Source of the DNA: an uncultured bacterium
GTDB taxonomy: Bacteria; Babelota; Babeliae; Babelales; Babelaceae
Reading direction: 5' to 3'
DNA: 64,000 bases
NCBI GenBank assembly: GCA_963848965.1
Contig: CAWKFG010000004.1
Span: forward strand, 384,001 to 448,000
Part shown: positions 1 to 64,000 of the stretch, one piece after another
How the letters are laid out: the number at the start of each line of letters is the position of its first letter
Position numbering within the stretch: the stretch's first letter is position 1
Notes under the pieces: generated by a model
The model's input: the letters and a program-made list of their open reading frames with translations, nothing else
Databases searched by the model: none
What the model was told of the DNA's origin: nothing
Made by a program: the position numbers and the translations under genes

Positions 1-171
1 TGTAGTGACTGCAGAGAGCTGATTCATTAACTGATCTAAAACTTCTCTCACTTTGATAATTTCTTGAATATGCTTTTGTTTTTCAAAAGTACTTTGTTCT
101 TCTGCCATCCCAAAAGTCTTAAAACAACCTAAGGAAACAAGGCCTAGAAAAACTATTATATGATATCTCAT
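1..171 (-). CDS. 5' part of a hypothetical protein with signal peptide (runs off the window)
   Basis: Manual translation from ATG at 171: MRYHIIVFLGLVSLGCFKTFGMAEEQ..., open to the window edge; GAGGA RBS upstream. Confidence 0.6.
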   Translation of the reverse strand, partial: MRYHIIVFLGLVSLGCFKTFGMAEEQSTFEKQKHIQEIIKVREVLDQLMNQLSAVTT

Positions 172-351
172 AAATCCTCTAGAATATTTTTAACGCATTA
201 AGATATTTCCATAAATCATAACAGAAATAAATATTAAGATAAAGTATTTTTTCTCAAAAATTTAAAAATCAAAGGAGCTAATATAGCACCAGCTACACTA
301 GCTCCTCCAACCATTTGCCTATAACATCTAGAAACGCTCGTAACTTAATTT

Positions 352-930
352 CTATACAATCTTAAGTAGCTTTTGTGCTTGCTGATTATTGTTAAATGTA
401 GCCCAATACAAAGGAGTATTACCGCTAAAGTCTGCTATATTCTTTCGAGCACCCGCTTGTAGAAGTAATGTGATTGCTTCTACATGGTTATGCCGAGCCG
501 CCCAATGTAATGGTGTATAGCCGCTTTTATCTTGCCTATTAATATCAGCCCCTGATGCAATAAGAATTTTTAAAGAAGTTGGATCGCCATGCATGGCTGC
601 AAGGTGTAATGCACTTTGTCCTAATCTATTAAGAATGTCAAGAGAAGCTCCTGATTCTACAAGCAATTCCACCAAAGCTGAATATCCTTCAAGAGCTGCT
701 CTATGAAGTGGCGTGTTACCATAGATATTTTGAGCATTGCTATCTACACCTTGTTTAAGGAGCTCCTGAACACGTTGTTTATCTGCCTTATAGACTGCTT
801 GGTGCAGTGCTGTCTCTTCTTGTTTATGGTGCTTGACTTTGTGGTCATAGCTACTTTTGAAAAAGTAGATACTAGAAGCTATCCCGATAAGAATTAATAC
901 AGTAGCAAGAAATCGAAATGGCCTTATCAT
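352..930 (-). CDS. Ankyrin repeat protein with N-terminal TM/signal
   Basis: Repeated G-x-TPLH-x-AA motifs (GNTPLHRAA, GYTPLHWAA); hydrophobic N-terminus. Confidence 0.93.
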   Translation of the reverse strand: MIRPFRFLATVLILIGIASSIYFFKSSYDHKVKHHKQEETALHQAVYKADKQRVQELLKQGVDSNAQNIYGNTPLHRAALEGYSALVELLVESGASLDILNRLGQSALHLAAMHGDPTSLKILIASGADINRQDKSGYTPLHWAARHNHVEAITLLLQAGARKNIADFSGNTPLYWATFNNNQQAQKLLKIV

Positions 931-1063
931 AAAACCTGTCCTTTATCTGTATAGTGGTGCTCTTAAGAAGCATAGTACATTCTAATTTTTCTGCCATAGA
1001 ATATTCTTATCTTTGTAGTATACTAGGATAAAGATAGAAAAATTCATTGTAGTAATAAGGCAT

Positions 1064-2632
1064 ATGAAATATTTACCTACTGATGTAAGCACCTTTAGTC
1101 TTATGATTGAAGGCAATTATCTTTACATAGATAAAACAGAGTATATTTATAACCTTTTTAAAGAAGGTGAATCTCGATACTATTTCTTATCTCGACCACG
1201 TCGATTTGGCAAAACGCTGCTTATATCAACGTTAAAGGAACTGTTCTCTGGCAATAAAGAGCTATTTAAAGATCTTTGGATTTATAAAAGTACCTATAGA
1301 TGGGATACCTATCCTGTTATTCACCTTGATTTTTCGACCATGGATTATGCAACTGTTGAAGAACTGAAACTAAGTTTATCATGGACTTTATCACATATTG
1401 CACAAAGCTATGATATTGATATCTCACAAGCACCCACACCAAGCACTAAACTTACCTTATTAGTAGAACAGCTTTCAAAGAAAAATAAAGTAGTAATACT
1501 TATCGATGAATACGATAAGCCTTTATTAGACAATTTAAAAGATTATGAAAAAGCAGAAGCTCAAAGAGATGCTCTCAAATCCTTTTATGGCACTTTAAAA
1601 GGTCTTGATATTTACTTACGAGCTCTTTTCATAACTGGGGTAAGCAAATTTGCAAAAACATCAATATTCTCGGGGATCAACAATCTTAATGATATCAGCC
1701 TTAAACCAGAAGCAGCACAATTATTAGGATATACCGCACATGAAATAAACTATTATTTTAAAGAATACATACTACAATTTACTCGAGATCAACAGAGAAC
1801 TCCTGAAGCAACCATTCACGAGATGCAGAGATGGTATAATGGTTACAGGTTTTCGGAAAATCCTATAAAAGTCTATAACCCTTTTTCAGTACTTTATTAC
1901 TTAAAAGATCATAAGCTAGCAAACTATTGGTTTGAATCTGGAACCCCTTCATTTTTAATTAAACTCTTACAAAAACAATACCAATCACTTGAAGATCTTG
2001 CCTTAGTCGAACTGAGTTCTGATTCTTTAGGAACATTTACTATTGATAACATACCTCTTATTCCTCTTCTCTTTCAAGCAGGTTATCTTACTATTGCTGA
2101 TTATAATTCAGTAACAAGAAAATTTACGCTTAATTATCCTAATCTAGAGGTTGAGGAATCGTTCAAAAAATATCTTGTAGCAGCTCTTGCCTATAGCAAT
2201 CCAGTAACGGTTGATACTATGCTGTCTCGACTGCTTAGTGCTTTACATGCAGAAGATTTCAACACTTTTTGTACTTACTTGCAAAGCCTCTTTGCTCATA
2301 TTCCCTATACACTTCATATACCACGAGAAAGCTATTATCACTCACTATTTCAATTTCTTATGAGTCTTCTTTCTTTAGAAGCAAGTTCGGAAATTTTAAC
2401 CGATAAAGGCAGAATTGACTCAGTTATTTCTACCAAAACTACTATCTATATCTTTAAATTTAAATACAATACCGATCCAGAAAAAGCCCTTAAGCAGATT
2501 CAAGAACAAAAATATTATGAACCATATATAATTAAAGGAAAGCCTATTATAGCCGTTGGGCTTGCTTTTCATGATGAAAAAGAGAAGCTCATTATTAGAT
2601 GGCAATCAAAAGAGTTAGCATTCACGCAATAA
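1064..2632 (+). CDS. AAA-ATPase-like protein with C-terminal PD-(D/E)XK nuclease-like domain
   Basis: SRPRRFGKT Walker A, LIDEYDKP Walker B, WYNGY and YNPFS motifs, C-terminal GRID...ALKQI..KYY. Confidence 0.9.
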   Translation: MKYLPTDVSTFSLMIEGNYLYIDKTEYIYNLFKEGESRYYFLSRPRRFGKTLLISTLKELFSGNKELFKDLWIYKSTYRWDTYPVIHLDFSTMDYATVEELKLSLSWTLSHIAQSYDIDISQAPTPSTKLTLLVEQLSKKNKVVILIDEYDKPLLDNLKDYEKAEAQRDALKSFYGTLKGLDIYLRALFITGVSKFAKTSIFSGINNLNDISLKPEAAQLLGYTAHEINYYFKEYILQFTRDQQRTPEATIHEMQRWYNGYRFSENPIKVYNPFSVLYYLKDHKLANYWFESGTPSFLIKLLQKQYQSLEDLALVELSSDSLGTFTIDNIPLIPLLFQAGYLTIADYNSVTRKFTLNYPNLEVEESFKKYLVAALAYSNPVTVDTMLSRLLSALHAEDFNTFCTYLQSLFAHIPYTLHIPRESYYHSLFQFLMSLLSLEASSEILTDKGRIDSVISTKTTIYIFKFKYNTDPEKALKQIQEQKYYEPYIIKGKPIIAVGLAFHDEKEKLIIRWQSKELAFTQ

Positions 2633-3782
2633 ATTCTTTATAAGGTACAGCAAGAATTTGATCTCTACGCTCTAAAATATCTATGAAAAATTCTGGCGTA
2701 CAAGAATCCAATCCTTCTTTGAGAGCATCTTCATAAATCATACTTAGTACTTCATAAGTAAGTTGTGTATACTTCTCAAGAGTGGATTTTGAATAAATAT
2801 TTGTAAAGTTAATACGTGGCTTTAGAGTATTATCAGGATTTTCGGAAGAGCTCTTATAAAATTGAATCCATAAAGCATTATGCCACAAAACGATAGGCAA
2901 CTGCGAAATACCTAGATTGTTCCAACCTTGGACAAATCTTATAGGAACGGTATACTCTTTTCCTTTAAGTCGCTTACTTGAGCATTCCAGCGTATCTAAA
3001 GATACCATAGGTGACTCTGATAATTTTCTTTTACGGGATTCACTTTCTGATACTAACTCACCTCTCTTTATCTCTATACACACGGGAAGTGTTATCCAAA
3101 ACTCTTCTTCAAAAGGGAATGTTCCTTTATAAGAAAAGTGAGGCTCAAAACCAATCTGACGAATAAAAGAATGGTACCCATACCGTGTCTTACTCCAGGT
3201 TATTATTGCAGCGTTATCAATAAGCGCCAGCTTTGCTCTCCCCTTATGGTAAGCAATAATTTGGTTTCCTGCATGGTTATCCCATTGACCAAAAATGAAA
3301 TAAAATAAGTACATATCACTTTTTTCTTTTTCAGAAAGCAGAGTAAATGCAGTTTTGTTGTGCCGTGATTTTAAAAGGTCAAAAGGTGATTCTACAAAAA
3401 ATTGAAGGCTTCCTCGCTTTCCTTGATACTCTCTTAACACCGTAGGCGGTACTAAGCGCTGCCCTAGCCAGATGCTCGCTTTATATGCAGCAATCTCACC
3501 ATAAGAAAATCGTAACTCATCTTCAGGCTTAAAAACAGCTTTAAGACCGTTTGCAAGTGTAGCAAGATAGACCTTTTTAGTGTAATGTGCTTTTTTATTT
3601 TGTTCGCTTAAATATTCTCTCATATCTTTAAGCGCTACAATAGGCTGAGTTCTCAGTTGTTCTTCAATGCTCTTAAGGTCTAAAGTATCGTCCCATAACG
3701 GTTGTACTCTATCAGGAGCTTCCATACCATATGCCAAAGAGAGAGTACCTAGTATACTGATAAAAGAGAGACATCTTATCAT
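2622..3782 (-). CDS. PI3/PI4-kinase-like atypical kinase, secreted, catalytic motifs intact
   Basis: AVFKP, GEIAAY, LVPPTV, GSLQFFV, DNHAGN, LIDN; N-terminal signal peptide. Confidence 0.75.
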   Translation of the reverse strand: MIRCLSFISILGTLSLAYGMEAPDRVQPLWDDTLDLKSIEEQLRTQPIVALKDMREYLSEQNKKAHYTKKVYLATLANGLKAVFKPEDELRFSYGEIAAYKASIWLGQRLVPPTVLREYQGKRGSLQFFVESPFDLLKSRHNKTAFTLLSEKEKSDMYLFYFIFGQWDNHAGNQIIAYHKGRAKLALIDNAAIITWSKTRYGYHSFIRQIGFEPHFSYKGTFPFEEEFWITLPVCIEIKRGELVSESESRKRKLSESPMVSLDTLECSSKRLKGKEYTVPIRFVQGWNNLGISQLPIVLWHNALWIQFYKSSSENPDNTLKPRINFTNIYSKSTLEKYTQLTYEVLSMIYEDALKEGLDSCTPEFFIDILERRDQILAVPYKEFIA

Positions 3783-3891
3783 AGCTTATACCTTTCCTTT
3801 ACACAGTATTACAGGTGACTATCAAAAACAGCTTTAAAGCTATACAGCTCTGTATAAACCAGGATACTACTGTTATAAAAACAAGCAAGAG

Positions 3892-4737
3892 TTATGGTAC
3901 AAGCACTTTGTGCGATGCTGCGAGTATTTGGTTTTTTCGCTCTAAAATATCATTAAAAAAAGCTGGTGTACAATCAGCAACATTATGCGTTAATGCATCT
4001 TCAAATATCCAATGCAAAACATCAAGAGAAAGCTCTTTATACCGCTTGAGTGTCTGTTTTGAATATACAAATGGATACAAGAGCAACGAAGAATCTTTTT
4101 TATTCTTTGCTACTATTTTATTCCACACTATATGTCTCTTTCTCTTTACAAGAGAAGAGCTATCGATGATAGCAGCATGCCCTTTGCCATTTTTATCAAT
4201 TGCTATAAGCTTGTTACCCCAATGAGCAGAGATTCTTCCTCTAAAAACAAAGTAAAAAAGAGCCATATCACTCTTAGTTTTAGCAGAAAGCAACTTTAAA
4301 GCACGCTCTCTATCTTCTTGCTTAAAGAGGTCAAAAGGAGTCTCTACAAAAAATTGTAAACTTCCTCGTTGTCCTTTATAGTCCCGCACTACTGTTGGAG
4401 GCACTAACTGTTGCCCCAGCCACAGACTCGCTCTATATGCAGCGGTTTCTCCGTAGGGCGATTGTTCTTTACTCTCTGGCTTAAAAACAGCCTTAAGACC
4501 ATTTTCGAGTGTCACAAGATACACAGCATGCTGAAAAGAATCCTGTTTCTGATTCTCTTTCAAATATGCTCTCATCTCTTTTGACGAAACTATAGGCTGC
4601 GTTTTTAATTGCCTTTCAATTTCATTTATGTTTAAAGCACTATCCCAAACAGGTTGCTTTGTATAGTTTTCACCATTGACGTAAAACATAGAAAAAGCAA
4701 ATATACTACAGAAAAGCCAAGAACTATAAGAGAGCAT
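3892..4737 (-). CDS. PI3/PI4-kinase-like paralog, catalytic Asp missing
   Basis: AVFKP, GETAAY, LVPPTV, GSLQFFV; catalytic loop reads ISAHWGN, then IIDS. Confidence 0.72.
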   Translation of the reverse strand: MLSYSSWLFCSIFAFSMFYVNGENYTKQPVWDSALNINEIERQLKTQPIVSSKEMRAYLKENQKQDSFQHAVYLVTLENGLKAVFKPESKEQSPYGETAAYRASLWLGQQLVPPTVVRDYKGQRGSLQFFVETPFDLFKQEDRERALKLLSAKTKSDMALFYFVFRGRISAHWGNKLIAIDKNGKGHAAIIDSSSLVKRKRHIVWNKIVAKNKKDSSLLLYPFVYSKQTLKRYKELSLDVLHWIFEDALTHNVADCTPAFFNDILERKNQILAASHKVLVP

Positions 4738-4767
4738 ACTATTTCCTTTCGTAATAAAGATGTGTTC

Positions 4768-5619
4768 TTAAGGTACAAGTTTTTTATGTGGAACCGCAAG
4801 CATGTAGTCTCTTCCTTTTAGAAGAGCAGCAAAAAATTCTGGTGTACAAGAGGGAACTTTGTCTTTAAGCGCATCAATAAAAATTTCTTGAAGCACTTCA
4901 AGAGAAAGCGCTTTATAACGTTTAAGAGTAGCTTTTGAGTAAACAGAAGGCCATTCACTCTCTAGCTTTCTTGTTTGCAGCACAGGTGGCATCTGCCTTA
5001 AATGCTGTGTCATAATAGAAGCATTATCAATCAATGCAAGATGCGCTTTACCATCTTTGCCAAGAGCTACAAGTTGGTTACCAGAGTGCGATCCTTTATG
5101 TTTAAAAATACAACCAAAAAGCTGTGCATCACTTAACACTTTAGGCGATAACATACGAAAAGCCTTTTTTTCGTGTTTTGGATTTACAAGATCAAAGGGA
5201 GATTCTACAAAAAATTGGAGACTGCCTTTTATACCTTTATGCTCTCTTAATACTACAGGAGGAACTAAGCGTTGCCCAAGCCAGAGACTTGCCCTATAGG
5301 CAGCAAGCTCTCCATAGTGATAATTTTTTGGGCCACCTGGCTTAAACACTGCTTTTAAGCCATTTGCAAGCAGAGCAACATATACCTTATTGTGAAACTT
5401 TGCTTCTTTTCCTTGTTTTTTTAAATATTTACTCATGCTCGTAAGCCTAGCAATAGGCTGTGATGCTAAGTGCTTTTCTATCACAGCAAAATCAAGCGTA
5501 TTATCCCAGAGAGGCTGTTTTACGTAATGCTTCTGATCACTTGTAGCATATACAGAAGCACACATAAGAAAATATAAGTAAAAGTGTTGTCTTATAAGCA
5601 TAGTACTTCTTTTCAACAT
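4768..5619 (-). CDS. PI3/PI4-kinase-like paralog, catalytic Asp missing
   Basis: AVFKP, GELAAY, GSLQFFV; catalytic loop reads KGSHSGN, then LIDN. Confidence 0.72.
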   Translation of the reverse strand: MLKRSTMLIRQHFYLYFLMCASVYATSDQKHYVKQPLWDNTLDFAVIEKHLASQPIARLTSMSKYLKKQGKEAKFHNKVYVALLANGLKAVFKPGGPKNYHYGELAAYRASLWLGQRLVPPVVLREHKGIKGSLQFFVESPFDLVNPKHEKKAFRMLSPKVLSDAQLFGCIFKHKGSHSGNQLVALGKDGKAHLALIDNASIMTQHLRQMPPVLQTRKLESEWPSVYSKATLKRYKALSLEVLQEIFIDALKDKVPSCTPEFFAALLKGRDYMLAVPHKKLVP

Positions 5620-5646
5620 GAATTAACCTTTCAATGAGTAGTCTTC

Positions 5647-6798
5647 TTATTTAAGAAGAGCAAGTAATTGGTCTCTTCGTTTTAGTATGCTACTAAAGAA
5701 ATGAGCACTACAATAACGAGTATGGCTCTTTATTGCCTCTTCAAACATCCAATGTAAAGCTTTAAGAGAAAGCTTTTTGTATCGCTTTAAGCTTTCAGGT
5801 GAATGGATATGAACTTGAGAAATAGAGATACCCTTATGCACTCTACTTAGCACATCGCAGGAATTCCAGTCATATTGAACCCATAAGCTATTTTTCCACA
5901 TTACAACTGGCAAATGCGTTACATTGAGGGTATTCCAGTATAAAATATAATCGAGTGGAACAACATAGTGGGCTTCCTTATTAGTAAACTTTTTATAAGC
6001 ACATAGTTCATTAAGACATAATCCAACATTTTTACGATGTTGCTGCAATAAGACAGTACCATTCTTCTCATCTTGCCCAAGGGCAATAGGAAGAGAGATG
6101 TAAAAGACTTCATTAAACGGAAAAGGTTCATTATATAAATCATCATCACCGTATGCAATTTCCTGAATAAAAGGAGGTTCGCCACTACGCACTCGTGCTG
6201 GTACAATAAAAGCAGCATTATCAATAAGCGCTAAATATGCTTTTCCATCTTTATCAAGAGATACAAGTTGATTTCCTGGATGCGGATCCCATTGCCCAAA
6301 AATATAATAAAAAATTTGCCTATCACTCTTAGTCTGCTCTGATAGAAGGCTGAAAGCATGATCTCTTTCGCTATCTTTTAAAAGATCAAAAGGAGATTCT
6401 ACAAAGAACTGGAGACTTCCTCTCATTTTTTTATGCGTTTTAAGCACAGTGGGGGGAACAAGACGCAATCGAAGCCATTGACTTGCTCTATAAGCTGCTA
6501 CTTCCCCATAAGCTTTAAAAAGGCGTCCAGCTTCTGGCTTAAAAACTGCTTTTAAGCCATTTGCAAGTGTAGCAACATATACTTTAGTTTTATAAAAAAC
6601 GACTCTTCCTTTTTCTTTTAAATAATCTTTCATCTCTTTTAATTCAACAATAGGCTCTTTACGTAATTGTTCTTCAATACCAGCAAAATCAAGGTGATCA
6701 TCCCAGACTGGCTGCTTCGTATGTGTAACGCCTTTAATACCATAAGTGCAAAGAGTAAAAATCATTAACAAAAGGTAGAGAGATCTATAAAAACACAT
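5647..6798 (-). CDS. PI3/PI4-kinase-like atypical kinase, secreted, catalytic motifs intact
   Basis: AVFKP, GEVAAY, GSLQFFV, DPHPGN, LIDN; start moved to the ATG at 6798 behind a GAGGAAAG RBS (ORF track starts at 6837). Confidence 0.75.
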   Translation of the reverse strand: MCFYRSLYLLLMIFTLCTYGIKGVTHTKQPVWDDHLDFAGIEEQLRKEPIVELKEMKDYLKEKGRVVFYKTKVYVATLANGLKAVFKPEAGRLFKAYGEVAAYRASQWLRLRLVPPTVLKTHKKMRGSLQFFVESPFDLLKDSERDHAFSLLSEQTKSDRQIFYYIFGQWDPHPGNQLVSLDKDGKAYLALIDNAAFIVPARVRSGEPPFIQEIAYGDDDLYNEPFPFNEVFYISLPIALGQDEKNGTVLLQQHRKNVGLCLNELCAYKKFTNKEAHYVVPLDYILYWNTLNVTHLPVVMWKNSLWVQYDWNSCDVLSRVHKGISISQVHIHSPESLKRYKKLSLKALHWMFEEAIKSHTRYCSAHFFSSILKRRDQLLALLK

Positions 6799-6899
6799 AC
6801 TTTCCTCTTTTATACTAACATACGTTGAATATTGCATAATCTTGCTTTTTTATTCTATGCTTTTTCAGACAATCTTTACAAGAGAAAAAAGGAGATTCT

Positions 6900-7175
6900 A
6901 TGAAGAGAAAACTTTCGCTTACTCTCTTTGTGGGCATTCAGCTCTTCTTTGTCTTCTTCTACATTTATGATCAAAGTCAAAAAATTCAATTATCTTATCA
7001 AAAGCAGAAATATGAAAAACTCAAAGTAGAACTCCTTGATAAACGGCAAACATTAAAACAGGCATTACATGCAACTCATAATCTTACAGCAATTAAAGCG
7101 TTTGCCATAAACTCGAACATGCACAAAGTAAAACTTCACCAAATAAAGACGTTAAATCATGAATGTACAGCATAA
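6900..7175 (+). CDS. ftsL: Probable cell division protein FtsL
   Basis: Small protein with one TM helix then a coiled coil; overlaps the start of ftsI. Confidence 0.6.
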   Translation: MKRKLSLTLFVGIQLFFVFFYIYDQSQKIQLSYQKQKYEKLKVELLDKRQTLKQALHATHNLTAIKAFAINSNMHKVKLHQIKTLNHECTA

Positions 7176-8796
7176 CAGCCGACTAAGCATTATTTTTATG
7201 TGCTTTATTACACTTTACGTTCTCGTACTCTTTAATCTTTATATTTTGCAGATCAGAAAGTCGGGCTTTTATAAAACATTGGGAAACCAACAATACCATG
7301 TAACTGTTACTATTATGCCTCCTCGTGCAGAGGTTTATGATCGTACTGGGATACAACCTCTTGCTATGAACAAAGAAAGCCTTTCTGCTTTTATTATGCC
7401 TTCACGACTTGAACATGTTAAAGCAGTTAAAACATTTTTAGCGCGCCATTTTCCGCTTGCTCATGAACGTCTTAAAAAAAGTAAGCATCTTCACTTTATG
7501 TACATCAAACGACGATTGAGCCCAGAACAATTGACAGCAATTGAAAAAAGCGGCCTTACTGATATTAAACTTTTAAAAGAACCAAGTCGCTTTTATCCTA
7601 TTCCCTCTGTAGGGCCTCTTGTAGGTATTACAGACATTGATAACCACGGCATGTTTGGTATTGAGTTGCTCTACAATACACAGCTTTCAGGAAAACCTTC
7701 TACCTATCTTTTACAAAAAGACTGTCGGTCCGGTCACTTTTATTTTAAAAGGGAAACAAAAGTACAAGGAGCACAAGGAGAACCAGTTACTCTTTCAATA
7801 GATAGCGTCCTACAATTTCTTGCATATGAAGAACTTAAGGAAACTGTTGAGCAATTAGGCTCTCAAGAAGGATCTGTGCTTATTACTAATCCAGATACCG
7901 GCGAAATTATTGTAATGGCTCACTATCCTGATTTTAATCCTAATGAAACCGAACAACTTGATGTAGCTCATACAAAAAATCGTAGTATTACCGATGCCTA
8001 TGAACTAGGTTCTGTCATAAAAGCATTTCTTGCCCTTGCTGCACTCGAAGAAAAGGTTGTCTCTCCAAATGAATATATTGATTGTGAAAATAAAACAGTT
8101 GCAACTTTAGAAGGCATTAAGTTTTCTACATGGAAAGCACATGGCGTTATTCCATTTTCTGAAGTTATTCAGTTTTCTAACAACGTTGGTGTTGCAAAAG
8201 TAGCACAGCGAGTAGGGACAAAACTCTATGACCATTATAGAAAGTTAGGATTCGGACAAAAAATTGGTATATTTCCTGGTGAAAATAAAGGATTTATTAA
8301 CCCTCCAACCCAATGGTCTAAAGCATCTTTAATTTCTCTTTCCTTTGGTTACGAAATAAGCGCTACATTAGTACAACTTGCTCAAGCATTAAGCATCATT
8401 GCAAATGATGGTTACTTGATTCGTCCTCGTCTTCTTAAAATAGGAGATAATGAAGTAATTCAAAAAGAAGGACCACTATATAGTAAAGAGGCTATCACAC
8501 AAATGAAAGAGATATTGCACAAAACAATTACTGAAGGAGCCGCAAAAAAAGCGAACATTCAAGGATACGATATTATGGGTAAAACAGGAACAGCACGCTT
8601 ACTTACTAATGGTACCTACGACCCTAACCGTCATATCTTTACCTTTATGGCAATTGTACAGAAAGGAACATACAAACGTATTGTTATAACATTCTTAAAA
8701 GAAACAACGAAAAAGGGACTTTTAGCATCGAGCATTGCAGCTCCCCTTTTTGAAAAAATTGCTCATAAAATGCTTATCCATGACAAAATAGTATAG
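7159..8796 (+). CDS. ftsI: Class B penicillin-binding protein (FtsI/PBP3)
   Basis: N-terminal TM, R-x-E-V-Y-D-R dimerisation motif, SVIK (SxxK), SNN (SxN), KTG. Confidence 0.9.
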   Translation: MNVQHNSRLSIIFMCFITLYVLVLFNLYILQIRKSGFYKTLGNQQYHVTVTIMPPRAEVYDRTGIQPLAMNKESLSAFIMPSRLEHVKAVKTFLARHFPLAHERLKKSKHLHFMYIKRRLSPEQLTAIEKSGLTDIKLLKEPSRFYPIPSVGPLVGITDIDNHGMFGIELLYNTQLSGKPSTYLLQKDCRSGHFYFKRETKVQGAQGEPVTLSIDSVLQFLAYEELKETVEQLGSQEGSVLITNPDTGEIIVMAHYPDFNPNETEQLDVAHTKNRSITDAYELGSVIKAFLALAALEEKVVSPNEYIDCENKTVATLEGIKFSTWKAHGVIPFSEVIQFSNNVGVAKVAQRVGTKLYDHYRKLGFGQKIGIFPGENKGFINPPTQWSKASLISLSFGYEISATLVQLAQALSIIANDGYLIRPRLLKIGDNEVIQKEGPLYSKEAITQMKEILHKTITEGAAKKANIQGYDIMGKTGTARLLTNGTYDPNRHIFTFMAIVQKGTYKRIVITFLKETTKKGLLASSIAAPLFEKIAHKMLIHDKIV

Positions 8797-8853
8797 TAGC
8801 TTTTTATACACTTTTATCGTAAGATAAAAAAGTACTTCAACCAGAAAGGCTTT

Positions 8854-9357
8854 ATGATGATACGCTTTCTTTATCTTTGTATCTTTATGAGTTATGTCTT
8901 TTCGCTTTCTGCTTTGGACACCATTGAGCAAGCTATATATACAAGTAATCCTAGTCTTTTAAGTTTTCTTGAAGAAACTCCTGAATATACTGTTACTGTA
9001 TCTGAAAAGTCTAAAAATCAATACATTGCACAAGTTGATGAAACAATTACTAAGTACAAAAAAGCTTTGAGTGACCCTCTCTTGACTAGTGCACCTAGCC
9101 TCATAGAACGGTATATAACATTGCTCTTAACAAGTAGTGCCTTCATTTATATTACGTATATGATTAACAATCAGAACGTAAGATTACCAGTAACCGGTCT
9201 TTTTTTGGCTTGCACGTGGATTCATAGCATCTTTAATTTTATACAGATAATTAAAGCACACACCACTCTTCAACCAGAAGAGCTGTTGAAAAAAGCACAA
9301 AAAATTAAAGAGGTTCTCACTGCATTACCAGCATCTCCAGCATCGAGGAGAAAATAG
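8854..9357 (+). CDS. Hypothetical membrane protein, paralog of the next gene
   Basis: Signal peptide plus two hydrophobic segments; NPSLLSFLEETPEYTV resembles the next ORF. Confidence 0.7.
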   Translation: MMIRFLYLCIFMSYVFSLSALDTIEQAIYTSNPSLLSFLEETPEYTVTVSEKSKNQYIAQVDETITKYKKALSDPLLTSAPSLIERYITLLLTSSAFIYITYMINNQNVRLPVTGLFLACTWIHSIFNFIQIIKAHTTLQPEELLKKAQKIKEVLTALPASPASRRK

Positions 9358-9358
9358 C

Positions 9359-9826
9359 ATGAAGAATATTATAGCTATTTTAAGTATCTGTATACCATTT
9401 TCAACAGCTCCTTATGTAATAAAAACAGCAGTTGATACGCTTAATCCGGAGCTTCTTTACTTTCTTGAAAATCAAAATGGTTATACCATAAAAATAAACG
9501 AAAAGCTTAAACAGCACTTTATACAAAAGCTTGATACCCAACTTCATGAATCAAAGGAGCTCCTTCATTCTCCTTACTCACAAGCAGAAACAATTGCACT
9601 TGTAATTGCAGGGCTCTTCTTTGGATCTTCACTCTATGCAATAAAGACCCTCATTGAAGATCCTATGCTGGCTCCGAGTGTACGGTATAGTACACTTGGA
9701 GGGTGGCTTACTATAAGTGCGCTCAGTACCGCAATGAGTTTAAAGCTTCTTAATCGCTCCGGCGTTAAAGGAATAGCTAAACGGTGTAAAAAATTAAAAA
9801 TGCTTATTAATAAGTGTAATACATAA
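9359..9826 (+). CDS. Hypothetical membrane protein, paralog of the previous gene
   Basis: NPELLYFLENQNGYTI; two hydrophobic segments; GAGGAG RBS. Confidence 0.7.
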   Translation: MKNIIAILSICIPFSTAPYVIKTAVDTLNPELLYFLENQNGYTIKINEKLKQHFIQKLDTQLHESKELLHSPYSQAETIALVIAGLFFGSSLYAIKTLIEDPMLAPSVRYSTLGGWLTISALSTAMSLKLLNRSGVKGIAKRCKKLKMLINKCNT

Positions 9827-9835
9827 AGAGATGTT

Positions 9836-10762
9836 ATGGAGCATACTACCATTCCAGCTGATATACCATGCACTATGCATGAAGAGTATGTCAAAAATTA
9901 TCTTGCGCTTACTAAAGGTACTGATCGTCTTTTACTATTTGCTGCAGATCATAAGATTGAGCATTTAGATAAAGATTTTCTTGGCCCTTCTATCGCTTCA
10001 GAAGCTCATAACCCCGAATATATCTTTAAAATTGCTCATCAAGGAACAATTGGCGCACTAGCAACACAGCTTGGGCTTATAGCGCGGTATGGAAAAAAAT
10101 ACCCTCATGTTAACTATATTGTTAAGCTTAATTCTAAAACAAACATAGTAGGTACTGAACATAAGGATCCCTTTAGTAGACAGCTCTGGCATGTTGAACA
10201 AGTAATTACATTTAAGCAGTTTTCTGGCCTTCTTATCCGTGGTATTGGCCTTACTGTTTATCTTGGAAGTGAATATGAAGATCTTATGCTTGAACAAGCA
10301 GCACAAGCTATATATAAAGCTCATCAACATGGTCTTATTTCCATCTTATGGATGTACCCTCGAGGAAAATACGTTCAAGATCCAAAAGACGGAGCACTTA
10401 CTGCTGGAGCTACTGGAGTTGCAACTGCATTAGGAGCCGACTTTACAAAAATTAATGTTCCTCATCCAACACACGAGCACTCGCGTACAGCACTCCTTAA
10501 AAGAGCTGTAGAAGCTGCAGGAACTACTAAAGTACTGTGTGCAGGTGGCCAAACACAACCGATTAACCAGTTATTACATGACGTTTATGAACAACTTACT
10601 AATGGGGGTACTGCAGGATTGGGTATCGGTCGCAACATTTATCAACGTCCATTCGACACAGCTATCGCTCTTACACAGGCGCTTTCTGCACTCATTTACG
10701 ATCACGTTGATACTACCACTGCTCTGCATATGGTAAAGAATCACCTCTCTACTCAACTATAA
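9836..10762 (+). CDS. fbaB: Class I (DhnA/FbaB-type) fructose-bisphosphate aldolase
   Basis: AADHKIEH, VKLNSKT, WMYPRG, LGADFTK (Schiff-base Lys), AGG, IGRNIYQ. Confidence 0.88.
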   Translation: MEHTTIPADIPCTMHEEYVKNYLALTKGTDRLLLFAADHKIEHLDKDFLGPSIASEAHNPEYIFKIAHQGTIGALATQLGLIARYGKKYPHVNYIVKLNSKTNIVGTEHKDPFSRQLWHVEQVITFKQFSGLLIRGIGLTVYLGSEYEDLMLEQAAQAIYKAHQHGLISILWMYPRGKYVQDPKDGALTAGATGVATALGADFTKINVPHPTHEHSRTALLKRAVEAAGTTKVLCAGGQTQPINQLLHDVYEQLTNGGTAGLGIGRNIYQRPFDTAIALTQALSALIYDHVDTTTALHMVKNHLSTQL

Positions 10763-10942
10763 GAGTATCATCAATCAGTGATAACTTATTTATTTTAATG
10801 AAGAAAACTCTATACATAAGTATTGAACAAAAGTAAGCGAGAGGATTCCTCCAGCTTCTGTAAGTGGAAGATGAATCTGGTTAGGTGTTATAAGCGTTGC
10901 ACAAGAGAGCAGCAAGCTTCCAATCTTCTTAACCATTACTTA

Positions 10943-12187
10943 CTAACGAATTGATTGGTACCCTCCTAAAACTCCTTTTTTAGAAAGAACAAGCTGCCAT
11001 AGTTGGGCACCACGTGCTCGGAAAAGTCCAGCACATGAAAGTAAATAGTATTTCCACATACGATAAAACTTGTCTCCGTAGGTATCTCTTAACGTTGGCC
11101 AGTTTCTGTCAAAATTTTCATACCAACTCATGAGCGTTTTATCGTAATCTGCACCAAAATTATGCCAATCTTCCATAACAAACAGATTTTCAAGTGCTGT
11201 ACCCACTTGAGCTATTGAAGGAATGAGACCATTAGGGAAAATATATTTTTCAATCCATGGATCTGGTACTGTTGTAGATATATTACCACCAATGGCATGC
11301 AGTAAAAAGAGTCCATTATTTTTAAGCACTTGATGTACACGCTCCATAAATGTTTTATAATTTTTGTATCCTACATGCTCAAACATGCCTACGCTTACAA
11401 CTCTATCAAAGATATCGTCTACATCTCGGTAATCTTGGAGCCTAATCTCTACAGGAAGACCCTTACAATAGTCTTGTGCAGTACGAGCTTGTTCTTTAGA
11501 AATGGTAACTCCCACTACTGAAACATTATACTTTTCTGCCATATAGCGAGCAAGTCCTCCCCAGCCACAACCAATATCAAGCACTTTCATACCTGGTTTT
11601 AGATATAGCTTCTTGCAAATAAGCTCAAGCTTATGCTCTTGAGCTTCATCTAAATGAGATGCATTTTTCCAATAACCGCATGAATAGATCATGCGCTTAT
11701 CAAGCATAGCTTTAAACAGATCATCTCCTAAGTCATAGTGTCGCTCGCCTACCTCAAAGGCCCGTGTTTTTGTTTGTAAATTCATAAGTTGTGCCTTAAG
11801 ATAAGCCCATAACCACGGCCATGTTAAAGAAATCTTATTGTAGAGCTCTGCACGCAAAATGCGAAAAAAGAAATCATCAAGCGCAGGGGTATCCCACCAG
11901 CCTTCTATATAAGCTTCACCAAGTCCAAGTGATCCTTGGCTCAATACACGATCATAGAGCTTATCATTATAGACAAGCATATCCCATGGGCGTGTTCCAT
12001 TAATACGTATATCTGCTTGTTCTAAAAGGTTTTGTGCTAATTTTTTTGAATCATTTTGTGAAAAACCCCGGTTTTTTATTACCACCAAAGAAAAAATAAA
12101 TACTAAGGTTGCTCCCCACCATACTGCTCGTACTCGTGTAGCCATAATACTTGACCCTTTTCCGCTCTCATTTTTATGTGTCTTCAT
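10943..12187 (-). CDS. cfa: Cyclopropane fatty acyl phospholipid synthase
   Basis: HYDLG, YSCGYW, VLDIGCGWG SAM motif, SVGMFEHVG, YIFPNG; start may be 12145. Confidence 0.95.
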   Translation of the reverse strand: MKTHKNESGKGSSIMATRVRAVWWGATLVFIFSLVVIKNRGFSQNDSKKLAQNLLEQADIRINGTRPWDMLVYNDKLYDRVLSQGSLGLGEAYIEGWWDTPALDDFFFRILRAELYNKISLTWPWLWAYLKAQLMNLQTKTRAFEVGERHYDLGDDLFKAMLDKRMIYSCGYWKNASHLDEAQEHKLELICKKLYLKPGMKVLDIGCGWGGLARYMAEKYNVSVVGVTISKEQARTAQDYCKGLPVEIRLQDYRDVDDIFDRVVSVGMFEHVGYKNYKTFMERVHQVLKNNGLFLLHAIGGNISTTVPDPWIEKYIFPNGLIPSIAQVGTALENLFVMEDWHNFGADYDKTLMSWYENFDRNWPTLRDTYGDKFYRMWKYYLLSCAGLFRARGAQLWQLVLSKKGVLGGYQSIR

Positions 12188-12332
12188 GTACCATACAAAA
12201 ATTTATTTCCTCGGTGCTATAAAATAATCACAAAAAATTCTTGTCTGTATGTTTTGCTGGTTGTATTTTCTTGCCAAGAACAACAGTTTTCTTGTAAAGT
12301 TTTAGTAAGAACCTATAAAGTAAAGGGCCCTT

Positions 12333-13382
12333 GTGAATAAAAACTATACTTCTCTTTTCTTTTTTACTGTCTTTACCCTTACTACATCAGCAGTTCCTCT
12401 GCCCTTAAAAAGAAACATTGTTATAGGTTTTATGGGCGATGTCATGATTGGCAGAACTGTTAATGAAAAAATAGAGCAAACGTCATATGCATACCCCTGG
12501 GGTAACATAAGATCCTTACTGCACAGCAACGACTTTAATATAATCAATTTAGAAACTACTCTTACTACAAGTACGACCAAAGTACCTAAAGTGTTCAATT
12601 TTAAAGCTAATCCCGATAAAGTACAAACATTGCTAGCAGGTTCTATTCATGTCGCTAATGTTGCCAATAATCATATCCTAGACTTTTCTCTAGAGGGTAT
12701 GTTTGAAACACTCGCTACACTAGATCAAGCAGGTATTAAGCATGTAGGCGCTGGGAAAAATGAATATGAAGCACGCACTCCTGTTATTTTAGAAAAAAAA
12801 GGCATTAGGATAGGAATTTTAGGATACACAGATAATGAACCAACATGGGCTGCAGAACCAGACAAACCAGGAACAAATTACATTAAAGTAGGTGACCTTA
12901 CTACAATCAAAGAAGATATTCAAAAACTCAAGAGATATGTTGATATCATTATAGTTTCGATCCATTGGGGCCCTAATTTTAGAGAAAAACCAAATCCCTA
13001 CTTTAGAGACTTTGCTCATAAAATAATAGAAAGTGGAGCAGATATTATTCATGGCCATAGTGCTCATATTTTGCAAGGTATAGAAGTTTATAAAGAGAAA
13101 CTTATTATGTACGATACAGGCGATTTTATTGACGATTATGCAGTACATTCTTTCTTACCAAATAACCAGTCTTGTTTATTCTTAGTATGCGTAAGTAAAG
13201 AAGGAGTACACAGGCTCCAGCTTGTTCCCGTTGTAATAAAAAATATGCAAGTTAATAAAGCCTACGCAAGAGACTATCATACTATTATAGAGAGAGTTAA
13301 AAAACTTTCCCAAGAGTTAGGAACACAGGTAACTGATACTGGAGAAGCCTTTATTAAAAAGCAAAACTATACCTTTTTATAA
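12333..13382 (+). CDS. CapA family (PGA_cap) metallophosphoesterase-like protein
   Basis: GDVM, NLE, ANNHILD, HWG, HGHSAH, GDF motifs. Confidence 0.9.
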   Translation: MNKNYTSLFFFTVFTLTTSAVPLPLKRNIVIGFMGDVMIGRTVNEKIEQTSYAYPWGNIRSLLHSNDFNIINLETTLTTSTTKVPKVFNFKANPDKVQTLLAGSIHVANVANNHILDFSLEGMFETLATLDQAGIKHVGAGKNEYEARTPVILEKKGIRIGILGYTDNEPTWAAEPDKPGTNYIKVGDLTTIKEDIQKLKRYVDIIIVSIHWGPNFREKPNPYFRDFAHKIIESGADIIHGHSAHILQGIEVYKEKLIMYDTGDFIDDYAVHSFLPNNQSCLFLVCVSKEGVHRLQLVPVVIKNMQVNKAYARDYHTIIERVKKLSQELGTQVTDTGEAFIKKQNYTFL

Positions 13383-13411
13383 AAAAAGGGGTCAGGAAAT
13401 CCTGACCCCTT
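13381..13411. terminator. Intrinsic terminator between the convergent capA-like gene and groEL
   Basis: AAGGGGTCAGGA-AA-TCCTGACCCCTT hairpin with an A-run on the left (U-tail for groEL on the - strand). Confidence 0.85.
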
Positions 13412-13421
13412 CGTTAAAAAC

Positions 13422-15062
13422 TTAGTACATTTCAGGCATACCCATACCACGGCCATGACCATGTCCATGAGCTGCTTCTTTCTTCTCTTCCGGAATCTCT
13501 GTAATAAGAGCTTCGGTAGTCAAAAGAAGACCTGCAATAGATGCAGCATTCTGCAATGCAGAACGTACTACTTTAGCAGGATCGATGATACCAGCCTTGA
13601 TCATATCAATAAATTCACCGGTCTTTGCATCAAACCCAAGAGCACCTGTCTCAGTGCGCACTTTGTTGACAATCACAGAAGCTTCATAGCCTGCATTTGA
13701 AGAGATAATACGTAGTGGCTCTTCAAGCGCACGAACAATTATTTGTGCACCAAGTTGCTCATCACCTTCAAGCTTGAGTTTGCCTACTACTTCTTGTGCC
13801 CGAAGTAATGCTACACCACCACCTGCTACAATACCTTCTTCTACAGCAGCACGAGTTGCATGCAATGCATCTTCAATACGATCTTTCTTCTCTTTCATTT
13901 CAGTTTCAGTAGCAGCACCAACTTTAATAACCGCTACACCACCAGAAAGCTTAGCAAGACGTTCTTGAAGCTTTTCTTTATCATAATCTGAAGTTGTATT
14001 CTCAATTTGAGCCTTGATTTGCATAATGCGGCCTTTAATAGCATCTGGGCTACCAGCACCTTCAATAATAGTAAAGGTATCTTTAGTAATAACCGCTTTC
14101 TTTGCACGACCCAAATCGTGAATCATGATATTTTCAAGCTTAACTCCAAGCTCCTCTGATACCATTTTGCCACCAGTAAGGATTGCAATATCCTCAAGCA
14201 TCGCTTTACGTCTATCACCAAATCCAGGAGCTTTTACAGCAACTGCATTAAGCGTTCCACGAAGCTTATTTACCACTAAGGTTGCAAGAGCTTCACCTTC
14301 AATATCTTCTGCAATAATAAAGAGCGGACGACCTGCTTTTGCAATTTGCTCAAGTACAGGCAATAAGCTCTTCATACTTGATATTTTTTTGTCATAAAGC
14401 AAGATAAATGGATCTTGAAGCACTGCTTCCATCTTTTCAGCATCCGTTACAAAGTAAGGAGAAATGTACCCACGATCACATTGCATACCATCAACGAACG
14501 CAATTTCACTTTCCATACTCTTTGCTTCTTCAACGGTAATAACACCATCTCGGCCTACACGTTCCATTGCTTGAGCAATTTGCTCACCAATAAACGTATC
14601 AGAGTTTGCAGAAATAGTAGCTACTTGCTGAATCTCTTTTTTATCACTTACTTTCTTTGATTGATCTTTAATATATTCAACTACTGCAGTAACTGCTTTA
14701 TCAATACCGCGCTTTACTTCCATTGGATTTGCACCAGCAGTTACAAACTTATTACCTTCTCTAAAGATCGCTTGTGTAAGCACTGTCGCCGTTGTTGTTC
14801 CATCACCAGCTACATCAGCAGTTTTGCTTGCAGCTTCACGAACCATTTGAGCACCCATATTTTCAAGTGAATCTGGAAGCTCAATCTCCTTTGCAACACT
14901 CACACCGTCTTTGGTAATCGCAGGAGCACCAAACTTTTTTTCATAGGCAACATTACGACCACGGGGCCCAAGAGTTACCTTTACTGCATTTGCTAGTGCA
15001 TCAACACCTTGTGCAAGCTTTTGACGAGCATCAGCACCATACAAAATTTTCTTTCCAGCCAT
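13422..15062 (-). CDS. groL: Chaperonin GroEL
   Basis: [39 protein letters not shown]. Confidence 0.99.
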
Positions 15063-15089
15063 TGTTTTCTATCCTATTTCGATTAATTA

Positions 15090-15374
15090 TTATTCAACAA
15101 TACCAAGAATTTCTTCTTCTCTGATAATAACAAGTTCTGAACTTGCTTCAGTACCTGCATACTTACCAAAGAAGACAACATCGCCTACTTTTACTTGCAT
15201 AGGCATCGTTTTGCCATCGTTGAGCACTCGCCCTGTTCCTATGGCAAGCACTTTTCCTGTCTGGCCTTTCTCTTTAGCCACATCAGGAATAATAATTCCA
15301 GCCGCTGTCTTTTCCTCATGAGGAATTCGCTTGACCAATACTCGATCAAGAAGCGGACGAATTTTCTCTACCAT
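15090..15374 (-). CDS. groS: Co-chaperonin GroES
   Basis: [21 protein letters not shown]; directly upstream of groL. Confidence 0.98.
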
Positions 15375-15569
15375 GCATCCTCCTTATAGATACACAAGGT
15401 TATTACTTCTACTATATTTTTAGTATACCTGATAGGAAAAATTATGCAATATTTTATAGGAAGTGACTCATATTTTCTTATATAGTAGAGCTCAAAACTT
15501 ATTTACGTAGATATAACTCCTCTAGACAATAATAAAAGACCTCGTTCACAATCTTATGAAAGAGACTTA

Positions 15570-16817
15570 TCAATTATCCCGCGCAGTACGCAAAATACTA
15601 CTAATAGCAGAATGCTTTTTCTCTTCTGCCATATCCAAAGCCGTCTTACCAGAAGAATTTCTACAATCGACACGAGCACCATAAGCAAGAAGTATTTTTA
15701 CAATATCTTGATAGCCAAGTCTAGCTGCATATATTAAAGCAGTATTGCCACTATACTTTTCTTGAATATCGGCAGCTGCGCCTCTTTCTAAAAGTATTTG
15801 CACTACATCTTTATGGCCCTTTTGTACAGCTTCAATAAGTGCCGTTCTGCCTTCCGCTTGATTGTATAGCTTTTGCGTATAATCTAATATATACCATTGA
15901 GCATTACTATCAGCATTGTAAGCAAGCAGTAGTTCTACTATAGCTGTCTGGCCATTTTTTGCAGCCACCATTAGAGGAGTATTACCATTGTTGTCTCTGC
16001 TATTAGGATCAACGTTAACATCCAAGAGCATCTTTACAAGCTCTTCGTACCCATCATAAGCTGCCTGAGTTAAAGCAATACTTTTACTCTGAAGATCAAT
16101 ATGAGCATGGTACATCAAAAGGACCTTTACTACATTTATACATTTACCCTGTACTGCACGAACTAAAGCAGTCCCATAATTATTATCTTGTACATTAATA
16201 TTGACACCTTGCTCAAGTAAATTTTGAACTATAGCTGCGTTGCCCTCTGTTGCTGCCTTTAAGAATTGGTTTTGTTGATTATTTCTTTTTAACCATATAC
16301 GAGCTCCCTCAGTCTCAAGAGCCTTCATATAATCTTCTAATATATAGGCTGTATTTCTTCTATGCGTATTTAGAATGCATTTGGTAAGGAGTCTCGCAAA
16401 GTCTGGGCTATTAAAAAAAGGAGCAAGTACCTTATAGTCTGCTACTTCTTTTACTTTTTGCAGTGCTTCCTGAATGCTTTTAGTTTGTTTTATAAGTTCT
16501 GGTAACGAAAAGAGATGCTGAAACTCCGGCTCGCTAAAAAAAGGCACACATAGCTTAAGTTTCGCTATTTTTTGTAATGAGGTGAGTGCTTCTTCAAGTG
16601 AAGATGCTTGTATAACCGCCTGAGGAATGTAAAGAACGAGCAATTTCTTAAGATCTTGCGGCAGAGCTGCTAAAAAATCGCTTGGACAAACATATTCTTT
16701 TTTCTTATTAAAAGCACCTACAAAAAGCGAAAACCAACTAGTAGCTTGAGGCTCTTGGTGCTCCATTGCCTTAAGCTGTATAAAAGTAATAAGAAATAGA
16801 GCTATAATCTTTCTCAT
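15570..16817 (-). CDS. Secreted ankyrin repeat protein with F-box-like motif
   Basis: Signal peptide then AME; LAALPQDLKKLL; about six C-terminal ankyrin repeats. Confidence 0.88.
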   Translation of the reverse strand: MRKIIALFLITFIQLKAMEHQEPQATSWFSLFVGAFNKKKEYVCPSDFLAALPQDLKKLLVLYIPQAVIQASSLEEALTSLQKIAKLKLCVPFFSEPEFQHLFSLPELIKQTKSIQEALQKVKEVADYKVLAPFFNSPDFARLLTKCILNTHRRNTAYILEDYMKALETEGARIWLKRNNQQNQFLKAATEGNAAIVQNLLEQGVNINVQDNNYGTALVRAVQGKCINVVKVLLMYHAHIDLQSKSIALTQAAYDGYEELVKMLLDVNVDPNSRDNNGNTPLMVAAKNGQTAIVELLLAYNADSNAQWYILDYTQKLYNQAEGRTALIEAVQKGHKDVVQILLERGAAADIQEKYSGNTALIYAARLGYQDIVKILLAYGARVDCRNSSGKTALDMAEEKKHSAISSILRTARDN

Positions 16818-17129
16818 CGTAAATATACCTTTCTTTAGTAATCTTGAGCAAAAAACTATTTATAAACAGAGAGAGCATACCTTAGCAGTATACTTAGTAG
16901 TATAATTGTATTATATAATAGAAATAATTCAAGTTAAATTGCACCAAAAAATAATTTTTTAGAAGAGCTATTACCTTATACTACAATTCAAGCTTTTAAC
17001 CTATGAAAAGCAACAAAGAACCATTTCTAGGAGATACAAAAAACAAAATATTAAAATAAGTTCTCCTTTTTTTTCAATTCTGGTGTAAACTTAAAAAAAA
17101 GATCTTTCAAAACCTTAACCAACTATACC

Positions 17130-17777
17130 ATGAATGCCATCTATCCATCACTTATTTCAGCCAATCTCTTGTGTTTAGCAGAAGAAATAGAAACATTAGA
17201 GCCATATGCAGCCGGATTTCATCTTGATGTTATGGATTTTCATTTTGTTCCTAATCTTACCTGGGGTCCTGATTTTATCAATGCTATTAGAGCAAAAGCT
17301 GCCAAGCAGTTATTAGTTCATCTTATGGTAGAATACCCAGAAAAATATTTTGACCGTTTTAAGCTCCATCCACAAGATATTATTTCAATTCATTTAGAGA
17401 GCCCTTCTTTATATTCTTTACCAGAACTTTATAAAGAAATTACCTCTCGTGGCTGGATACCAAGTATTGCCATTAATCCTTACACACCTCTTGAGGCACT
17501 TATTTCTCTTACTATACCTCTTAAGCACGTGCTTTTGATGTCTGTTGAACCAGGCTTTTCTGGCCAAAAGTTTTTACCCTTTATCCTTAAAAAGCTTAAG
17601 GCTTTAAATGACTTTCGTGCTGCACATAATCTTTCTTTTACTATTAGTGTCGATGGTGGTATTACCACCGATATAGCCAAAGAATTAGCCAAAAATGGAG
17701 CAAATCAGCTTGCTATAGCCTCGGCAATATTTCAAGCGCCAAACCCAGTAAAAGCTTTAGAGCAACTTTCACAATAA
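17130..17777 (+). CDS. rpe: Ribulose-phosphate 3-epimerase
   Basis: HLDVMDFHFVPN, HLMV, MSVEPGFSGQ, VDGGI. Confidence 0.96.
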   Translation: MNAIYPSLISANLLCLAEEIETLEPYAAGFHLDVMDFHFVPNLTWGPDFINAIRAKAAKQLLVHLMVEYPEKYFDRFKLHPQDIISIHLESPSLYSLPELYKEITSRGWIPSIAINPYTPLEALISLTIPLKHVLLMSVEPGFSGQKFLPFILKKLKALNDFRAAHNLSFTISVDGGITTDIAKELAKNGANQLAIASAIFQAPNPVKALEQLSQ

Positions 17778-17851
17778 ACCCTTGCTACACTCTTTGAATT
17801 TTATTTATAATTGAATTAATAAAAGTATCGTATATAAACAAAGGGTGTTTT

Positions 17852-18268
17852 ATGAAAAAATTATTAGTAGTTGGAGTATCATTACTTACTATTTCTGCCT
17901 TACAAGCACAAGATACTACTCCTGGATTCTGGGAAAGAACGAAAGAGGCTTTTCGTAGAGGGGTAGAAAAGGTAACTCCTGAGGAACATGGATCAGCAGA
18001 TAGTGGCACAATAACCTCAGGGTCATATGGCACTTACGAGCCTACACATGTAGCATATGGCGCACCTACCACAGAACGAGCAGAAAAGGCTGTAGAACAT
18101 GGCTGGGAGAAGACTAAAGAATGGACTCGAGAAGCATGGGAAAAAACTAAAGAAGCATTTAGAAATCTTGCTCAACGTACTAGAGAAGCATTTGGTGCAA
18201 GAGGAGAAAGGCACACTACACCTGTAGCAACTCCAGTTCCAACACAAAGACCTACAGATGCTCGATAA
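17852..18268 (+). CDS. Secreted protein with WE(K/R)TKE amphipathic repeats
   Basis: Signal peptide; WERTKEAF, WEKTKEW, WEKTKEAF; terminator downstream. Confidence 0.75.
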   Translation: MKKLLVVGVSLLTISALQAQDTTPGFWERTKEAFRRGVEKVTPEEHGSADSGTITSGSYGTYEPTHVAYGAPTTERAEKAVEHGWEKTKEWTREAWEKTKEAFRNLAQRTREAFGARGERHTTPVATPVPTQRPTDAR

Positions 18269-18281
18269 CATAAGCTCACTG

Positions 18282-18310
18282 AAACTGCCCGTAGAAAGCG
18301 GGCAGTTTTT
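18282..18310. terminator. Intrinsic terminator
   Basis: AAACTGCCCG-loop-CGGGCAGTTTTT. Confidence 0.8.
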
Positions 18311-19379
18311 ATTTTTGCCACTTTTCTAAGAATGCCATAATCTTTAGACGTAGTTCTTCAGTAGTTGGATTATCTGGATTTGGATGAGCTATAGCATGCA
18401 TAACTTCTCGCAATCGTAGAGAAAGTAAAAGTTTGAATGTACTATCCGCCCGCATTAAAGGTGTATACCCTTGATCATCTATAAGCTGTGGGTTCGCTCC
18501 TGCTGCAAAAAGCAACTCAACAATAGTAAGGTGCTGAAATTCAAGCAAATGAGAACCTGCTATAATGTGTAAAGCAGTTTGATTACCATTGGCACGAGCG
18601 TTGGGATCAACTTTATATAAAAGTAGTAATTCAACTATTTTCGTATGCCCCTGATGCGCTGCCCATGTTAAAAGAGGATAATGCAAAGTATCTGTTTTAG
18701 GAGTAATAAGGGGATCTGCTCCGTACTCAAGAAGTGTTTTTACAATTTCGACCTGTCCATCATAAACAGCCTCAAAAAGAATAGTTCTTTGATCCGGAGT
18801 TTGAACATGTGTAAGAAACTTTAAAAATGAATTATCCTTTATCTTCCTTGCATAAGCAATAAACTGTTCAATACATGACCAATGGCGCATACGCCATTTT
18901 TCTTTACCAAGTGATCTAAATGAAGTACTTGTTGGCTTTTCAGAAGGACCTTGATACTCTTCTAAAAGAATAAACCAGAGAATTTTAGGAGCAATACCCA
19001 TTAAAGATCCTGCCTCAATAGGATTTATAGAAAATCTCGTACAAAAAGCAGTGAGAAGCTTCTCAAGATACTCAAAATCATACCTGAGCCTCATTTTAGA
19101 ACTTCCTACAAGGCCATCATGAGCCTGCATATATGCTTTAATAGTTTCTGCAACAACCTCACGTTCAGAAGAAGCTAATCTTAGAAACCTCTGAAACTTC
19201 TGACTAAATGTACTTTTACCCCAAACTATATCCACAAGAAGCTGCCCTCTGAGCTCATAAGGTAGTCTCATTAGAAAACTTGAATCATTCCTAAGTTTTT
19301 GTCTTTGCATACTAAAAAGTGAGCAGGGAAGAAACAGCAAAACTAATAAAAAGAATCTCATCATAGCTATTATCCACAT
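18309..19379 (-). CDS. Secreted ankyrin repeat protein with F-box-like motif
   Basis: Signal peptide; LMRLPYELRGQLL; ankyrin motifs (TALH, GYTPL). Confidence 0.85.
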   Translation of the reverse strand: MWIIAMMRFFLLVLLFLPCSLFSMQRQKLRNDSSFLMRLPYELRGQLLVDIVWGKSTFSQKFQRFLRLASSEREVVAETIKAYMQAHDGLVGSSKMRLRYDFEYLEKLLTAFCTRFSINPIEAGSLMGIAPKILWFILLEEYQGPSEKPTSTSFRSLGKEKWRMRHWSCIEQFIAYARKIKDNSFLKFLTHVQTPDQRTILFEAVYDGQVEIVKTLLEYGADPLITPKTDTLHYPLLTWAAHQGHTKIVELLLLYKVDPNARANGNQTALHIIAGSHLLEFQHLTIVELLFAAGANPQLIDDQGYTPLMRADSTFKLLLSLRLREVMHAIAHPNPDNPTTEELRLKIMAFLEKWQK

Positions 19380-19629
19380 TTAATTAATAATAGAAAATTA
19401 TAATATAAGTTTAGCTATTTTTAAGCATCAGTCAATACTAAATAAAATGACTTTTTGAGAAATCCCATAAAGCCACTCTAGAGCTGTACATCGAAAAATA
19501 AAGATTTTCTTCGTGCTCATTTGACAAACACGAAATAAAGCTTAAAATATATAAGTGAAAATGCTTAATATAATGAAAAACTCATTCTGATCAGAGTTTT
19601 GATACACTGTATAGTTATTTATTAGCTTT

Positions 19630-20466
19630 ATGAAACATATACTACATAATAAGGATAATTTTATGTCATATATAAAGCTCTTTGCTTTTTTTACTTTTTT
19701 AATCCCTCATGTAGGACTTTTAGGAAGAATGTGCAGTACAAAGCTCAGCTCAAGAAAATCCCTTACATTGCCCTTTCCTGCTTCTTTAGAGAAACAGCAT
19801 GTAAAGAGGTTACGAAGCTTCTTAGTACAAGATGACGATTGGTCATGTGCTCTACGCTCCGTTTTTCATATACAAGCTATTGAAGATGCTCTTAAAGATC
19901 CTAAACATTTTGAAGAACGCCTTAAGGCTAATTTACAAAAGAAAAAAACTCTTCATGCTCTTGACACTTCTTATGGAATAGATCAAGGGTTTTTACCTCA
20001 TGAGATTTACGCAGTAGCCAAGAAAGCAGGTCTTAAAGGAAAAGTTATCTGCTTAGATCTTGAAGAGTACTCTCAAGAAATATACTGTCCATTACATTGT
20101 AAACGTAAAAAGCCTCTCCAGGAGCTTCTTACACATCTTACTAACTGTGCTCAAAAACCACCGTGCGCTGTCTATGTTATAGCAGGAACAGACTATCATG
20201 CAATTTTATTTGCTTTTGTAAATCTTCCACAAGAACCAGCACGTCTCTATATGATAGATTCAATCAATACGGGCCTTACACCAGATAGAAAACAATACAT
20301 CAAGCTTTTTCTTCCTTATCTTAAAAAGATAAATAAAGCTAAAAAAGAACATGCACAACTCAAAACATTTGCAGCAAAAAATAGTATGGATCACCCATTA
20401 CTTTACGCTCTTTATCAACCTTATAGAGAGCTGAACACTGCACCTATGTCTGAGAAAGCCCCTTGA
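19630..20466 (+). CDS. Putative papain-fold cysteine protease (paralog 1)
   Basis: QDDDWSCALR...YHAILF...YMIDS; start may be 19663. Confidence 0.55.
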   Translation: MKHILHNKDNFMSYIKLFAFFTFLIPHVGLLGRMCSTKLSSRKSLTLPFPASLEKQHVKRLRSFLVQDDDWSCALRSVFHIQAIEDALKDPKHFEERLKANLQKKKTLHALDTSYGIDQGFLPHEIYAVAKKAGLKGKVICLDLEEYSQEIYCPLHCKRKKPLQELLTHLTNCAQKPPCAVYVIAGTDYHAILFAFVNLPQEPARLYMIDSINTGLTPDRKQYIKLFLPYLKKINKAKKEHAQLKTFAAKNSMDHPLLYALYQPYRELNTAPMSEKAP

Positions 20467-20587
20467 CAATTGACAATTATGCTATAATATATATTTTAGT
20501 TGATTATATATTTTAAGTTGAACTGACAAGGGCCATTAAAGCTCTTTACACAGTTACTCATAACCATTTTTACAAAGGATTAGTATT

Positions 20588-21124
20588 ATGCAAATACGAT
20601 CACTCTTATTACCAGTATTGCTACTTGTAGGAGCAAACTTAGTAGGCGAAACTAACCAAGGATGTTCTGGTGGTGTATGCTCTCTTAAAAGAGCACAACC
20701 AGTAAGAACCGTTAAACCTGCAGCACGGCCGCAATCTTGTACTACGTGTGTTGTTCGTACACCACAACGTACACAAAAACCTGCAAAGAGATCTGCTCGT
20801 AGAAAGCATACCCAACGTAGAGCTTCACGATCATCTTGTAACAGCAAAGCTTGTAGAACAAAAAGAGTAACTGCACGTCCAGTACAAGCAAAGCCAGCGC
20901 AACAACCTGTAGTAGCTCCAAAAGCACAAAAATCAGGAGTACATCCAATTGCAGCAAAAGCACTTTGGTTTGCGCTTAACAATAAAAAGGCAATTGTTCC
21001 ACCACAATCAGTACAATGCCCATTTGCACAACAACGTTTAGCAGCTCAAAAATCAGCTAATACCTGCAAGGCTTCAAATTCTTGCAAGATTGGTTCAGCA
21101 ATCGCTGCAAAATATAGCCGCTAA
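20588..21124 (+). CDS. Secreted basic Cys/Pro/Arg/Lys-rich protein
   Basis: AAGGA RBS, signal peptide, low-complexity basic region, terminator downstream. Confidence 0.7.
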   Translation: MQIRSLLLPVLLLVGANLVGETNQGCSGGVCSLKRAQPVRTVKPAARPQSCTTCVVRTPQRTQKPAKRSARRKHTQRRASRSSCNSKACRTKRVTARPVQAKPAQQPVVAPKAQKSGVHPIAAKALWFALNNKKAIVPPQSVQCPFAQQRLAAQKSANTCKASNSCKIGSAIAAKYSR

Positions 21125-21132
21125 AAACTATC

Positions 21133-21159
21133 GCTCCCGCTTGAAGCGGGAGCTTTTTT
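21133..21159 (+). terminator. Intrinsic terminator
   Basis: GCTCCCGCT-TGA-AGCGGGAGC followed by a T-run. Confidence 0.85.
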
Positions 21160-21434
21160 CTTTCATAGGAATCCCCCTCTACAACCTCCTTTATATGCCT
21201 CTTTAATAATCCTACCAGTAAAGTTTCTTTGGATTTCCCCTGTTCTTATATTTTTAGCTTATTGACAGATAAGAAATATTAGTTAAAATATATTATACTT
21301 AAGCATATTTTTCAAAATGCTTACACGTAAAATTTCTTTGAAGGGTACACGGGGGGAATATGTTACCGTTTATCTCTTTATACGTTATATCACTCATGTA
21401 TTAAATCTTAAACATTTAAACAAGGATAACTATT

Positions 21435-22499
21435 ATGAATTTAAGATTATTGGTATTACCGCTTCTTTTAGCTATTGGGTCAGGTACGCTGGCTCGTGTA
21501 ACTAATAGAGTACTTGATTCTCGAGAGAGTCTTGTGCTACAACAACACCAAGATGTTACACAACTACGTAGCTATCTTGTTCAGCATGATAATTGGTCAT
21601 GTGGACTGAGATGTGTATTTCATGTTATGGCCTTTGAAAAAGCATTACAAAATCCAAACAATTTCGAAGCTACTCTTAAACACCATCTTCAAGATGCAGC
21701 ACTATTGAACACGCTCGATAGTAAGTACTGCAATAACCATGGCTTATCAAATAGAACTATTATGCATATGGCAAAAGAGCTTGGCTTTGGAAACAGATTG
21801 CTTTGTTTAGCAATGAATGACCGTAATAACATTCTTTATATGGATACCGTACGCATTCCCTGGGGAGCGTCAAAGGCTGATATTGAACATGCAAGAAACC
21901 AAAAGCTTAAAGAAACGCTTAACGATTTTACCTCTCGAGTAAAAAGAGCACCGCAAGCAGTTTATTTTATAGCAGGAACAGAAGGTCACTGGATCTTGTA
22001 TGCTCTTGTAAACTTACCAAATAAACCTGCTCAATTATATCTCATTGATTCTTGTAACGTAGGACTCAGAGTACAAAGAAAACTATATGTTGATTTCTTT
22101 AAGCCATATGTACAAGAAGTTAACAATGGCAAACATATTCAACCAGCTCCTGCAAAGCCTGTTATAACTCCTGCTATTGCAGCACATATTGTAAAGAAGG
22201 TTAAGCCAGCTCAACAAGCACAACAGAAGAAGCAACAAAAAAGAGTTCCTAACAAGAAGCGTCCTGCAAAAAAACATATTCGCAGGCCAAAAACAACTCG
22301 TAAACCAAAACGGCATGTACATCGTAGACCTATAGCTAAACCTGCTCCACGTCCTGCACAAAGAGTGCAAGTACGAGTACATCCAGCTGCTGCAAAGGCG
22401 CTATGGCTTGCTCTTAATAAGCAAAAACCAGCACAAGTACAAAGAAATTCTTTAACTCCTTTTGCTTATGCAATCTTTCAAAAATATAGCAATCGATAA
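21435..22499 (+). CDS. Putative papain-fold cysteine protease (paralog 2) with basic C-terminal tail
   Basis: QHDNWSCGLR...GHWILY...YLIDS; Lys/Arg/Pro-rich tail. Confidence 0.6.
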   Translation: MNLRLLVLPLLLAIGSGTLARVTNRVLDSRESLVLQQHQDVTQLRSYLVQHDNWSCGLRCVFHVMAFEKALQNPNNFEATLKHHLQDAALLNTLDSKYCNNHGLSNRTIMHMAKELGFGNRLLCLAMNDRNNILYMDTVRIPWGASKADIEHARNQKLKETLNDFTSRVKRAPQAVYFIAGTEGHWILYALVNLPNKPAQLYLIDSCNVGLRVQRKLYVDFFKPYVQEVNNGKHIQPAPAKPVITPAIAAHIVKKVKPAQQAQQKKQQKRVPNKKRPAKKHIRRPKTTRKPKRHVHRRPIAKPAPRPAQRVQVRVHPAAAKALWLALNKQKPAQVQRNSLTPFAYAIFQKYSNR

Positions 22500-22538
22500 A
22501 TAACCTGTCACCAACTATACTGTTGGCTTTCACAAAAT

Positions 22539-22569
22539 AAAAAAGCTCCCGTTTTCGGGAGCTTTTTTT
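22539..22569. terminator. Bidirectional intrinsic terminator
   Basis: AAAAAAGCTCCCG-TTTT-CGGGAGCTTTTTTT between convergent genes. Confidence 0.85.
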
Positions 22570-22578
22570 GTAGTTAAG

Positions 22579-23979
22579 TTACTTAATAATTTTACCTTCT
22601 TTAACGAGCTCTGTATTCTTTTTACCAACATAGAATGCTGCTAGGAGCCAAGCTCCTATAAGACCAAAGCCAAAAAAAGAGCCATAAGTCATAAGGTCTT
22701 GTGCGCTATGTTTAAACGTATTTGTCACTTGTGCTCCCGCCGATTTTGCAAAGCGACTTCCAAAAGTATCAATCCAGCCTTTAGATTTAAACTTAGCATC
22801 TTTGCTGGTTGGTATATACATCATCTCTTTTGTAGGATTATTAACTGCATAGCCTATACTCTTAATAAGTACCATAGCTGCAAAAGTTACCCACAATAGT
22901 ATAGTAGGAGTGTACGTTCCTAATTGGAAATACCCCAAGAGAGCCCCGAGTGTAATTGCAAAAGCAACCGGATAGATAAGAAGGCTTACACGAACACCAA
23001 AACGCTTAATGATATAGCTTGTGCCAAGTAATGCTATAAGTAATGAAATAACATTAATACTTACGCCGTACCACGCTTGAAACTGAGCAAAGGCAACATC
23101 ACTTACGTAAGTTGGCGACATACAAGCTTGTGTGTACATCTGATATTCTATAATCTGAGCAATCGCTTCATACACGGTAGAGACAACGAGCACTCCAAGC
23201 AAGTAAGGCCGTGTTACCAAAAGCGTAAAACCAGAGATAAACCCTTGTAGAAAGCCCTCTTTTTCCTTCTCAGTTGCCGTTGCTTCTTTATTACCTATAA
23301 GCTGTTCCGGGGGTATAACATGCATAAAATAACGAACAGAAGGAATTACAGCAAAAACAAAAAAACTTGCAAGCAATAGAATAGGCCATAATGTTCCAAT
23401 ATAAGGAGAAAAAAGCAACGTAGCAGAACCTGCAACTGCACCCAGTTGAGCCATTGCTACAATAAAGGGAAATCCTCTTTTAGCAGCCTCAGAAGTAGTT
23501 ATACTGTTAGTAAACGACCAAAAAAGCGTTACAATAAGAGATCCAAAGCTTTCTATAGCAAAATAGCTTATCCATCCTGCTAGTGCTAGAGATAACTTCC
23601 CTACTGCTTGAACTCCAAGCCAATCCTTTGCAAGTAATACTCCAGCTGTTCCTGCAAATATAAGTCCATACAGCGTACATAGCACATAAAATAGCTGATG
23701 TTTCTTAAATATATCAACCAACTTTGAATACACCAGTACCAAAATAAGTACCACAAACGGAGACCAGAACTTAGCAACAGGTTGTAATAAACGGCCTTGA
23801 TCTGGCAACCATCCTAAACTTTCTGGAAACGCTACTTTCAAGAAAATAGTATTCTTCAGTAAGCGTAAGAGCCAGTAAGTGCCAATAATAAGAAAAAATA
23901 TAAAGGAAAGTAAACTGAATTTACGAAGATCTTCGTCTTTAAGATCAGGGTAAAAATACCGTGTAATATGCCCTATCAT
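22579..23979 (-). CDS. ATP/ADP translocase (NTT/TLC family nucleotide transporter)
   Basis: About 12 TM segments; LLRLLKN, ESFGSL..LFWSF, KEMMYIP, KSKGWID..GSRFAKS. Confidence 0.88.
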   Translation of the reverse strand: MIGHITRYFYPDLKDEDLRKFSLLSFIFFLIIGTYWLLRLLKNTIFLKVAFPESLGWLPDQGRLLQPVAKFWSPFVVLILVLVYSKLVDIFKKHQLFYVLCTLYGLIFAGTAGVLLAKDWLGVQAVGKLSLALAGWISYFAIESFGSLIVTLFWSFTNSITTSEAAKRGFPFIVAMAQLGAVAGSATLLFSPYIGTLWPILLLASFFVFAVIPSVRYFMHVIPPEQLIGNKEATATEKEKEGFLQGFISGFTLLVTRPYLLGVLVVSTVYEAIAQIIEYQMYTQACMSPTYVSDVAFAQFQAWYGVSINVISLLIALLGTSYIIKRFGVRVSLLIYPVAFAITLGALLGYFQLGTYTPTILLWVTFAAMVLIKSIGYAVNNPTKEMMYIPTSKDAKFKSKGWIDTFGSRFAKSAGAQVTNTFKHSAQDLMTYGSFFGFGLIGAWLLAAFYVGKKNTELVKEGKIIK

Positions 23980-24227
23980 AAGGGGCCCTTTCTCATTAAG
24001 TATGATTCTAGCCTCTCGGCTTTTTAAAGCTTAATAAGGATATCCCTATATAAAACAGGAGCATGCTGCATTGTTAGCATCTCACAAAATTAACATTTTG
24101 TCAAAAAAATCTTTGCCTGCCATTAGAATAATCGATCTTTCTCAACAAGCATGCTTATACAAATTGAAATTTAATCAGTATGTAGTATACTAATAAGTGT
24201 TAATGAATTTCTTAATCGGAGTATAGT

Positions 24228-25388
24228 ATGAAAATCAAACTACTTATAAGCACTCTTCTTTGCTTTTCTTTACAAGCAATGGAAAGTAATCAAGTTCAAG
24301 CTAAAGAAGTAAAAACAGTCTTTGCTCGAACACCACTTGTTCTTCATTTTTCACACATTTACGCTCAAGGTATAGCAACACACATTCTACAAGACAAGGC
24401 ACTAAAGCTGGTAAAAGGATGCCCTTTAGCTCTAGAGCTACCTGCAGATAAAGAGCACGCTATAACTGCTGCCTTTACCTCTTTAGCTCAAAAAATGCCT
24501 GAGGGGCTTGTAAGAAAGATAGCCTTAATGCTCGCTTTTCATATACTCTTTAGTAAAGAGATATCGAGTGAAAAAAGCTCTCTTCTTTCATTAGTAATTC
24601 CTTACCTTACTCTTTCACAACAAACAATGTTTGACCATATTCGAATAACTATTTTAAGTACTTTATCGGTAGAACATCCAGATACTCTTTTGCCTATTGC
24701 CTTAACACAGCATACTACAACGCTTTTACATTTGGCTGTTACTATAAAAGATAAAGAGGTACTTCAAGCTCTGCTATCCTTTAACTGCACTGTTGATATA
24801 CAAGACTCGCGAGGATATACCCCTTTACATTATACACAAGGAGAACATGAAACACTTAAATTGCTTCTTGAACATGGAGCAAACTGTACCATAGCTAATG
24901 GAACAGGTACCTATCCTATTGAAGATGCATTTAATAGAGAGGACTTTGCAGGCATAAAGCTTCTTTTGCAAAAATCAGTACTTACAAAAAATAAGGATTT
25001 ACTTTCAAAAATAGCTTATCGTGCTAGCTTTATCCCTGAGCCCGAGATACCATCTCTTATTGAACGAATGTTCAAAGACAACGGCGTTTATGAAGAATTA
25101 CCATTTTCACTAAAAGTATATCTTGCTATTGCAGCTCATAATCCTTATTTATTTAAGCTCTTTGATGGTTCTTATCATGAACCAGATGCCTTTTCGGTTT
25201 TGCCATTTGGCGATACTTTGCTTCATCTAGCAGTACGATCTGGCAACAAGCAAGCAGTAGAGTATTTCTTAAAAAATGGCTTTGATACAAATAAAGCAAA
25301 TGAATATGGAAGAACGCCTTTGCATGACGCAAGAGCATTAAATAATACAGAGATCATTGAATTGCTTACACAAGCAATAGACGTATAA
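24228..25388 (+). CDS. Secreted ankyrin repeat protein
   Basis: Signal peptide then AME; GYTPLH, GDTLLHLA, GRTPLH. Confidence 0.85.
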   Translation: MKIKLLISTLLCFSLQAMESNQVQAKEVKTVFARTPLVLHFSHIYAQGIATHILQDKALKLVKGCPLALELPADKEHAITAAFTSLAQKMPEGLVRKIALMLAFHILFSKEISSEKSSLLSLVIPYLTLSQQTMFDHIRITILSTLSVEHPDTLLPIALTQHTTTLLHLAVTIKDKEVLQALLSFNCTVDIQDSRGYTPLHYTQGEHETLKLLLEHGANCTIANGTGTYPIEDAFNREDFAGIKLLLQKSVLTKNKDLLSKIAYRASFIPEPEIPSLIERMFKDNGVYEELPFSLKVYLAIAAHNPYLFKLFDGSYHEPDAFSVLPFGDTLLHLAVRSGNKQAVEYFLKNGFDTNKANEYGRTPLHDARALNNTEIIELLTQAIDV

Positions 25389-25492
25389 GCTTTGTAACTG
25401 GCTTTTAAGTCAGAGCCATAACCATGGTTTTGCTACGGGCTATCTTGCCGATGTAAGATAGCTTCCACTTGGAGTCAGGATAATTTACTTTT

Positions 25493-26518
25493 CTAAGCTG
25501 CTTCTTTTGTAAATTCTAAGAGAGCATCTTGCATTTCGCTTGGTAATATACCAATGAAAGATTTTGGATTAGATACTTGATCAGAATCTTGAGCTAGTGT
25601 AGTGACAACTTTTACATGGACACTTTTTTCAAGCATGTTTAGTATAGCGCGATACATAAGTTGCTCGCTCAGAGTAAGATCCGCTCGGCGCAAAATTCCA
25701 ATTATAACATCGTACGCAGGAATAGGATTGGCTCTTGCTCCTAACAACACTTTTACCATAATATCTTTGCCTCGGCCTGCAGCCAAAACAAGAGCACGGG
25801 CCTTCTCTTCTGATGAGCATGTTCTCAATAAATTGTTTAATCTATCTAGGTTTCCATCTACTCCGCTAAATATTTCTGCATCTGCAGATAGAATGTAAAA
25901 AGATAACATATCATGAGCAAATAACTTAGAAGTATCTAATATAAGGCCACTTTTATGTATCTCATTAACTACAACCTTACAGGCATTGTCTTCTGTTAAT
26001 AGTCCATAGAGCCTTCGTAGACCTGTTAGAGGATTAAATACTTGAGAAATCTCATAAGCTATCAAGTCACTTGTTTCTGGTTCAACTTTAGCTCCATAAA
26101 TATAAAGAAGTCGTGCCATTTCTGAGGATATTTTATCGTAAGTAAAGAATACAAGTTCTCTTTCACTTACATAACTATTATAAGAATAACTCTCTCCTAA
26201 GTAGATGGGGCATATGGTGTTCCTTTTTAGAGCATTGCCTAGTGAAGCTCCCTTGCCAAGTAATAAAGAGGCAATCGATATGTGATTGCGCATAATTGCT
26301 ATCCCTAATGCTGTGGATCCTTTTGGATCTTGCGCATTAATATCAGCTCCTTTTTTTAGGGCAGAGTCTACTTCTTCAAGAGTACCTCCAGCTGCAGCTG
26401 TTAGAAGCTTTTTATTATAAGTATCTTTCATTGATACTAAATCCTCCATTAATATCATGCTATAAATAGAAAAAGAGGTACACACAAAAAGTAATAAACT
26501 CAATACTAGTTTCATCAT
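25493..26518 (-). CDS. Ankyrin repeat protein with C-terminal F-box-like motif
   Basis: GADINAQD.KGSTAL; C-terminal FIGILPSEMQDALL. Confidence 0.78.
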   Translation of the reverse strand: MMKLVLSLLLFVCTSFSIYSMILMEDLVSMKDTYNKKLLTAAAGGTLEEVDSALKKGADINAQDPKGSTALGIAIMRNHISIASLLLGKGASLGNALKRNTICPIYLGESYSYNSYVSERELVFFTYDKISSEMARLLYIYGAKVEPETSDLIAYEISQVFNPLTGLRRLYGLLTEDNACKVVVNEIHKSGLILDTSKLFAHDMLSFYILSADAEIFSGVDGNLDRLNNLLRTCSSEEKARALVLAAGRGKDIMVKVLLGARANPIPAYDVIIGILRRADLTLSEQLMYRAILNMLEKSVHVKVVTTLAQDSDQVSNPKSFIGILPSEMQDALLEFTKEAA

Positions 26519-26853
26519 ATCTTTCCCTTCACTTAATACCTAAAAGCTATAAATTAACCATTATTATATCCAAAAGTTTATATTTATCAAGAAAATACAC
26601 GCGAAGTAATTTTACTTGCTGTGCTCGATAACATTTTGTATATTTTAATGTACAATTATTGCATATCTTTAAGAAGCAGGAGAAAACTAAAGACATCAAG
26701 CAGCTTCTAGAAGAGTTAAGCAACAATTCTTAAGCAGTCGCCTATTCTTTATTCACCATTTTACACAATTTTAAATTTAAATAACTTGGATTTTTGCTAT
26801 TTTTTAAGTTATAATAATTCAAATAGAAAAATAATTAACAGAAAGAGGATTCC

Positions 26854-27666
26854 ATGACAAAATATCTTATTTTACTATCCCTAACCTATACCATAGGTAT
26901 TAATAGTATGAGCCCTGAAACAACCCAGGAAACTCTGATAGGCCTATTACCCATAGAGCTACAGAGCGAGCTTTTCAAGTTTAATATTGGAAACGCTCTA
27001 CATCAAATACAGACCGCTGCAACTATAGATGAGGCTATAAAAAGGTCAAAAGATCTACCAATGACAAATCTTGCAGTAGCAAGTACTATTATTGAAGCTA
27101 TTTTTAGGAAATTTCCTGCAACTCAAATAGGAGAACTGGGACCTAGAAGGAGAGAAGCACTCATGTTTGCATCAACAAAACGGGGAGATATCGCTAAAAA
27201 ATTAGGGGCTCAAGTATGGCTTGATGAACAAGCTATAAAAGCTCCCAATGAAGATCAACTCATAAAAGCTATTAGAAGCGGATCAAACGTAGAAACAATA
27301 AAAAATCTCATAGAAAAACAACACGTAAACTCGAATGTACCCTTTAGTACTGTAGGTGAATCTGCACTGAATGAGGTAATAGACTCAACAAGCTATAGCT
27401 TAGAGCAAAAGTTAGAACTTCTAAGATATTTACTTGAGCATAAAGCAGATCCTAATCAACCCTATGGACAAAGCACGTTACCCCTTATTCACGCAATAAA
27501 AAAATTGCCAGAAGCAGTACCATTGTTACTTGAATATAAAGCTAATCCTTCTTTACAGCTTTATCTTTCAGGGCAAACAGCTTTAGATGTTGCTCAATAC
27601 TTAGGAAAAACAGAAATTGTTAATCTCCTAAAGGAGACATTACAAAAAACAAGTGCGAAAGCCTAA
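26854..27666 (+). CDS. Secreted ankyrin repeat protein with F-box-like motif
   Basis: LIGLLPIELQSELF after the signal peptide; ADPN, ANP, GQTALDVA. Confidence 0.8.
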   Translation: MTKYLILLSLTYTIGINSMSPETTQETLIGLLPIELQSELFKFNIGNALHQIQTAATIDEAIKRSKDLPMTNLAVASTIIEAIFRKFPATQIGELGPRRREALMFASTKRGDIAKKLGAQVWLDEQAIKAPNEDQLIKAIRSGSNVETIKNLIEKQHVNSNVPFSTVGESALNEVIDSTSYSLEQKLELLRYLLEHKADPNQPYGQSTLPLIHAIKKLPEAVPLLLEYKANPSLQLYLSGQTALDVAQYLGKTEIVNLLKETLQKTSAKA

Positions 27667-27961
27667 CCTGATTAAGAGCTCCAATTTTACAATTGGAGCT
27701 TATCTTCTTAACTCATCTCAACACTTTCTTAATTAAACAGGGTAAAATTTACAACAATTCTTTTAGATGCTACAATCTTATCAAAATTATCACCAACAAA
27801 AGTTGAAAAGGTTTATGCCTCTATTATTTCTTGCGTTTCTAATTGGACTATAAGGCTTTCACATTTGATCACTACATCGGCACCTCAGCACAAACAGCTT
27901 GTTTTATAAATAATAAAATAGTAAAAATTTATTTAACACTATGCTTAAATAAGCTTATACA

Positions 27962-28495
27962 ATGAAAACCATAAAAATTGCTATAATCGGCAATGCTGGT
28001 TCAGGCAAATCAACATTAGCACAACAATTACGCGATATTCTGAACCTTCCTTTGTACCATTTAGACCAATACTTTTGGAAACCACACTGGACTCATCCAA
28101 ATATTGATGAATATAAACTAATTCATGATACCTTATGTAACCAAGAGATGTGGATCATCGATGGCATGAATCTAAAATTTTTAGACTATAGAGCGAGTAG
28201 AGCAGAAGTTATCATATTCTTAGACATTCCAAGATATATATGCTTGTGGCGAATCTTTAAACGAACTATCAAATACTACGGCAAAGAAACAGCAAGCAGC
28301 GCCCAACAGTGTCCAGAGAGGTTTAACTGGAAATTTATAAAATTTCTAAAATGGGTCTGGGATTTTAAAGCAAAGTATCCACCAAAGATTAGGAAATTGT
28401 TAAGTATTTATGAAGATACCAAAGAGGTCTATATTCTTAAATCATCCACAGAAATCAATCAGTTACTAGAAAAGTTAAATAAAAGCTTATTGTAA
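27962..28495 (+). CDS. P-loop kinase, FlaR/topology modulation protein family
   Basis: GNAGSGKST, LDQYFWKP.W, WIIDG, FLDIPR. Confidence 0.85.
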   Translation: MKTIKIAIIGNAGSGKSTLAQQLRDILNLPLYHLDQYFWKPHWTHPNIDEYKLIHDTLCNQEMWIIDGMNLKFLDYRASRAEVIIFLDIPRYICLWRIFKRTIKYYGKETASSAQQCPERFNWKFIKFLKWVWDFKAKYPPKIRKLLSIYEDTKEVYILKSSTEINQLLEKLNKSLL

Positions 28496-28596
28496 CTTGT
28501 TTTGTCTCAATAATTAAGTAATCTTAGAGAAGTCTCTTGTATGTTAAGAGATTAAAAAATAGAAGAGAAAGCCTTTTTAAATTAGTTAGGACTTTT

Positions 28597-30108
28597 ATGA
28601 AACTAAAAATAGGAATTTCATTTTTTCTCATAGCTCACATCTTGAGCCTATATAGCATGAAGCGTCCTATGGTAAGACACGAAGAGGAATTGTTAGAGGC
28701 AGTAAAAAAAGGTGAACTCAATCAAGTACAGCTCTTACTTTCTGGTGAATGTGATCTTACTGTGCGTGATAAAAACCGTGCTACACCATTAATAATAGTG
28801 GCCAAGCACGGATTTGCGGAAATTGTAGCTCTTCTATTAAACAAAGGCGCTGATATTCATGCAAAAGATCAAAATGGTAGTACCGCATTACTATGGGCTG
28901 CAACTAATAAGCATATCAGTGTTATAGCAGCACTGCTTGCCAAACAAGCTGAAATGAATGGTCATAATATAAGAGAAACTTTTGAAATGAATGGTCATAA
29001 TATAAGAAAAACTTTTGACTTGTTTCTGATTGCATATACTAAATATGAGGAAACACTATTGCTATTTATAACAGCAGCTCATGTTGTTGACAGTAAGCAT
29101 TGGTTTGAAACGGCTTTATTATGGTCAACACTGTATGTCTTTAGTGATATAGTAAAATTATTACTACCAGATAATGCCTACATTAAAACGGGAGATGTTG
29201 CTACAGATCAGTTAAAAATAACAGAGTTTCTTATAAATGCAGGTGCCGATATTAATGCCAAAGGCATGTATAGTAAAGATGCATTAACGTATGCTGCATG
29301 CGATGGCAACATAGAAGCTGTAGCACTCTTATTAGATAAAGGTGCTAACATTCACGCTCGCGATGACGAGGGCCGTACTCCTCTAATGTGGGCTGCAACT
29401 CAGGCTAAAGAGCAAACAGTTATTTTACTTCTTAAACGAGGTGCTAATATCAATGATAAAGAGCAATATGGTTATACTGCACTCTCAATCGCTTCATGTT
29501 ATAAGCGTTGGGAAAGTTATAATGGAACAATAGAATTGCTCGAACTTTGTAGCCAAGAAGGAGTAGATGCATATCTTAAAGATCCCTTACAATTTGCTCA
29601 AAGTCATTCAGTTTTAGATAAGAATTTAACAACACTGATGCTGGCATGCATATTTGGTCATAGAAATATTGTATCTCTTTATAAAGAAACTTCTATTGCA
29701 TACCTGAATACTCGAAATTCCTTTGGTCACACAGCCTTTGATTATGCTTTGCGATACAATCCTGACATTGCAGCTACTCTTATTACCTATTTCAATGCCA
29801 AAATTAATCAAATGAATACGTACCAACCTTCTAGCTTGATAGATACTATCCGTGCATATATACCGTTTTTTGGTAATAAAGTTTATAAAGGACAAGAGCT
29901 TCTTGAGCAAGCAATAAAACAAGGAAATATAAATTTAGTTAATGCTCTCTTAGGCCTCGGAGTACAACCAACCATTGAACTTGCACAAATGGCACGTGAA
30001 TTCGGTTATTTAAAAATCATGCATAGACTTCTTTTTGCTACTCTTGCTTCTTTACCTGAAGATACAAAAAATCCCCAAATTTTACTTTTAAGCAGTTTAT
30101 TTAAGTGA
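28597..30108 (+). CDS. Secreted ankyrin repeat protein
   Basis: Many ankyrin repeats (GADIHAKD, GRTPLMWAA); start moved to the ATG at 28597 behind AGGA (ORF track starts at 28537). Confidence 0.9.
   Translation: MKLKIGISFFLIAHILSLYSMKRPMVRHEEELLEAVKKGELNQVQLLLSGECDLTVRDKNRATPLIIVAKHGFAEIVALLLNKGADIHAKDQNGSTALLWAATNKHISVIAALLAKQAEMNGHNIRETFEMNGHNIRKTFDLFLIAYTKYEETLLLFITAAHVVDSKHWFETALLWSTLYVFSDIVKLLLPDNAYIKTGDVATDQLKITEFLINAGADINAKGMYSKDALTYAACDGNIEAVALLLDKGANIHARDDEGRTPLMWAATQAKEQTVILLLKRGANINDKEQYGYTALSIASCYKRWESYNGTIELLELCSQEGVDAYLKDPLQFAQSHSVLDKNLTTLMLACIFGHRNIVSLYKETSIAYLNTRNSFGHTAFDYALRYNPDIAATLITYFNAKINQMNTYQPSSLIDTIRAYIPFFGNKVYKGQELLEQAIKQGNINLVNALLGLGVQPTIELAQMAREFGYLKIMHRLLFATLASLPEDTKNPQILLLSSLFK
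28951..29016 (+). repeat. 33-bp in-frame tandem duplication (EMNGHNIR[E/K]TF x2)
   Basis: GAAATGAATGGTCATAATATAAGA[G/A]AAACTTTT twice, one mismatch. Confidence 0.95.
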
Positions 30109-30169
30109 TAAATTTACAATAAATCTTTTAAATGGTACAATTTTATTAAAGCCGTTACTTAAAAAATAG

Positions 30170-30811
30170 TTGTTGATACTTATGCATATACTTTTGTTTG
30201 CTTTTCTAAAAGGGCTCGTTTTTGGTATCACTATGGCGGCGATACCAGGTCCTATTTTTTTCCTGATAATACAACGAACATTATCTGATGGGGCACGTAT
30301 AGGTTTGGCTTGTGGACTTGGAGCAATAACTGCTGATACAGTATACGCACTTATTGCAGCTATTGGCCTTTCTTTTATTATGCAGTTCCTTATCACTTAT
30401 CAAATATTGATCACTAGTGCTGGAGGACTCTTTCTTCTCTATTTAGGCATTACAACAATGTATCGTAAACCTTCATATCAAACAACTGTCGTACAAAATA
30501 ACAAACTTATTACTGCTTGGTTTTCCACTTTTCTGCTTACTCTGACTAATCCAGTAACTGTCATATCCTATTGTATTATCTTTGCCGGACTTGGTATTGA
30601 TGCTGTACAGCATAATCGTGGGGCAATTTTTTCCTTAGTTGCTGGACTAATAACTGGAGCAGCTTGTGTCGTACTAGTGCTAGTAGGCTCTCTTTTATAC
30701 TTTCGACAAAAACTATCAACTTCAACAATACGCACAATTAACAAAGCTGCAGGAATTATATTAATTGTTTTCGGAATTACTGCTATTCTACGTAGTATTA
30801 GGTGTTTTTGA
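30170..30811 (+). CDS. LysE family transporter
   Basis: IPGP, GLGAITAD, GGLFLLYLG, LTLTNP. Confidence 0.9.
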   Translation: MLILMHILLFAFLKGLVFGITMAAIPGPIFFLIIQRTLSDGARIGLACGLGAITADTVYALIAAIGLSFIMQFLITYQILITSAGGLFLLYLGITTMYRKPSYQTTVVQNNKLITAWFSTFLLTLTNPVTVISYCIIFAGLGIDAVQHNRGAIFSLVAGLITGAACVVLVLVGSLLYFRQKLSTSTIRTINKAAGIILIVFGITAILRSIRCF

Positions 30812-30894
30812 ATAAAGGTATAATGTTTAAGCTAACCGCAATTTCAGATAAAGAGACTTTCTCAAAAAAGATATAATCAAACTTTACGGAATTT

Positions 30895-32049
30895 ATGATA
30901 TTAAAATATCTTCTCTTACTTATTGGAGTTACTTTTGCAATAATGCTTTGGTATATATCACCAATTTTTAAGCCATTTCCACAACCAACTGGCGACTATG
31001 CAATCGGTACTTTAACCATGGAATTAAAAGATCCAATTCGCAAAGAACTGTATTCGTCAAATCCTGATGATATTCGTAATCTCATGGTCAGATTCTGGTA
31101 TCCTGCACAGCCTTCATCTAAAAAATATCTCTATTTAGCAGATGAACTTCCTTATTTTGTACCACAAGTAGCACAGCATTATCATATCCCGCAATGGATA
31201 GCTAAACAAATGCTGAGCTCTATTTCTACTCATACCTTTACCGATGCACCACTTGCTTTAAAGCAAGATAAATACCCTCTTGTACTTTTCTCCCATGGGC
31301 TGTTAGATAATACACCAAGCATTATGTCTCTTGTAATCTTTGAAAATCTTGCAAGCAATGGGTATATTGTTGTTAGCATTGATCATCCTTACTTAAGCGG
31401 TCTTAGTGTATACCCTAATCACAAAGTTATAAGTCCTGAAGCACTAGTTGTACAATTTCAAAAAATGTCGCCGCAAGAGCAAAAAGAATTTCAAAGCCAA
31501 GCAATAGAAATATATAAAGCAGATATGAAATTTGTCATAGATCAGTTAGCACATTTGAACGGAGATCCTAAAAGCATTTTCTATAAGCGCCTTGATCTTG
31601 ATCGTATTGGCGTTATGGGCCATTCAGCCGGAGGCACTGCAGCAATCGAGTTTTGTAGAATAGATAACCGATGTAAAGCTGCAGCTAATTTAGATGGTTG
31701 GTATGATCATGTAATTGGACATGAACCCTTAAAGCAACCATTATTGCTTATGTTTGGATCAAAGAGTATTGAAGTAGCAGAGCCAACACTTGACTATCTT
31801 AAACGTAAAGAATTAACTCGAGAGCAGTATTATGAGCGAGAGCGAAAGATTACTGAACATAAAGAAGAACTTTGTAAAGAGTCACAATGTTCTACAATAA
31901 TAATTCCTGGAGCCTCACATGAAGACTTTAGTGATTTAGTACTATTAAAATGGCCATTGCGTTCATGGAATGAACCTAATGGATACACTATAATGGCATC
32001 AATTAATAAGTCTATCTTAAAATTCTTTGATTCCTACTTGAAAAAATAA
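30895..32049 (+). CDS. Alpha/beta hydrolase, PAF-acetylhydrolase-like
   Basis: PTG.YAIG, FSHG, LASNGYIV.SIDH, GHSAGG nucleophile, NLDG. Confidence 0.87.
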   Translation: MILKYLLLLIGVTFAIMLWYISPIFKPFPQPTGDYAIGTLTMELKDPIRKELYSSNPDDIRNLMVRFWYPAQPSSKKYLYLADELPYFVPQVAQHYHIPQWIAKQMLSSISTHTFTDAPLALKQDKYPLVLFSHGLLDNTPSIMSLVIFENLASNGYIVVSIDHPYLSGLSVYPNHKVISPEALVVQFQKMSPQEQKEFQSQAIEIYKADMKFVIDQLAHLNGDPKSIFYKRLDLDRIGVMGHSAGGTAAIEFCRIDNRCKAAANLDGWYDHVIGHEPLKQPLLLMFGSKSIEVAEPTLDYLKRKELTREQYYERERKITEHKEELCKESQCSTIIIPGASHEDFSDLVLLKWPLRSWNEPNGYTIMASINKSILKFFDSYLKK

Positions 32050-32239
32050 TTAACACACCTTTGTACTAGAGTAACAGATTGCAAAGCTTTTGTTCCATTA
32101 TTTTAATGAAATAGAGCAAGTCTTATTTAAGCAACTTGCTCTATTTCTAGTAAAACTATAATAGATATAATCTCTTGTATATAATAAGTTTTAATTATAT
32201 AATAAAATAAATTATAATTAAAACTAAAAAGGAATTTCT

Positions 32240-33010
32240 ATGTTTAAAAAATACTTAAAAATAGTTTTTTTTACCCATGTTACTTCCCTCTGTGCTTCTG
32301 AACCTGCTGAATTTCCTGAATCTCAGCAATACTATAAAGGAAGTTACCTTGGTATTCTACCGGCAGATATCTTTAAATCAATTCAGCCATATAGAATTAA
32401 GGCACAAATAGAACACGTTTTAGCACCTGCAGATATAACGCTTGATAACGCTCTCAAGAACTTGAGCGAATTGGAGCGACAACCAGAAAATGATCAGTTT
32501 TTTGGGAATTCTTCTTTCATTGAAGATCTCCTCATTACCTTATATAAAAGGTTTAAAGAATCTCCTTTTGCTATTGCTAAAAAGCCCACAGCATCAGATG
32601 CTTTTTTGGACTGGTCAAAGGTAGTGTGGCCCAAGTATTTAGCGCTTACTATGGCAATAAAAGAGAGAAAGCTAAAGGAAGTACAAAAGTTAATAAATGA
32701 AGGACTTAAAATTGATATGCCTGATACTATTGGTTCCACTCCTCTTCATCTAGGAGCCAGCCTTGGTCTTCTGAATATAGTTCAATATTTACTTGAAAAA
32801 GGAGCTGATATTAGGGCGCGAGATTTACAAGGTCGCACTCCTCTTATAGCTGCAGCTGCAAACGGTAACATTAATGTAATTAAATACCTTCTTGAAAAAG
32901 GAGCTGATAGTAATGAACAAGATCTCAAAGGTAATACTCCTCTTAACTATGCAATATTGAGAAATAACCATGATGCAATAAACCTATTACGTGCTCATAC
33001 TAGGAAGTGA
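32240..33010 (+). CDS. Secreted ankyrin repeat protein with F-box-like motif
   Basis: YLGILPADIF; GSTPLH, GRTPL, GNTPL. Confidence 0.88.
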   Translation: MFKKYLKIVFFTHVTSLCASEPAEFPESQQYYKGSYLGILPADIFKSIQPYRIKAQIEHVLAPADITLDNALKNLSELERQPENDQFFGNSSFIEDLLITLYKRFKESPFAIAKKPTASDAFLDWSKVVWPKYLALTMAIKERKLKEVQKLINEGLKIDMPDTIGSTPLHLGASLGLLNIVQYLLEKGADIRARDLQGRTPLIAAAANGNINVIKYLLEKGADSNEQDLKGNTPLNYAILRNNHDAINLLRAHTRK

Positions 33011-33231
33011 AATATTCTACGAAGATGTAAGCCTAGCTGTTAACGCTTGGATTATACGTTTGCGATCACTCAGGCACCCAAAACGAGCCACTGTACGATG
33101 AAACTCTTCCATAATACCTTTACTACTGATTAATTCAAATCCAGGTTTGACAACAAATTCTTACACTTCCAAAATCATAACACTCTAGAATTTGTTAGTA
33201 TTTCACGTAAAAAATTTTCTAGCCTATTTTA

Positions 33232-33366
33232 CTATTTTTTAGGTTGAGGCGGTGGAGGAGGTGGGATAAAAACACATTTGTACAATTCAATACCAATACC
33301 AAAAAAGCCAAAGGTTATCGTTGAAGCACAACCTATCTCGCATATGTTTTTAATTTTTAATGCCAT
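33232..33366 (-). CDS. Small 44-aa protein with polyproline tail (below the ORF-track cutoff)
   Basis: MALKIKNICEIGCASTITFGFFGIGIELYKCVFIPPPPPPQPKK; AAAGGAAG RBS; 30 nt after the MutS-like gene. Confidence 0.5.
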   Translation of the reverse strand: MALKIKNICEIGCASTITFGFFGIGIELYKCVFIPPPPPPQPKK

Positions 33367-33396
33367 AAACTTCCTTTATCATAAACACTTACTAGT

Positions 33397-36207
33397 TCAC
33401 GGATGGTAACGTTCTAAAATATCTTTTATAGCCCTCACAAGATCTGGATTACGCCTTAATTCTTCAGGTAATTCTTGAGCTTGCATAAGCTCTTTCAACT
33501 GACCAAAAGCGTAATTAAATTTTAGAAGTTGTAAAACATTTTCTGCTTTACTAAGTAGCTCTCGATCAAAACCACGCTCTGCTAGTACTTTAAATGCAAC
33601 CGATTGTCCAGATATGCCAGGTTCAAGTCTATAGGGATAGGTAAGTCTGTCTTGTCTATCGTCAACTGCTACTCTATAATTACTAAACAAAGGAGCTGGC
33701 CCACTAGTAACCAGATGAGGCAACTGTTGAAAGTGCGTTATAAGCAAAGAAATATTATGCTTCATAGTAGTAAGCCTTTGCATAAAAGCACATGCTAATG
33801 CTTCCCCTGCCTTAGCTTCTGTACCATCAAATAACTCATCAAACAGCGCAAGAGAGTATTCACCTTGAGGAACGGCAGAGATATCCTTTTGAATATCAAC
33901 AGCACGCTGCGCTATAGCCTGAAAAAGTGATTGCCTTCTTGTAATATCATCCGCTATATTTAAATAGCTACGAATCTTAGAAAATGGCGTAAATTCCATC
34001 CTTTGAGCCGGACAAATACCTAGTGTTTGAGCCATAATAACTGCAAATACAATACTTTTCATAACAGTTGATTTACCACCTCCATTTGGCCCAGTAATTA
34101 CTACATTTTGTGGTAAATTTTGTGGTAAATGTCTTCCAATGGCCAGAGAATTGACAATAGCATTATCGCCCACCAGAGGATTCCAAAAATCTTTAATTGC
34201 CAGATAAGGCGATGATGATTGATTATAAGTAGGTAAGCAAAATTTTAGATTACGTGCTTGATACTTTTTATAAAGGCGAGCTATAGACATATACATATCA
34301 AGTTCACCAACAGCACCAAGTGATTGAACCAACTTATCTTTACAGTCATTCATAATACGGTATGTAGCAACTATACGACCAGTATAAGAACGAACGCTAG
34401 GATCCCCTTGAAAAGTATCTGTATCTAGATTGTTTAATAGACTATCTAGATCAGATAGTGTACTTACTTTTGCCCACATTTGACTAACTATATTAGTTGC
34501 ACCATGTAATCGTGCAGCATGAGCATCCTGTTGTAATTTCCCTATATTTAATGCTTCTAAAAATGGTAACTTATTCTCAAGCTCTAGAGCATCCGTTTTA
34601 ACAAGAGTATAAAGCTCTTTCATTTTAGCAATATACTGAACTACAAGCATAAGCTTTTTTTGTAAAGCAAGGCGCAGCGTAATCATATCTTTCATAGTAT
34701 CTGCATTATTCACCATTGATAAAAATTGGAATCCATAACATGCTAGATATCCAGCTGTAGAGCCACCGAGTGCTATAAGAGGTATACCTGCATAAGGAGC
34801 AGCTTCGCCTACCGCTGCTCCACCCAATCCAAACATATCTTTTATAAAATCTAGAATCTTATTTTTAGTTAGATTGAGATACGATTGAAAGTTTTGCAAT
34901 TCTATAACTATTTTATCTTTCAATTGTCCTGCTTTTGAAACAAGTATCACCAAGAGAACCAGTGGCCCTTCTCTGAGTATTTCAACTGATAACGACCTTT
35001 CACTTAACCATTTAGAAAAATTTTGCCATCGAGGAATATCTATTTCAGTACTTTTTAGCCATGAATTAAATTCGTCAGCACCCCAAAATGAGAGCATACA
35101 ATTTTCTCTTTCAAGATCACCAAGCTCTTTAAGACATCTGTCTATTTGGTTAAAATTGCGATGATTAATAAGAGTTGTAAGTACTTCCTGCTGCTGTTTT
35201 AAAAAGGTACTATTATGAGTTGGATATACTATCCTTTTATACAGAAGAGCTTTGCCCAATTCGGTTACTGTTTGATCAATACACGAAGCAAAAAAAGAAG
35301 GAAGATTTGATCGAGATCCTGCTATTATTTCAAGATCTTGCCATGAGCGCTCATCTAAAGCATCATTGAAGCCAAGCATATACTTTTGTTTTTCATAAGC
35401 TCTTGCCAACGTAAATGCAATACGCCGTTTCTTACTCGGCATCATCATAAGCTGACTCTGCAAAATACGTTCTACTAACGAAATTCCTTGAACTTTTACG
35501 CTTAGCATATGCAGTTTATCTGCTTCAAGCAACGTCTTAAGATTCTCTTTTTCTACTGCACTATATAACGTATCTGTTGACTTAGCATGTTCCAATAGCT
35601 GAAGAGCCTTTTCACAGGTATATGTTTCTACACCCTGAAAAAGTGGTAATTTAAAAAAACGGAGCGCTTTTATTACTTCTGCTTTCTTATCCTCTGTATC
35701 TACAGAATATTTTGTAAGTAGTTCGTCAAGACCTACATACGTTTTTGTTACATCTAGGTCTAATGCTTTAACAGCTTCGTAATTTGTAAAAAGTTCTGTT
35801 ATAACCTCAAGAGTAAGAAGAGAAAACGGGGTATATATGATACACTCTTCTTCATTTAAAAATTCAAGCCATATTTCTTGCTCTCCTTTCTTATTATGAG
35901 CTAATTCCACAAAAAAGGATGGTTCAAAACAACTTTTTAATAGCGGAATACTAGCACCCTGCGCTTCTTTTGACTTGATAAAAACAGTAGTAATTTTATC
36001 AAGTAAAGTATACCAGCCCATTCCCTGAAAAAGGACGTTTTTAGCTTGATATGCCACCATATCCGCAAGTGAAGAGCGAGGTCTTTTATCGCCACGATCG
36101 CTCTCACTTTGCTCTTCAAGTTCATGTTTAAGAGCCATTATCTCTAAAGACTGAGTAATTAAAAGAAAAAGTAATACAAGGATTCTTATCATGGCCATAA
36201 CTTTCAC
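33397..36207 (-). CDS. MutS-related protein (C-terminal MutS ATPase domain, unrecognised N-terminus with signal peptide)
   Basis: VITGPNGGGKST, QSLF, LFDELFDGT, LITHF, YRLEPG; no canonical MutS1 N-terminus. Confidence 0.85.
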   Translation of the reverse strand: MKVMAMIRILVLLFLLITQSLEIMALKHELEEQSESDRGDKRPRSSLADMVAYQAKNVLFQGMGWYTLLDKITTVFIKSKEAQGASIPLLKSCFEPSFFVELAHNKKGEQEIWLEFLNEEECIIYTPFSLLTLEVITELFTNYEAVKALDLDVTKTYVGLDELLTKYSVDTEDKKAEVIKALRFFKLPLFQGVETYTCEKALQLLEHAKSTDTLYSAVEKENLKTLLEADKLHMLSVKVQGISLVERILQSQLMMMPSKKRRIAFTLARAYEKQKYMLGFNDALDERSWQDLEIIAGSRSNLPSFFASCIDQTVTELGKALLYKRIVYPTHNSTFLKQQQEVLTTLINHRNFNQIDRCLKELGDLERENCMLSFWGADEFNSWLKSTEIDIPRWQNFSKWLSERSLSVEILREGPLVLLVILVSKAGQLKDKIVIELQNFQSYLNLTKNKILDFIKDMFGLGGAAVGEAAPYAGIPLIALGGSTAGYLACYGFQFLSMVNNADTMKDMITLRLALQKKLMLVVQYIAKMKELYTLVKTDALELENKLPFLEALNIGKLQQDAHAARLHGATNIVSQMWAKVSTLSDLDSLLNNLDTDTFQGDPSVRSYTGRIVATYRIMNDCKDKLVQSLGAVGELDMYMSIARLYKKYQARNLKFCLPTYNQSSSPYLAIKDFWNPLVGDNAIVNSLAIGRHLPQNLPQNVVITGPNGGGKSTVMKSIVFAVIMAQTLGICPAQRMEFTPFSKIRSYLNIADDITRRQSLFQAIAQRAVDIQKDISAVPQGEYSLALFDELFDGTEAKAGEALACAFMQRLTTMKHNISLLITHFQQLPHLVTSGPAPLFSNYRVAVDDRQDRLTYPYRLEPGISGQSVAFKVLAERGFDRELLSKAENVLQLLKFNYAFGQLKELMQAQELPEELRRNPDLVRAIKDILERYHP

Positions 36208-36236
36208 AAAATGTTATTAGAGATAACAACTCTACT

Positions 36237-37101
36237 TCACACGTGTTTCATAACTGAATTTCCCTTTAAGTAAATAACTTTAAGACTCTTATACGTAGCA
36301 AATATAGCTCTACAAGCTTTATGCCCCTCTTCTTCGAGTTTATGGTTTCTGAGATCTATAACTGCTATTTTGTCCTTACATCCAAGCTGTATAAGCAAAT
36401 CGTCCATTCCATCAAGAGAGGTTAATTCCCAATCAGTTAATAAAACAACTATGTCATCAGATTGACAGTAATTCTCAATTTGAAGCAGTTTTCCTACCAT
36501 CTTACCCGCAGTAAGTAGTTACTGGTATCTTCTTTTCTGCTTCTAATAGATCGCGTACCGATAGTGATAAAGAGGTCCCTTGAGGAATAGCTAACTGAGC
36601 ATCGTACTTTAAAAAATACCACTTAGCTATCTCTAACTTTATAGCTCTATCTCTTTCTGGATCTGTGTGAAATTGATAATTATTCAGATAAATCATGCAG
36701 TTCGATGCTTTTTCAACATAGTAACGTATAGCTTCTGTAATAATCTTCTGCGGTAAAGAAAGGATTACGAGCGTCTTTAAAAACTCTGGCATATCTTCAA
36801 AACGTATATCGAGTGTAACAAATTTTGTCATACCAAACTGAGCATTAACTTTAGACTCCATTCGTACAAAATTACAAAACTTAATAAGCATGAAAACAAA
36901 CTCAGGAGAAAGAGTCCTAAACCATTGGCGAACAGGCTCATTCTGTAATTGTTGTGCTATCTCCTGTGTTAACCAGGCTTGTGTAATAGGTATAGTCTTA
37001 TCGCCTTTAACACTTATAATAATTGAATGAGAGAGATCCATACTTAAAGCAGATACTATTTGTAAAATCAGAAAGAGAAAAAGCAATAAACGGTAAAGCA
37101 T
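36237..37101 (-). pseudogene. Probably one frameshifted secreted protein (possible BTB/Skp1-like N-terminus, LRR-like C-terminus) split into ORFs 36502-37101 and 36237-36500
   Basis: ORFs are 1 nt apart; removing one copy of a 4-nt tandem (AGTA AGTA, 36510-36517) fuses them in frame; LRR-like LTSLDG, IDLRNHKL, IYLKGN. Confidence 0.5.
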
Positions 37102-37308
37102 GCATTCCTCATAAAAAGTTTTAGCCTGATGTGAAGAAAAATTTGAAAAAATAAAATGGTTATTTTATAGTCTAGATACCGGCCTTACAGATGTCAATGT
37201 GCTTGGTTTCTTTGCTCTCTGTTTATTACAGTACCTACAACCAAAATATTTTTGAGCAAGAAAAGCATAAGAACTACAGTATTTAATCCCATTTACAGGA
37301 GTTTTACA

Positions 37309-37461
37309 ATGAAAAAGATCTTTGTTTACAAAAAGCAAACGAAAAGTAAACCTAAAGGTGCAAAACTCCTCATTGAGCTTGGCACATCCTCTCTTCTTAC
37401 CCGCGGATTTCCAGGCACTGATGTTGAAGGCTATAGACCCTTTCCTGATTTTGATGCTTAA
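37309..37461 (+). CDS. Lasso peptide precursor-like small protein (50 aa)
   Basis: AGGAG RBS; leader ends LLIELGTSSLLTR, core GFPGTDVEGYRPFPDFDA with Gly1 and Glu8; hairpin downstream. Confidence 0.65.
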   Translation: MKKIFVYKKQTKSKPKGAKLLIELGTSSLLTRGFPGTDVEGYRPFPDFDA

Positions 37462-37469
37462 AGTAATAC

Positions 37470-37495
37470 AGAGGAATAGTATATGCTATTCCTCT
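37470..37495. terminator. Hairpin between the convergent peptide gene and the TolC-family gene
   Basis: AGAGGAATAG-TATATG-CTATTCCTCT. Confidence 0.55.
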
Positions 37496-37522
37496 TAAGC
37501 AAAACAGACATTAGAATCTTTC

Positions 37523-38872
37523 TCATTGGCCTTCCCTTCTTAATAAAGATATAAGACTCGCACCTACCGCTCGCTCTAATGCAACGAAAGAGCGTAATGT
37601 AGCCGAATATGTTTGAATAAACTTTTTTATGTTTTCATAAAAAGCTGTTCGTGTTTGAATAAGAAGCACGGTAGTTATTTGCATAAGTGGCTCGAATGTA
37701 TTCACGTATTCTAGACCTTGCTGTGCTGCATGCAAAATCGTTTTTTTATAAATAGTAAGCTGCTTTTCCAGTGCTCTAAAATGTACCAGTGCTTGCCGTA
37801 CTTCTGCGATGACTGTGCTTTCTAGTGCCTGAACTGTTTTAACTGCTTGCTCAAGCTCATAACGAGCACGAGCAATCTGTGCTTGATTTTGATCGAATAA
37901 AGGAAGTGTTATACTTATTTCTGGACCTATACCAGAAGCACCATCAAACTCACGTTCAAAAGAGATACCCGCCTTTATATCTTTAAATACACGAGCTTTT
38001 TCCAGCTGAATCTTGTGTTCTGCTTGTTGTACTCTCATGCGTGCTATATGCACTTCTGGCCTATTGTGCAATGCTATATGCTCTAGGTACTTTTGGTCAA
38101 TCTCTTGAAAGCTAATTTCTTGAAGCTGTATCGATAATAATAAAGGTTCATAAGAAGGTTCAAGGCCAATTGTTCTACGAAATGTAATATAAGCACCTTT
38201 AAGTTCTGCTCTGTTTCTCTCTAAAGCAACTGCAGAAAGCCCAACTTGTACTTGTAGCAAACTTCTATCAAGATCAGTTGCCAAGCCAAATTGCTGCCGG
38301 TAATCAAGCTCTTTTTTTAATGCTCGTGATTCTTTTAAGAGCTTTTGTGCACTTTTAACCTGCGCTTGATACAGTAAAATAGCATAATACTGTTCATGAG
38401 CAAGAATCATTGTCTCAAGAACTTTTTTGAGTACTTCTAATGAGGCAATTTCCATCTGATCAGCAACTACCCTTTTCTGCAGAGGAACTCTCCACAAATC
38501 AGAGATAGAAAACAAGACACTCGTTTCATTTCTTACATCGTTCCCTTTCAGAGGAAAATTAAACAACGTACTTAAAGAAGGATTAGTAAAGAATCCAGCT
38601 TGTATAAGGTCAGCTTTAGCTATACCTAACGATGAAAATGAGACCTGTAAATCTGGATTATACATAAGCGCTAACCGTGTAGCTTCTTGAATCGAAAGAG
38701 GACTACTAGTATCTGCTCTTTCAAGAGCCTCTTGGCATGTATCTGCCGGTCTTACACTACAACCTGTTAATTTCTGAGTACAAACATTAAGAGCAGCGAG
38801 TTCCCTACTTATTGAACTATTACGACAACAAGGAATACATAATAAGCTTAAGAGCAATAAACAATAGAACAT
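37523..38872 (-). CDS. TolC family outer membrane protein (copper-resistance type)
   Basis: ALMYNPDLQ, ADLIQAG..NP, RPEV, ITLPLFDQNQAQIARA, LERAVG. Confidence 0.88.
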   Translation of the reverse strand: MFYCLLLLSLLCIPCCRNSSISRELAALNVCTQKLTGCSVRPADTCQEALERADTSSPLSIQEATRLALMYNPDLQVSFSSLGIAKADLIQAGFFTNPSLSTLFNFPLKGNDVRNETSVLFSISDLWRVPLQKRVVADQMEIASLEVLKKVLETMILAHEQYYAILLYQAQVKSAQKLLKESRALKKELDYRQQFGLATDLDRSLLQVQVGLSAVALERNRAELKGAYITFRRTIGLEPSYEPLLLSIQLQEISFQEIDQKYLEHIALHNRPEVHIARMRVQQAEHKIQLEKARVFKDIKAGISFEREFDGASGIGPEISITLPLFDQNQAQIARARYELEQAVKTVQALESTVIAEVRQALVHFRALEKQLTIYKKTILHAAQQGLEYVNTFEPLMQITTVLLIQTRTAFYENIKKFIQTYSATLRSFVALERAVGASLISLLRREGQ

Positions 38873-38873
38873 G

Positions 38874-40124
38874 TTACTTCTTATGTGATTTTATCTGATG
38901 ATTGTGCTTGTGGTCACGTTTCTTAAAACCATACGCATTTGTATCTCTTTCTACCGAACCTTTTATTCCTGGATATGACCATGGTTTTGATACATCGCGA
39001 GGGATAACATTAAACAGACTAAACATTCCTCCATGTCCCATAAGTCCCATAGGAACTTCGGCATGTGCATTCATAACATGATGCATTTTGTGGCAATGAA
39101 ATGGCCACTGTCCTGGATTCCATGCTACAAACTCTACTGCCCTTGAAGTACCAGGAGGAACATTAACGGTTGAACCTTTCCAGCGAGCAGAAGGCTTCAA
39201 AGGTCCGCCTTCTGTACCCACAACAAGCCAATCGTGCCCATGCATATGTATAGGATGACTATCCATAGAAACATTAGCTAGATGTATACGAACTCTCTCT
39301 CCCTGCTTTACGTTAATCATAGGAATACTGGGAGCAGCATGCCCATTAAACGTAAACCAGTTAAACTCTGTAATTGGAGCTACAATATTTGGATATTCAT
39401 TGCCGGGAGCAATTGCCCATTCTTCAAGCATAATTGCTATATGGCGATCAACTGATTTATCATATCCTTTTTTAGGATGAATAATAAACATGCCTGCAAG
39501 TCCTGAGAGTTCTTGACGAGAAATATTAAAACCTGAATGATAAAAATAAGTACCAGATTGGTAAAGCGTAAATTCATAGATGTGTGTTTGACCAGGTTTT
39601 ACTGGTATGCTTGATCCATCTTGAGCAAAGGGAACTGTTAAACCATGCCAATGAATTGTTGTAGGCTCTGGAAGCTCATTCTTAAAAATAATACGTATAC
39701 GGTCTCCTTCAGTTGCCTCTATAGTAGGCCCTGGAGTTGAACCGTTATATCCCCATGCTTTTATCCGTTGATAAATAGGCATCATTGGCAAAAGGCCCAT
39801 AAAATTCTGCACCTGTGCTATCAACGCGCTATCGCTATGCCGACTATCAGTAATCACTTGCTCAATAGGCTGTGCTATAAGACAAAATACTTTAACTTTT
39901 CCGTTCATCTCATAACCAAGAGGAGGAATTCCTGGTGTTTCTACTTTTCCCATTTGCTTGCCAGTCAAAGACGGCAATGGAGAAATAGGAATATGTGGAT
40001 TTGACCATGCATACCTTGGACGATGCATAGCTATACTATGCGCTGCTCTACGACGGTGTTTAACTGCTTGTTCTTGAGCTTCTAAACAGGATGTAAGAAA
40101 AAGAGATACCATGATTAGCTTCAT
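38874..40124 (-). CDS. Multicopper oxidase
   Basis: IHWHG, YFYHS, HPIHMHGH, FHCHKMHH copper motifs. Confidence 0.92.
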   Translation of the reverse strand: MKLIMVSLFLTSCLEAQEQAVKHRRRAAHSIAMHRPRYAWSNPHIPISPLPSLTGKQMGKVETPGIPPLGYEMNGKVKVFCLIAQPIEQVITDSRHSDSALIAQVQNFMGLLPMMPIYQRIKAWGYNGSTPGPTIEATEGDRIRIIFKNELPEPTTIHWHGLTVPFAQDGSSIPVKPGQTHIYEFTLYQSGTYFYHSGFNISRQELSGLAGMFIIHPKKGYDKSVDRHIAIMLEEWAIAPGNEYPNIVAPITEFNWFTFNGHAAPSIPMINVKQGERVRIHLANVSMDSHPIHMHGHDWLVVGTEGGPLKPSARWKGSTVNVPPGTSRAVEFVAWNPGQWPFHCHKMHHVMNAHAEVPMGLMGHGGMFSLFNVIPRDVSKPWSYPGIKGSVERDTNAYGFKKRDHKHNHQIKSHKK

Positions 40125-40158
40125 TGTAAAATTCCAATAAGCGCGGAAACCGGGCCTT

Positions 40159-41451
40159 TTAAGGCGCGCAGGAAGCGCAGGTTAAATAATTATAACTATA
40201 ACCATCACATGCATGAATAAGCTTACAATACTTGTAGCTTATACCTTGTATTGTAGAGCTATCAGTGACAATATTGAAAAAGCCATTAGCTCTTATTGCT
40301 ACCTTGCCTTTATAGATTCCCTTCTTTTTACCTTTAGTTACTACTGCTTGTATATGGTCTCCTGTCTGATAACCATAACACTTCTTTGCTCCTTTAGCAC
40401 TTGTGCGAGGAAAGCCATACTTATCTGGCCTACACATTTGTCTTGTACCATGGCCTGTAGCTTTAACAAGTAAGAGATTGATATCTTTAATAGAAAGGGT
40501 TAAAGGAGTACTAGCTCCAACACAAGCAGCATCGAGCCAATGAGTCTTTGGTAGATTGAGCTTTACTCTATTATACTTAGTCCTTCCTCCTGTCCCTGTC
40601 TCTACCGCTAATCCTAAAGAAAGTAGGTTTTGATACAATTGCCACCGTGTACTATTTACTGCCGCTGTGTCTCTTAGTGGTACTTGTGCTTGCTTTTGCA
40701 CATAAGGAAAGCCAAATTCTTGAGCTGTTTTATTACCTTTCCTTAGATTACAAAATCTACAGGCAAGAGTAAGATTAGAAACACGATTAGTTCCTCCTCT
40801 ACTTAAGGGTATAATATGCTCTATCTCTAGAGGTATACCTGAAGTATGACAATAAGCACATTGGCGGTTAAACTTTTCAAGTACATACTCACGTATTTCA
40901 TAACCAGCTAGCTCTCCCTGCTGGTATTGTATACCAGTAGTATCAGGATTTTGTATAAGCTGAGTATCAAAGCGTACTAACTCTTGGCTTATTGCTCCTA
41001 AAGGACAATAGCGAATAAGCTTTTTTACCCATGTTAGTATGTTAGCTATTCTGCTCTGTAAAGATGGGGCTAACCATCCTGCTTGCTTGCATCTATTATT
41101 AAAGCGAATCTCTCTATAGCGAGTATGCCTATTCCTTCTGCTCCGTCTTATTGTTCTTCTTGCTAAAAGCTGCTCATGAATATACTGACCTCTATGAGTA
41201 AGCTCTAAAGCAAAAATAACCATACCAGAGGTATCATTGATGATAACAATACCGGTGGTTTTGCTTCCTGGATCTATCTTAATGCGAAGAAGCTGAACAT
41301 CCATGCATGTTCTTTCTTCCTTAAGAATAATAACAAAAGGAAAGCGTCTAAAAATAGCAGCTTTACCGTGCTTAAGCAGTATTCTTGCTACAGCTGGATG
41401 ACAAGGGTTAAGAGGTTTTTTATTGTTATCAATAACGAATACGTATGACAT
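40159..41451 (-). CDS. iscB: RNA-guided endonuclease IscB
   Basis: PLNP (PLMP) N-terminus, RuvC-I IDPGSK, RRxRR bridge helix, RuvC-II ELVRFD, HNH EHIIP..RGG.N..SN, RuvC-III HWLDA; start MSYVFV at 41451 with AAAGGA RBS. Confidence 0.95.
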   Translation of the reverse strand: MSYVFVIDNNKKPLNPCHPAVARILLKHGKAAIFRRFPFVIILKEERTCMDVQLLRIKIDPGSKTTGIVIINDTSGMVIFALELTHRGQYIHEQLLARRTIRRSRRNRHTRYREIRFNNRCKQAGWLAPSLQSRIANILTWVKKLIRYCPLGAISQELVRFDTQLIQNPDTTGIQYQQGELAGYEIREYVLEKFNRQCAYCHTSGIPLEIEHIIPLSRGGTNRVSNLTLACRFCNLRKGNKTAQEFGFPYVQKQAQVPLRDTAAVNSTRWQLYQNLLSLGLAVETGTGGRTKYNRVKLNLPKTHWLDAACVGASTPLTLSIKDINLLLVKATGHGTRQMCRPDKYGFPRTSAKGAKKCYGYQTGDHIQAVVTKGKKKGIYKGKVAIRANGFFNIVTDSSTIQGISYKYCKLIHACDGYSYNYLTCASCAP

Positions 41452-41459
41452 AGTATCCT

Positions 41460-41707
41460 TTATAATAATCTCCCCTAACGGGGGTAAAGTTTGCCTCACT
41501 CATGTTATAAGGCGGTATATAGTAAGAGCACTGACTTATACCCTCAATCTGTTTAACCCTTACATTACAGAGCATGGAACTGGCAAGTATTCCATGGTGT
41601 GATCTTTAACTCTCCCTTATAACGTAGTCAAAAGCTGAGGCCTTTGACTTGAGCTGGTCAACGTGAGCTTTTACAAGCTACGCCCTTTAGAGAGCGTGGT
41701 AGTTGAC
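41460..41707 (-). ncRNA. omegaRNA (HEARO-like) scaffold
   Basis: GTCAAC...GTTGAC pairing, GACTACGTT, ACACCATGGAATACTTGCCAGTTCCATGCTCTG and ACATGAGTGAGG segments of the kind seen in IscB-associated RNAs; directly upstream of iscB. Confidence 0.8.
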
Positions 41708-41862
41708 ACCAACCTTTTCTTCAAGTTATTGCGTGAGAGACAGTATAGGTAGGCAGACCTTCTTTGTCAATACACAACATCCTTCAATATGTTCTATTAT
41801 TCGCCATGCTAAGGAAACCATGCAACATAAGCAAGCACAAGTACATTTACGTTACGCAACGC

Positions 41863-42765
41863 TCACTTGCGATACCGAGAGAACCAATCAAGTATTGTTT
41901 TATGTATCTCTTCTCTGTGAGCATCTATCATATGACCACCATCAGTATACAATATAAATTTAAATGTTTTACCAAATTCCTTGAGCTTAGCAACAAGATT
42001 ATGTGCTTCTTCTACGTTCACAATAGGATCATCTTGAGCATGAATTAAAAGAATTGGAACATTCAATTCATGAGCCCAACAAACAGCTGAACGCTTGGCA
42101 TACTCTTCTTCCTTATGTGTAGGCATTCTCGGTAGATGCTTGTAAAGAATCTCTTCTTCTGTCTCTGGTCTATGACGTATAAATGTGAAAATATCATTTA
42201 CACTTGATACAGTAGCAACAGCTCGTAGTGGCATTTTATGTTTTAATGCTAGAAAGGCCATTAATCCTCCCCGAGAAAAACCAAGCATAAAAATATTATC
42301 TAGATCAATATATCCAAGATTTTGAGCTACTTTGTAAAGATTTAAGACATCATTGATATCTCCGCCACCTATCTCATCTTTACCTTCTGAGCCATCATTA
42401 CCTCTATATTGAGAAGCAAGGACTACATACCCTTGTTTTACTAAAAAATATATATCATCTTTTAAAGTACATACTATAATTTTACCAGAATCTCCGCTAC
42501 CACCCCTATTATAGATAACTAATGGATAGCGTTCTTTTGTCATATGTTTAGGTTGCGCTAGTATACCAACCACAGTAAAATTATCACTTTTATACTTAAT
42601 TTTAAAAAATTCTACGTCAGTACATTGGTTATACCATGCTATACAGTTTTCATAGTCATTTTCACTAATTACCTGTTTATAAACACTATCTAATGATTCG
42701 TATTTATGTGGTATAAATAAAGTTTTGCTTATAATTGTTCCATCATTTTCTTTAAAAAAAGTCAT
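41863..42765 (-). CDS. S9 / prolyl-oligopeptidase-family alpha/beta hydrolase
   Basis: YNRGG, SQYRG..GSEG.DE.GG, GFSRGG, LIHAQDD, GGH. Confidence 0.87.
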   Translation of the reverse strand: MTFFKENDGTIISKTLFIPHKYESLDSVYKQVISENDYENCIAWYNQCTDVEFFKIKYKSDNFTVVGILAQPKHMTKERYPLVIYNRGGSGDSGKIIVCTLKDDIYFLVKQGYVVLASQYRGNDGSEGKDEIGGGDINDVLNLYKVAQNLGYIDLDNIFMLGFSRGGLMAFLALKHKMPLRAVATVSSVNDIFTFIRHRPETEEEILYKHLPRMPTHKEEEYAKRSAVCWAHELNVPILLIHAQDDPIVNVEEAHNLVAKLKEFGKTFKFILYTDGGHMIDAHREEIHKTILDWFSRYRK

Positions 42766-42897
42766 GCTACGATTGTTCCTTTGCAGTAATTAATTCATTA
42801 GATACTATAAAACATTTTGAAATTCCAGTAAAACTATAATAATAAATGTGCTCTAGAATTAAGTAGACAAAATCACTTTATTTTATTCGTTACTGGG

Positions 42898-43368
42898 CTA
42901 CAGAACTGAGATAGTATCTATATACCCATCCCATGCCTTTCTAAGATTATCAGATGACAGCTCCAAGCCAATAAATGGTGTACCTCCTCCCATGTTTACT
43001 AATGGCTCGTCAAATACTGGGGTGTCTATAACTTTCTTTACATTTTCTGGTAACCCAAAGGGAGAGACCCCTCCTATAACATATCCAGTACTATCTTGTA
43101 CTTCTTTTGGCGTTGCAAATCTTAGTATGCTAAGATTAAAAAGAGCCTTAATATTTTCCAATGATACTTCTTTATTACCTTGAACTACAGCAACAACTGG
43201 TTCTTTATTGCTTATAAGCACCAGTGTTTTTAAAATTTGCTTAAGAGAGCATCCATAAAGTCTTTTTACATCCTGAACACTAGAGGCCCGTGTTGTAAGA
43301 TGTAAAACCTTATATTCTATATGTTTGCTATCTAAATAGCACATGCTTGGAAGCTTGATATTTTCCAT
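42898..43368 (-). CDS. YbaK/EbsC family aminoacyl-tRNA deacylase
   Basis: ILKTLV, TGYVIGGVSPFG, GGG. Confidence 0.9.
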   Translation of the reverse strand: MENIKLPSMCYLDSKHIEYKVLHLTTRASSVQDVKRLYGCSLKQILKTLVLISNKEPVVAVVQGNKEVSLENIKALFNLSILRFATPKEVQDSTGYVIGGVSPFGLPENVKKVIDTPVFDEPLVNMGGGTPFIGLELSSDNLRKAWDGYIDTISVL

Positions 43369-43816
43369 ATATTCCTCTTTAATCTAATAATACAGTGGTA
43401 CTACTGCATATCGCTGGCATAGCCAGCTGTGACAGCTTATATAATTGCTTGCTCAATACTCTTAGTAGTTCTAATGTATGAGGGTTGGAGAAAGAATTTA
43501 TAAACCCAAGGATAGATGAGCTTATGAATAAAGATTAGAAAAGAGGCCATGCTGAAAGCAGCACTGCTATAAGAAAAAATAAGCGTTTTATAGTCATATA
43601 AGTACTACTGATTTATTTAAAACAAACTATAGGATATATTATTATATATACCATATATACCTATTTTGCAATAATTTTTGATGTAGGCATTAGGCAAATT
43701 ATCTTCAAGGCTCATACTTATTTTGCGGTTGATTAATCTGTAGAGGACATTATAATTGAATACGATTCTCATAAAGCGTAAAAGCAAGTCTTGAAGCTGA
43801 ACTTACTGGAATGTAG

Positions 43817-44461
43817 ATGAAGAGAAAAGTATTACTAATTATAGCAGCTATCACCTTATTTTTTGCTAGACCCTATTTGTGGAACCAACTATTTTCTCAC
43901 AATAAAGCAAATACTTTACATAGTAGGTTAAGCTTTTCTCTTATTGACCATAAAGAAAAGATAACATCAATAGCATTTAGCCCTAATAGTACCTATGCTC
44001 TCATTGGCTCTGAAGATTACAACGCTCGTTTATGGGATTTAACCAATCCCGATAATATTATTTCCATTCCTCTTATTGGACATGCTGATTGGATATCTTC
44101 AGTAGCATTCAGTTCTGACGGTAAATATGCTTTAACTGGATCTTATGATAATACTGCCCGCCTATGGAACATAACTGATTTGAATGCTATCTCCTCCATA
44201 GAACTTAAAGGCCATACATGTTATGTAACATCTGTAGCTTTCAGTCCTAAGGGCAACTATGCTTTGACTGGTTCTTATGATCACACTGCTCGTCTATGGG
44301 ATCTAACTGACCTTAACAAAATTTCTTCTAGAGTGCTTAAGAGTAATGAAAATACCGTAACCTCTGTAGCTTTTAGCCCTGATGGTAGGTTTGCTGTAAC
44401 AGTTGCAGACCAGACTTTTTTATGGGATTTAGAGAACCTGAATACTGCCATTCCTCAATAA
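43817..44461 (+). CDS. WD40 repeat protein
   Basis: Four GH..SVAFSP..ALTGS.D.TARLWD-type repeats. Confidence 0.93.
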   Translation: MKRKVLLIIAAITLFFARPYLWNQLFSHNKANTLHSRLSFSLIDHKEKITSIAFSPNSTYALIGSEDYNARLWDLTNPDNIISIPLIGHADWISSVAFSSDGKYALTGSYDNTARLWNITDLNAISSIELKGHTCYVTSVAFSPKGNYALTGSYDHTARLWDLTDLNKISSRVLKSNENTVTSVAFSPDGRFAVTVADQTFLWDLENLNTAIPQ

Positions 44462-44726
44462 CTACGGAAAGGCTGCCTTTTTTCTAGTCATTCCACCAAC
44501 AAATGATCTAGAATGTTAACGTGCAACACTAGGATAAACTTTAACATTCTAAAGTTATAACTGATCTAAAATTAATTATAGCCTGTCAAAATCGTAAAAA
44601 TAATCAATTAAAATCGACTATAATTTTATTTTAATCACGTCTACAATAAGAAAATATTGATTAGAACAGAGTCAATATTCTATAATTATAAAAAGAATTT
44701 TAAGAAAATATAAAAAAAGGAACAAT

Positions 44727-45383
44727 ATGCTTAAAAAATATCTAATTTTACCTCTAGTGGTAGTAGCTACGAGCTTTGCAGCACAACTACCTGAAGCTCA
44801 ACAGCCTTTTAAAGAAACTTTTCTTGGCAAAATACCTAAAGAATTATTCTTTAAAGCACAACAATACAAAATTGGTGACCTTATTTCAAACGCAGTTCAA
44901 AAGGCTCAAGATTATGATCCTCTCATGAAATACTTAAGTGGTTTAGCCAAAAGACATACTGGACCCTTTAGTGACCCTAAATTTATAGATGACCTTATAA
45001 ATATAATAAACAGAAAATTTGGATTCAATCCATCTGCGATTGCTCAAGAGCTTGACACAGAAGGAGCAATAAGATGGGCTAATAGCATTAAGCCTAAACG
45101 GTTAGAGCTCTGGCAAGCCGCTACATCTGGTAATTTAGAGCAAGTCAAAAAGCTTATCGAAGAAGAGTCTCTTTATCCAGACAGCACTACAAGTCTATTA
45201 GGAACTACACCACTTATGGCTGCTGCAAAACGAGGGGATATTTCCTTAATGAAATATTTGGTTTCAAAAGGAGCCGACATTAATGCAAAAGATGTAAATG
45301 GAAAAACTCCTTTACAATTTGCAGCTGAATCTGGCAATTCTGCAGCAGAGCAGTTTTTACGCGAACAGAAACCAAGTAAGTAG
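44727..45383 (+). CDS. Secreted ankyrin repeat protein with F-box-like motif
   Basis: FLGKIPKELF; GTTPLMAAA, GADINAKD, GKTPL; resembles 32240-33010. Confidence 0.87.
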   Translation: MLKKYLILPLVVVATSFAAQLPEAQQPFKETFLGKIPKELFFKAQQYKIGDLISNAVQKAQDYDPLMKYLSGLAKRHTGPFSDPKFIDDLINIINRKFGFNPSAIAQELDTEGAIRWANSIKPKRLELWQAATSGNLEQVKKLIEEESLYPDSTTSLLGTTPLMAAAKRGDISLMKYLVSKGADINAKDVNGKTPLQFAAESGNSAAEQFLREQKPSK

Positions 45384-45624
45384 ACCATTGAGTATTTTCT
45401 ATCTTTGGCTTTAACAAAAGAGAGCGATAAGCCCCCTATACTCTATAAGTAGGGGACGAGCATCCTCCGCTTAGTGCTATAGAAGCTAAAATCGCAAATA
45501 AGATGTGTATTATAAGCTCTCTTGGTTCTTTTACTTAACCATCCTATTTCGTAAATGCTGTAGTTTAGAAGATATACCATGTATATTCTGATAATACTCT
45601 ATGATAAAAATAAGGATTACATGT

Positions 45625-46068
45625 ATGAGATATACTAATTTATTTATAATGACAATACTGTCTTTTATATCTATGTATTTACTTATGTATGCAATGGTTG
45701 ACCAGTATGCCAATATCTATACCAACTTAAACCAGGTATATATGGCGGGACTAATGACAGTACCTATGGTAATAATTGAACTCTTTCTTATGGGATCTAT
45801 GTATGGTAATAAAAAGCTCAATGCTCTCCTTGTACTAGTAAGTGGTATTACTTTACTAGTACTTTTTGCTCTTCTTAGAAAACAAGTAGCTATAGGAGAT
45901 CGAGAATTTTTAAAATCAATGATCCCGCATCATGGAGCAGCACTCCTTATGTGCAAGGAAGCTCCACTACAAGATCCTGAATTAAAAAATTTGTGTAAAA
46001 ATATCATTGCAGCTCAACAGTCAGAAATTGATTTCATGAAAGGTAAATTAGAAAAATTAAGCAAATAA
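45625..46068 (+). CDS. DUF305 family protein
   Basis: DREFLKSMIPHH..A..M...II.AQQSEI.FM; start at MRYT (ORF track starts at 45601). Confidence 0.85.
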   Translation: MRYTNLFIMTILSFISMYLLMYAMVDQYANIYTNLNQVYMAGLMTVPMVIIELFLMGSMYGNKKLNALLVLVSGITLLVLFALLRKQVAIGDREFLKSMIPHHGAALLMCKEAPLQDPELKNLCKNIIAAQQSEIDFMKGKLEKLSK

Positions 46069-46323
46069 AATTATAATCGGTAGTATTGGCCTTTTATCGT
46101 AACTCTTACTAGGAGCCTCTTTTCTGAGCTTCGCCGGACAAGAGCGCTACGTCTATCGTAGCCAGTAGACGAAGATGGGTAGCCTAGGCGTAGGCTGACG
46201 CCCGCTGTCATATTTCAAATAATATTTTTGCTTGGTTGTTTAAACTATTGATTTAAAAGGGTATAAAGAGTTAATTTTTATATTAGTAAAATATAACACA
46301 ATCTACTACAATATGAGGGAATT

Positions 46324-47205
46324 TTGAAGTTGCGCATATTATCACTAGTAAGTGTAATTACAATTACGGTTTTTATATATTCAATGGAACCGGCTTCGAT
46401 GTCTCTACAATCTCAAGAAATAGTAAAGAAGCTACTTGCTATCAGAGAAGCAGAGAGAGCTTCCTCAACTGATTATCCAGAATTAATGGTCTCCTTAAGT
46501 GATTATTATCAAAAATTATATCCACAATATGAAGCAAACTTTAATAAATATAAGAAACTAATTCCAAGAAATCCCGTTGCAGGTAATATAAACTACTTAA
46601 TGAGTCTTGATGAAATAATAGCCGAGACTATGGCAAAATTTAAGGATATGTATCAACAGGGCCGGATTATGACACAAGAACAATTTGATAAACAAAATAA
46701 AGATAAATGGTTTTATAAAGGTTTTGATTTATCAAGAATATGGGGAGCTGATTATTTAGCAAGAGGCTTTAAGGAGAAAGGTATGAGCACTAGTAGCGTA
46801 CCTAAGTATATAATTGTAGTAAAGGATCTTCACAAAATACAAGTTAGAATTGTCCTAGGTAACTGTTTTCCTCAAATAGCGAATATTGAAAATGGAACAG
46901 TATATGCTGAGACTATAGCTGGAGTACCTGTAGCTACAATGATAGGAAAAAGTGGTATTGATTCTACTGGGCTTGGATATACCGATTACTCTGCCGCTGG
47001 TAATATAATCCGGTCTTCAAATGGTATTGATTACTATGTTGATACTGAATCTAAAAGTTTTTACAATGGCGATCCCGGCGAATATTTCTTTAATAAATTA
47101 GGCCATGACTGGAAAACGATGTGCCAGTATTTTAGAGAGAGGTTTCAATTGATAAATAATGCACCCGGCCTTAGTAAAATTATCGAGTTTTCTGTCACTT
47201 CATAA
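46324..47205 (+). CDS. Secreted hypothetical protein, possibly kinase-like
   Basis: TTG start after GAGGG; signal peptide then SME; DYSAAGNI...YYVDTE. Confidence 0.6.
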   Translation: MKLRILSLVSVITITVFIYSMEPASMSLQSQEIVKKLLAIREAERASSTDYPELMVSLSDYYQKLYPQYEANFNKYKKLIPRNPVAGNINYLMSLDEIIAETMAKFKDMYQQGRIMTQEQFDKQNKDKWFYKGFDLSRIWGADYLARGFKEKGMSTSSVPKYIIVVKDLHKIQVRIVLGNCFPQIANIENGTVYAETIAGVPVATMIGKSGIDSTGLGYTDYSAAGNIIRSSNGIDYYVDTESKSFYNGDPGEYFFNKLGHDWKTMCQYFRERFQLINNAPGLSKIIEFSVTS

Positions 47206-47440
47206 GGTCACCAAACTTATAATTCTACTTTTTCGAGGATTTCAGGTACAAATTCATTCATTTTTTGGGATAACTTGACTTTCTTCCATATAATGCGTTT
47301 TAGTCGAAATCTCAAGAGTATAGATAATTTTTTGTAAGATTAAAACAAATACCATAATGAGCGTACTCTCAAGGATAAAAGAAGTATTTCTAGAGTCATT
47401 TGTTGATTATACGTTACCTTAATTTCTAGGCACCCTAATT

Positions 47441-47467
47441 AATTTACCAACAGGCTGTTGGTAAATT
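47441..47467. repeat. 27-bp palindrome, copy 1
   Basis: AATTTACCAACAG-G-CTGTTGGTAAATT. Confidence 0.9.
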
Positions 47468-47605
47468 TAAGCTAAACTATTGTTATGTAAGTATTTCATA
47501 CTCTGATTGCTGCATTTTTCGCAACATTTTGCAAATAAAATATGAATTTAAGAGATTTAATTCGCGCAGCTGCACAAGAAGTACGAGACAATTGTTTCAC
47601 AATTA

Positions 47606-47944
47606 TCACTTACCTCGAGCAAGAGCAGCAGCGTAATTAAAATCAAAGAAATATTGTTGCCATAATGCGTCAGAGGTATTGTACTCGTTATCATAGACAA
47701 AATAATCTACTAAAGCTTCACGCACTCGTAGAATTTCCTTAAGACGCGGTCCTTTATTTTTAGGATCCGCGACTGTCAAATCCAAGAGTTCTAAAGCTCT
47801 TTCAAAAGCTTGCTTACTATACTCGAGATTACCACTGTTTTTCCAATAAATAGTTCTTTCAATGTCACACCCAACATTTGCTAGCTGTTCAAAAAGCGAA
47901 AATTGAAACCAGTGGCTCGGCGTTAGAGTTTTATGTATTTTCAT
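47606..47944 (-). CDS. Helical hypothetical protein, translationally coupled to the upstream gene
   Basis: EQLANVG.DIER, ALELLDLT, E..RVRE; ATGA overlap. Confidence 0.75.
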   Translation of the reverse strand: MKIHKTLTPSHWFQFSLFEQLANVGCDIERTIYWKNSGNLEYSKQAFERALELLDLTVADPKNKGPRLKEILRVREALVDYFVYDNEYNTSDALWQQYFFDFNYAAALARGK

Positions 47945-48291
47945 GGTACAACCAGTTTATTTACAATAGTTCTTATTATTTCTTGGGTTTTAGGATCATC
48001 TACGCCACGACTTCTATTACCCCAACTTGGGCGAAGATTTATCATAGAATCGAATATAATAAAGCCTTCTTCATTTTCATGCTCAGGGAGAAGATTTATA
48101 CCCCATAGATTTTCTTGTTTGGATCCTTTTTCTAAAAGTAGAGATTCTTCGTCTGCATGAAGATCTGCATCTACAACCATAATTTGTTGTTCAATATCAA
48201 CTACAGCCTTTACTAAACTTCCAAACATCTTCTTCGACATTACCTTAAGTTCTTCTAGTGAAATCTTTTCTTTTTCACTTACAAACTTCAT
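47941..48291 (-). CDS. DUF5674-like protein
   Basis: VKAVVD, LHADEE.LLLE.GS.QENLWGIN, DSMINLRP; start at MKFV behind AGGGG (ORF track starts at 48345). Confidence 0.75.
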   Translation of the reverse strand: MKFVSEKEKISLEELKVMSKKMFGSLVKAVVDIEQQIMVVDADLHADEESLLLEKGSKQENLWGINLLPEHENEEGFIIFDSMINLRPSWGNRSRGVDDPKTQEIIRTIVNKLVVP

Positions 48292-48498
48292 AAATCCCCT
48301 TTGCAAGCCCTTATTATTCTGTAAAATGAACATAATAGTACTCAAACTTCTATCTTACTTCCTAATTATTATACCACTTTTAAACTTTCTATAAAACTAT
48401 TCTAGGATATCGCGTACCTTTATTAATGCTTCTTTTCTGTAACCTTAGCTTCAAGAATATTTTCAAGCACTATTAAGAGTATTCTTAGATCTTCATCC

Positions 48499-48525
48499 AT
48501 TTGTCCAACAGCCTGTTGGACAATT
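48499..48525. repeat. 27-bp palindrome, copy 2
   Basis: TTGTCCAACAG-C-CTGTTGGACAA core at 48501-48523. Confidence 0.85.
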
Positions 48526-48725
48526 TTGGTACAAGAACAATCCTAAGCTTCGAATAACAGAGAAAATATAAGGTCATATCTACTTTTCATTCTTATTTAT
48601 TGAACGCAATAGCAAATTTAGTAGAACAGTATTTTGTTTTAAAAACTACAATAATCATAAATTATTGAAAAATTGAATAAATATATTTTAATATAATAAA
48701 TAATAAATCTTTAAGGAGAAGTAAT

Positions 48726-49334
48726 ATGATATATAAGTATTTAAGCCTCACATTTTTGCTTCTAGGGCTCGGCACTCGTCTCATGGGTATGGAAGCTCCA
48801 GTACCTGCAGGTCATCCCCTGAATTTTAACCTCAAGGTTATTAATAACTCTGATACTGAAATGACAGTAGAACTTACTTCTTATAAAGGAGTAAGAGCAA
48901 CTCGCCGTATAGAAGAGCTTGCAACGTTAACAGACATGCTCCTAATTCTAACTAAATATCCTTCTACGCTTGCAAGGGCTGCTGAGGCAAAGTTTGGTGA
49001 AGCCTATACAGTTACTCTTAGACCTCATGCATCTGTTACAATTGAAGATTTACTATCAAAAGAAACAATCCATGTAAGTAGCCCTGGGCTTCTTTCTGGC
49101 ATACCTGGATTGCGCTGGACAAAAGTACCTTTAGAGGAAGCTTATAAACTAGGCAAAGCAAATGCCGGGTCAAGAAGGCCCGTTATTATAGTTGTTACCC
49201 CTACAAGAACTGGATTTAACTTTGAGACCTCTTTAGGGACTGAAGCTCCTGAAACTAAGCTCGAAGCCGGAGAGCAAACAATTGAGGAAATACCATTTGA
49301 GGTAGTCACAGAAGAGCACGAGCGCATAAAATGA
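48726..49334 (+). CDS. Secreted hypothetical protein
   Basis: AAGGAG RBS; signal peptide then GME. Confidence 0.7.
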   Translation: MIYKYLSLTFLLLGLGTRLMGMEAPVPAGHPLNFNLKVINNSDTEMTVELTSYKGVRATRRIEELATLTDMLLILTKYPSTLARAAEAKFGEAYTVTLRPHASVTIEDLLSKETIHVSSPGLLSGIPGLRWTKVPLEEAYKLGKANAGSRRPVIIVVTPTRTGFNFETSLGTEAPETKLEAGEQTIEEIPFEVVTEEHERIK

Positions 49335-49361
49335 AATTTACCAACAGGCTGTTGGTAAATT
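49335..49361. repeat. 27-bp palindrome, copy 3 (identical to copy 1)
   Basis: AATTTACCAACAGGCTGTTGGTAAATT. Confidence 0.9.
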
Positions 49362-49432
49362 AAGGTTAATTACACTGTATAAATAGCAAGTCTAAATGGA
49401 CAAAAAAATTGCAAGGCCTTCGCACCGCTTTT

Positions 49433-50575
49433 TTATTTCTTTGTAACGACAAAATCTGGCGATTGACTACTAAGAAGTATCAACTTTTTATCTTTTAAAT
49501 AGTAATCAAAAAAGTCTACAAGTAAAGCACGAGTGATTTCAATGCCCTTAAGAGGATTCTTTCCATTTTTGAAAAGAGGGCTTTTGATGAGTTTTGAATC
49601 GACAAAAGTTGCATGGTCAGCATTTTTTACCGTTACATAAAAAGAATTATCTTTTAATTGATCAAAAACTTCTTTTGAGCGTCTTCCTAGCAAGCTATCA
49701 AATTGTTCTATGGTAAGCCCTGCATGGAGAGCTTCTTTATGCGTTAGCAGTTTTTCCGCTACAACGAATAAACTTGGTGTTTCAAAGGGCTTATCCCAGT
49801 TTGATCCAAATAACATGCCATCAAGATTTACCATGGCCTTAAAATCATTATTTTGTCGCACAGCTTCAGTTGCCGTGCTGCCGCCAAATGAATGGCCAAA
49901 TATGCCCATGCGCGGGAAGTCAAGTGATTTTGTTAATGGTTGATTGCGCAACCAATAGAGAACAAATTCAATATCTTTAAGCCATATTTCTTGAGCCATA
50001 TCAAATGTTTGCAAGCACGATCGCTCTTTGTTGGAAAATACATTCGCAAGTTCTGGCAAAATTTCTGGGCTAGACCCATCAGGGAACATTACTGGCCAAC
50101 AGGCATCGGTATGGTTAATTGCAACCACAACGTATCCATGACTAGCCATTTCTTCAATCAAAGATGAATATAATTGTGCTGCCATAAAAAAACCATGAGA
50201 GAAAAATAGCACGGGAAAGGGAGAATTCTCTTCATCGATTGGAGTATCTGGCATGGCCCAATCGCTGATCCTATCTAAATACTCTAGATCTTCTGGTAAT
50301 ATATTAGAGGTATGAACAAGCTTCTCTTTGTAGAGATGCATAGTATCAGAAAGATAGGGAGGATATTCTTTTTGTATTTCTATGGCTGGATAATAAAGTT
50401 GTACCAAAAGGGGACGATTTTTTTCATTGTTATAATAGCGAGATATATCTTTTAAAAAATGAGTCCTCACACCAACGTTATAGGAACCTGTTGGCCGAGG
50501 TAATTGAATTTTCTCTTGTACCATTATGTAAGCTCCAAATGATAAGGTTAATGCATAATAGTGTAGTATCTGCAT
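49433..50575 (-). CDS. Alpha/beta hydrolase, PAF-acetylhydrolase-like
   Basis: LPRPTG.Y.VG, FSHG, ASHGYVV, GHSFGG, NLDG. Confidence 0.87.
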   Translation of the reverse strand: MQILHYYALTLSFGAYIMVQEKIQLPRPTGSYNVGVRTHFLKDISRYYNNEKNRPLLVQLYYPAIEIQKEYPPYLSDTMHLYKEKLVHTSNILPEDLEYLDRISDWAMPDTPIDEENSPFPVLFFSHGFFMAAQLYSSLIEEMASHGYVVVAINHTDACWPVMFPDGSSPEILPELANVFSNKERSCLQTFDMAQEIWLKDIEFVLYWLRNQPLTKSLDFPRMGIFGHSFGGSTATEAVRQNNDFKAMVNLDGMLFGSNWDKPFETPSLFVVAEKLLTHKEALHAGLTIEQFDSLLGRRSKEVFDQLKDNSFYVTVKNADHATFVDSKLIKSPLFKNGKNPLKGIEITRALLVDFFDYYLKDKKLILLSSQSPDFVVTKK

Positions 50576-50786
50576 TTCGAAAAAACGTGAGTAACTGAAT
50601 AGGGTGACCGTGATCTAAAGAGAAGGCCGCAGATAAAGCAAAGTCATCCTTATTATTCTAACCCAAGGCTGCAGGTATTACAAGATCTCGCGCAGCGCTC
50701 TATTGGGTTTTGCTTTTTTGGGGATTTTGCCTGTTCGCCATATGCCCCAAGAACATTCCTCTATTAATAAAGAGAGCACACTATGG

Positions 50787-51083
50787 TTAAAAGCACGAGA
50801 GTTTGATCCTCGCGATATTGGCCAACTTAACTTCTATATATCAGCAGTTGATGATTTAGTACGTAATTCAGAAGATAAACCAACTATAGGCTTACTCCTA
50901 TGTAAAACAAAACGAAACTTTACTGCTGAATATGCTCTACGAAACATAAACTCTCCTATTGGAATTGCTCAATATACTACTCTAACGGAAAAACTACCAA
51001 AAGAACTCAAAGGAAGTCTTTCAACAATTGAAGAAATTGAAGCTGAGCTTGAAAAGCAAGAGATTTTACTAGAAAAAGAATAG
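50787..51083 (+). pseudogene. 3' fragment of a DUF1016/YhcG PD-(D/E)XK gene
   Basis: LKAREFDPRDIGQLNFY...IGLLLCK; near-copy of 62813-63109; 5' part absent. Confidence 0.85.
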
Positions 51084-51228
51084 GACGAGCTTTAATATCT
51101 TAGTTAGAAACCAAGTAAATAAGCTAAAGATTTTATACTATAAGCTTGTGATATAAGTTTGTTCAAATCTTAACTTTGATATAATTATATGACTAATAAA
51201 ACTATCTGATCAAGGTTCTAAAGAAGAC

Positions 51229-51277
51229 TGGTGTCTCCTGCTATACATGTTTCGGAACCGTGAGCTACTCTTTGAGG
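51229..51277 (+). repeat. att-like repeat copy 1
   Basis: TGGTGTCTCCTGCTATACATGTTTCGGAACCG...TTTGAGG. Confidence 0.85.
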
Positions 51278-51376
51278 TCTATCTCACTAATATTCAAATC
51301 CCTGTAAATAACTGTCAGAGATGTTAAAGAGTCCCTAAACTAAAAATAGTAAAAGTAAGTATTTCATATAATCTTC

Positions 51377-51970
51377 TTAAATTTCTGCATGCTCAACCGA
51401 TTCAAATATAAAAATCTGGCGATCTGCATGCCAGGTAAAGGTGGAAATTGATTCATTGGTTAATGCCGGCAATTCAGCTACATCATACCCTAAATGAGTA
51501 AGTAATGAACCAAGCACGTACCCATGAGTCACCACAGCAACGTGCTGCCCTTCATGTTTTTGCGCGATTTTATTCAGATAGCTCATAACCCGTGCCACCA
51601 CCTGATCGCGCGGTTCAGCTTCAATTATTGCTGGCAAAGAGTCATAATGAAAAGGACCATACAGCGCGCGAAACTCTTTCAAAGTAAGTCCTTGGACTTT
51701 TCCAAAATGTCCTTCACGCAGATCAACGGTAAGAGTAATTTCTAATGAAAACAGTTCAGAAATCTCTTGCGCAGTTTGATGTGCTCTTTGCAAATCAGAT
51801 GAATAAAGCGCGCCAAGCGAAACTTGTTTTTTCTTGAGAAATTGTGCTACTTTTTGCGCCTGCGCTTTTCCGGTTGCATTAAGTGGAATATCTTCATGCC
51901 CTTGCATTTTACCAGCAAGATTCCAATCAGTTTGGCCATGGCGAATAAGCAATAATGTTGTTGAACTCAT
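51377..51970 (-). CDS. Histidine phosphatase family protein
   Basis: LIRHGQTDWN, SSDLQRA.QTA, LRE, VVTHG; start at MSST (ORF track starts at 52009). Confidence 0.92.
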   Translation of the reverse strand: MSSTTLLLIRHGQTDWNLAGKMQGHEDIPLNATGKAQAQKVAQFLKKKQVSLGALYSSDLQRAHQTAQEISELFSLEITLTVDLREGHFGKVQGLTLKEFRALYGPFHYDSLPAIIEAEPRDQVVARVMSYLNKIAQKHEGQHVAVVTHGYVLGSLLTHLGYDVAELPALTNESISTFTWHADRQIFIFESVEHAEI

Positions 51971-51989
51971 GGAAAATCCTAAGCAAACG

Positions 51990-52418
51990 TTAAGCCAACA
52001 TATAGTCAACGGAAAATTCTGGAAATACTTCCTTTATCTTTGAAAGCATTGCTAGTGTAGGATTACATTTGCCAGCTTCTAGCCTTTGATAACTCCATAT
52101 TTTGTCAAATCCCATACGCTTTGCCAATTCTTGTTGAGTAAGGTTATGAGACATTCTGAAATATCGTATAAGAAATGAAAAGGCTATATTTGGATCTACC
52201 GGAACTTCTACAACACTTTTTGATGTCTTTATAGAAGCATCAGGAAATGGCGCTAAGTCTTTAGAATTCTCTGGTTCTTCTATATAAAGGTTTAAAGCTT
52301 CCTTCATATTAGCATAAAGCTCTTCCAAGCTATCTGCTTGCGTAACACAACCTTCTAATTCCAAGCAATGTGCCCAAAAGCCTTTTCCTTCTTTATGAAT
52401 TTTGAAATGATACTTCAT
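51990..52418 (-). CDS. hicB: HicB antitoxin with C-terminal XRE HTH
   Basis: LEGCVTQADSLEE...EAL; LTQQELAKRMG..YQRLE. Confidence 0.88.
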   Translation of the reverse strand: MKYHFKIHKEGKGFWAHCLELEGCVTQADSLEELYANMKEALNLYIEEPENSKDLAPFPDASIKTSKSVVEVPVDPNIAFSFLIRYFRMSHNLTQQELAKRMGFDKIWSYQRLEAGKCNPTLAMLSKIKEVFPEFSVDYMLA

Positions 52419-52428
52419 GATTAGTTCC

Positions 52429-52613
52429 TTATTGAGCTGATTTTAATAATTTTCTAAGGTAATGTTCTGTTCCTTTTGCTAATTCTTTATGGTTCGGGAT
52501 AATGGCTTGTTTACAGCCCTTCTTTTTGAGCTTAATATGACTTCCTACTTGTCCCTCAATTCATAGCCAGCCTTTAAAAAAAGCTTAACCATATCCTTAC
52601 CACTAATTGGCAC
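52429..52613 (-). pseudogene. hicA: Frameshifted HicA toxin
   Basis: GGAGG RBS, GTG start MPISGKDMVKLFLKAGYEL, then a frame change to GQVGSHIKLKK...IIPNHKELAKGT. Confidence 0.8.
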
Positions 52614-53018
52614 AAGTCCTCCTTTAATTAATAGTATAATTCTACCAAGTTTAATTGGCATTTGTCAAGGAGTTTAAATATGATATGACAAACTATCCTA
52701 AGACAATATTCGTCTATCTGCCTTCACTCGTCTATTTGTAGAAAAAGCAACTTCACAAATTTATGATGCAATAGAAAGCAATCCAAGGTAGCATATATAA
52801 CAAAACGCCAACATCTTATTGCTTGGATCATAGACACTACTAGGATGCTAACACGGATGCACTAGGACGCCACAGTACATCCTAGTGAATTACCAGGCAA
52901 CAAACTAAAGATAAAATTTTCTATAGCAGTTAGAGCTATGCTATAAGTTTGTTCAAATCACGATTTTGGTATAAATTTATAACAAATATATCGATATATT
53001 AACGATTCTTGAGAATAT

Positions 53019-53065
53019 TGGTGTCCCTTGCTTACATGTTTCGGAACCGGGAACTTGAATATGAG
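53019..53065 (+). repeat. att-like repeat copy 2
   Basis: TGGTGTCCCTTGCT-TACATGTTTCGGAACCGGGAACTTGAATATGAG. Confidence 0.85.
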
Positions 53066-53151
53066 CCAAACATATACAGCAGCTTGGAATCATTCTACTC
53101 ATCGCTTAGCATTTAGACTAATAGTTGCTAACACTTAGAGGTTTATCTATC

Positions 53152-53279
53152 AACGCTTGCACTATATCAATAAGTTTTTTACTCTTGAGAAAGTTACTCA
53201 GCAGACTATACTAGGCTATATAAAACTTTTATGACCTAAACTATGGACTTATAATTTTATGGTAAAGATTAAAAAAGCA
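53152..53279 (+). pseudogene. 5' remnant (upstream region and first codons) of a DUF1016 gene
   Basis: ATGGTAAAGATTAAAAAAGCA at 53259 is identical to the start at 59691; upstream ACGCTTGCA.TATATC.ATAA.TTTTTTAC is also shared. Confidence 0.7.
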
Positions 53280-53391
53280 AAACCAAAATCCACGATCTCA
53301 CTTACGTTAGCTATGGGAATATAGCAAAGTCACCTTTCATAATGAAAAGCATATACTATCATAATTAATTTAACCCTATTGAGAAGCGATT

Positions 53392-53727
53392 ATGACTATT
53401 ACATACAAACAATTTGAGGATGTAGATATTAGAGTAGGTACTATCGTAAACGTTCAGGATTTTCCCGAAGCACGTAAGCCTGCCTATAAACTCTCTATCG
53501 ATTTTGGCAAATCCATTGGTATCAAAAGATCCTCTGCTCAAATAACACATCATTATACGAAAGAGCAACTGTTAGGGAAGCAAGTTTTAGCTGTCGTTAA
53601 TTTTCCTCCTCGCCAAATTGGTCCTTTTATGTCAGAAGTACTAACGCTGGGCTTACCTGACGAATCCGGTAATGTGGTACTTATTCAACCAACATTGACA
53701 ATTCCCAATGGAGGTAAACTTTTTTAA
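53392..53727 (+). CDS. csaA: CsaA / Trbp111-type tRNA-binding protein
   Basis: DIRVGTI, FPEARKPAYKL, SSAQIT, VVNFPPRQIG..MSEVL. Confidence 0.92.
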   Translation: MTITYKQFEDVDIRVGTIVNVQDFPEARKPAYKLSIDFGKSIGIKRSSAQITHHYTKEQLLGKQVLAVVNFPPRQIGPFMSEVLTLGLPDESGNVVLIQPTLTIPNGGKLF

Positions 53728-53776
53728 AAGCTAGAGATTATTAAAGCCCCTTATTCCTTATATAAGAAAAAATTTA

Positions 53777-54283
53777 TTACTGCGATACCGTCGTATCGAT
53801 TGACGTATGCTCTAAATTGGCGCCTTGAAGATTCAGATTGATTAAAAAATTTACTATGCCTCGATTAAAATCTTGAACCATACTAACTCTTCCTCCAGGT
53901 AAAGAATCTCCCAATAATTGTATCACAAGTGCGCGAATCTTTGGAAAGTAATTAAATTTATTTGTTAACCTCACTGTATCATCTATACCTTTAATATATA
54001 AGCTGACTGCTTGTTCATTAGCTTCTGGAAGTATATCTGCTGGTTGCCATTCTGAGCTTAAGTTGAATCTTGTTGAGTGCCCAGATTTTAATAATTGCGG
54101 TCGCTTGAATTCAGTCGAGATTATATAATCGTTAGGTGTTTTATTAGAAACCTGTACAACAATATCAGGATATGCTCCTCTTAATGCAGCTATTACCTCT
54201 TTATCTGGTTCAGGCTCCATTCCTTTAATAGATAAAGGTAGAATATTTAGTAAACCAAAAATACATAAAAAAATTTTATTCAT
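53777..54283 (-). CDS. Secreted hypothetical protein
   Basis: AAGGA RBS; signal peptide then GME. Confidence 0.7.
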   Translation of the reverse strand: MNKIFLCIFGLLNILPLSIKGMEPEPDKEVIAALRGAYPDIVVQVSNKTPNDYIISTEFKRPQLLKSGHSTRFNLSSEWQPADILPEANEQAVSLYIKGIDDTVRLTNKFNYFPKIRALVIQLLGDSLPGGRVSMVQDFNRGIVNFLINLNLQGANLEHTSIDTTVSQ

Positions 54284-54452
54284 ATTGCATCCTTTTTATA
54301 AGCCCTATTAACAAATAAATATATATAATAAATTACAGATTAGTCAATATTAAACTAAATTTAATTATAAACCGTTGTCAGCAAAAGTTCTTGTTTAATT
54401 AACCCATATTTGATATAATGGGAAATATAATTATAAACGAAAGGATCTTATT

Positions 54453-54722
54453 ATGAAATCCATTTACGTAAAGGTTGATGAACGCAATCGTATAGCTTTA
54501 ACTAAGGCTACTAAAACTCCTTACAAAATTTACAAAATTCGCATGGAAGGCGAAACTATAATTCTCGAGCCAGTTATAGAGGCGCCAAAAGAGCAACATT
54601 GGTTATTTAAACCTGAGAATAAACATCTTTTGGCCCAACTTGAAGAGGGCTTAAAGCAAGAAGCTACCATATCTCGTGGTTCGTTTGCACAATATGCGAC
54701 TGACAATGAAGAAGATGAATGA
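54453..54722 (+). CDS. AbrB/MazE-like antitoxin
   Basis: VKVDERNRI.L, G.IILEP, E.HWLF; overlaps the toxin gene. Confidence 0.7.
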   Translation: MKSIYVKVDERNRIALTKATKTPYKIYKIRMEGETIILEPVIEAPKEQHWLFKPENKHLLAQLEEGLKQEATISRGSFAQYATDNEEDE

Positions 54723-55008
54723 AATACGCTTTTCTCCTCGAGCTGATAAAAACATGCAAGATTTGGAAGATGATCCATCCAAGGAAAGAATACTCAAAGA
54801 TGTTAAAAAAGCTCTAGGATTTATGGAAACTAACTTAAGGCATCCTTCATTGCAAACTCATGAATTTGATGAAATGACAGGTCCTAATGGAGAAAAAGTC
54901 TTTGAAGCTTATGCTCAAAATAAGACACCGGGAGCATATAGGATATTCTGGTATTATGGACCGGGAAAAAACGTTATATCAATCATTGCAATTTTACCAC
55001 ATCCTTAA
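54715..55008 (+). CDS. RelE/ParE-like toxin
   Basis: RHPSLQTH, VFEAY, AYRIFWYYG, ILPHP; start at MNEI (ORF track starts at 54676). Confidence 0.72.
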   Translation: MNEIRFSPRADKNMQDLEDDPSKERILKDVKKALGFMETNLRHPSLQTHEFDEMTGPNGEKVFEAYAQNKTPGAYRIFWYYGPGKNVISIIAILPHP

Positions 55009-55134
55009 TAGGAATTAACAGTCATCAAGCCAAGAGATCAGAAAAGACCATTTATATACTAAAAGTGTCTTAATTAGAGCTTTTGATACATTTTACACCG
55101 AGTATATCGATCTAGAAATGGTTCTAAAGCAAGC

Positions 55135-55182
55135 TGGTGTCCCCTGCTGTACATGTTTCGGAACCGTAAACTTGAATGTGAG
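55135..55182 (+). repeat. att-like repeat copy 3
   Basis: TGGTGTCCCCTGCTGTACATGTTTCGGAACCGTAAACTTGAATGTGAG. Confidence 0.87.
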
Positions 55183-55222
55183 ATTTGTTTAGATGACATT
55201 AAAGTAATTTTTGTACAACCTA

Positions 55223-56377
55223 TTAAACCTTAATCTCTTTTAATATATTAAGTCCCCAGGCTGTACTCTTTTCACTTAATGGGAAATGAATATTGCCTGG
55301 GAAAATTACATACAAATGATCCAGTCTCAAATCTTCAAGTGCTATATGCATAGATTTTGTCATTTTAGGTGTATCACTGTACTTAAATTCAAAGCCTAAA
55401 CGCTTTCCACTTTTAAAGACAAATAGATCCAGCTCTGCTTTATTAGAAGTTGACCAAAAATAACAATCATCTGCTCTTATTTGCAAACAATTAATAACTT
55501 GCTCTAAAGCAAAACCTTCCCATAATGCCCCAATTTTAGGGTTTTTTGCTAACTCTGTAAGAGTATGAATAGAGGATAAGGTATTAAAAATACCACTATC
55601 TCTAAAATAGATTTTAGGCGTTTTTACTTGTCGCTTTTTTATATTTTCAAACCAAGGCTGCAAAACACGTATCATAAAAGTGCCTGCCAATATATCTAAG
55701 TATTTTTTTATTGTTTTATCTGACAACATTAAAGAATGTGCAATCTCATGAGCATTAAAGTACTGCCCATGATAAAAACAAAGCATCATCCAAAAGCGAT
55801 GCATTATTTTTGAGGGAACATCAAAACCAAAGTTTGGTAGGTCTTTCTCTAGAAAAGTGTTGATATATCCTTCTCGCCATAAAAAACTATCTTCCTCTGA
55901 TTGAGCTAAATAAGATCTCGGAAATCCGCCACGGATGAGTAACTTATCTGAATGATCAACTTCAAAAATGGTAAATGGAGGCAGCTCTATGTAGCCAATT
56001 CTTCCAGCTAATGTTTCTGATGATTGATGTATTAATTCTCTTGATGCGCTTCCCAAAATCAAAAATGAGTATTTTTTTTCTGGATCATCAACAAGTACTC
56101 GTAAAACTGGAAAAAGGTCTGGTCTACGTTGAATTTCATCTATAACAACAAGAAAGTTTTCATACTTGCTTAATGTAAGCATTGGATTTTCTAAGCTTGC
56201 TAAATGGATAGGATTTTCTAAGTCAAAAAACTCAACCTTACCAGTATATTGCTCAGAAAATTGACGCGCTAGTGTTGTTTTTCCTACTTGACGTGCTCCC
56301 AGAATTGCACATATTGGTTGTACCCTTAAATGTCTTTTAACTTGCTCTAAATATATTTTTCTTAGCATATTTTCCAT
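55223..56377 (-). CDS. AAA_14 ATPase with DUF4143 domain
   Basis: GARQVGKTT, IDEIQ, LGSAS, ETLAGR, KTPKIYFRDSG, ELDL, EFK. Confidence 0.9.
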   Translation of the reverse strand: MENMLRKIYLEQVKRHLRVQPICAILGARQVGKTTLARQFSEQYTGKVEFFDLENPIHLASLENPMLTLSKYENFLVVIDEIQRRPDLFPVLRVLVDDPEKKYSFLILGSASRELIHQSSETLAGRIGYIELPPFTIFEVDHSDKLLIRGGFPRSYLAQSEEDSFLWREGYINTFLEKDLPNFGFDVPSKIMHRFWMMLCFYHGQYFNAHEIAHSLMLSDKTIKKYLDILAGTFMIRVLQPWFENIKKRQVKTPKIYFRDSGIFNTLSSIHTLTELAKNPKIGALWEGFALEQVINCLQIRADDCYFWSTSNKAELDLFVFKSGKRLGFEFKYSDTPKMTKSMHIALEDLRLDHLYVIFPGNIHFPLSEKSTAWGLNILKEIKV

Positions 56378-56465
56378 GCAAATTCGGAACTATAGTCCAA
56401 TATTACATGGAACTATAGCAAAAGTCAAATGACTAGAATAATCTACCAGACATTCCAAGAAAGGC

Positions 56466-56513
56466 TGCTATCCTCTGCTTGGCATATTTCGGAACCGAGA
56501 GCTTTTGTTTGAG
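56466..56513 (+). repeat. att-like repeat copy 4 (degenerate)
   Basis: TGCTATCCTCTGCTTGGCATATTTCGGAACCGAGAGCTTTTGTTTGAG. Confidence 0.75.
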
Positions 56514-56557
56514 ATTGATTTTAAAGAGATACAAGCACTTCTTGCTTTACCTTTTCA

Positions 56558-57289
56558 TTAAAATACCATTGTACTTCTTTTATCTTTATTAAGCTTGCTA
56601 AGATATGGCCTTAAGAATCTAATAAATTTTTTTTCATTTGCTATACCTTCTTGAGTATATAAATTAAAGTGTGCCAATGAACGTTCATCTGAATCAATAA
56701 CCAAAAGAGTAACCGGCCTTTGAGGTAGATTTACTAAAGAAAATAGTACCCAGTGGTCACCTACGGTTACAACAAAGTATATTGCTTGTGGCTCTCTCTT
56801 AACCATGGCCATCAGGCGATTAAGTTCTTTATGTAATAAGTCATCCAAGTCTAAAGAAGTCTCTTTAGAATCAAGCAATGTGATTTCGTCCTTCTTTGCT
56901 GTCAAACATATGAGCTTATTTCCAATACCATTTTTATCTGCAAGTCTTTGTATGTGATAGTCCCAAAGGCCCTTATCCTTTCCATACTGAGTATATAGTT
57001 TCTTAAGTGCTTTCTGGTTTCGTAAACCAATTTTTAACACTTCTTTAAAATTACGTGGAGTTTTAAGAGCCTTTTCTATTGCAAGTGCATGAAAAACAGC
57101 CCGCAATCCACAAGACCATTCATCAGCCTGAGCTAGATAATTGCGTATTTGAATTACATTATGCCTAGTAAATTGTTTAGTAACAGTTATTACAAGCGGC
57201 TTACTGAGGGAAATAATATAACTTAACGGCTTGGCCGCTATTTCTGCTATAACTATTAAAAGAGATAAAATAACTATTACACTATTCAT
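56558..57289 (-). CDS. Putative papain-fold cysteine protease (paralog 3)
   Basis: QADEWSCGLR...DHWVLF...LVIDS. Confidence 0.58.
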   Translation of the reverse strand: MNSVIVILSLLIVIAEIAAKPLSYIISLSKPLVITVTKQFTRHNVIQIRNYLAQADEWSCGLRAVFHALAIEKALKTPRNFKEVLKIGLRNQKALKKLYTQYGKDKGLWDYHIQRLADKNGIGNKLICLTAKKDEITLLDSKETSLDLDDLLHKELNRLMAMVKREPQAIYFVVTVGDHWVLFSLVNLPQRPVTLLVIDSDERSLAHFNLYTQEGIANEKKFIRFLRPYLSKLNKDKRSTMVF

Positions 57290-58016
57290 AATTATACCTT
57301 TGCCTTTAATAAATCACGCTTGCTTTGGCTCTTTGGTACTTTAAGAAAGCCTATAAACTGACAAAAAAATGGGTTTATTTACAAGATTTTAAGCTCTATT
57401 TCAAAAAAGGTTGGAATCTTTTGCGCTTGCTCAACTGCTAGAGCATGCAAGATGACATAGAGGTCACAAAACTAATTATCGTCTTGTGCTAACCTATAGC
57501 ATATGCGTTCAACATATTTTCTTCGTAATTTATTAAATAGGATAATAACAAAAGTATTAGCAAACTCAAACGCTTGGCTTATTCTTAAATTTTAATTAAA
57601 ATAATCGATAAATTTAGCAAAAGCACTATTGAAAACATAGAGGGATAAACTTGCTTCTTAATTGGAGCTAACGGTTCTATTAACAACAATAATTTGGATG
57701 ATATAGAAGAGCATGCTTAAATTTTACGATTAACCCCGAAAAGAATAGTGGCTCCATAGGTTGGGTATTCTTTATCCCCATAAAAGTAAAACGATAAAAT
57801 CTTTCAATGGTGATGCTTGATGGACGAAAAACACCAATAGAAGACTCTAAATTAAGGAAGTCAAATAGCCATCCTTGAGATGGCAACGCCCATCAACCAC
57901 TGCATCTTGCAGCGCACGTTGATTTAGATTTTTATTTGCAAATAAAATTGACATCTATTTTAATATTAGTTACTATAAGTAAGGAATTTAATGTTTTTAT
58001 AATGTAAGGTCTAACT

Positions 58017-59438
58017 ATGAAGATGTATGCGAAATTTCTCGTAACTGTATGCAGCCTAATGGCTTTCAGTATAATTGCTATGGAGAAAACTGCCGATCAA
58101 AAGAGCAATTACCGCGGACTAGCCATATCAATGACTGATGAGGTGCTACTAAGTAAGAGTAAAAGCACCGATCGTGAATTTATCAACCTTATCCAAAATG
58201 CATATCCTGAGATGAATTACTTGACCTCACCAGCGCATGCAAGCCCTGAAGGTCAGGCTAGTGCTCATGAATCTTCTCCTTCAAAGCTTCTATTTGGGAA
58301 GCAACATATAGAGTATGATCGTACTATTGTTGGTATTCTTGCTTTAAAATGGGTACTTGTAGACGATTATGATCACTTTGTTGAAGGGCAGCCGGAACAT
58401 ATTAAATTAAAAAGAGAAAGCTTTAACGAGCTGCGCACCTTAACGCTCAAGGTCATTAAAAATGGTATGCTCAACGCTTTAGTAACCTCGCTGGTCATCA
58501 ACGATTTAGGTAAAATAATCTCTTTTGTTAAAGAGGTTGAAGGACGAACGGGAATGAGTGAAGTTGACCATGATAACATTTTATTTACGGCCTTATTAAA
58601 GTATCCAGAACTTATTCCTAGCTTTACTCATTTAACAAGTGACCAACAAAAAACGATTCTTAAAAGTCTTGGCGCCCAGTTTAATTTAGGTCAGTTTGTT
58701 CGAGCAGAGAATCTTCCTGCAAGTTTAAAGGGCTTACAAGGGCTTAGCCAAGAAGAGCTCGATTTTAACAATATCCATGTATTATACGACCTTGCTGGCG
58801 CACGAGGTCACATTTCAAGTCAAGGTTCATTATTATTAACTGAACCTGTTTATCAATCCTTTATTACTGCTTTTAAGGTGTTTAATGAGATTGCACCTAT
58901 AACATGTAACCAAGATTTAACGCATATATACAATGCTTATCTAGCTTTACGAGCACGATCTTTAAATAGTAAGGATTCACTTGCGATACCAGAAAGCCGA
59001 GCTTTAGTCCGTATTGCATGTATGGTAGGCTCTAGTAATGATGCTGAGTTTACTAAAGTAAAAGATGCTTTTAATAAGTTATCCTATAAAGAACAAAAGA
59101 TACTTATTGATGAGCTTAATAAGACAGGTATTAATGATGTAGGTATTTTGCTCTATTATGCGCCAGCTATTCTTACTAATGCACGATCTACATCTCCCCA
59201 AGATTCGGAGTATAGCCTCCAAGTTGGGCTAAGATACTTAGCCAAAGTCTTTAAATTAGCACGAGCTTCCATTGCCGATGGACAGCAAGGCAGAGTGTAT
59301 ACGGTAGATTGTGCAGCTTTGGCCCAGGCAATAAAGGTCCCTCAAGAACTTGGATACTGTACCCTTGAGCTTAAGCCTGTAAATAATGATGCTCAAGTGG
59401 TAGTGCATGCTAAGCTATTAGGCGCTCCCTATAATTAA
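58017..59438 (+). CDS. Secreted hypothetical protein, HD-like (possibly DUF6829-like)
   Basis: Signal peptide then AME; EYDRT, INDLGK, DHD, NLGQ..RAE, DLAGA.GH. Confidence 0.6.
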   Translation: MKMYAKFLVTVCSLMAFSIIAMEKTADQKSNYRGLAISMTDEVLLSKSKSTDREFINLIQNAYPEMNYLTSPAHASPEGQASAHESSPSKLLFGKQHIEYDRTIVGILALKWVLVDDYDHFVEGQPEHIKLKRESFNELRTLTLKVIKNGMLNALVTSLVINDLGKIISFVKEVEGRTGMSEVDHDNILFTALLKYPELIPSFTHLTSDQQKTILKSLGAQFNLGQFVRAENLPASLKGLQGLSQEELDFNNIHVLYDLAGARGHISSQGSLLLTEPVYQSFITAFKVFNEIAPITCNQDLTHIYNAYLALRARSLNSKDSLAIPESRALVRIACMVGSSNDAEFTKVKDAFNKLSYKEQKILIDELNKTGINDVGILLYYAPAILTNARSTSPQDSEYSLQVGLRYLAKVFKLARASIADGQQGRVYTVDCAALAQAIKVPQELGYCTLELKPVNNDAQVVVHAKLLGAPYN

Positions 59439-59494
59439 GCCTTATCCTTTGGTCTTATTTCTATCTAAAGCTTGAGCCCTTAGCAAAAGCCCTA

Positions 59495-59520
59495 TCAGAA
59501 CCGAGAACTTGAATTTGAGG
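59495..59520 (+). repeat. att-like repeat copy 5 (3' half only)
   Basis: TCAGAACCGAGAACTTGAATTTGAGG. Confidence 0.65.
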
Positions 59521-60010
59521 TTACCCTTCATAACGATCTTGAAGCTTTCCTAACCCTTATTCAGGCTAGAATGGTAAATACTTAACGCTATATCCGAACT
59601 CCTGATACGTACGCTTGCAATATATCTATAATTTTTTTACGCTTAAATAAACATCTGACAGACTTTTATTAGGCTAATAAAGCTATTCCTATGGTAAAGA
59701 TTAAAAAAGCACAATTATCAAGTAATAAAGATTTAGGTTCCTTGCTTAATGAGGATTACTTTCAGACCTTGGAGGATCTCAAACAAAAGATCAGGCAAGC
59801 TCAACTGAGAGCATCCCTGTCCGTGAACTTAGAACTTATTAAGCTTTACTAGGAAATCGGCCACACTATTGTCCAAAAGCAAGAAAGCAACGGTTGGGGT
59901 GCCAAGATCATCGATAGTTTTGCTAAGGATTTGCAGGCAGCTTTCCCCGGAATTGAAGGATTTTCCTGCACTAATATCTTCTATATGAGAGCCTTTTATC
60001 TATCTTGTGA

Positions 60011-60037
60011 AATTGTCCAACAGCTTGTTGGACAATT
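60011..60037. repeat. 27-bp palindrome, copy 4, inside the DUF1016 coding region
   Basis: AATTGTCCAACAG-C-TTGTTGGACAATT, encoding IVQQLVGQ. Confidence 0.85.
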
Positions 60038-60455
60038 GTCAGATTTACCGTTCTTTAAGATTCCATGGGGCCACAATGTAACGCTAATCAGCAAGCTCAA
60101 ACATAACGATCAGCGTATATGGTATGCTAAAAAAGCAATAGAAGATGGGTGGAGCAGGCAGGCACTTGAACGAATGATTAAATCTGATCTCTATAGCAGA
60201 CAAGGTAAAGCTATTACTAACTTTAATGAAAAGCTTCCTAATCCTCAATCTCATCTTGCCAACGATATATTAAAATCACCTTATAATTTTGACTTTCTTA
60301 CCTTAACATCTGAATATGATGAACGAGAGCTTGAGCAAGGGCTAGTAGATCATATACAAAAGTTCCTTATAGAATTAGGCAAAGGCTTTGCTTTTGTAGG
60401 AAGGCAATATCATATAGAAGTTGAAGGCAGAGATTATTATATAGATTTGCTCTTT

Positions 60456-62776
60456 GTGCGATCCGCAAGTCTTGCGCTTTCGATGCAAGATGAACTACTG
60501 ACACCGTGGTGGCTCAATTCCACCTCCCTTGATATCGGGGTAACAGTATGACCCACACATTAAGAACTGGTAAATCTTACTGTGCAAGCATGGGGCAAAA
60601 AGGGAGTAACTCTGAACTCAACAGAGAAATCCTCTCAAACAGAGTTAGACATGGTTACGCGAGAAACCTGTGTCTGAACCGTCGTAAGGTCGTGATGTGC
60701 GAATGAGTTGATACGCACAAACCAAAAGGTAATGAGGTGCAAGAGGAGTCAGGAATGAATAGGCCTGATTAAGATATTCTCGAGCCTCCGGCGGAAAGCA
60801 GGAACCTACATCTAACGCGAAACGGTATTCAGTGGAACGGAGTAACCATTATAACGCTCTTAAAAAAAAAATAAGCAGGTACCAGCCGCATGCGCTATAA
60901 TGGAGGGATTATCTCAGAAGCAAATGCCTAGAATAACAGCTAGGATAGGCTAACAGAGATACAGTAACTTAGAAGGTAAAGTTATGAGTAGCGGTACAAA
61001 CGTCATGAACCAATCAAAGATTAGGTATGAATGGAAAGACATACCATGGCAAAAAAAGCTAGAGGTATCAGTCTTCAAGCTGCAAAAGCGAATTTACCGA
61101 GCCTCACAACGTAATGATACCGTTATGGTGCATAGGCTACAAAGACTGTTGATCAAATCAACAAGCGGAAAACTACTTGCGGTCAGAAGAGTAGTGCAAG
61201 AAAACCTGGGCAGAAAGACTGCTGGGATAGACGGTATTGCAAACATCACACCAAGGGAACGTCTACGTCTAGCCGAAACGCTAACTCTCGACACTGATAG
61301 TAAACCAGTCAGGCGCGTTTGGATACCAAAACCGGGGAAAACAGAAAGGCGGCCTCTGGGGATACCTACAATCACAGATAGAGCGAAACAGGCACTTCTA
61401 AAACTGGCTCTAGAGCCTGAATGGGAGGCCAAGTTCGAGCCAAACAGCTATGGGTTCAGGCCTGGACGGTCATGCCATGACGCTTATGGAGCAATCTTCG
61501 AAGCTCTCAAAAGAAAAACTGCATACGTACTTGATGCAGATATATCTGGATGCTTTGATAACATTGACCACAACGAATTATTGAGAAAGCTAAACACGAC
61601 GCCAACGACGCAACGAATAGTGAAAGGATGGCTAAAGGCTGGAGTAATGGAAGGGAGTGTGTTTCAAACAACTGAGCGAGGAACACCCCAAGGGGGAGTG
61701 ATATCTCCATTACTAGCGAACATAGCTCTCCACGGAATGGAAGACGACACGAAGAAAGCCCTTGCCAACGAGCTCTTCCAATATGCAAAAGGAAAACGAG
61801 GCAAAACGGCCCATCTTCATGCACAAAAGACCATCAGCATAATTCGATACGCCGATGACTTCGTAATAACTCATGAAAGCAAAGACATTGTACTAAAGGC
61901 TAGCTCCTATATTGAAGGATGGCTCAACAATATTGGCCTACAACTAAAGCAATCAAAAACTAGAATGACTCATACTCTGAATTGGAGCGAAGATCAGAAG
62001 CCTGGCTTTAACTTCCTAGGCTTCACAGTCAGACAGTTCTCGGTCAAACAAAGCAAGAAAGGCTACAAACTATTAATCAAGCCAAGTCGAGAATCAATGA
62101 AACGACACGCAAAAGCGATCAAAGAAATGCTTCGGTCCGTAAGAGCGGCACCACAAGAAACCGTTATCAGTAAGCTGAATCCCATTGTGAAAGGGTGGAG
62201 CAGATACTTCGCAGTTGGCGTATCACGCAAAGCATTCGAACGGTTAGACCATGATATGCATCACAAGCTTTGGCGATGGGCAAAGTATAGACATCCGCAA
62301 AAGGGAAAGGGATGGATCATACGAAAGTACTTCCGCAAGTATGGCAATGACGTATGGAGATTCATGACTCATGAGCAAATGTTTCTTGCTCGCCATAGCG
62401 ACCAACTGATAAGGCGACACGTGAAGGTGAAAGGAACCAAATCACCCTACGATGGAGATATGGTATACTGGGCTACACGGCTGGGTAGATCGCTAGAGCT
62501 ACCAGTAGCGATAACAAAACTACTGAAAACGCAGAAAGGCAAATGCAAAGTATGCAGGTTCTGGTTCAAAACAGAAGACTTGATGGTAGTTCACAAAAAC
62601 ACAGGTAAAAGCAACAAGAGAGAAGATGTCAAACTTATTCACCAAAGCTGTCATTAATAAAAAAAATGAGGTATATGTATCAAAATACTAAGCTACTGAG
62701 GAGCCGTATGAATCGAAAGATTCACGTACGGTTCTGGAGTCGAGCAGAGAAAGTCGCCTTTCTCTGCTTAGATAAC
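60456..62776 (+). mobile_element. Group II intron (probably IIB / chloroplast-like class)
   Basis: 5' GTGCG; domain V GAGCCGTATGAATCGAAAGATTCACGTACGGTTC at 62701-62734; domain VI hairpin ending AAC; removal restores the host frame. Confidence 0.93.
60984..62657 (+). CDS. ltrA: Group II intron reverse transcriptase/maturase
   Basis: RPLGIPT..DR, SYGFRPGRS, GTPQGGVISPLL.NI, RYADDF, FLGF, LNPIVKGW..YF; degenerate C-terminal CKVC...HQSCH. Confidence 0.95.
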   Translation: MSSGTNVMNQSKIRYEWKDIPWQKKLEVSVFKLQKRIYRASQRNDTVMVHRLQRLLIKSTSGKLLAVRRVVQENLGRKTAGIDGIANITPRERLRLAETLTLDTDSKPVRRVWIPKPGKTERRPLGIPTITDRAKQALLKLALEPEWEAKFEPNSYGFRPGRSCHDAYGAIFEALKRKTAYVLDADISGCFDNIDHNELLRKLNTTPTTQRIVKGWLKAGVMEGSVFQTTERGTPQGGVISPLLANIALHGMEDDTKKALANELFQYAKGKRGKTAHLHAQKTISIIRYADDFVITHESKDIVLKASSYIEGWLNNIGLQLKQSKTRMTHTLNWSEDQKPGFNFLGFTVRQFSVKQSKKGYKLLIKPSRESMKRHAKAIKEMLRSVRAAPQETVISKLNPIVKGWSRYFAVGVSRKAFERLDHDMHHKLWRWAKYRHPQKGKGWIIRKYFRKYGNDVWRFMTHEQMFLARHSDQLIRRHVKVKGTKSPYDGDMVYWATRLGRSLELPVAITKLLKTQKGKCKVCRFWFKTEDLMVVHKNTGKSNKREDVKLIHQSCH

Positions 62777-63259
62777 TATCACACAAAGCTTAAATGCTAT
62801 ATAGTTGTAGAATTAAAGGCACGAGAATTTGACCCTCGCGATATTGGCCAACTTAACTTCTATATATCAGCAGTTGATGATTTAGTACGTGATTCAGAGG
62901 ATAAACCAACCATAGGTTTGCTTCTGTGTAAGACAAAAAGAAACTTTACTGCTGAATATGCTCTACGAAATATAAGCTCGCCTATCGGGATTGCTCAATA
63001 TACTACTCTAACAGAAAAACTACCAAAAGAACTTAAAGGAAGTCTTCCAACAATTGAAGAAATTGAGGCCGAGCTTGAAAGGCAGGAAATTTTACTAGAA
63101 AAAGAATAGAGTGAACTTTAATACTTTAGTTAGAAGTCAAGTAAATACGCTGAAGATAAGATCCTCTAAGGTAAGTTTTTAATATAAGCCCGTTCCAATC
63201 TTAATTTTGATATAGCACCATGTCAAATACATTCATCTAATCAAAATTCTAAAGAAGAC

Positions 63260-63308
63260 TGGTGTCCCCTGCTATACATGTTTCGGAACCCTAAGCTCTT
63301 GTTTGAGG
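63260..63308 (+). repeat. att-like repeat copy 6
   Basis: TGGTGTCCCCTGCTATACATGTTTCGGAACCCTAAGCTCTTGTTTGAGG. Confidence 0.87.
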
Positions 63309-63546
63309 TTGACCTTAAAGAAATTCCGGTGATTTTAAACCTGCTAGAAAAGTAATTTTGATATAATAAGAACTTAGTCTTTTAAGCAAACAGTCCCTAA
63401 AAAGTATGCTACAAACTACAAAATCGTACACAAAAGCTATTTATCGCTTATCGTATAGAACCTTGAACAAATTAATTAAACACAGTATTATAAGTGATAC
63501 GATAATCTGGGAATTGGATTCCCAGATTGCAAGCAAGGAGTTTTAT

Positions 63547-64000
63547 ATGATTAATAGAGAACTAAACCACTCTTTGGTTAAAGCAGCAAATGAATTTCCT
63601 GTAGTTGCTGTATTGGGCCCACGGCAATCTGGCAAAACAACTTTGGTTCAAACAACTTTCACCGATCATAGGTATGTCTCCTTAGAAGATTTTGACTTGC
63701 GGAACCTAGCAAATCGAGATCCTCGAAGATTTTTACAAGATTACCCTAGTCAAAGCGGCATTATTCTAGATGAAGTACAACATGCTCCCCAGCTTCTTTC
63801 TTATATTCAAACCACAGTCGACCGTGAAAAAAGAAAAGGATATTTTATTCTCACTGGCTCTCAGAATTTGCTAATGAATGAGGCGATAACACAAAGCCTT
63901 GCTGGTAGAATTGCACTTTTAGACCTTTTTCCGCTATCCATAAGTGAACTTGAGCATGCTTCATTACTACCCCAAAAAATAGAAGAGGTTGTTTTTAAAG
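63547..64000 (+). CDS. AAA_14/DUF4143-type ATPase, 5' part (runs off the window)
   Basis: Manual translation MINRELNHSLVKAANEFPVVAVLGPRQSGKTT...ILDEVQ...LTGSQ...QSLAGR; AAGGAG RBS. Confidence 0.88.
   Translation, partial: MINRELNHSLVKAANEFPVVAVLGPRQSGKTTLVQTTFTDHRYVSLEDFDLRNLANRDPRRFLQDYPSQSGIILDEVQHAPQLLSYIQTTVDREKRKGYFILTGSQNLLMNEAITQSLAGRIALLDLFPLSISELEHASLLPQKIEEVVFK

What the first reader, a model, noticed from the sequence alone, without database searches (positions are those of the whole stretch)
51153..63310. Cassette array punctuated by six tRNA-3'-end-like att repeats, with no integrase in the units
Seen: direct repeats TGGTGTCCCCTGCT(A/G)TACATGTTTCGGAACC at 51229, 53019, 55135, 56466 (degenerate), 59495 (half) and 63260 separate 1.3-3.8 kb units: His-phosphatase+hicAB; csaA+secreted protein+TA pair; AAA-DUF4143; Cys protease+HD-like protein; DUF1016+intron; then another AAA ATPase. 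The reverse complement of the first 13 nt, GCAGGGGACACCA, is a CCA-ending acceptor stem; from memory it matches the 3' end of tRNA-Arg(CCT) genes such as E. coli argW. Knowledge: tRNA-targeting elements duplicate tRNA 3' ends, and repeated integration builds tandem islands (e.g. tycheposons). Inference: an integron-like gene-capture platform at a tRNA, where small cargo units are added or excised by a recombinase in trans. It predicts a - strand tRNA, and probably a recombinase, to the right of 64000.
Basis: partly seen in the sequence, partly recalled or inferred. Interest (0 to 1): 0.85.

Follow-up and report, generated by a model that had tools for sequence, protein, structure and literature searches.

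The report
Serine-recombinase cassette array at tRNA-Arg
A 20-kb string of small defence and toxin-antitoxin gene units sits behind a tRNA-Arg gene, each unit bounded by an attachment site of the kind used by a large serine recombinase that is encoded elsewhere in the genome, so it looks like a gene-capture array served by an enzyme in trans.

Summary
The repeats are real and are not chance (0 expected in shuffles). They are about 160 nt long. The array continues past the window to nine copies, one of them split by an IS110, all on the + strand. It ends at a minus-strand tRNA-Arg(TCT) 7.9 kb right of the window.

The repeats are not duplicated tRNA ends: only TGGTGT (antisense ACACCA) is shared with the tRNA. 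I read them as attachment junctions of a large serine recombinase (LSR) family common in Dependentiae and CPR genomes.
- In 53 of 80 related loci the LSR gene runs in frame into the CCA end of a tRNA.
- The right arm of the repeat carries a T-loop-like motif 15-16 nt from the core, against 11 nt in the tRNA. This is the attP/attB offset described for serine integrases (PMC3783163).
- The right arm also encodes a conserved "FRN" peptide that forms the C-terminal tail of some LSR homologues.

No recombinase lies in or beside the array. The genome's only LSR sits on another contig at tRNA-Arg(TCG). Mobilisation in trans is inferred, not shown. This genome has 15 such modules for one LSR; 40 relatives have 0-5.

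The parts
51142..51306 (+). Repeat a: left arm, core TGGTGT at 51229-51234, right (P'-type) arm with TTCGGAAC 16 nt after the core and ORF WCLLLYMFRNRELLFEVYL...
52931..53096 (+). Repeat b: core TGGTGT at 53019; TTCGGAAC 15 nt after the core
55048..55212 (+). Repeat c: core TGGTGT at 55135
56386..56544 (+). Repeat d: degenerate core (TGCTAT at 56466); right arm intact
59474..59534 (+). Repeat e: badly decayed. Only the right arm is recognisable and it has a 1-nt deletion
   Evidence: (E 0.0025)
63171..63337 (+). Repeat f: core TGGTGT at 63260. Four more junctions (one of them in two halves, split by an IS110) and the tRNA-Arg(TCT) follow beyond the window, at window-equivalent 64803, 66922/68144, 69484 and 71879-71955
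50703..51083 (+). Truncated YhcG (PDDEXK nuclease) C-terminal fragment. Together with repeat a (50787-51278) it duplicates 62813-63309 at 85.5% identity
51377..52418 (-). Unit a-b cargo: histidine phosphatase (51377-52009) and HicB-like antitoxin with HTH (51990-52418); hicA stump at 52545-52661
53392..55008 (.). Unit b-c cargo: CsaA-like tRNA-binding protein (53392-53727 +), 168-aa unknown (53777-54283 -), 89-aa + ParE-like 110-aa pair (54453-55008 +)
   Evidence: homologous pair near an LSR in L066
55223..56377 (-). Unit c-d cargo: AAA_14-DUF4143 ATPase
56558..59438 (.). Unit d-e cargo: 243-aa unknown (56558-57289 -) and DUF6829 protein (58017-59438 +)
59931..63109 (+). Unit e-f cargo: YhcG/DUF1016 nuclease gene split by a group II intron (intron 60456-62776; intron-encoded RT-maturase ORF 60984-62657)
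63406..64000 (+). Start of unit f-g cargo: second AAA_14-DUF4143 ATPase (442 aa, runs off the window)

Best explanation
The repeats are attachment junctions left by elements of a large serine recombinase (LSR) family that integrates at the very 3' end of tRNA genes.

Read on the + strand, each repeat has three parts:
1. A left arm like the DNA that lies just downstream of the tRNA.
2. A 6-bp core, TGGTGT, which is antisense to ACACCA, the end of tRNA-Arg(TCT).
3. A right 'P-prime' arm that imitates the tRNA T-loop about 5 bp further from the core. It also encodes a conserved peptide (..LVDMFRN..IEF.F.L..IQT..).

In autonomous relatives the LSR gene reads into the core from the left:
- When integrated, it stops a few codons inside the antisense tRNA.
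- When it abuts a P' arm, as expected in the excised circle or inside an array, it gains this peptide as a C-terminal tail.

The nine junctions on contig C4 bound nine short units (1.3-3.8 kb) that carry toxin-antitoxin, defence and effector-like genes. None carries an LSR or the conserved ~373-aa partner gene of the autonomous elements.

I infer that the units are non-autonomous cassettes. They would have been stacked one after another at the tRNA by an LSR supplied in trans. The only copy in this assembly lies at tRNA-Arg(TCG) on contig C1, or the enzyme has since been lost. New units would enter next to the tRNA and push older ones outward.

Shown: the site anatomy, its link to the LSR family, and the absence of a recombinase in the array.
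Inferred: the crossover position (within or at the right edge of the 6-mer), the order of insertion, mobilisation in trans, and any present-day activity.
For: 1. Array anatomy. Nine + strand junctions run from C4:435142 to 453618 and end at tRNA-Arg(TCT), C4:455879-455955 on the minus strand. The tRNA's downstream flank aligns with the left arms, and similarity to the repeats stops after TGGTGT.

2. LSR at the sister site. The genome's single LSR (486 aa; Resolvase + Recombinase + Zn_ribbon_recom) ends ...QAWRAR*. Its last codons are antisense to tRNA-Arg(TCG), with W = TGG = CCA. Same-family junctions follow it on C1.

3. Generality. In 53 of 80 loci encoding LSR homologues, an ORF of at least 380 codons runs in frame into the TGG/CCA of a minus-strand tRNA (Asp, Glu, Gln, Asn, Arg).

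4. The right-arm module marks the far end of those elements.
- 37 of 80 loci have it upstream on the LSR strand, 3.9-10.7 kb away in the cases read.
- Junctions of the form trailer-core-P' were read directly in L036, L076 and L108.

5. The peptide is an LSR tail. 8 of 115 homologue C-termini carry [FL]R[NTSI] at W+7 to W+9. One example is P0059...WSPLVDAFRNGKVEFTISLSHIQSTF. The frame and spacing are the same as in the array.

6. The peptide is under coding constraint. Across 31 modules, variability is 0.47 / 0.31 / 0.565 at codon positions 1 / 2 / 3. The Arg is written with five different codons.

7. attP/attB geometry.
- The T-loop-like motif starts 16 nt after the core in 5 of the 7 right arms with a recognisable motif (a, c, d, f, j), and in L036, L046 and L097. 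In b it starts at 15; g printed 19 from a mis-set anchor.
- In the tRNAs the motif starts at 11 nt.
- PMC3783163 (passages read) reports the zinc-ribbon-domain motif at attP positions 16-24, shifted 5 bp toward the centre in attB.

8. No recombinase in the array.
- Pfam on all ORFs found none.
- The genome has only 2 PF00589 hits, both Xer-like, and 1 PF00239 hit.
- A profile of the LSR C-terminus finds only the C1 gene (next best E 0.17).

9. A relative shows the same kind of LSR-less unit. In L036 a 2.7-kb unit lies between LSR-core-P' and trailer-core-tRNA-Asp.

10. Cargo types recur near relatives' LSRs: His phosphatase, ParE pair, DUF2608, PAF-AH hydrolase, ankyrin, Fic.
Against: - No excision, circle or strain polymorphism was observed. 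No sequencing run could be listed and no near relative carries the repeat.
- Canonical serine integrases recombine only attP with attB (PMC3783163 abstract). After one insertion no attB should remain, so serial insertion needs either a regenerated attB-like site or a relaxed enzyme. Neither is shown.
- Whether the left arm is a B-type (trailer) or a decayed P-type (LSR 3' end) half-site is unresolved. Its GTTCTAA motif lies 13 nt from the right end of the 6-mer core, against 16 in LSR genes, and no LSR remnant is detectable.
- Three of the nine cores are degenerate (d, e, g). One junction is split by an IS. hicA and one YhcG copy are truncated. Much of the array may therefore be inert.
- The C1 LSR's own arms differ from the C4 arms, so cross-recognition is a guess.
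- In many relatives the module reads TTCAGGAAC, TTTAAGAAC or TTCCGTAAC rather than a clean TTCGAAC. The 'T-loop mimic' is therefore approximate: offset 4-6 bp depending on register.
- Repeats a and f, with the YhcG 3' end, are a local duplication. Not every junction needs its own integration event.
- The assembly is 88.7% complete, so an LSR could be missing.
Confidence: 0.68

Rival explanations
1. Fossil array. Nine autonomous LSR elements integrated one after another at tRNA-Arg(TCT), and each later lost its LSR and partner gene by deletion. The units were never mobilised in trans and are now immobile remnants.
For: - Degenerate cores in 3 of 9 junctions, an IS110 inside one, and truncated hicA and YhcG.
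- Relatives do contain decaying LSR genes with internal stops and fragments.
- Pairwise identity among the repeats is only 64-91%.
Against: - No LSR or partner-gene remnant is detectable anywhere in the array, whereas relatives' decaying copies are readily detected.
- The LSR-less left arm is itself a shared sequence family: a, b and f are 73-78% identical over 94 nt.
- An LSR-less unit with a trailer-type arm also exists in L036.
- This genome has 15 modules for 1 LSR, against roughly 1:1 in relatives.
Confidence: 0.25
2. The repeats arose mainly by local tandem duplication or unequal crossing-over of one junction with its neighbouring DNA, not by separate integration events.
For: 50787-51278 and 62813-63309 are 85.5% identical and include the YhcG 3' end plus the repeat. 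Two units carry paralogous AAA_14-DUF4143 genes.
Against: - The other units share no cargo with each other.
- Similarity between most copies is confined to about 160 nt.
- The same junction type occurs singly at tRNA-Asp and tRNA-Glu and on contig C1.
Confidence: 0.05
3. Tycheposon-like or other tyrosine-integrase islands, with the repeats being displaced partial tRNA 3' ends. Alternatively, an integron with attC sites.
For: Tandem stacking at a tRNA, with older units pushed outward, is what the tycheposon preprint describes (10.1101/2020.12.28.424599, passages read). The repeat contains a GGTTC...GAACC inverted pair.
Against: - Only 6 nt are identical to the tRNA.
- The genome has just two tyrosine recombinases, both best matching XerC/XerD. 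Integron-integrase models score far below their cut-offs (83 and 48 bits against 265).
- The arm geometry and the encoded tail tie the repeat to an LSR family.
Confidence: 0.02

Closest known systems
Staphylococcal cassette chromosome (SCC) composite islands with ccr-less pseudo-SCC units
   Same: - Large serine recombinases insert elements at one chromosomal site, the 3' end of a conserved gene.
- Several units stack in tandem and are demarcated by short direct repeats.
- Some units lack the recombinase genes.
(PMC7029136, passages read; 10.1101/336396, abstract seen in the listing.)
   Different: - The target here is the CCA end of tRNA genes, not rlmH/orfX.
- The LSR is only distantly like CcrA/CcrB (75-78 bits against cut-offs of 700-900).
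- The junction is about 160 nt and carries a coding module.
- The hosts are Dependentiae/CPR-type bacteria (names).
- Units are 1.3-3.8 kb rather than tens of kb.
Phage-type serine integrase attP/attB system (A118/LI integrase model)
   Same: - The domain set is Resolvase + Recombinase + zinc ribbon.
- Sites are quasi-symmetric, about 46-50 bp.
- The distal motif lies 5 bp further out on the element side than on the host side.
(PMC3783163, passages read.)
   Different: - attB is the end of a tRNA, and the T-loop appears to serve as the distal motif.
- The integrase ORF crosses the crossover site, so its C-terminus differs between integrated and excised states.
- Tandem arrays are not expected from a strictly attP x attB enzyme.
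Tycheposons of Prochlorococcus
   Same: Small cargo elements at tRNA genes. Repeated integration pushes older elements into the island and leaves remnants (10.1101/2020.12.28.424599, passages read).
   Different: Tycheposons are flanked by partial tRNAs. Their figure legend labels the recombinase as a tyrosine recombinase, and many carry replication modules. Here only 6 nt of the tRNA are repeated and the associated enzyme is an LSR.
Integron cassette arrays
   Same: Promoter-less, recombinase-less small cassettes, each with one recombination site, stacked at one platform and rich in toxin-antitoxin genes.
   Different: No IntI. The junctions show no attC-type structure that I tested. The platform is a tRNA end, and genes lie in both orientations.

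Membership tests
Large serine recombinase integrative elements | An LSR gene (Resolvase + Recombinase + zinc-ribbon domains) associated with the sites | tested here: met
   The 486-aa LSR at C1:377109-378569 has all three Pfam domains and abuts same-family junctions. It is not in or beside the C4 array.
Large serine recombinase integrative elements | Element-side half-site carries the distal (ZD) motif about 5 bp further from the centre than the host-side half-site | tested here: met
   - Own right arms: core + 16 nt in 5 of the 7 arms with a recognisable motif; b gives 15; g printed 19 from a mis-set anchor.
- L036, L046 and L097: core + 16 nt.
- All tRNA sides: core + 11 nt.
- The rule is taken from PMC3783163.
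- Sequence pattern only; in many relatives the motif is looser.
Large serine recombinase integrative elements | Only a short identity (the crossover dinucleotide and a few flanking bases) between element and host sites | tested here: met
   Identity to the tRNA ends after 6 nt (TGGTGT) on the right side. The left side is similar over about 45 nt, which is more than typical and remains unexplained.
Large serine recombinase integrative elements | Recombination between the sites catalysed by the LSR | not testable with these tools
   No run was listed for read mapping.
SCC-type composite islands | Ccr-family recombinase and insertion in rlmH (orfX) | tested here: not met
   The CcrA/CcrB/CcrC models score 38-78 bits against cut-offs of 700-900. 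The target is a tRNA.
SCC-type composite islands | Tandem units bounded by direct repeats at one site, some without a recombinase | tested here: met
   Nine junctions bound nine recombinase-less units; the last unit ends at the tRNA.
Tycheposon / tyrosine-integrase tRNA islands | Tyrosine recombinase, with flanking partial tRNA copies | tested here: not met
   There are only two PF00589 genes, both Xer-like. The repeat shares 6 nt with the tRNA. ARAGORN finds no tRNA or partial tRNA in the window.
Integron | IntI integrase next to attI, and attC sites | tested here: not met
   Integron-integrase models score 83 and 48 bits against a cut-off of 265, on the Xer-like proteins only. None is near the array. 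Folding of attC-type structures was not tested.

The most novel reading that the evidence does not exclude
Recombination rewrites the recombinase. In this LSR family the gene crosses its own crossover site.
- The integrated enzyme ends 2-4 residues after the Trp encoded by antisense CCA.
- The excised enzyme, or one inside an array, acquires a conserved tail of about 30 residues encoded by the partner arm.

The tail would act as a built-in directionality or activity switch. LSR-less cassettes that keep only 'tRNA-trailer + 6-bp core + tail-coding arm' would form an integron-like capture platform at tRNA ends. One LSR could serve several tRNAs, because the cassette's 6-bp core chooses the target while the enzyme reads the universal T-loop/CCA architecture.
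Probability: 0.22. Interest if true: 0.9.

Novelty: new variant of a known kind. Interest (0 to 1): 0.72.

Why it matters
- tRNA genes are the classic landing pads of tyrosine integrases (PMC4383910, abstract seen in the listing). Here a widespread serine-recombinase family in Dependentiae and CPR genomes uses the last six bases of tRNAs and appears to copy the T-loop in its own site.
- This gives a natural, many-times-replicated illustration of the attP/attB offset model.
- It also offers a set of related enzymes with different tRNA targets, which is of interest for programmable integration.
- The array suggests that these reduced, host-dependent bacteria collect defence and toxin-antitoxin genes as recombinase-less cassettes, a role played by integrons and SCC islands elsewhere.
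- The integration-dependent C-terminus of the enzyme is a directly testable idea about directionality control.
- My two library searches found no paper describing this: 'Dependentiae + serine recombinase + tRNA' gave 0 papers. 'serine recombinase + Candidate Phyla Radiation + tRNA + integrative' gave 2 records of one inovirus survey, seen in the listing only. The library is partial.

Tried and rejected
- Fuzzy regex for the repeat genome-wide timed out. It was replaced by an nhmmer profile.
- BLAST of the repeat in 40 genomes of the same family: no match.
- Exact-core scan of genome contigs: 0 hits.
- Exact-core scan of metagenome contigs: 3 hits. On reading the flanks and scoring with the profile, all three were chance matches.
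- Sequencing runs: none was listed for window:51100-61000, so no read mapping for circles or deletions was done.
- Reading the right arm as the C-terminus or N-terminus of a minus-strand gene (an RHH-like 'VPK' peptide). I dropped this because the + frame explains the synonymous changes better and matches the LSR tails.
- Reading the repeat as a decayed whole tRNA or a tRNA-like RNA. ARAGORN finds none and Rfam finds nothing there. RNA folding of the repeat was not run.
- Left arms as LSR 3'-end remnants: the LSR C-terminal profile gives no hit in the array, so this stays unresolved.
- Promoter scan: 57 sites against 42.6 +/- 6.6 in shuffles. Two minus-strand consensus hits lie in the left arms of a and f. 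This is not informative.
- The conserved ~373-aa partner protein:
  - No Pfam match at E <= 1 and no PHROG match.
  - AlphaFold model has mean pLDDT 59.
  - Foldseek finds nothing at E <= 0.001.
  - VIA-align best Z is 5.2, with winged-helix-like rows at Z about 4-4.5 for residues 303-380.
  - Function remains unknown. My impression that its N-terminus recalls rolling-circle initiators is recalled and untested.

Full report
**Observation**

A looser core adds 53027 and 56475. Repeat finding and alignment show that the conserved unit is about 160 nt.

The window is G000:C4:384001-448000 in a 1.73-Mb, five-contig assembly that is 88.7% complete. A nucleotide profile built from five copies finds the following on the + strand:
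- C4:435142, 436931, 439048, 440386 and 443495 (weak);
- 447171, 448803, 450922 (left half only), 452144 (right half only) and 453484;
- the flank of a real gene at 455793-455888.

Elsewhere there is a single weak hit, on contig C2. ARAGORN places tRNA-Arg(TCT) on the minus strand at C4:455879-455955, which is window-equivalent 71879-71955. The halves at 450922 and 452144 are one junction split by an IS110, so there are nine junctions. Spacings are 1.3-3.8 kb.

**What the repeat is not**

None of the 33 tRNA genes found ends in GCAGGGGACACCA. The anchoring tRNA ends CCGGGCACACCA. Aligned with the true site, the repeats share about 45 nt of the DNA downstream of the tRNA and the six bases TGGTGT (antisense ACACCA), and then they diverge. 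They are not displaced partial tRNAs. The genome has only two tyrosine recombinases, both best matching XerC/XerD models. It has no integron integrase.

**Link to a large serine recombinase**

The one serine recombinase in the genome is a 486-aa LSR with Resolvase, Recombinase and zinc-ribbon domains. It lies at C1:377109-378569. Its last codons...Q A W R A R stop, are antisense to the 3' end of tRNA-Arg(TCG), and the Trp codon TGG is the antisense of CCA.

To its right on C1 lie three more junctions of the same family. Two of them are occupied by the other two copies of the same IS110.

Single junctions of the same design lie 2.3-3 kb from tRNA-Asp and tRNA-Glu on C4. Their cores are TGGCGG and TGGCGT, which match those tRNAs.

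**The LSR family at large**

The LSR has more than 2,000 homologues at 64-72% identity among the 120 listed. Where these are named, the names are Dependentiae, Babeliales or TM6. In 80 loci fetched from species-representative genomes, which also include several CPR-labelled MAGs:
- 53 have an ORF of at least 380 codons that runs in frame into the TGG/CCA of a minus-strand tRNA. The targets are Asp 13, Glu 14, Gln 7, Asn 11 and Arg 8.
- 27 do not. Some of these abut a non-tRNA arm, some are at contig ends, and two have broken ORFs next to a tRNA-Arg.

**The right arm is the element-side arm**

Translated on the + strand from the TGG, the array's right arms read W-C-P-L-L-Y-M-F-R-N-R-E-L-E-F-E-V-D-L-K-D-I-... 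and stop after 22-33 codons.

The same module, with consensus WxxLVDMFRNxxIEFxFxLxxIQTVF, was found in three settings:
- At the far end of LSR elements in relatives. 37 of 80 loci have it on the LSR strand upstream, and three more have it only on the other strand. It was read directly in L036, L076 and L108 as tRNA-trailer, then core, then module.
- As the C-terminal tail of LSR proteins. 8 of 115 parsed homologue C-termini have [FL]R[NTSI] at W+7 to W+9. Most of the other 107 stop within four residues of the W or read on through the antisense tRNA (for example WCARQDSNLRPTD); a few carry other tails.
- Fused to long ORFs in L046, L091, L092, L100 and L081, which I read as tandem LSR elements.

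The module is under coding constraint. Over 31 modules the mean pairwise differences are 0.47, 0.31 and 0.565 at codon positions 1, 2 and 3. The Arg is encoded by CGG, AGG, CGA, CGT and AGA.

The simplest reading is that in the excised circle the LSR gene continues across the crossover into this arm.

**Site geometry**

In the tRNAs the T-loop sequence TTCGAAC (CTCGAAC in Asp) starts 11 nt after the 6-mer. In the element-side arms a TTCGRAM-type motif starts 16 nt after it. This holds for five of the seven own arms with a recognisable motif (a, c, d, f, j) and for L036, L046 and L097. Copy b has 15. Copy g's value of 19 comes from a mis-set anchor.

The A118-family structural paper reports a 9-bp zinc-ribbon-domain motif at attP positions 16-24 that is found 5 bp nearer the centre in attB (PMC3783163, passages read). 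The array's right arms therefore look like attP-type half-sites and the tRNA like an attB-type half-site.

Two caveats apply. In many relatives the motif is looser (TTCAGGAAC, TTTAAGAAC), so the offset is 4-6 bp depending on register. The crossover position is inferred only from where identity ends.

**The units**

Pfam gives the following contents, in order:
- a-b: His phosphatase + HicB, with a hicA stump.
- b-c: CsaA-like protein + unknown + ParE-like pair.
- c-d: AAA_14-DUF4143.
- d-e: unknown + DUF6829.
- e-f: YhcG/DUF1016 split by a group II intron at 60456-62776.
- f-g: AAA_14-DUF4143.
- g-h: AbiEii/AbiEi.
- i-j: an ankyrin-repeat protein.
- j-tRNA: Fic + HTH, and DUF2608.
- After the tRNA come the ATP synthase genes.

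None of the units holds an LSR. A profile of the last 60 residues of the LSR finds only the C1 gene. The ~373-aa protein that accompanies the LSR in 13 relatives and on C1 (47-84% identity) is absent from the array.

Several cargo types recur next to relatives' LSRs.

In the family sample, this genome has 15 module matches and 1 LSR. The 40 relatives have 0-5 modules (12 have at least one) and 0-5 LSR matches (17 have at least one), some of them visibly decaying. The array is thus an outlier.

**How it most likely works**

Shown:
- the junction anatomy;
- its tie to the LSR family;
- the lack of a recombinase in the units.

Inferred:
- The units are non-autonomous cassettes inserted next to the tRNA, one after another, by an LSR acting in trans.
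- The older units lie further left.

Two observations favour this:
- The L036 locus has an LSR-less 2.7-kb unit between LSR-core-P' and trailer-core-tRNA-Asp.
- At tRNA-Asp and tRNA-Glu in this genome the arm next to the tRNA is a near copy of the arm at the far junction. Insertion there leaves a site that still looks like the original target.

Two things count against it:
- Canonical serine integrases recombine only attP with attB (PMC3783163 abstract). The required reaction would be trailer-core-P' with trailer-core-tRNA, which is non-canonical.
- I have no evidence of movement.

A FastTree of 54 LSRs intermixes tRNA targets, and the C1 enzyme (Arg-TCG) nests among Asp and Gln enzymes (midpoint root, supports not inspected). 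This hints that target choice is not fixed by the protein lineage, but it is weak evidence.

**Comparison with known systems**

The closest parallel is the SCC composite island: LSRs, one chromosomal site, tandem units bounded by direct repeats, and some units without recombinase genes (PMC7029136, passages read). The enzyme clade, the target and the junction differ.

Tycheposons share the stacking at tRNAs. They differ in being flanked by partial tRNAs and in being drawn with tyrosine recombinases (preprint passages).

The comparison with integrons rests on recalled knowledge.

Two literature searches found no description of this LSR family at tRNA ends. The library is partial, and supplements were not consulted.

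**Verdict**

It is corrected in mechanism: the junctions are serine-recombinase attP-type sites, not duplicated tRNA ends.

Activity and trans-mobilisation remain untested.

Noticed in passing
L019:4986-6144 (C4:450986-452144, window-equivalent about 66986-68144); also C1:386018-387196 and C1:396668-397838: All three copies of an IS110-family element (314-aa transposase; passes the NCBIfam IS110 cut-off) sit inside junctions of this family, between the 6-mer core region (CCCCTRCT) and the T-loop-like motif. The IS appears to target the att sites themselves. From memory, this resembles the IS1111-attC elements that target integron attC sites.
   Followed up: partly
L026:3655-4845 (-) and 13 relatives' loci, e.g. 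L076:6807-7928: A ~373-aa protein, 47-84% identical across elements, accompanies the LSR. It has no Pfam or PHROG match. The AlphaFold model is low-confidence (pLDDT 59) and there is no convincing fold match; residues 303-380 look winged-helix-like at Z about 4-4.5. It is probably a core function of the autonomous element.
   Followed up: partly
window:40159-41707: An IscB-type gene (RRXRR + HNH, 446 aa, minus strand) with a HEARO RNA directly upstream of it (Rfam RF02033, 134.7 bits, 41484-41707, minus strand).
   Followed up: no
window:60456-62776: A single-copy group II intron (RT-maturase ORF 60984-62657; domain V hit at 62699-62776) splits the YhcG nuclease gene exactly between ...YYIDLLF and YHTKLKCY..., inside the PD-(D/E)xK core.
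   Followed up: yes
L028:5107-5703 (-) (C4:219107-219703): The unit at tRNA-Asp carries an NpmA-family 16S rRNA (A1408) methyltransferase-like gene (Pfam PF24675, 203 bits), beside a full-length YhcG and a CAAX protease.
   Followed up: no
contig C3 (9,474 bp) vs C1:387180-396639: C3 is a 99.5% identical variant of the C1 segment that lies between the two IS110 copies. It could be strain heterogeneity, a duplication, or an assembly product of the IS repeats.
   Followed up: partly
L029:15231-15542 (-) and L029:17571-17819 (-) (C4:521231-521542, 523571-523819): Small GIY-YIG genes lie directly downstream of tRNA-Glu and again beyond the far junction of its unit, so the duplicated 'trailer' there includes a whole GIY-YIG gene.
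   Followed up: no
C4 flanks of tRNA-Asp, tRNA-Glu, tRNA-Met (173565); L036, L043, L076: The DNA just downstream of several tRNAs carries conserved hairpins (GCTCC-NNNN-GGAGC and CTGGCC-TGCCAG types) followed by GAAGAC before the CCA end. The function is unknown; they may be part of the host-side half-site.
   Followed up: no
window:49433-50575 (-): The PAF-acetylhydrolase-like alpha/beta hydrolase just left of repeat a has homologues inside or near relatives' LSR elements (L080, L042, L069, L097, L103, L045). The island may therefore extend left of the first recognisable junction, and its left border is undefined.
   Followed up: partly
C4:507844-507951 and C2:5264-5341, C2:10449-10493: Orphan, weak matches to the tail-coding module lie away from the arrays. 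They may be relics of further junctions.
   Followed up: no

Follow-up and report, generated by a model that had tools for sequence, protein, structure and literature searches.

Phage Mx8 integrates at an attB site that lies within a tRNA-Asp gene. Its attP is located inside the integrase coding sequence, and integration provides the gene with a new 3′ end, by which the enzyme is described as altered rather than destroyed (PMC6070905); this design, in which IntP becomes IntX upon integration, is also named in PMC4383910. In the "suicidal" integrases of the SSV type, the recombination site is reported to lie inside the integrase ORF as well, and integration splits the gene (PMC7253208; PMC8371274). 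We regard these two kinds of tyrosine integrase as the nearest analogues of the family described here, which shares with Mx8 both the placement of attP within the integrase gene and the change of the protein's end upon integration. However, Mx8 Int is a tyrosine recombinase, whereas the present family consists of large serine recombinases (LSRs), as indicated by their serine recombinase domains. Furthermore, unlike in Mx8, the swapped part is a short, conserved tail about 30-40 residues long, and the junction falls exactly on the CCA of the tRNA, read as tryptophan. The SSV-type enzymes are archaeal tyrosine recombinases whose gene is disrupted into two parts, whereas here the extreme C-terminus alone is exchanged. 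SCC islands at rlmH/orfX (CcrAB) consist of tandem cargo units, some of them without a recombinase, that are serviced by large serine recombinases, and their direct repeats all contain the target gene's 3′ end. These islands insert into a protein gene, which also supplies the repeated coding end, whereas in the present array a tRNA is targeted and the repeated end stems from the recombinase. In the integration-dependent immunity of mycobacteriophages, the segment removed from the protein is a degradation tag. The attP in question is described as lying within the 3′ end of a gene, so that integration removes a C-terminal segment and alters the behavior of the product (PMC3694055); the gene concerned is that of a repressor, and integration is carried out by a tyrosine recombinase, while in our case the gene is that of the LSR itself. 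Like the phage LSRs (A118/LI, SPbeta SprA, phiC31, Bxb1), the present family combines Resolvase, Recombinase and Zn ribbon domains with an inserted coiled coil, but in the known phage LSRs attP is found outside the int gene and not within it. A 2014 account states that serine integrases were not known to target tRNA genes (PMC4383910), and the literature that we searched yielded no description of serine integrases targeting tRNAs or spanning their own attP.

The window, i.e., the whole stretch of 64,000 nucleotides that was analyzed, contains six copies of a repeat, all on the + strand and at the positions given by a preceding sequence-only reading. An nhmmer profile built from these copies recovered all six (E 1e-27 to 8.5e-18) and revealed four further pieces on the same strand just past the window (E 2.5e-19 to 3.7e-6), bringing the array to 10 same-strand copies. 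The array extends 5.6 kb beyond the window and terminates where an antisense tRNA-Arg(TCT) gene, on which it is anchored, has its 3′ end (four further junction sites and tRNA, G000:C4:448793-455955). Its terminal reading at this tRNA is ...SKRSWCAR*, and the WCAR* end was also present in relatives integrated at Arg(TCT). Between positions -30 and +69 relative to the TGG of the conserved tryptophan codon, mean pairwise identity was higher than the background (about 0.3) and peaked at 0.82-0.86. The conserved length of about 100 nt per copy corresponds to twice a 40-50 bp LSR site and is thus consistent with a coding ancestry of the sequence on either side of it.

In junction c1 (51149..51327, + strand), a degenerate stub of an LSR 3′ end reads ..SNLNFDI..GSKEDW, with its W codon at 51229, and is followed by the tail WCLLLYMFRNRELLFEVYLTNIQIPVNNCQRC and a stop; tblastn aligned this junction to residues 56-108 of the protein P0005 (E 1.2e-4), the left arm corresponding to residues 56-75. 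Junction c2 (52939..53116, + strand) has a stub like those of c1 and c6, a TGG at 53019 and a 1-nt deletion after CCCTTGCT, and its tail, when the frame is set from beyond the deletion, reads YMFRNRELEYEP... A short stub was observed at c3 (55103..55233, + strand), where GSKASW is followed by the tail WCPLLYMFRNRKLECEICLDDIKVIFVQPIKP from the TGG at 55135. At c4 (56434..56561, + strand), a TGC at 56466 replaces the TGG and the tail is CYPLLGIFRNRELLFEIDFKEIQALLALPFH. The most degenerate copy, c5 (59455..59585, + strand), has its W-equivalent codon at ~59472 and an in-frame TAG before the tail QKPYQNRELEFEVTLHNDLEAFLTLIQARMVNT, while c6 (63158..63355, + strand) shows a stub of ~100 nt, a TGG at 63260 and the tail WCPLLYMFRNPKLLFEVDLKEIPVILNLLEK. 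Our translations of copies 3, 4, 5 and 6 agreed with those proposed by the sequence-only reading, and an alignment gap confirmed the 1-nt deletion that it had placed in copy 2. Copy 1, for which the end ...IQIPVK* had been given, reads ...IQIPVNNCQRC* instead.

A profile of nine tail frames was compared with 1.84 billion proteins and gave seven matches at E <= 1e-3, five of which were tail-like (P0001, P0002, P0004, P0005, P0007). In P0005, the tail is joined to ...FDWIKPFDAIALHASRKAW. Used as a query against longer proteins, P0005 gave 53 matches, most of them with Resolvase, Recombinase and Zn_ribbon_recom domains. The tail follows the conserved W in six full-length LSRs, in P0009 and in three fragments, and the tail motif directly follows a conserved ...PFD..(S/D)RQAW end in P0005, P0008, P0009 and six LSR ORFs. 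A protein family ending in the motif thus exists, and the tails are C-termini of LSRs. When the tail profile was run over 80 related LSR loci, a copy was present in 34, on the LSR strand in all but two. These LSR-strand copies were situated upstream of the LSR, as predicted for attL, with the exception of L042, where the tail is that LSR's own C-terminus. Six copies form the C-termini of LSR-homologue ORFs of 534-597 codons with 23-53% identity to the genome's own LSR. In four loci (L074, L075, L082, L099) the tail-bearing ORF represents an additional LSR, located on the strand of the matched one and upstream of it, in L042 it is the matched LSR itself, and in L048 it lies downstream on the other strand. 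Since the cross-genome tail set was collected by peptide profile, its wobble-like variation is partly circular. AlphaFold models gave a pLDDT of only 56-67 for the tail and no confident docking.

The only LSR of the genome (486 aa; Resolvase, Recombinase and Zn ribbon domains) is encoded on contig C1, the array being on C4. It ends in ...RQAW, the full end being ...PFDAIINCNDRQAW-RAR*, and its TGG coincides with the CCA end of a tRNA-Arg(TCG) gene in antisense orientation. The LSR 3′ end adjoins an antisense tRNA (Glu, Asn, Asp, Gln or Arg) in 52 of the 80 related loci, and in 49 of those 52 the tRNA end (CCA) constitutes an in-frame TGG (W) codon. The LSR body is an intact ORF in 52/80 integrated copies. 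What follows the conserved W is exchangeable: we observed tRNA-antisense codons, the conserved tail or the tail of a neighboring element. Together with the tail-bearing ORFs, these tRNA-junction loci bear out the earlier proposals that the tails are recombinase C-termini with attP inside the 3′ end of the gene and that recombination swaps this end. The layout recurs elsewhere in the same genome, with three tail copies located upstream of the LSR on contig C1 and with one or two found 2-5 kb from tRNA-Asp(GTC) and tRNA-Glu(TTC). An alignment made by eye placed GGTTCTAAAG to the left and TTTCGGAACC to the right of the core, and in this alignment the T-loop-like TTCGGAACC of the tails lies 4-6 nt farther from the TGG than TTCGAACC of the tRNA. 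LSR half-sites are inverted around a center, and their outer motif is described as 4-5 bp closer to it in the attB type than in the attP type (PMC11722253). The shift seen by eye would agree with this rule, the outer motif apparently being nearer to a putative center in the attB-like tRNA than in the attP-like tail.

We consider it very probable that the repeats are att junctions of LSR-moved elements that insert at tRNA 3′ ends in antisense orientation, and that attP is contained in the LSR gene itself. The left half-site of attP would consist of the last codons of the LSR body, and the conserved W codon (TGG) would correspond to the tRNA's CCA on the opposite strand. The ~10 codons after W (CPLLYMFRN) would make up the right half-site, imitating the acceptor and T-arm of the tRNA, and a further ~20 codons (RELEFEVDLKDI...) would complete the conserved tail, resulting in a detachable piece of about 30-40 residues. 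The crossover probably takes place within the shared TGGTGT.CCC core. Upon integration, the tail would stay behind at the distal end of the element, while the LSR body would read into the antisense tRNA and stop after a few codons. All 10 junctions of the array would be attP-like (LSR 3′ stub, core and tail), and their orphan tails would presumably remain untranslated; in a complete enzyme, the tail may modulate recombinase activity, and the directionality or activity switch suggested by the sequence-only reading would be one conceivable form of this. The array itself may have grown through serial LSR-mediated insertion beside the tRNA. Canonical LSRs are stated not to recombine attP with attR or attL (PMC3783163), so that serial insertion beside the tRNA is unexplained by textbook rules. 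Likewise, the tandem attP-like junctions differ from the products of a canonical attP x attB reaction.

Two further claims of the sequence-only reading concerned the array itself, namely that its copies differ in a codon-like manner and that its tails fuse to the body of a recombinase. As to the former, pN/pS was indeed lowest in the tail frame (0.60, compared with 0.92 and 0.96 for the two remaining + frames and 0.73-0.98 for those of the reverse strand), but column entropy by codon position (0.96/0.76/1.03) showed a weak bias (permutation p = 0.14). Five of nine copies were stop-free over 27 codons in the tail frame vs four of nine in frame +1. The signal of protein-level selection within the window is thus weak. 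The proposed fusion was not borne out for the window: no recombinase ORF enters any copy, and neither a start codon nor an upstream ORF running into the tail was found in any of them, stop-to-stop frames measuring 33-55 codons. By tblastn, no LSR body was detected in the window or in the rest of the array, where remnants are no longer than about 20-45 codons. Nor does the assembly (88.7% complete) contain an LSR with the matching ...SKEDW end. Since the array contains no recombinase body, the tails there are orphans, with no local partner for a fusion at present.

That the array lacks a recombinase may be explained in different ways. The possibility that complete 5-11 kb LSR elements accreted at tRNA-Arg(TCT) and then lost their recombinases and most other genes, leaving junctions and tails as decaying scars without present function, has in our view just short of an even chance. 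Tandem full elements are known in relatives, as seen in L074, L075, L082 and L099, where another LSR with a tail lies upstream, and the stubs of c1, c2 and c6 resemble pseudogenised LSR 3′ ends with stops. Signs of decay are found along the array: in addition to the deletion in c2 and the in-frame stop in c5, TGC or TAC replaces TGG in c4 and c7, c8 is interrupted by an IS110 element, and a group II intron has settled in the cargo. The left array end is a truncated duplicate. A truncated 3′ fragment of a YhcG/DUF1016 nuclease gene (50703..51083, + strand) forms the left edge, and positions 50787-51086 are 91% identical to 62813-63112, which identifies c1, together with its left flank, as a duplicate of the right end of the c5-c6 unit. 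However, such a history would require 10 independent deletions of the whole 1.4-kb body, each sparing the ~30-nt left half-site, which is unlikely. Intermediate remnants of the body were not seen in the array by tblastn, and the half-sites (about -30 to +31), kept at 10/10 junctions, are its best conserved part (identity 0.72-0.86).

The same retention of both half-sites despite the missing recombinase would be expected from a functional cassette platform, comparable to an integron but served by a serine recombinase, in which LSR-less circles, each with one attP-like site, are moved in trans by an LSR located elsewhere. Insertion would always occur beside the tRNA and regenerate the same two site types; recombination of [X-tail] x [X-tRNA] would return these types and could thus allow unlimited array growth. 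We judge this reading to be rather unlikely. It would account for uniformly small units (1.3-3.8 kb) without an LSR and with varied, toxin-antitoxin-rich cargo, for stub lengths that fall into two classes instead of a random spread, for YhcG-type and DUF4143-type cargo occurring twice each, and for further LSR-less units at tRNA-Asp and tRNA-Glu. On the other hand, the repeat DNA is common to none of the 60 related genomes searched (sole match 18 nt, E 0.0099), several sites are damaged (c2, c4, c5, c7, c8), the cognate LSR is absent from the assembly, and the required site pairing is forbidden by textbook LSR rules. More doubtful still is the fuller proposal that the tRNA-Arg(TCT) array is a live platform stacked and shuffled by another element's LSR, with the tail as a built-in state sensor. 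If it held, the LSR would be full-length only when excised or when supplied with a neighbor's tail, and recombinase-less circles would carry an attP-like site built from the LSR gene's own 3′ end.

That the repeats are instead tRNA-fragment direct repeats of tyrosine-integrase islands or integron attC sites, with a coincidental open frame, is highly improbable: the array is indeed anchored at a tRNA 3′ end, its repeats begin with TGGTGT.CCC, resembling the tRNA end, and its cargo is cassette-like, but only these ~10 nt are shared with tRNA-Arg(TCT) while the rest of the repeat differs, where a displaced tRNA fragment would match for some tens of nt, the genome's only two Phage_integrase (PF00589) genes both lie on contig C1 (308-312 codons, Xer-like as judged by size), no hairpin like the imperfect ones formed by attC sites is conserved (8-copy consensus fold of -3.3 kcal/mol with 5 pairs and no covariation term), Rfam gave no match at the repeats, and in other genomes the tail is fused to LSR proteins. 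An integron would have an IntI tyrosine integrase gene and attI beside the array, yet contig C4 has no PF00589 match and the flanking ORFs are unrelated.

The cargo between the att junctions comprises toxin-antitoxin, ATPase, nuclease and ankyrin genes. Unit 1 (51377..52418, - strand) encodes a histidine phosphatase (51377-52009) and a HicB-like/HTH antitoxin (51990-52418). Unit 2 (53392..55008, mixed strands) contains a tRNA_bind-domain protein (53392-53727, + strand), a 168-aa ORF without Pfam family (53777-54283, - strand) and two small overlapping ORFs, also without Pfam family (54453-54722 and 54676-55008, + strand), which by eye resemble a putative toxin-antitoxin pair. An ATPase with AAA_14 and DUF4143 domains occupies unit 3 (55223..56377, - strand), while unit 4 (56558..59438, mixed strands) harbors a 243-aa ORF without Pfam family (56558-57289, - strand) and a DUF6829 protein (58017-59438, + strand). 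In unit 5 (59931..63109, + strand), the gene of a YhcG/DUF1016 PDDEXK nuclease is split by the group II intron (~60.48-62.78 kb), which carries an RT/maturase ORF (60984-62657) and domains V-VI (62698-62776). Unit 6 begins with a second AAA_14 and DUF4143 ATPase (63406..64000, + strand), which continues past the window as L021 1406-2734.

The six repeats (c1–c6) that the sequence-only reading had located in the window were confirmed in position, all on the + strand, as were the 1-nt deletion in copy 2 and the lack of a start codon, which applied to every copy. Its translations from the TGG (tryptophan) codon onward were correct for copies 3–6, while the end of copy 1 had been misread and in fact runs ...IQIPVNNCQRC before the stop. 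A profile built from the six copies detected four further pieces on the same strand just past the window end (E 2.5e-19 to 3.7e-6), and the array totals ten sites from C4:435197 to C4:453618, spaced 1.3–3.8 kb apart, with one site interrupted by an IS110-family element. Between –30 and +69, counted from the TGG, copy-to-copy identity exceeded the AT-rich background (~0.3), with a maximum of 0.82–0.86. The array is terminated by an antisense tRNA-Arg(TCT) gene. Directly left of this gene stands ...GATTCTAAACGAAGC/TGGTGTGCCCGG..., which corresponds to the repeat in its left arm and its core, ...GGTTCTAAAGAAGAC/TGGTGTCCCCTG..., and the TGG of the repeat is the antisense of the tRNA CCA. The junctions are attP-like, being composed of a stub (the degenerate 3′ end of a large serine recombinase, LSR, gene), a core and a tail (the conserved frame starting at the TGG); the final one, at the tRNA, is attR-like (stub, core and tRNA). 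No recombinase body was found in the array by tblastn with six LSR queries. At the DNA level, 60 related genomes yielded a single 18-nt match to the repeat (E 0.0099). A query for public sequencing runs containing window positions 54900–63400 listed none.

Substitutions among the copies had been described as codon-like. Within the window this signal was weak: pN/pS was lower in the tail frame (0.60) than in the other + frames (0.92 and 0.96), but an entropy permutation gave p = 0.14, and frame +1 was almost as open as the tail frame. No ORF reads into any copy, and the stop-to-stop frames span 33–55 codons. Pfam assigned no consistent family to nine tail peptides (three unrelated families with one member each, E 0.03–0.09), and a word-indexed search of longer proteins, queried with the tail alignment, gave no hit at E ≤ 1 among 8000 scored candidates. 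The nine tail frames were combined into a profile, which returned seven matches at E ≤ 1e-3 from 1.84 billion proteins. Five of these were tail-like; the internally repetitive proteins P0003 and P0006 were not counted as relatives. In the database protein P0005, the tail follows immediately after ...LQNLELDGKKAQFDWIKPFDAIALHASRKAW. Longer relatives of P0005 (53 proteins among 253 candidates) are LSRs with Resolvase, Recombinase and zinc-ribbon domains, and the C-terminal ends of 17 of these 53 were read. About seven of the 17 continue as a read-through of an antisense tRNA, e.g., ...AWLPRLDSNQGHPP; three end shortly with ...AWLPG, and P0028 (...SWLRR) was read as belonging to the same class; two, P0008 and P0009, carry the tail (...WLPL.DLF.N.K(L/I)EF...); and the remaining four (P0014, P0016, P0040, P0042) show unrelated other endings. 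The sole LSR of the genome itself, a 486-aa protein encoded on contig C1, ends with ...PFDAIINCNDRQAW-RAR; in its gene, the TGG coincides with the CCA end of the antisense tRNA-Arg(TCG).

The same arrangement recurred across genomes. From 306 related loci in species-representative genomes, 80 were kept, labelled as Dependentiae/Babeliales, Patescibacteria and Gammaproteobacteria MAGs. An antisense tRNA adjoins the LSR 3′ end in 52 of the 80 loci (Glu-ttc 14, Asn-gtt 12, Asp-gtc 10, Gln-ttg 6, Arg-tct 5, Arg-cct 2, Arg-tcg 2, Glu-ctc 1), and the in-frame TGG is the tRNA end in 49 of these 52 by a coordinate-based count. The other 28 loci include other tails, contig ends and uncalled tRNAs, the latter still translated as ...DSNL.... 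With the tail profile applied to six-frame ORFs, a tail copy was found in 34 of the 80 loci, on the LSR strand in all but two; except at locus L042, the LSR-strand copies lie upstream of the LSR, the position expected for attL. Six tail copies terminate ORFs of 534–597 codons that are LSR homologues, 23–53% identical to the genome's own LSR, demonstrating that the tail is a genuine protein end exchanged by recombination. At L042 the tail-bearing ORF is the matched LSR itself, and at L048 it lies downstream on the opposite strand. At L074, L075, L082 and L099 it is an additional LSR that lies on the same strand as the matched one and upstream of it; we read these four as tandem elements in which the tail of the upstream recombinase is supplied across the junction. 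The peptide (W)(L/C)PL..(M/L)F.N.(E/K)(L/I)EF...L..(I/L)K..F is retained among LSRs whose bodies share as little as 23% identity. Since the tail set was partly collected with a peptide profile, its wobble-like variation (TTY, CGN/AGR, AAY) is no independent proof. The proposal that the tails are recombinase C-termini that fuse to a body is borne out as to their identity as LSR ends; at this locus, with no ORF entering any copy and no body in the array, fusion or switching stays hypothetical.

From their sequences, the repeats may have the anatomy of an LSR attachment site. The sequences left (GGTTCTAAAG) and right (TTTCGGAACC) of the core form an imperfect inverted pair with its midpoint within TGGTGTC/CCCTG. 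In an alignment made by eye, a T-loop-like motif begins at +22/23 for the tails versus +18/19 for the tRNAs, a shift of 4–6 nt; in LSR attB half-sites, the outer motif is described as lying 5 bp (4 bp in SPbeta) nearer the centre than in attP half-sites (PMC11722253). On this reading, the first ~10 tail codons would represent an attP-type right half-site imitating the acceptor and T-arm of the tRNA. The conservation from –30 to +69 is longer than a 40–50 bp site and fits a coding heritage on both sides: the tail on one and, on the other, the final codons of the LSR, which read ..FDI...SKEDW in c1, c2 and c6.

Two readings of how the array arose were weighed. It may consist of units mobilised in trans: ten recombinase bodies have gone without trace, yet both half-sites are the best-conserved part of each repeat. 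Alternatively, it may be a decayed accretion of full elements, as suggested by the tandem LSRs seen in relatives and by the lesions present in c2, c4, c5, c7 and c8 (c7 and c8 being array copies past the window end). Textbook LSRs recombine only attP with attB (PMC3783163), and the build-up of attP-like junctions is therefore accounted for by neither reading. Other identities of the repeats were rejected. Tyrosine-integrase sites and an integron were dismissed for want of a conserved repeat fold and of a tyrosine integrase on the contig, the genome's two PF00589 genes both lying on C1, and independent small peptide genes by the missing start codons and the short stop-to-stop frames. Structured RNA was discounted, as Rfam at gathering thresholds found nothing at the repeats (only a HEARO RNA and a group II intron elsewhere) and RNAalifold on eight copies gave five pairs at –3.3 kcal/mol and no conserved fold; ARAGORN detected no tRNA or tmRNA pseudogenes in the window.

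AlphaFold2, run on an LSR that carries the tail (L048:12155-13720, minus strand; alignment of 29 rows), reached a mean pLDDT of 81.6, and the tail (residues 487–522) was predicted at pLDDT 56–67 as two short helices with no confident packing, so that the model gives no functional clue. In phage Mx8, a new 3′ end is reported to alter the specificity of the integrase and does not kill the enzyme (PMC6070905). By analogy, a role of the tail in activity or directionality would be a reasonable hypothesis. The Islander paper (PMC4383910, 2014) gives tRNA genes as no known target of serine-family integrases and names Mx8 and SSV as integrases extending across attP; in the SSV type, integration divides the integrase gene itself (PMC7253208). 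In contrast to these cases, which as far as that source describes them are tyrosine enzymes only (PMC4383910), the recombinase gene running across its own attP here encodes a serine enzyme. Our literature search found no account of a serine recombinase that targets tRNA genes or whose own gene contains attP, although subscription journals and bioRxiv supplements, which lay outside the search, may hold one. The window contributes the ten-junction array, wholly without recombinase, together with an IS110 element confined to these sites.

The family unites LSR chemistry with a tRNA as the target and with a conserved tail that can be detached, and one enzyme therefore occurs with or without a C-terminal module according to the state of the element (free or integrated). 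Such a two-form enzyme opens the question of LSR directionality to direct test without a separate directionality factor. LSRs are genome-engineering tools in wide use, and the putative ~40 bp attB sites inside universally conserved tRNA ends would be of practical interest for such work. In host-associated bacteria with small genomes, arrays of LSR-less units at tRNA ends, rich in toxin–antitoxin and nuclease genes, would form a type of variable island that has been overlooked.

Smaller arrays of the same design were observed at C4:518891-524043, C4:216868-219999 and C1:377048-397838. They comprise two units at tRNA-Glu(TTC), one unit at tRNA-Asp(GTC) and, at tRNA-Arg(TCG), the element that bears the LSR with three same-strand tail copies after it. 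A 45–55-nt element, ...CTGGCCGTGCCAGGCGTAGCTCC-NNNN-GGAGCGAAGAC, occurs 17 times genome-wide (e.g., C4:219868-219924, C4:523920-523968, C4:216868-216921, C1:325360-325412), with 8 matches in relatives. Ten copies lie directly at a tRNA gene 3′ end (Ser, Ala, Leu, two Lys, Arg-cct, Met, Asp, Glu), six adjoin a tail copy (a C1 copy and its C3 duplicate being counted separately) and one is near the tmRNA gene; the element could be either the native tRNA flank, serving as an attB left arm, or a left arm belonging to LSR-less units. Positions 3850–4150 of the 9.5-kb contig C3 are nearly identical to the att region at C1:392500-392800, with few indels, and may represent a strain variant or a collapsed assembly repeat.

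The units of the array carry a histidine phosphatase with a HicB-like antitoxin, a tRNA_bind protein with several ORFs without family match, two different AAA_14/DUF4143 ATPases, a DUF6829 protein, a YhcG nuclease gene interrupted by a group II intron, AbiEii/AbiEi, an ankyrin protein, Fic with an HTH partner and a DUF2608 protein. The left edge of the array is a truncated duplicate of the right end of the YhcG unit (50787–51086 versus 62813–63112, a 300-nt direct repeat, 91% identical). This repeat covers the YhcG 3′ end; it and the att site next to it flank 12 kb of the array, which could be deleted by homologous recombination. The intron (~60480–62776, +) sits in the YhcG/DUF1016 gene between ...YYIDLLF and YHTKLKC..., with exon boundaries set by eye, and contains an RT/maturase ORF (60984–62657, +) and domains V–VI (62699–62776, Rfam Intron_gpII). 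The IS110-family element has three genome copies, 99.7–100% identical (C4:450986-452144, i.e., about 4986–6144 of L021, the array stretch beyond the window; C1:386018-387196; C1:396668-397838). All three lie inside tail-type att sites at the identical position, ...CCCCTRCTT/IS/(T/G)AC..TTCRGGAAC, splitting the right half-site. The element thus seems to target LSR att sites in a site-specific manner, and it would disable them. Elsewhere in the window, a HEARO RNA (Rfam RF02033, 134.7 bits) at 41484–41707 (–) lies directly upstream of a 446-codon ORF (40159–41499) on the same strand, a layout expected for an IscB-type RNA-guided nuclease, which this ORF may encode.
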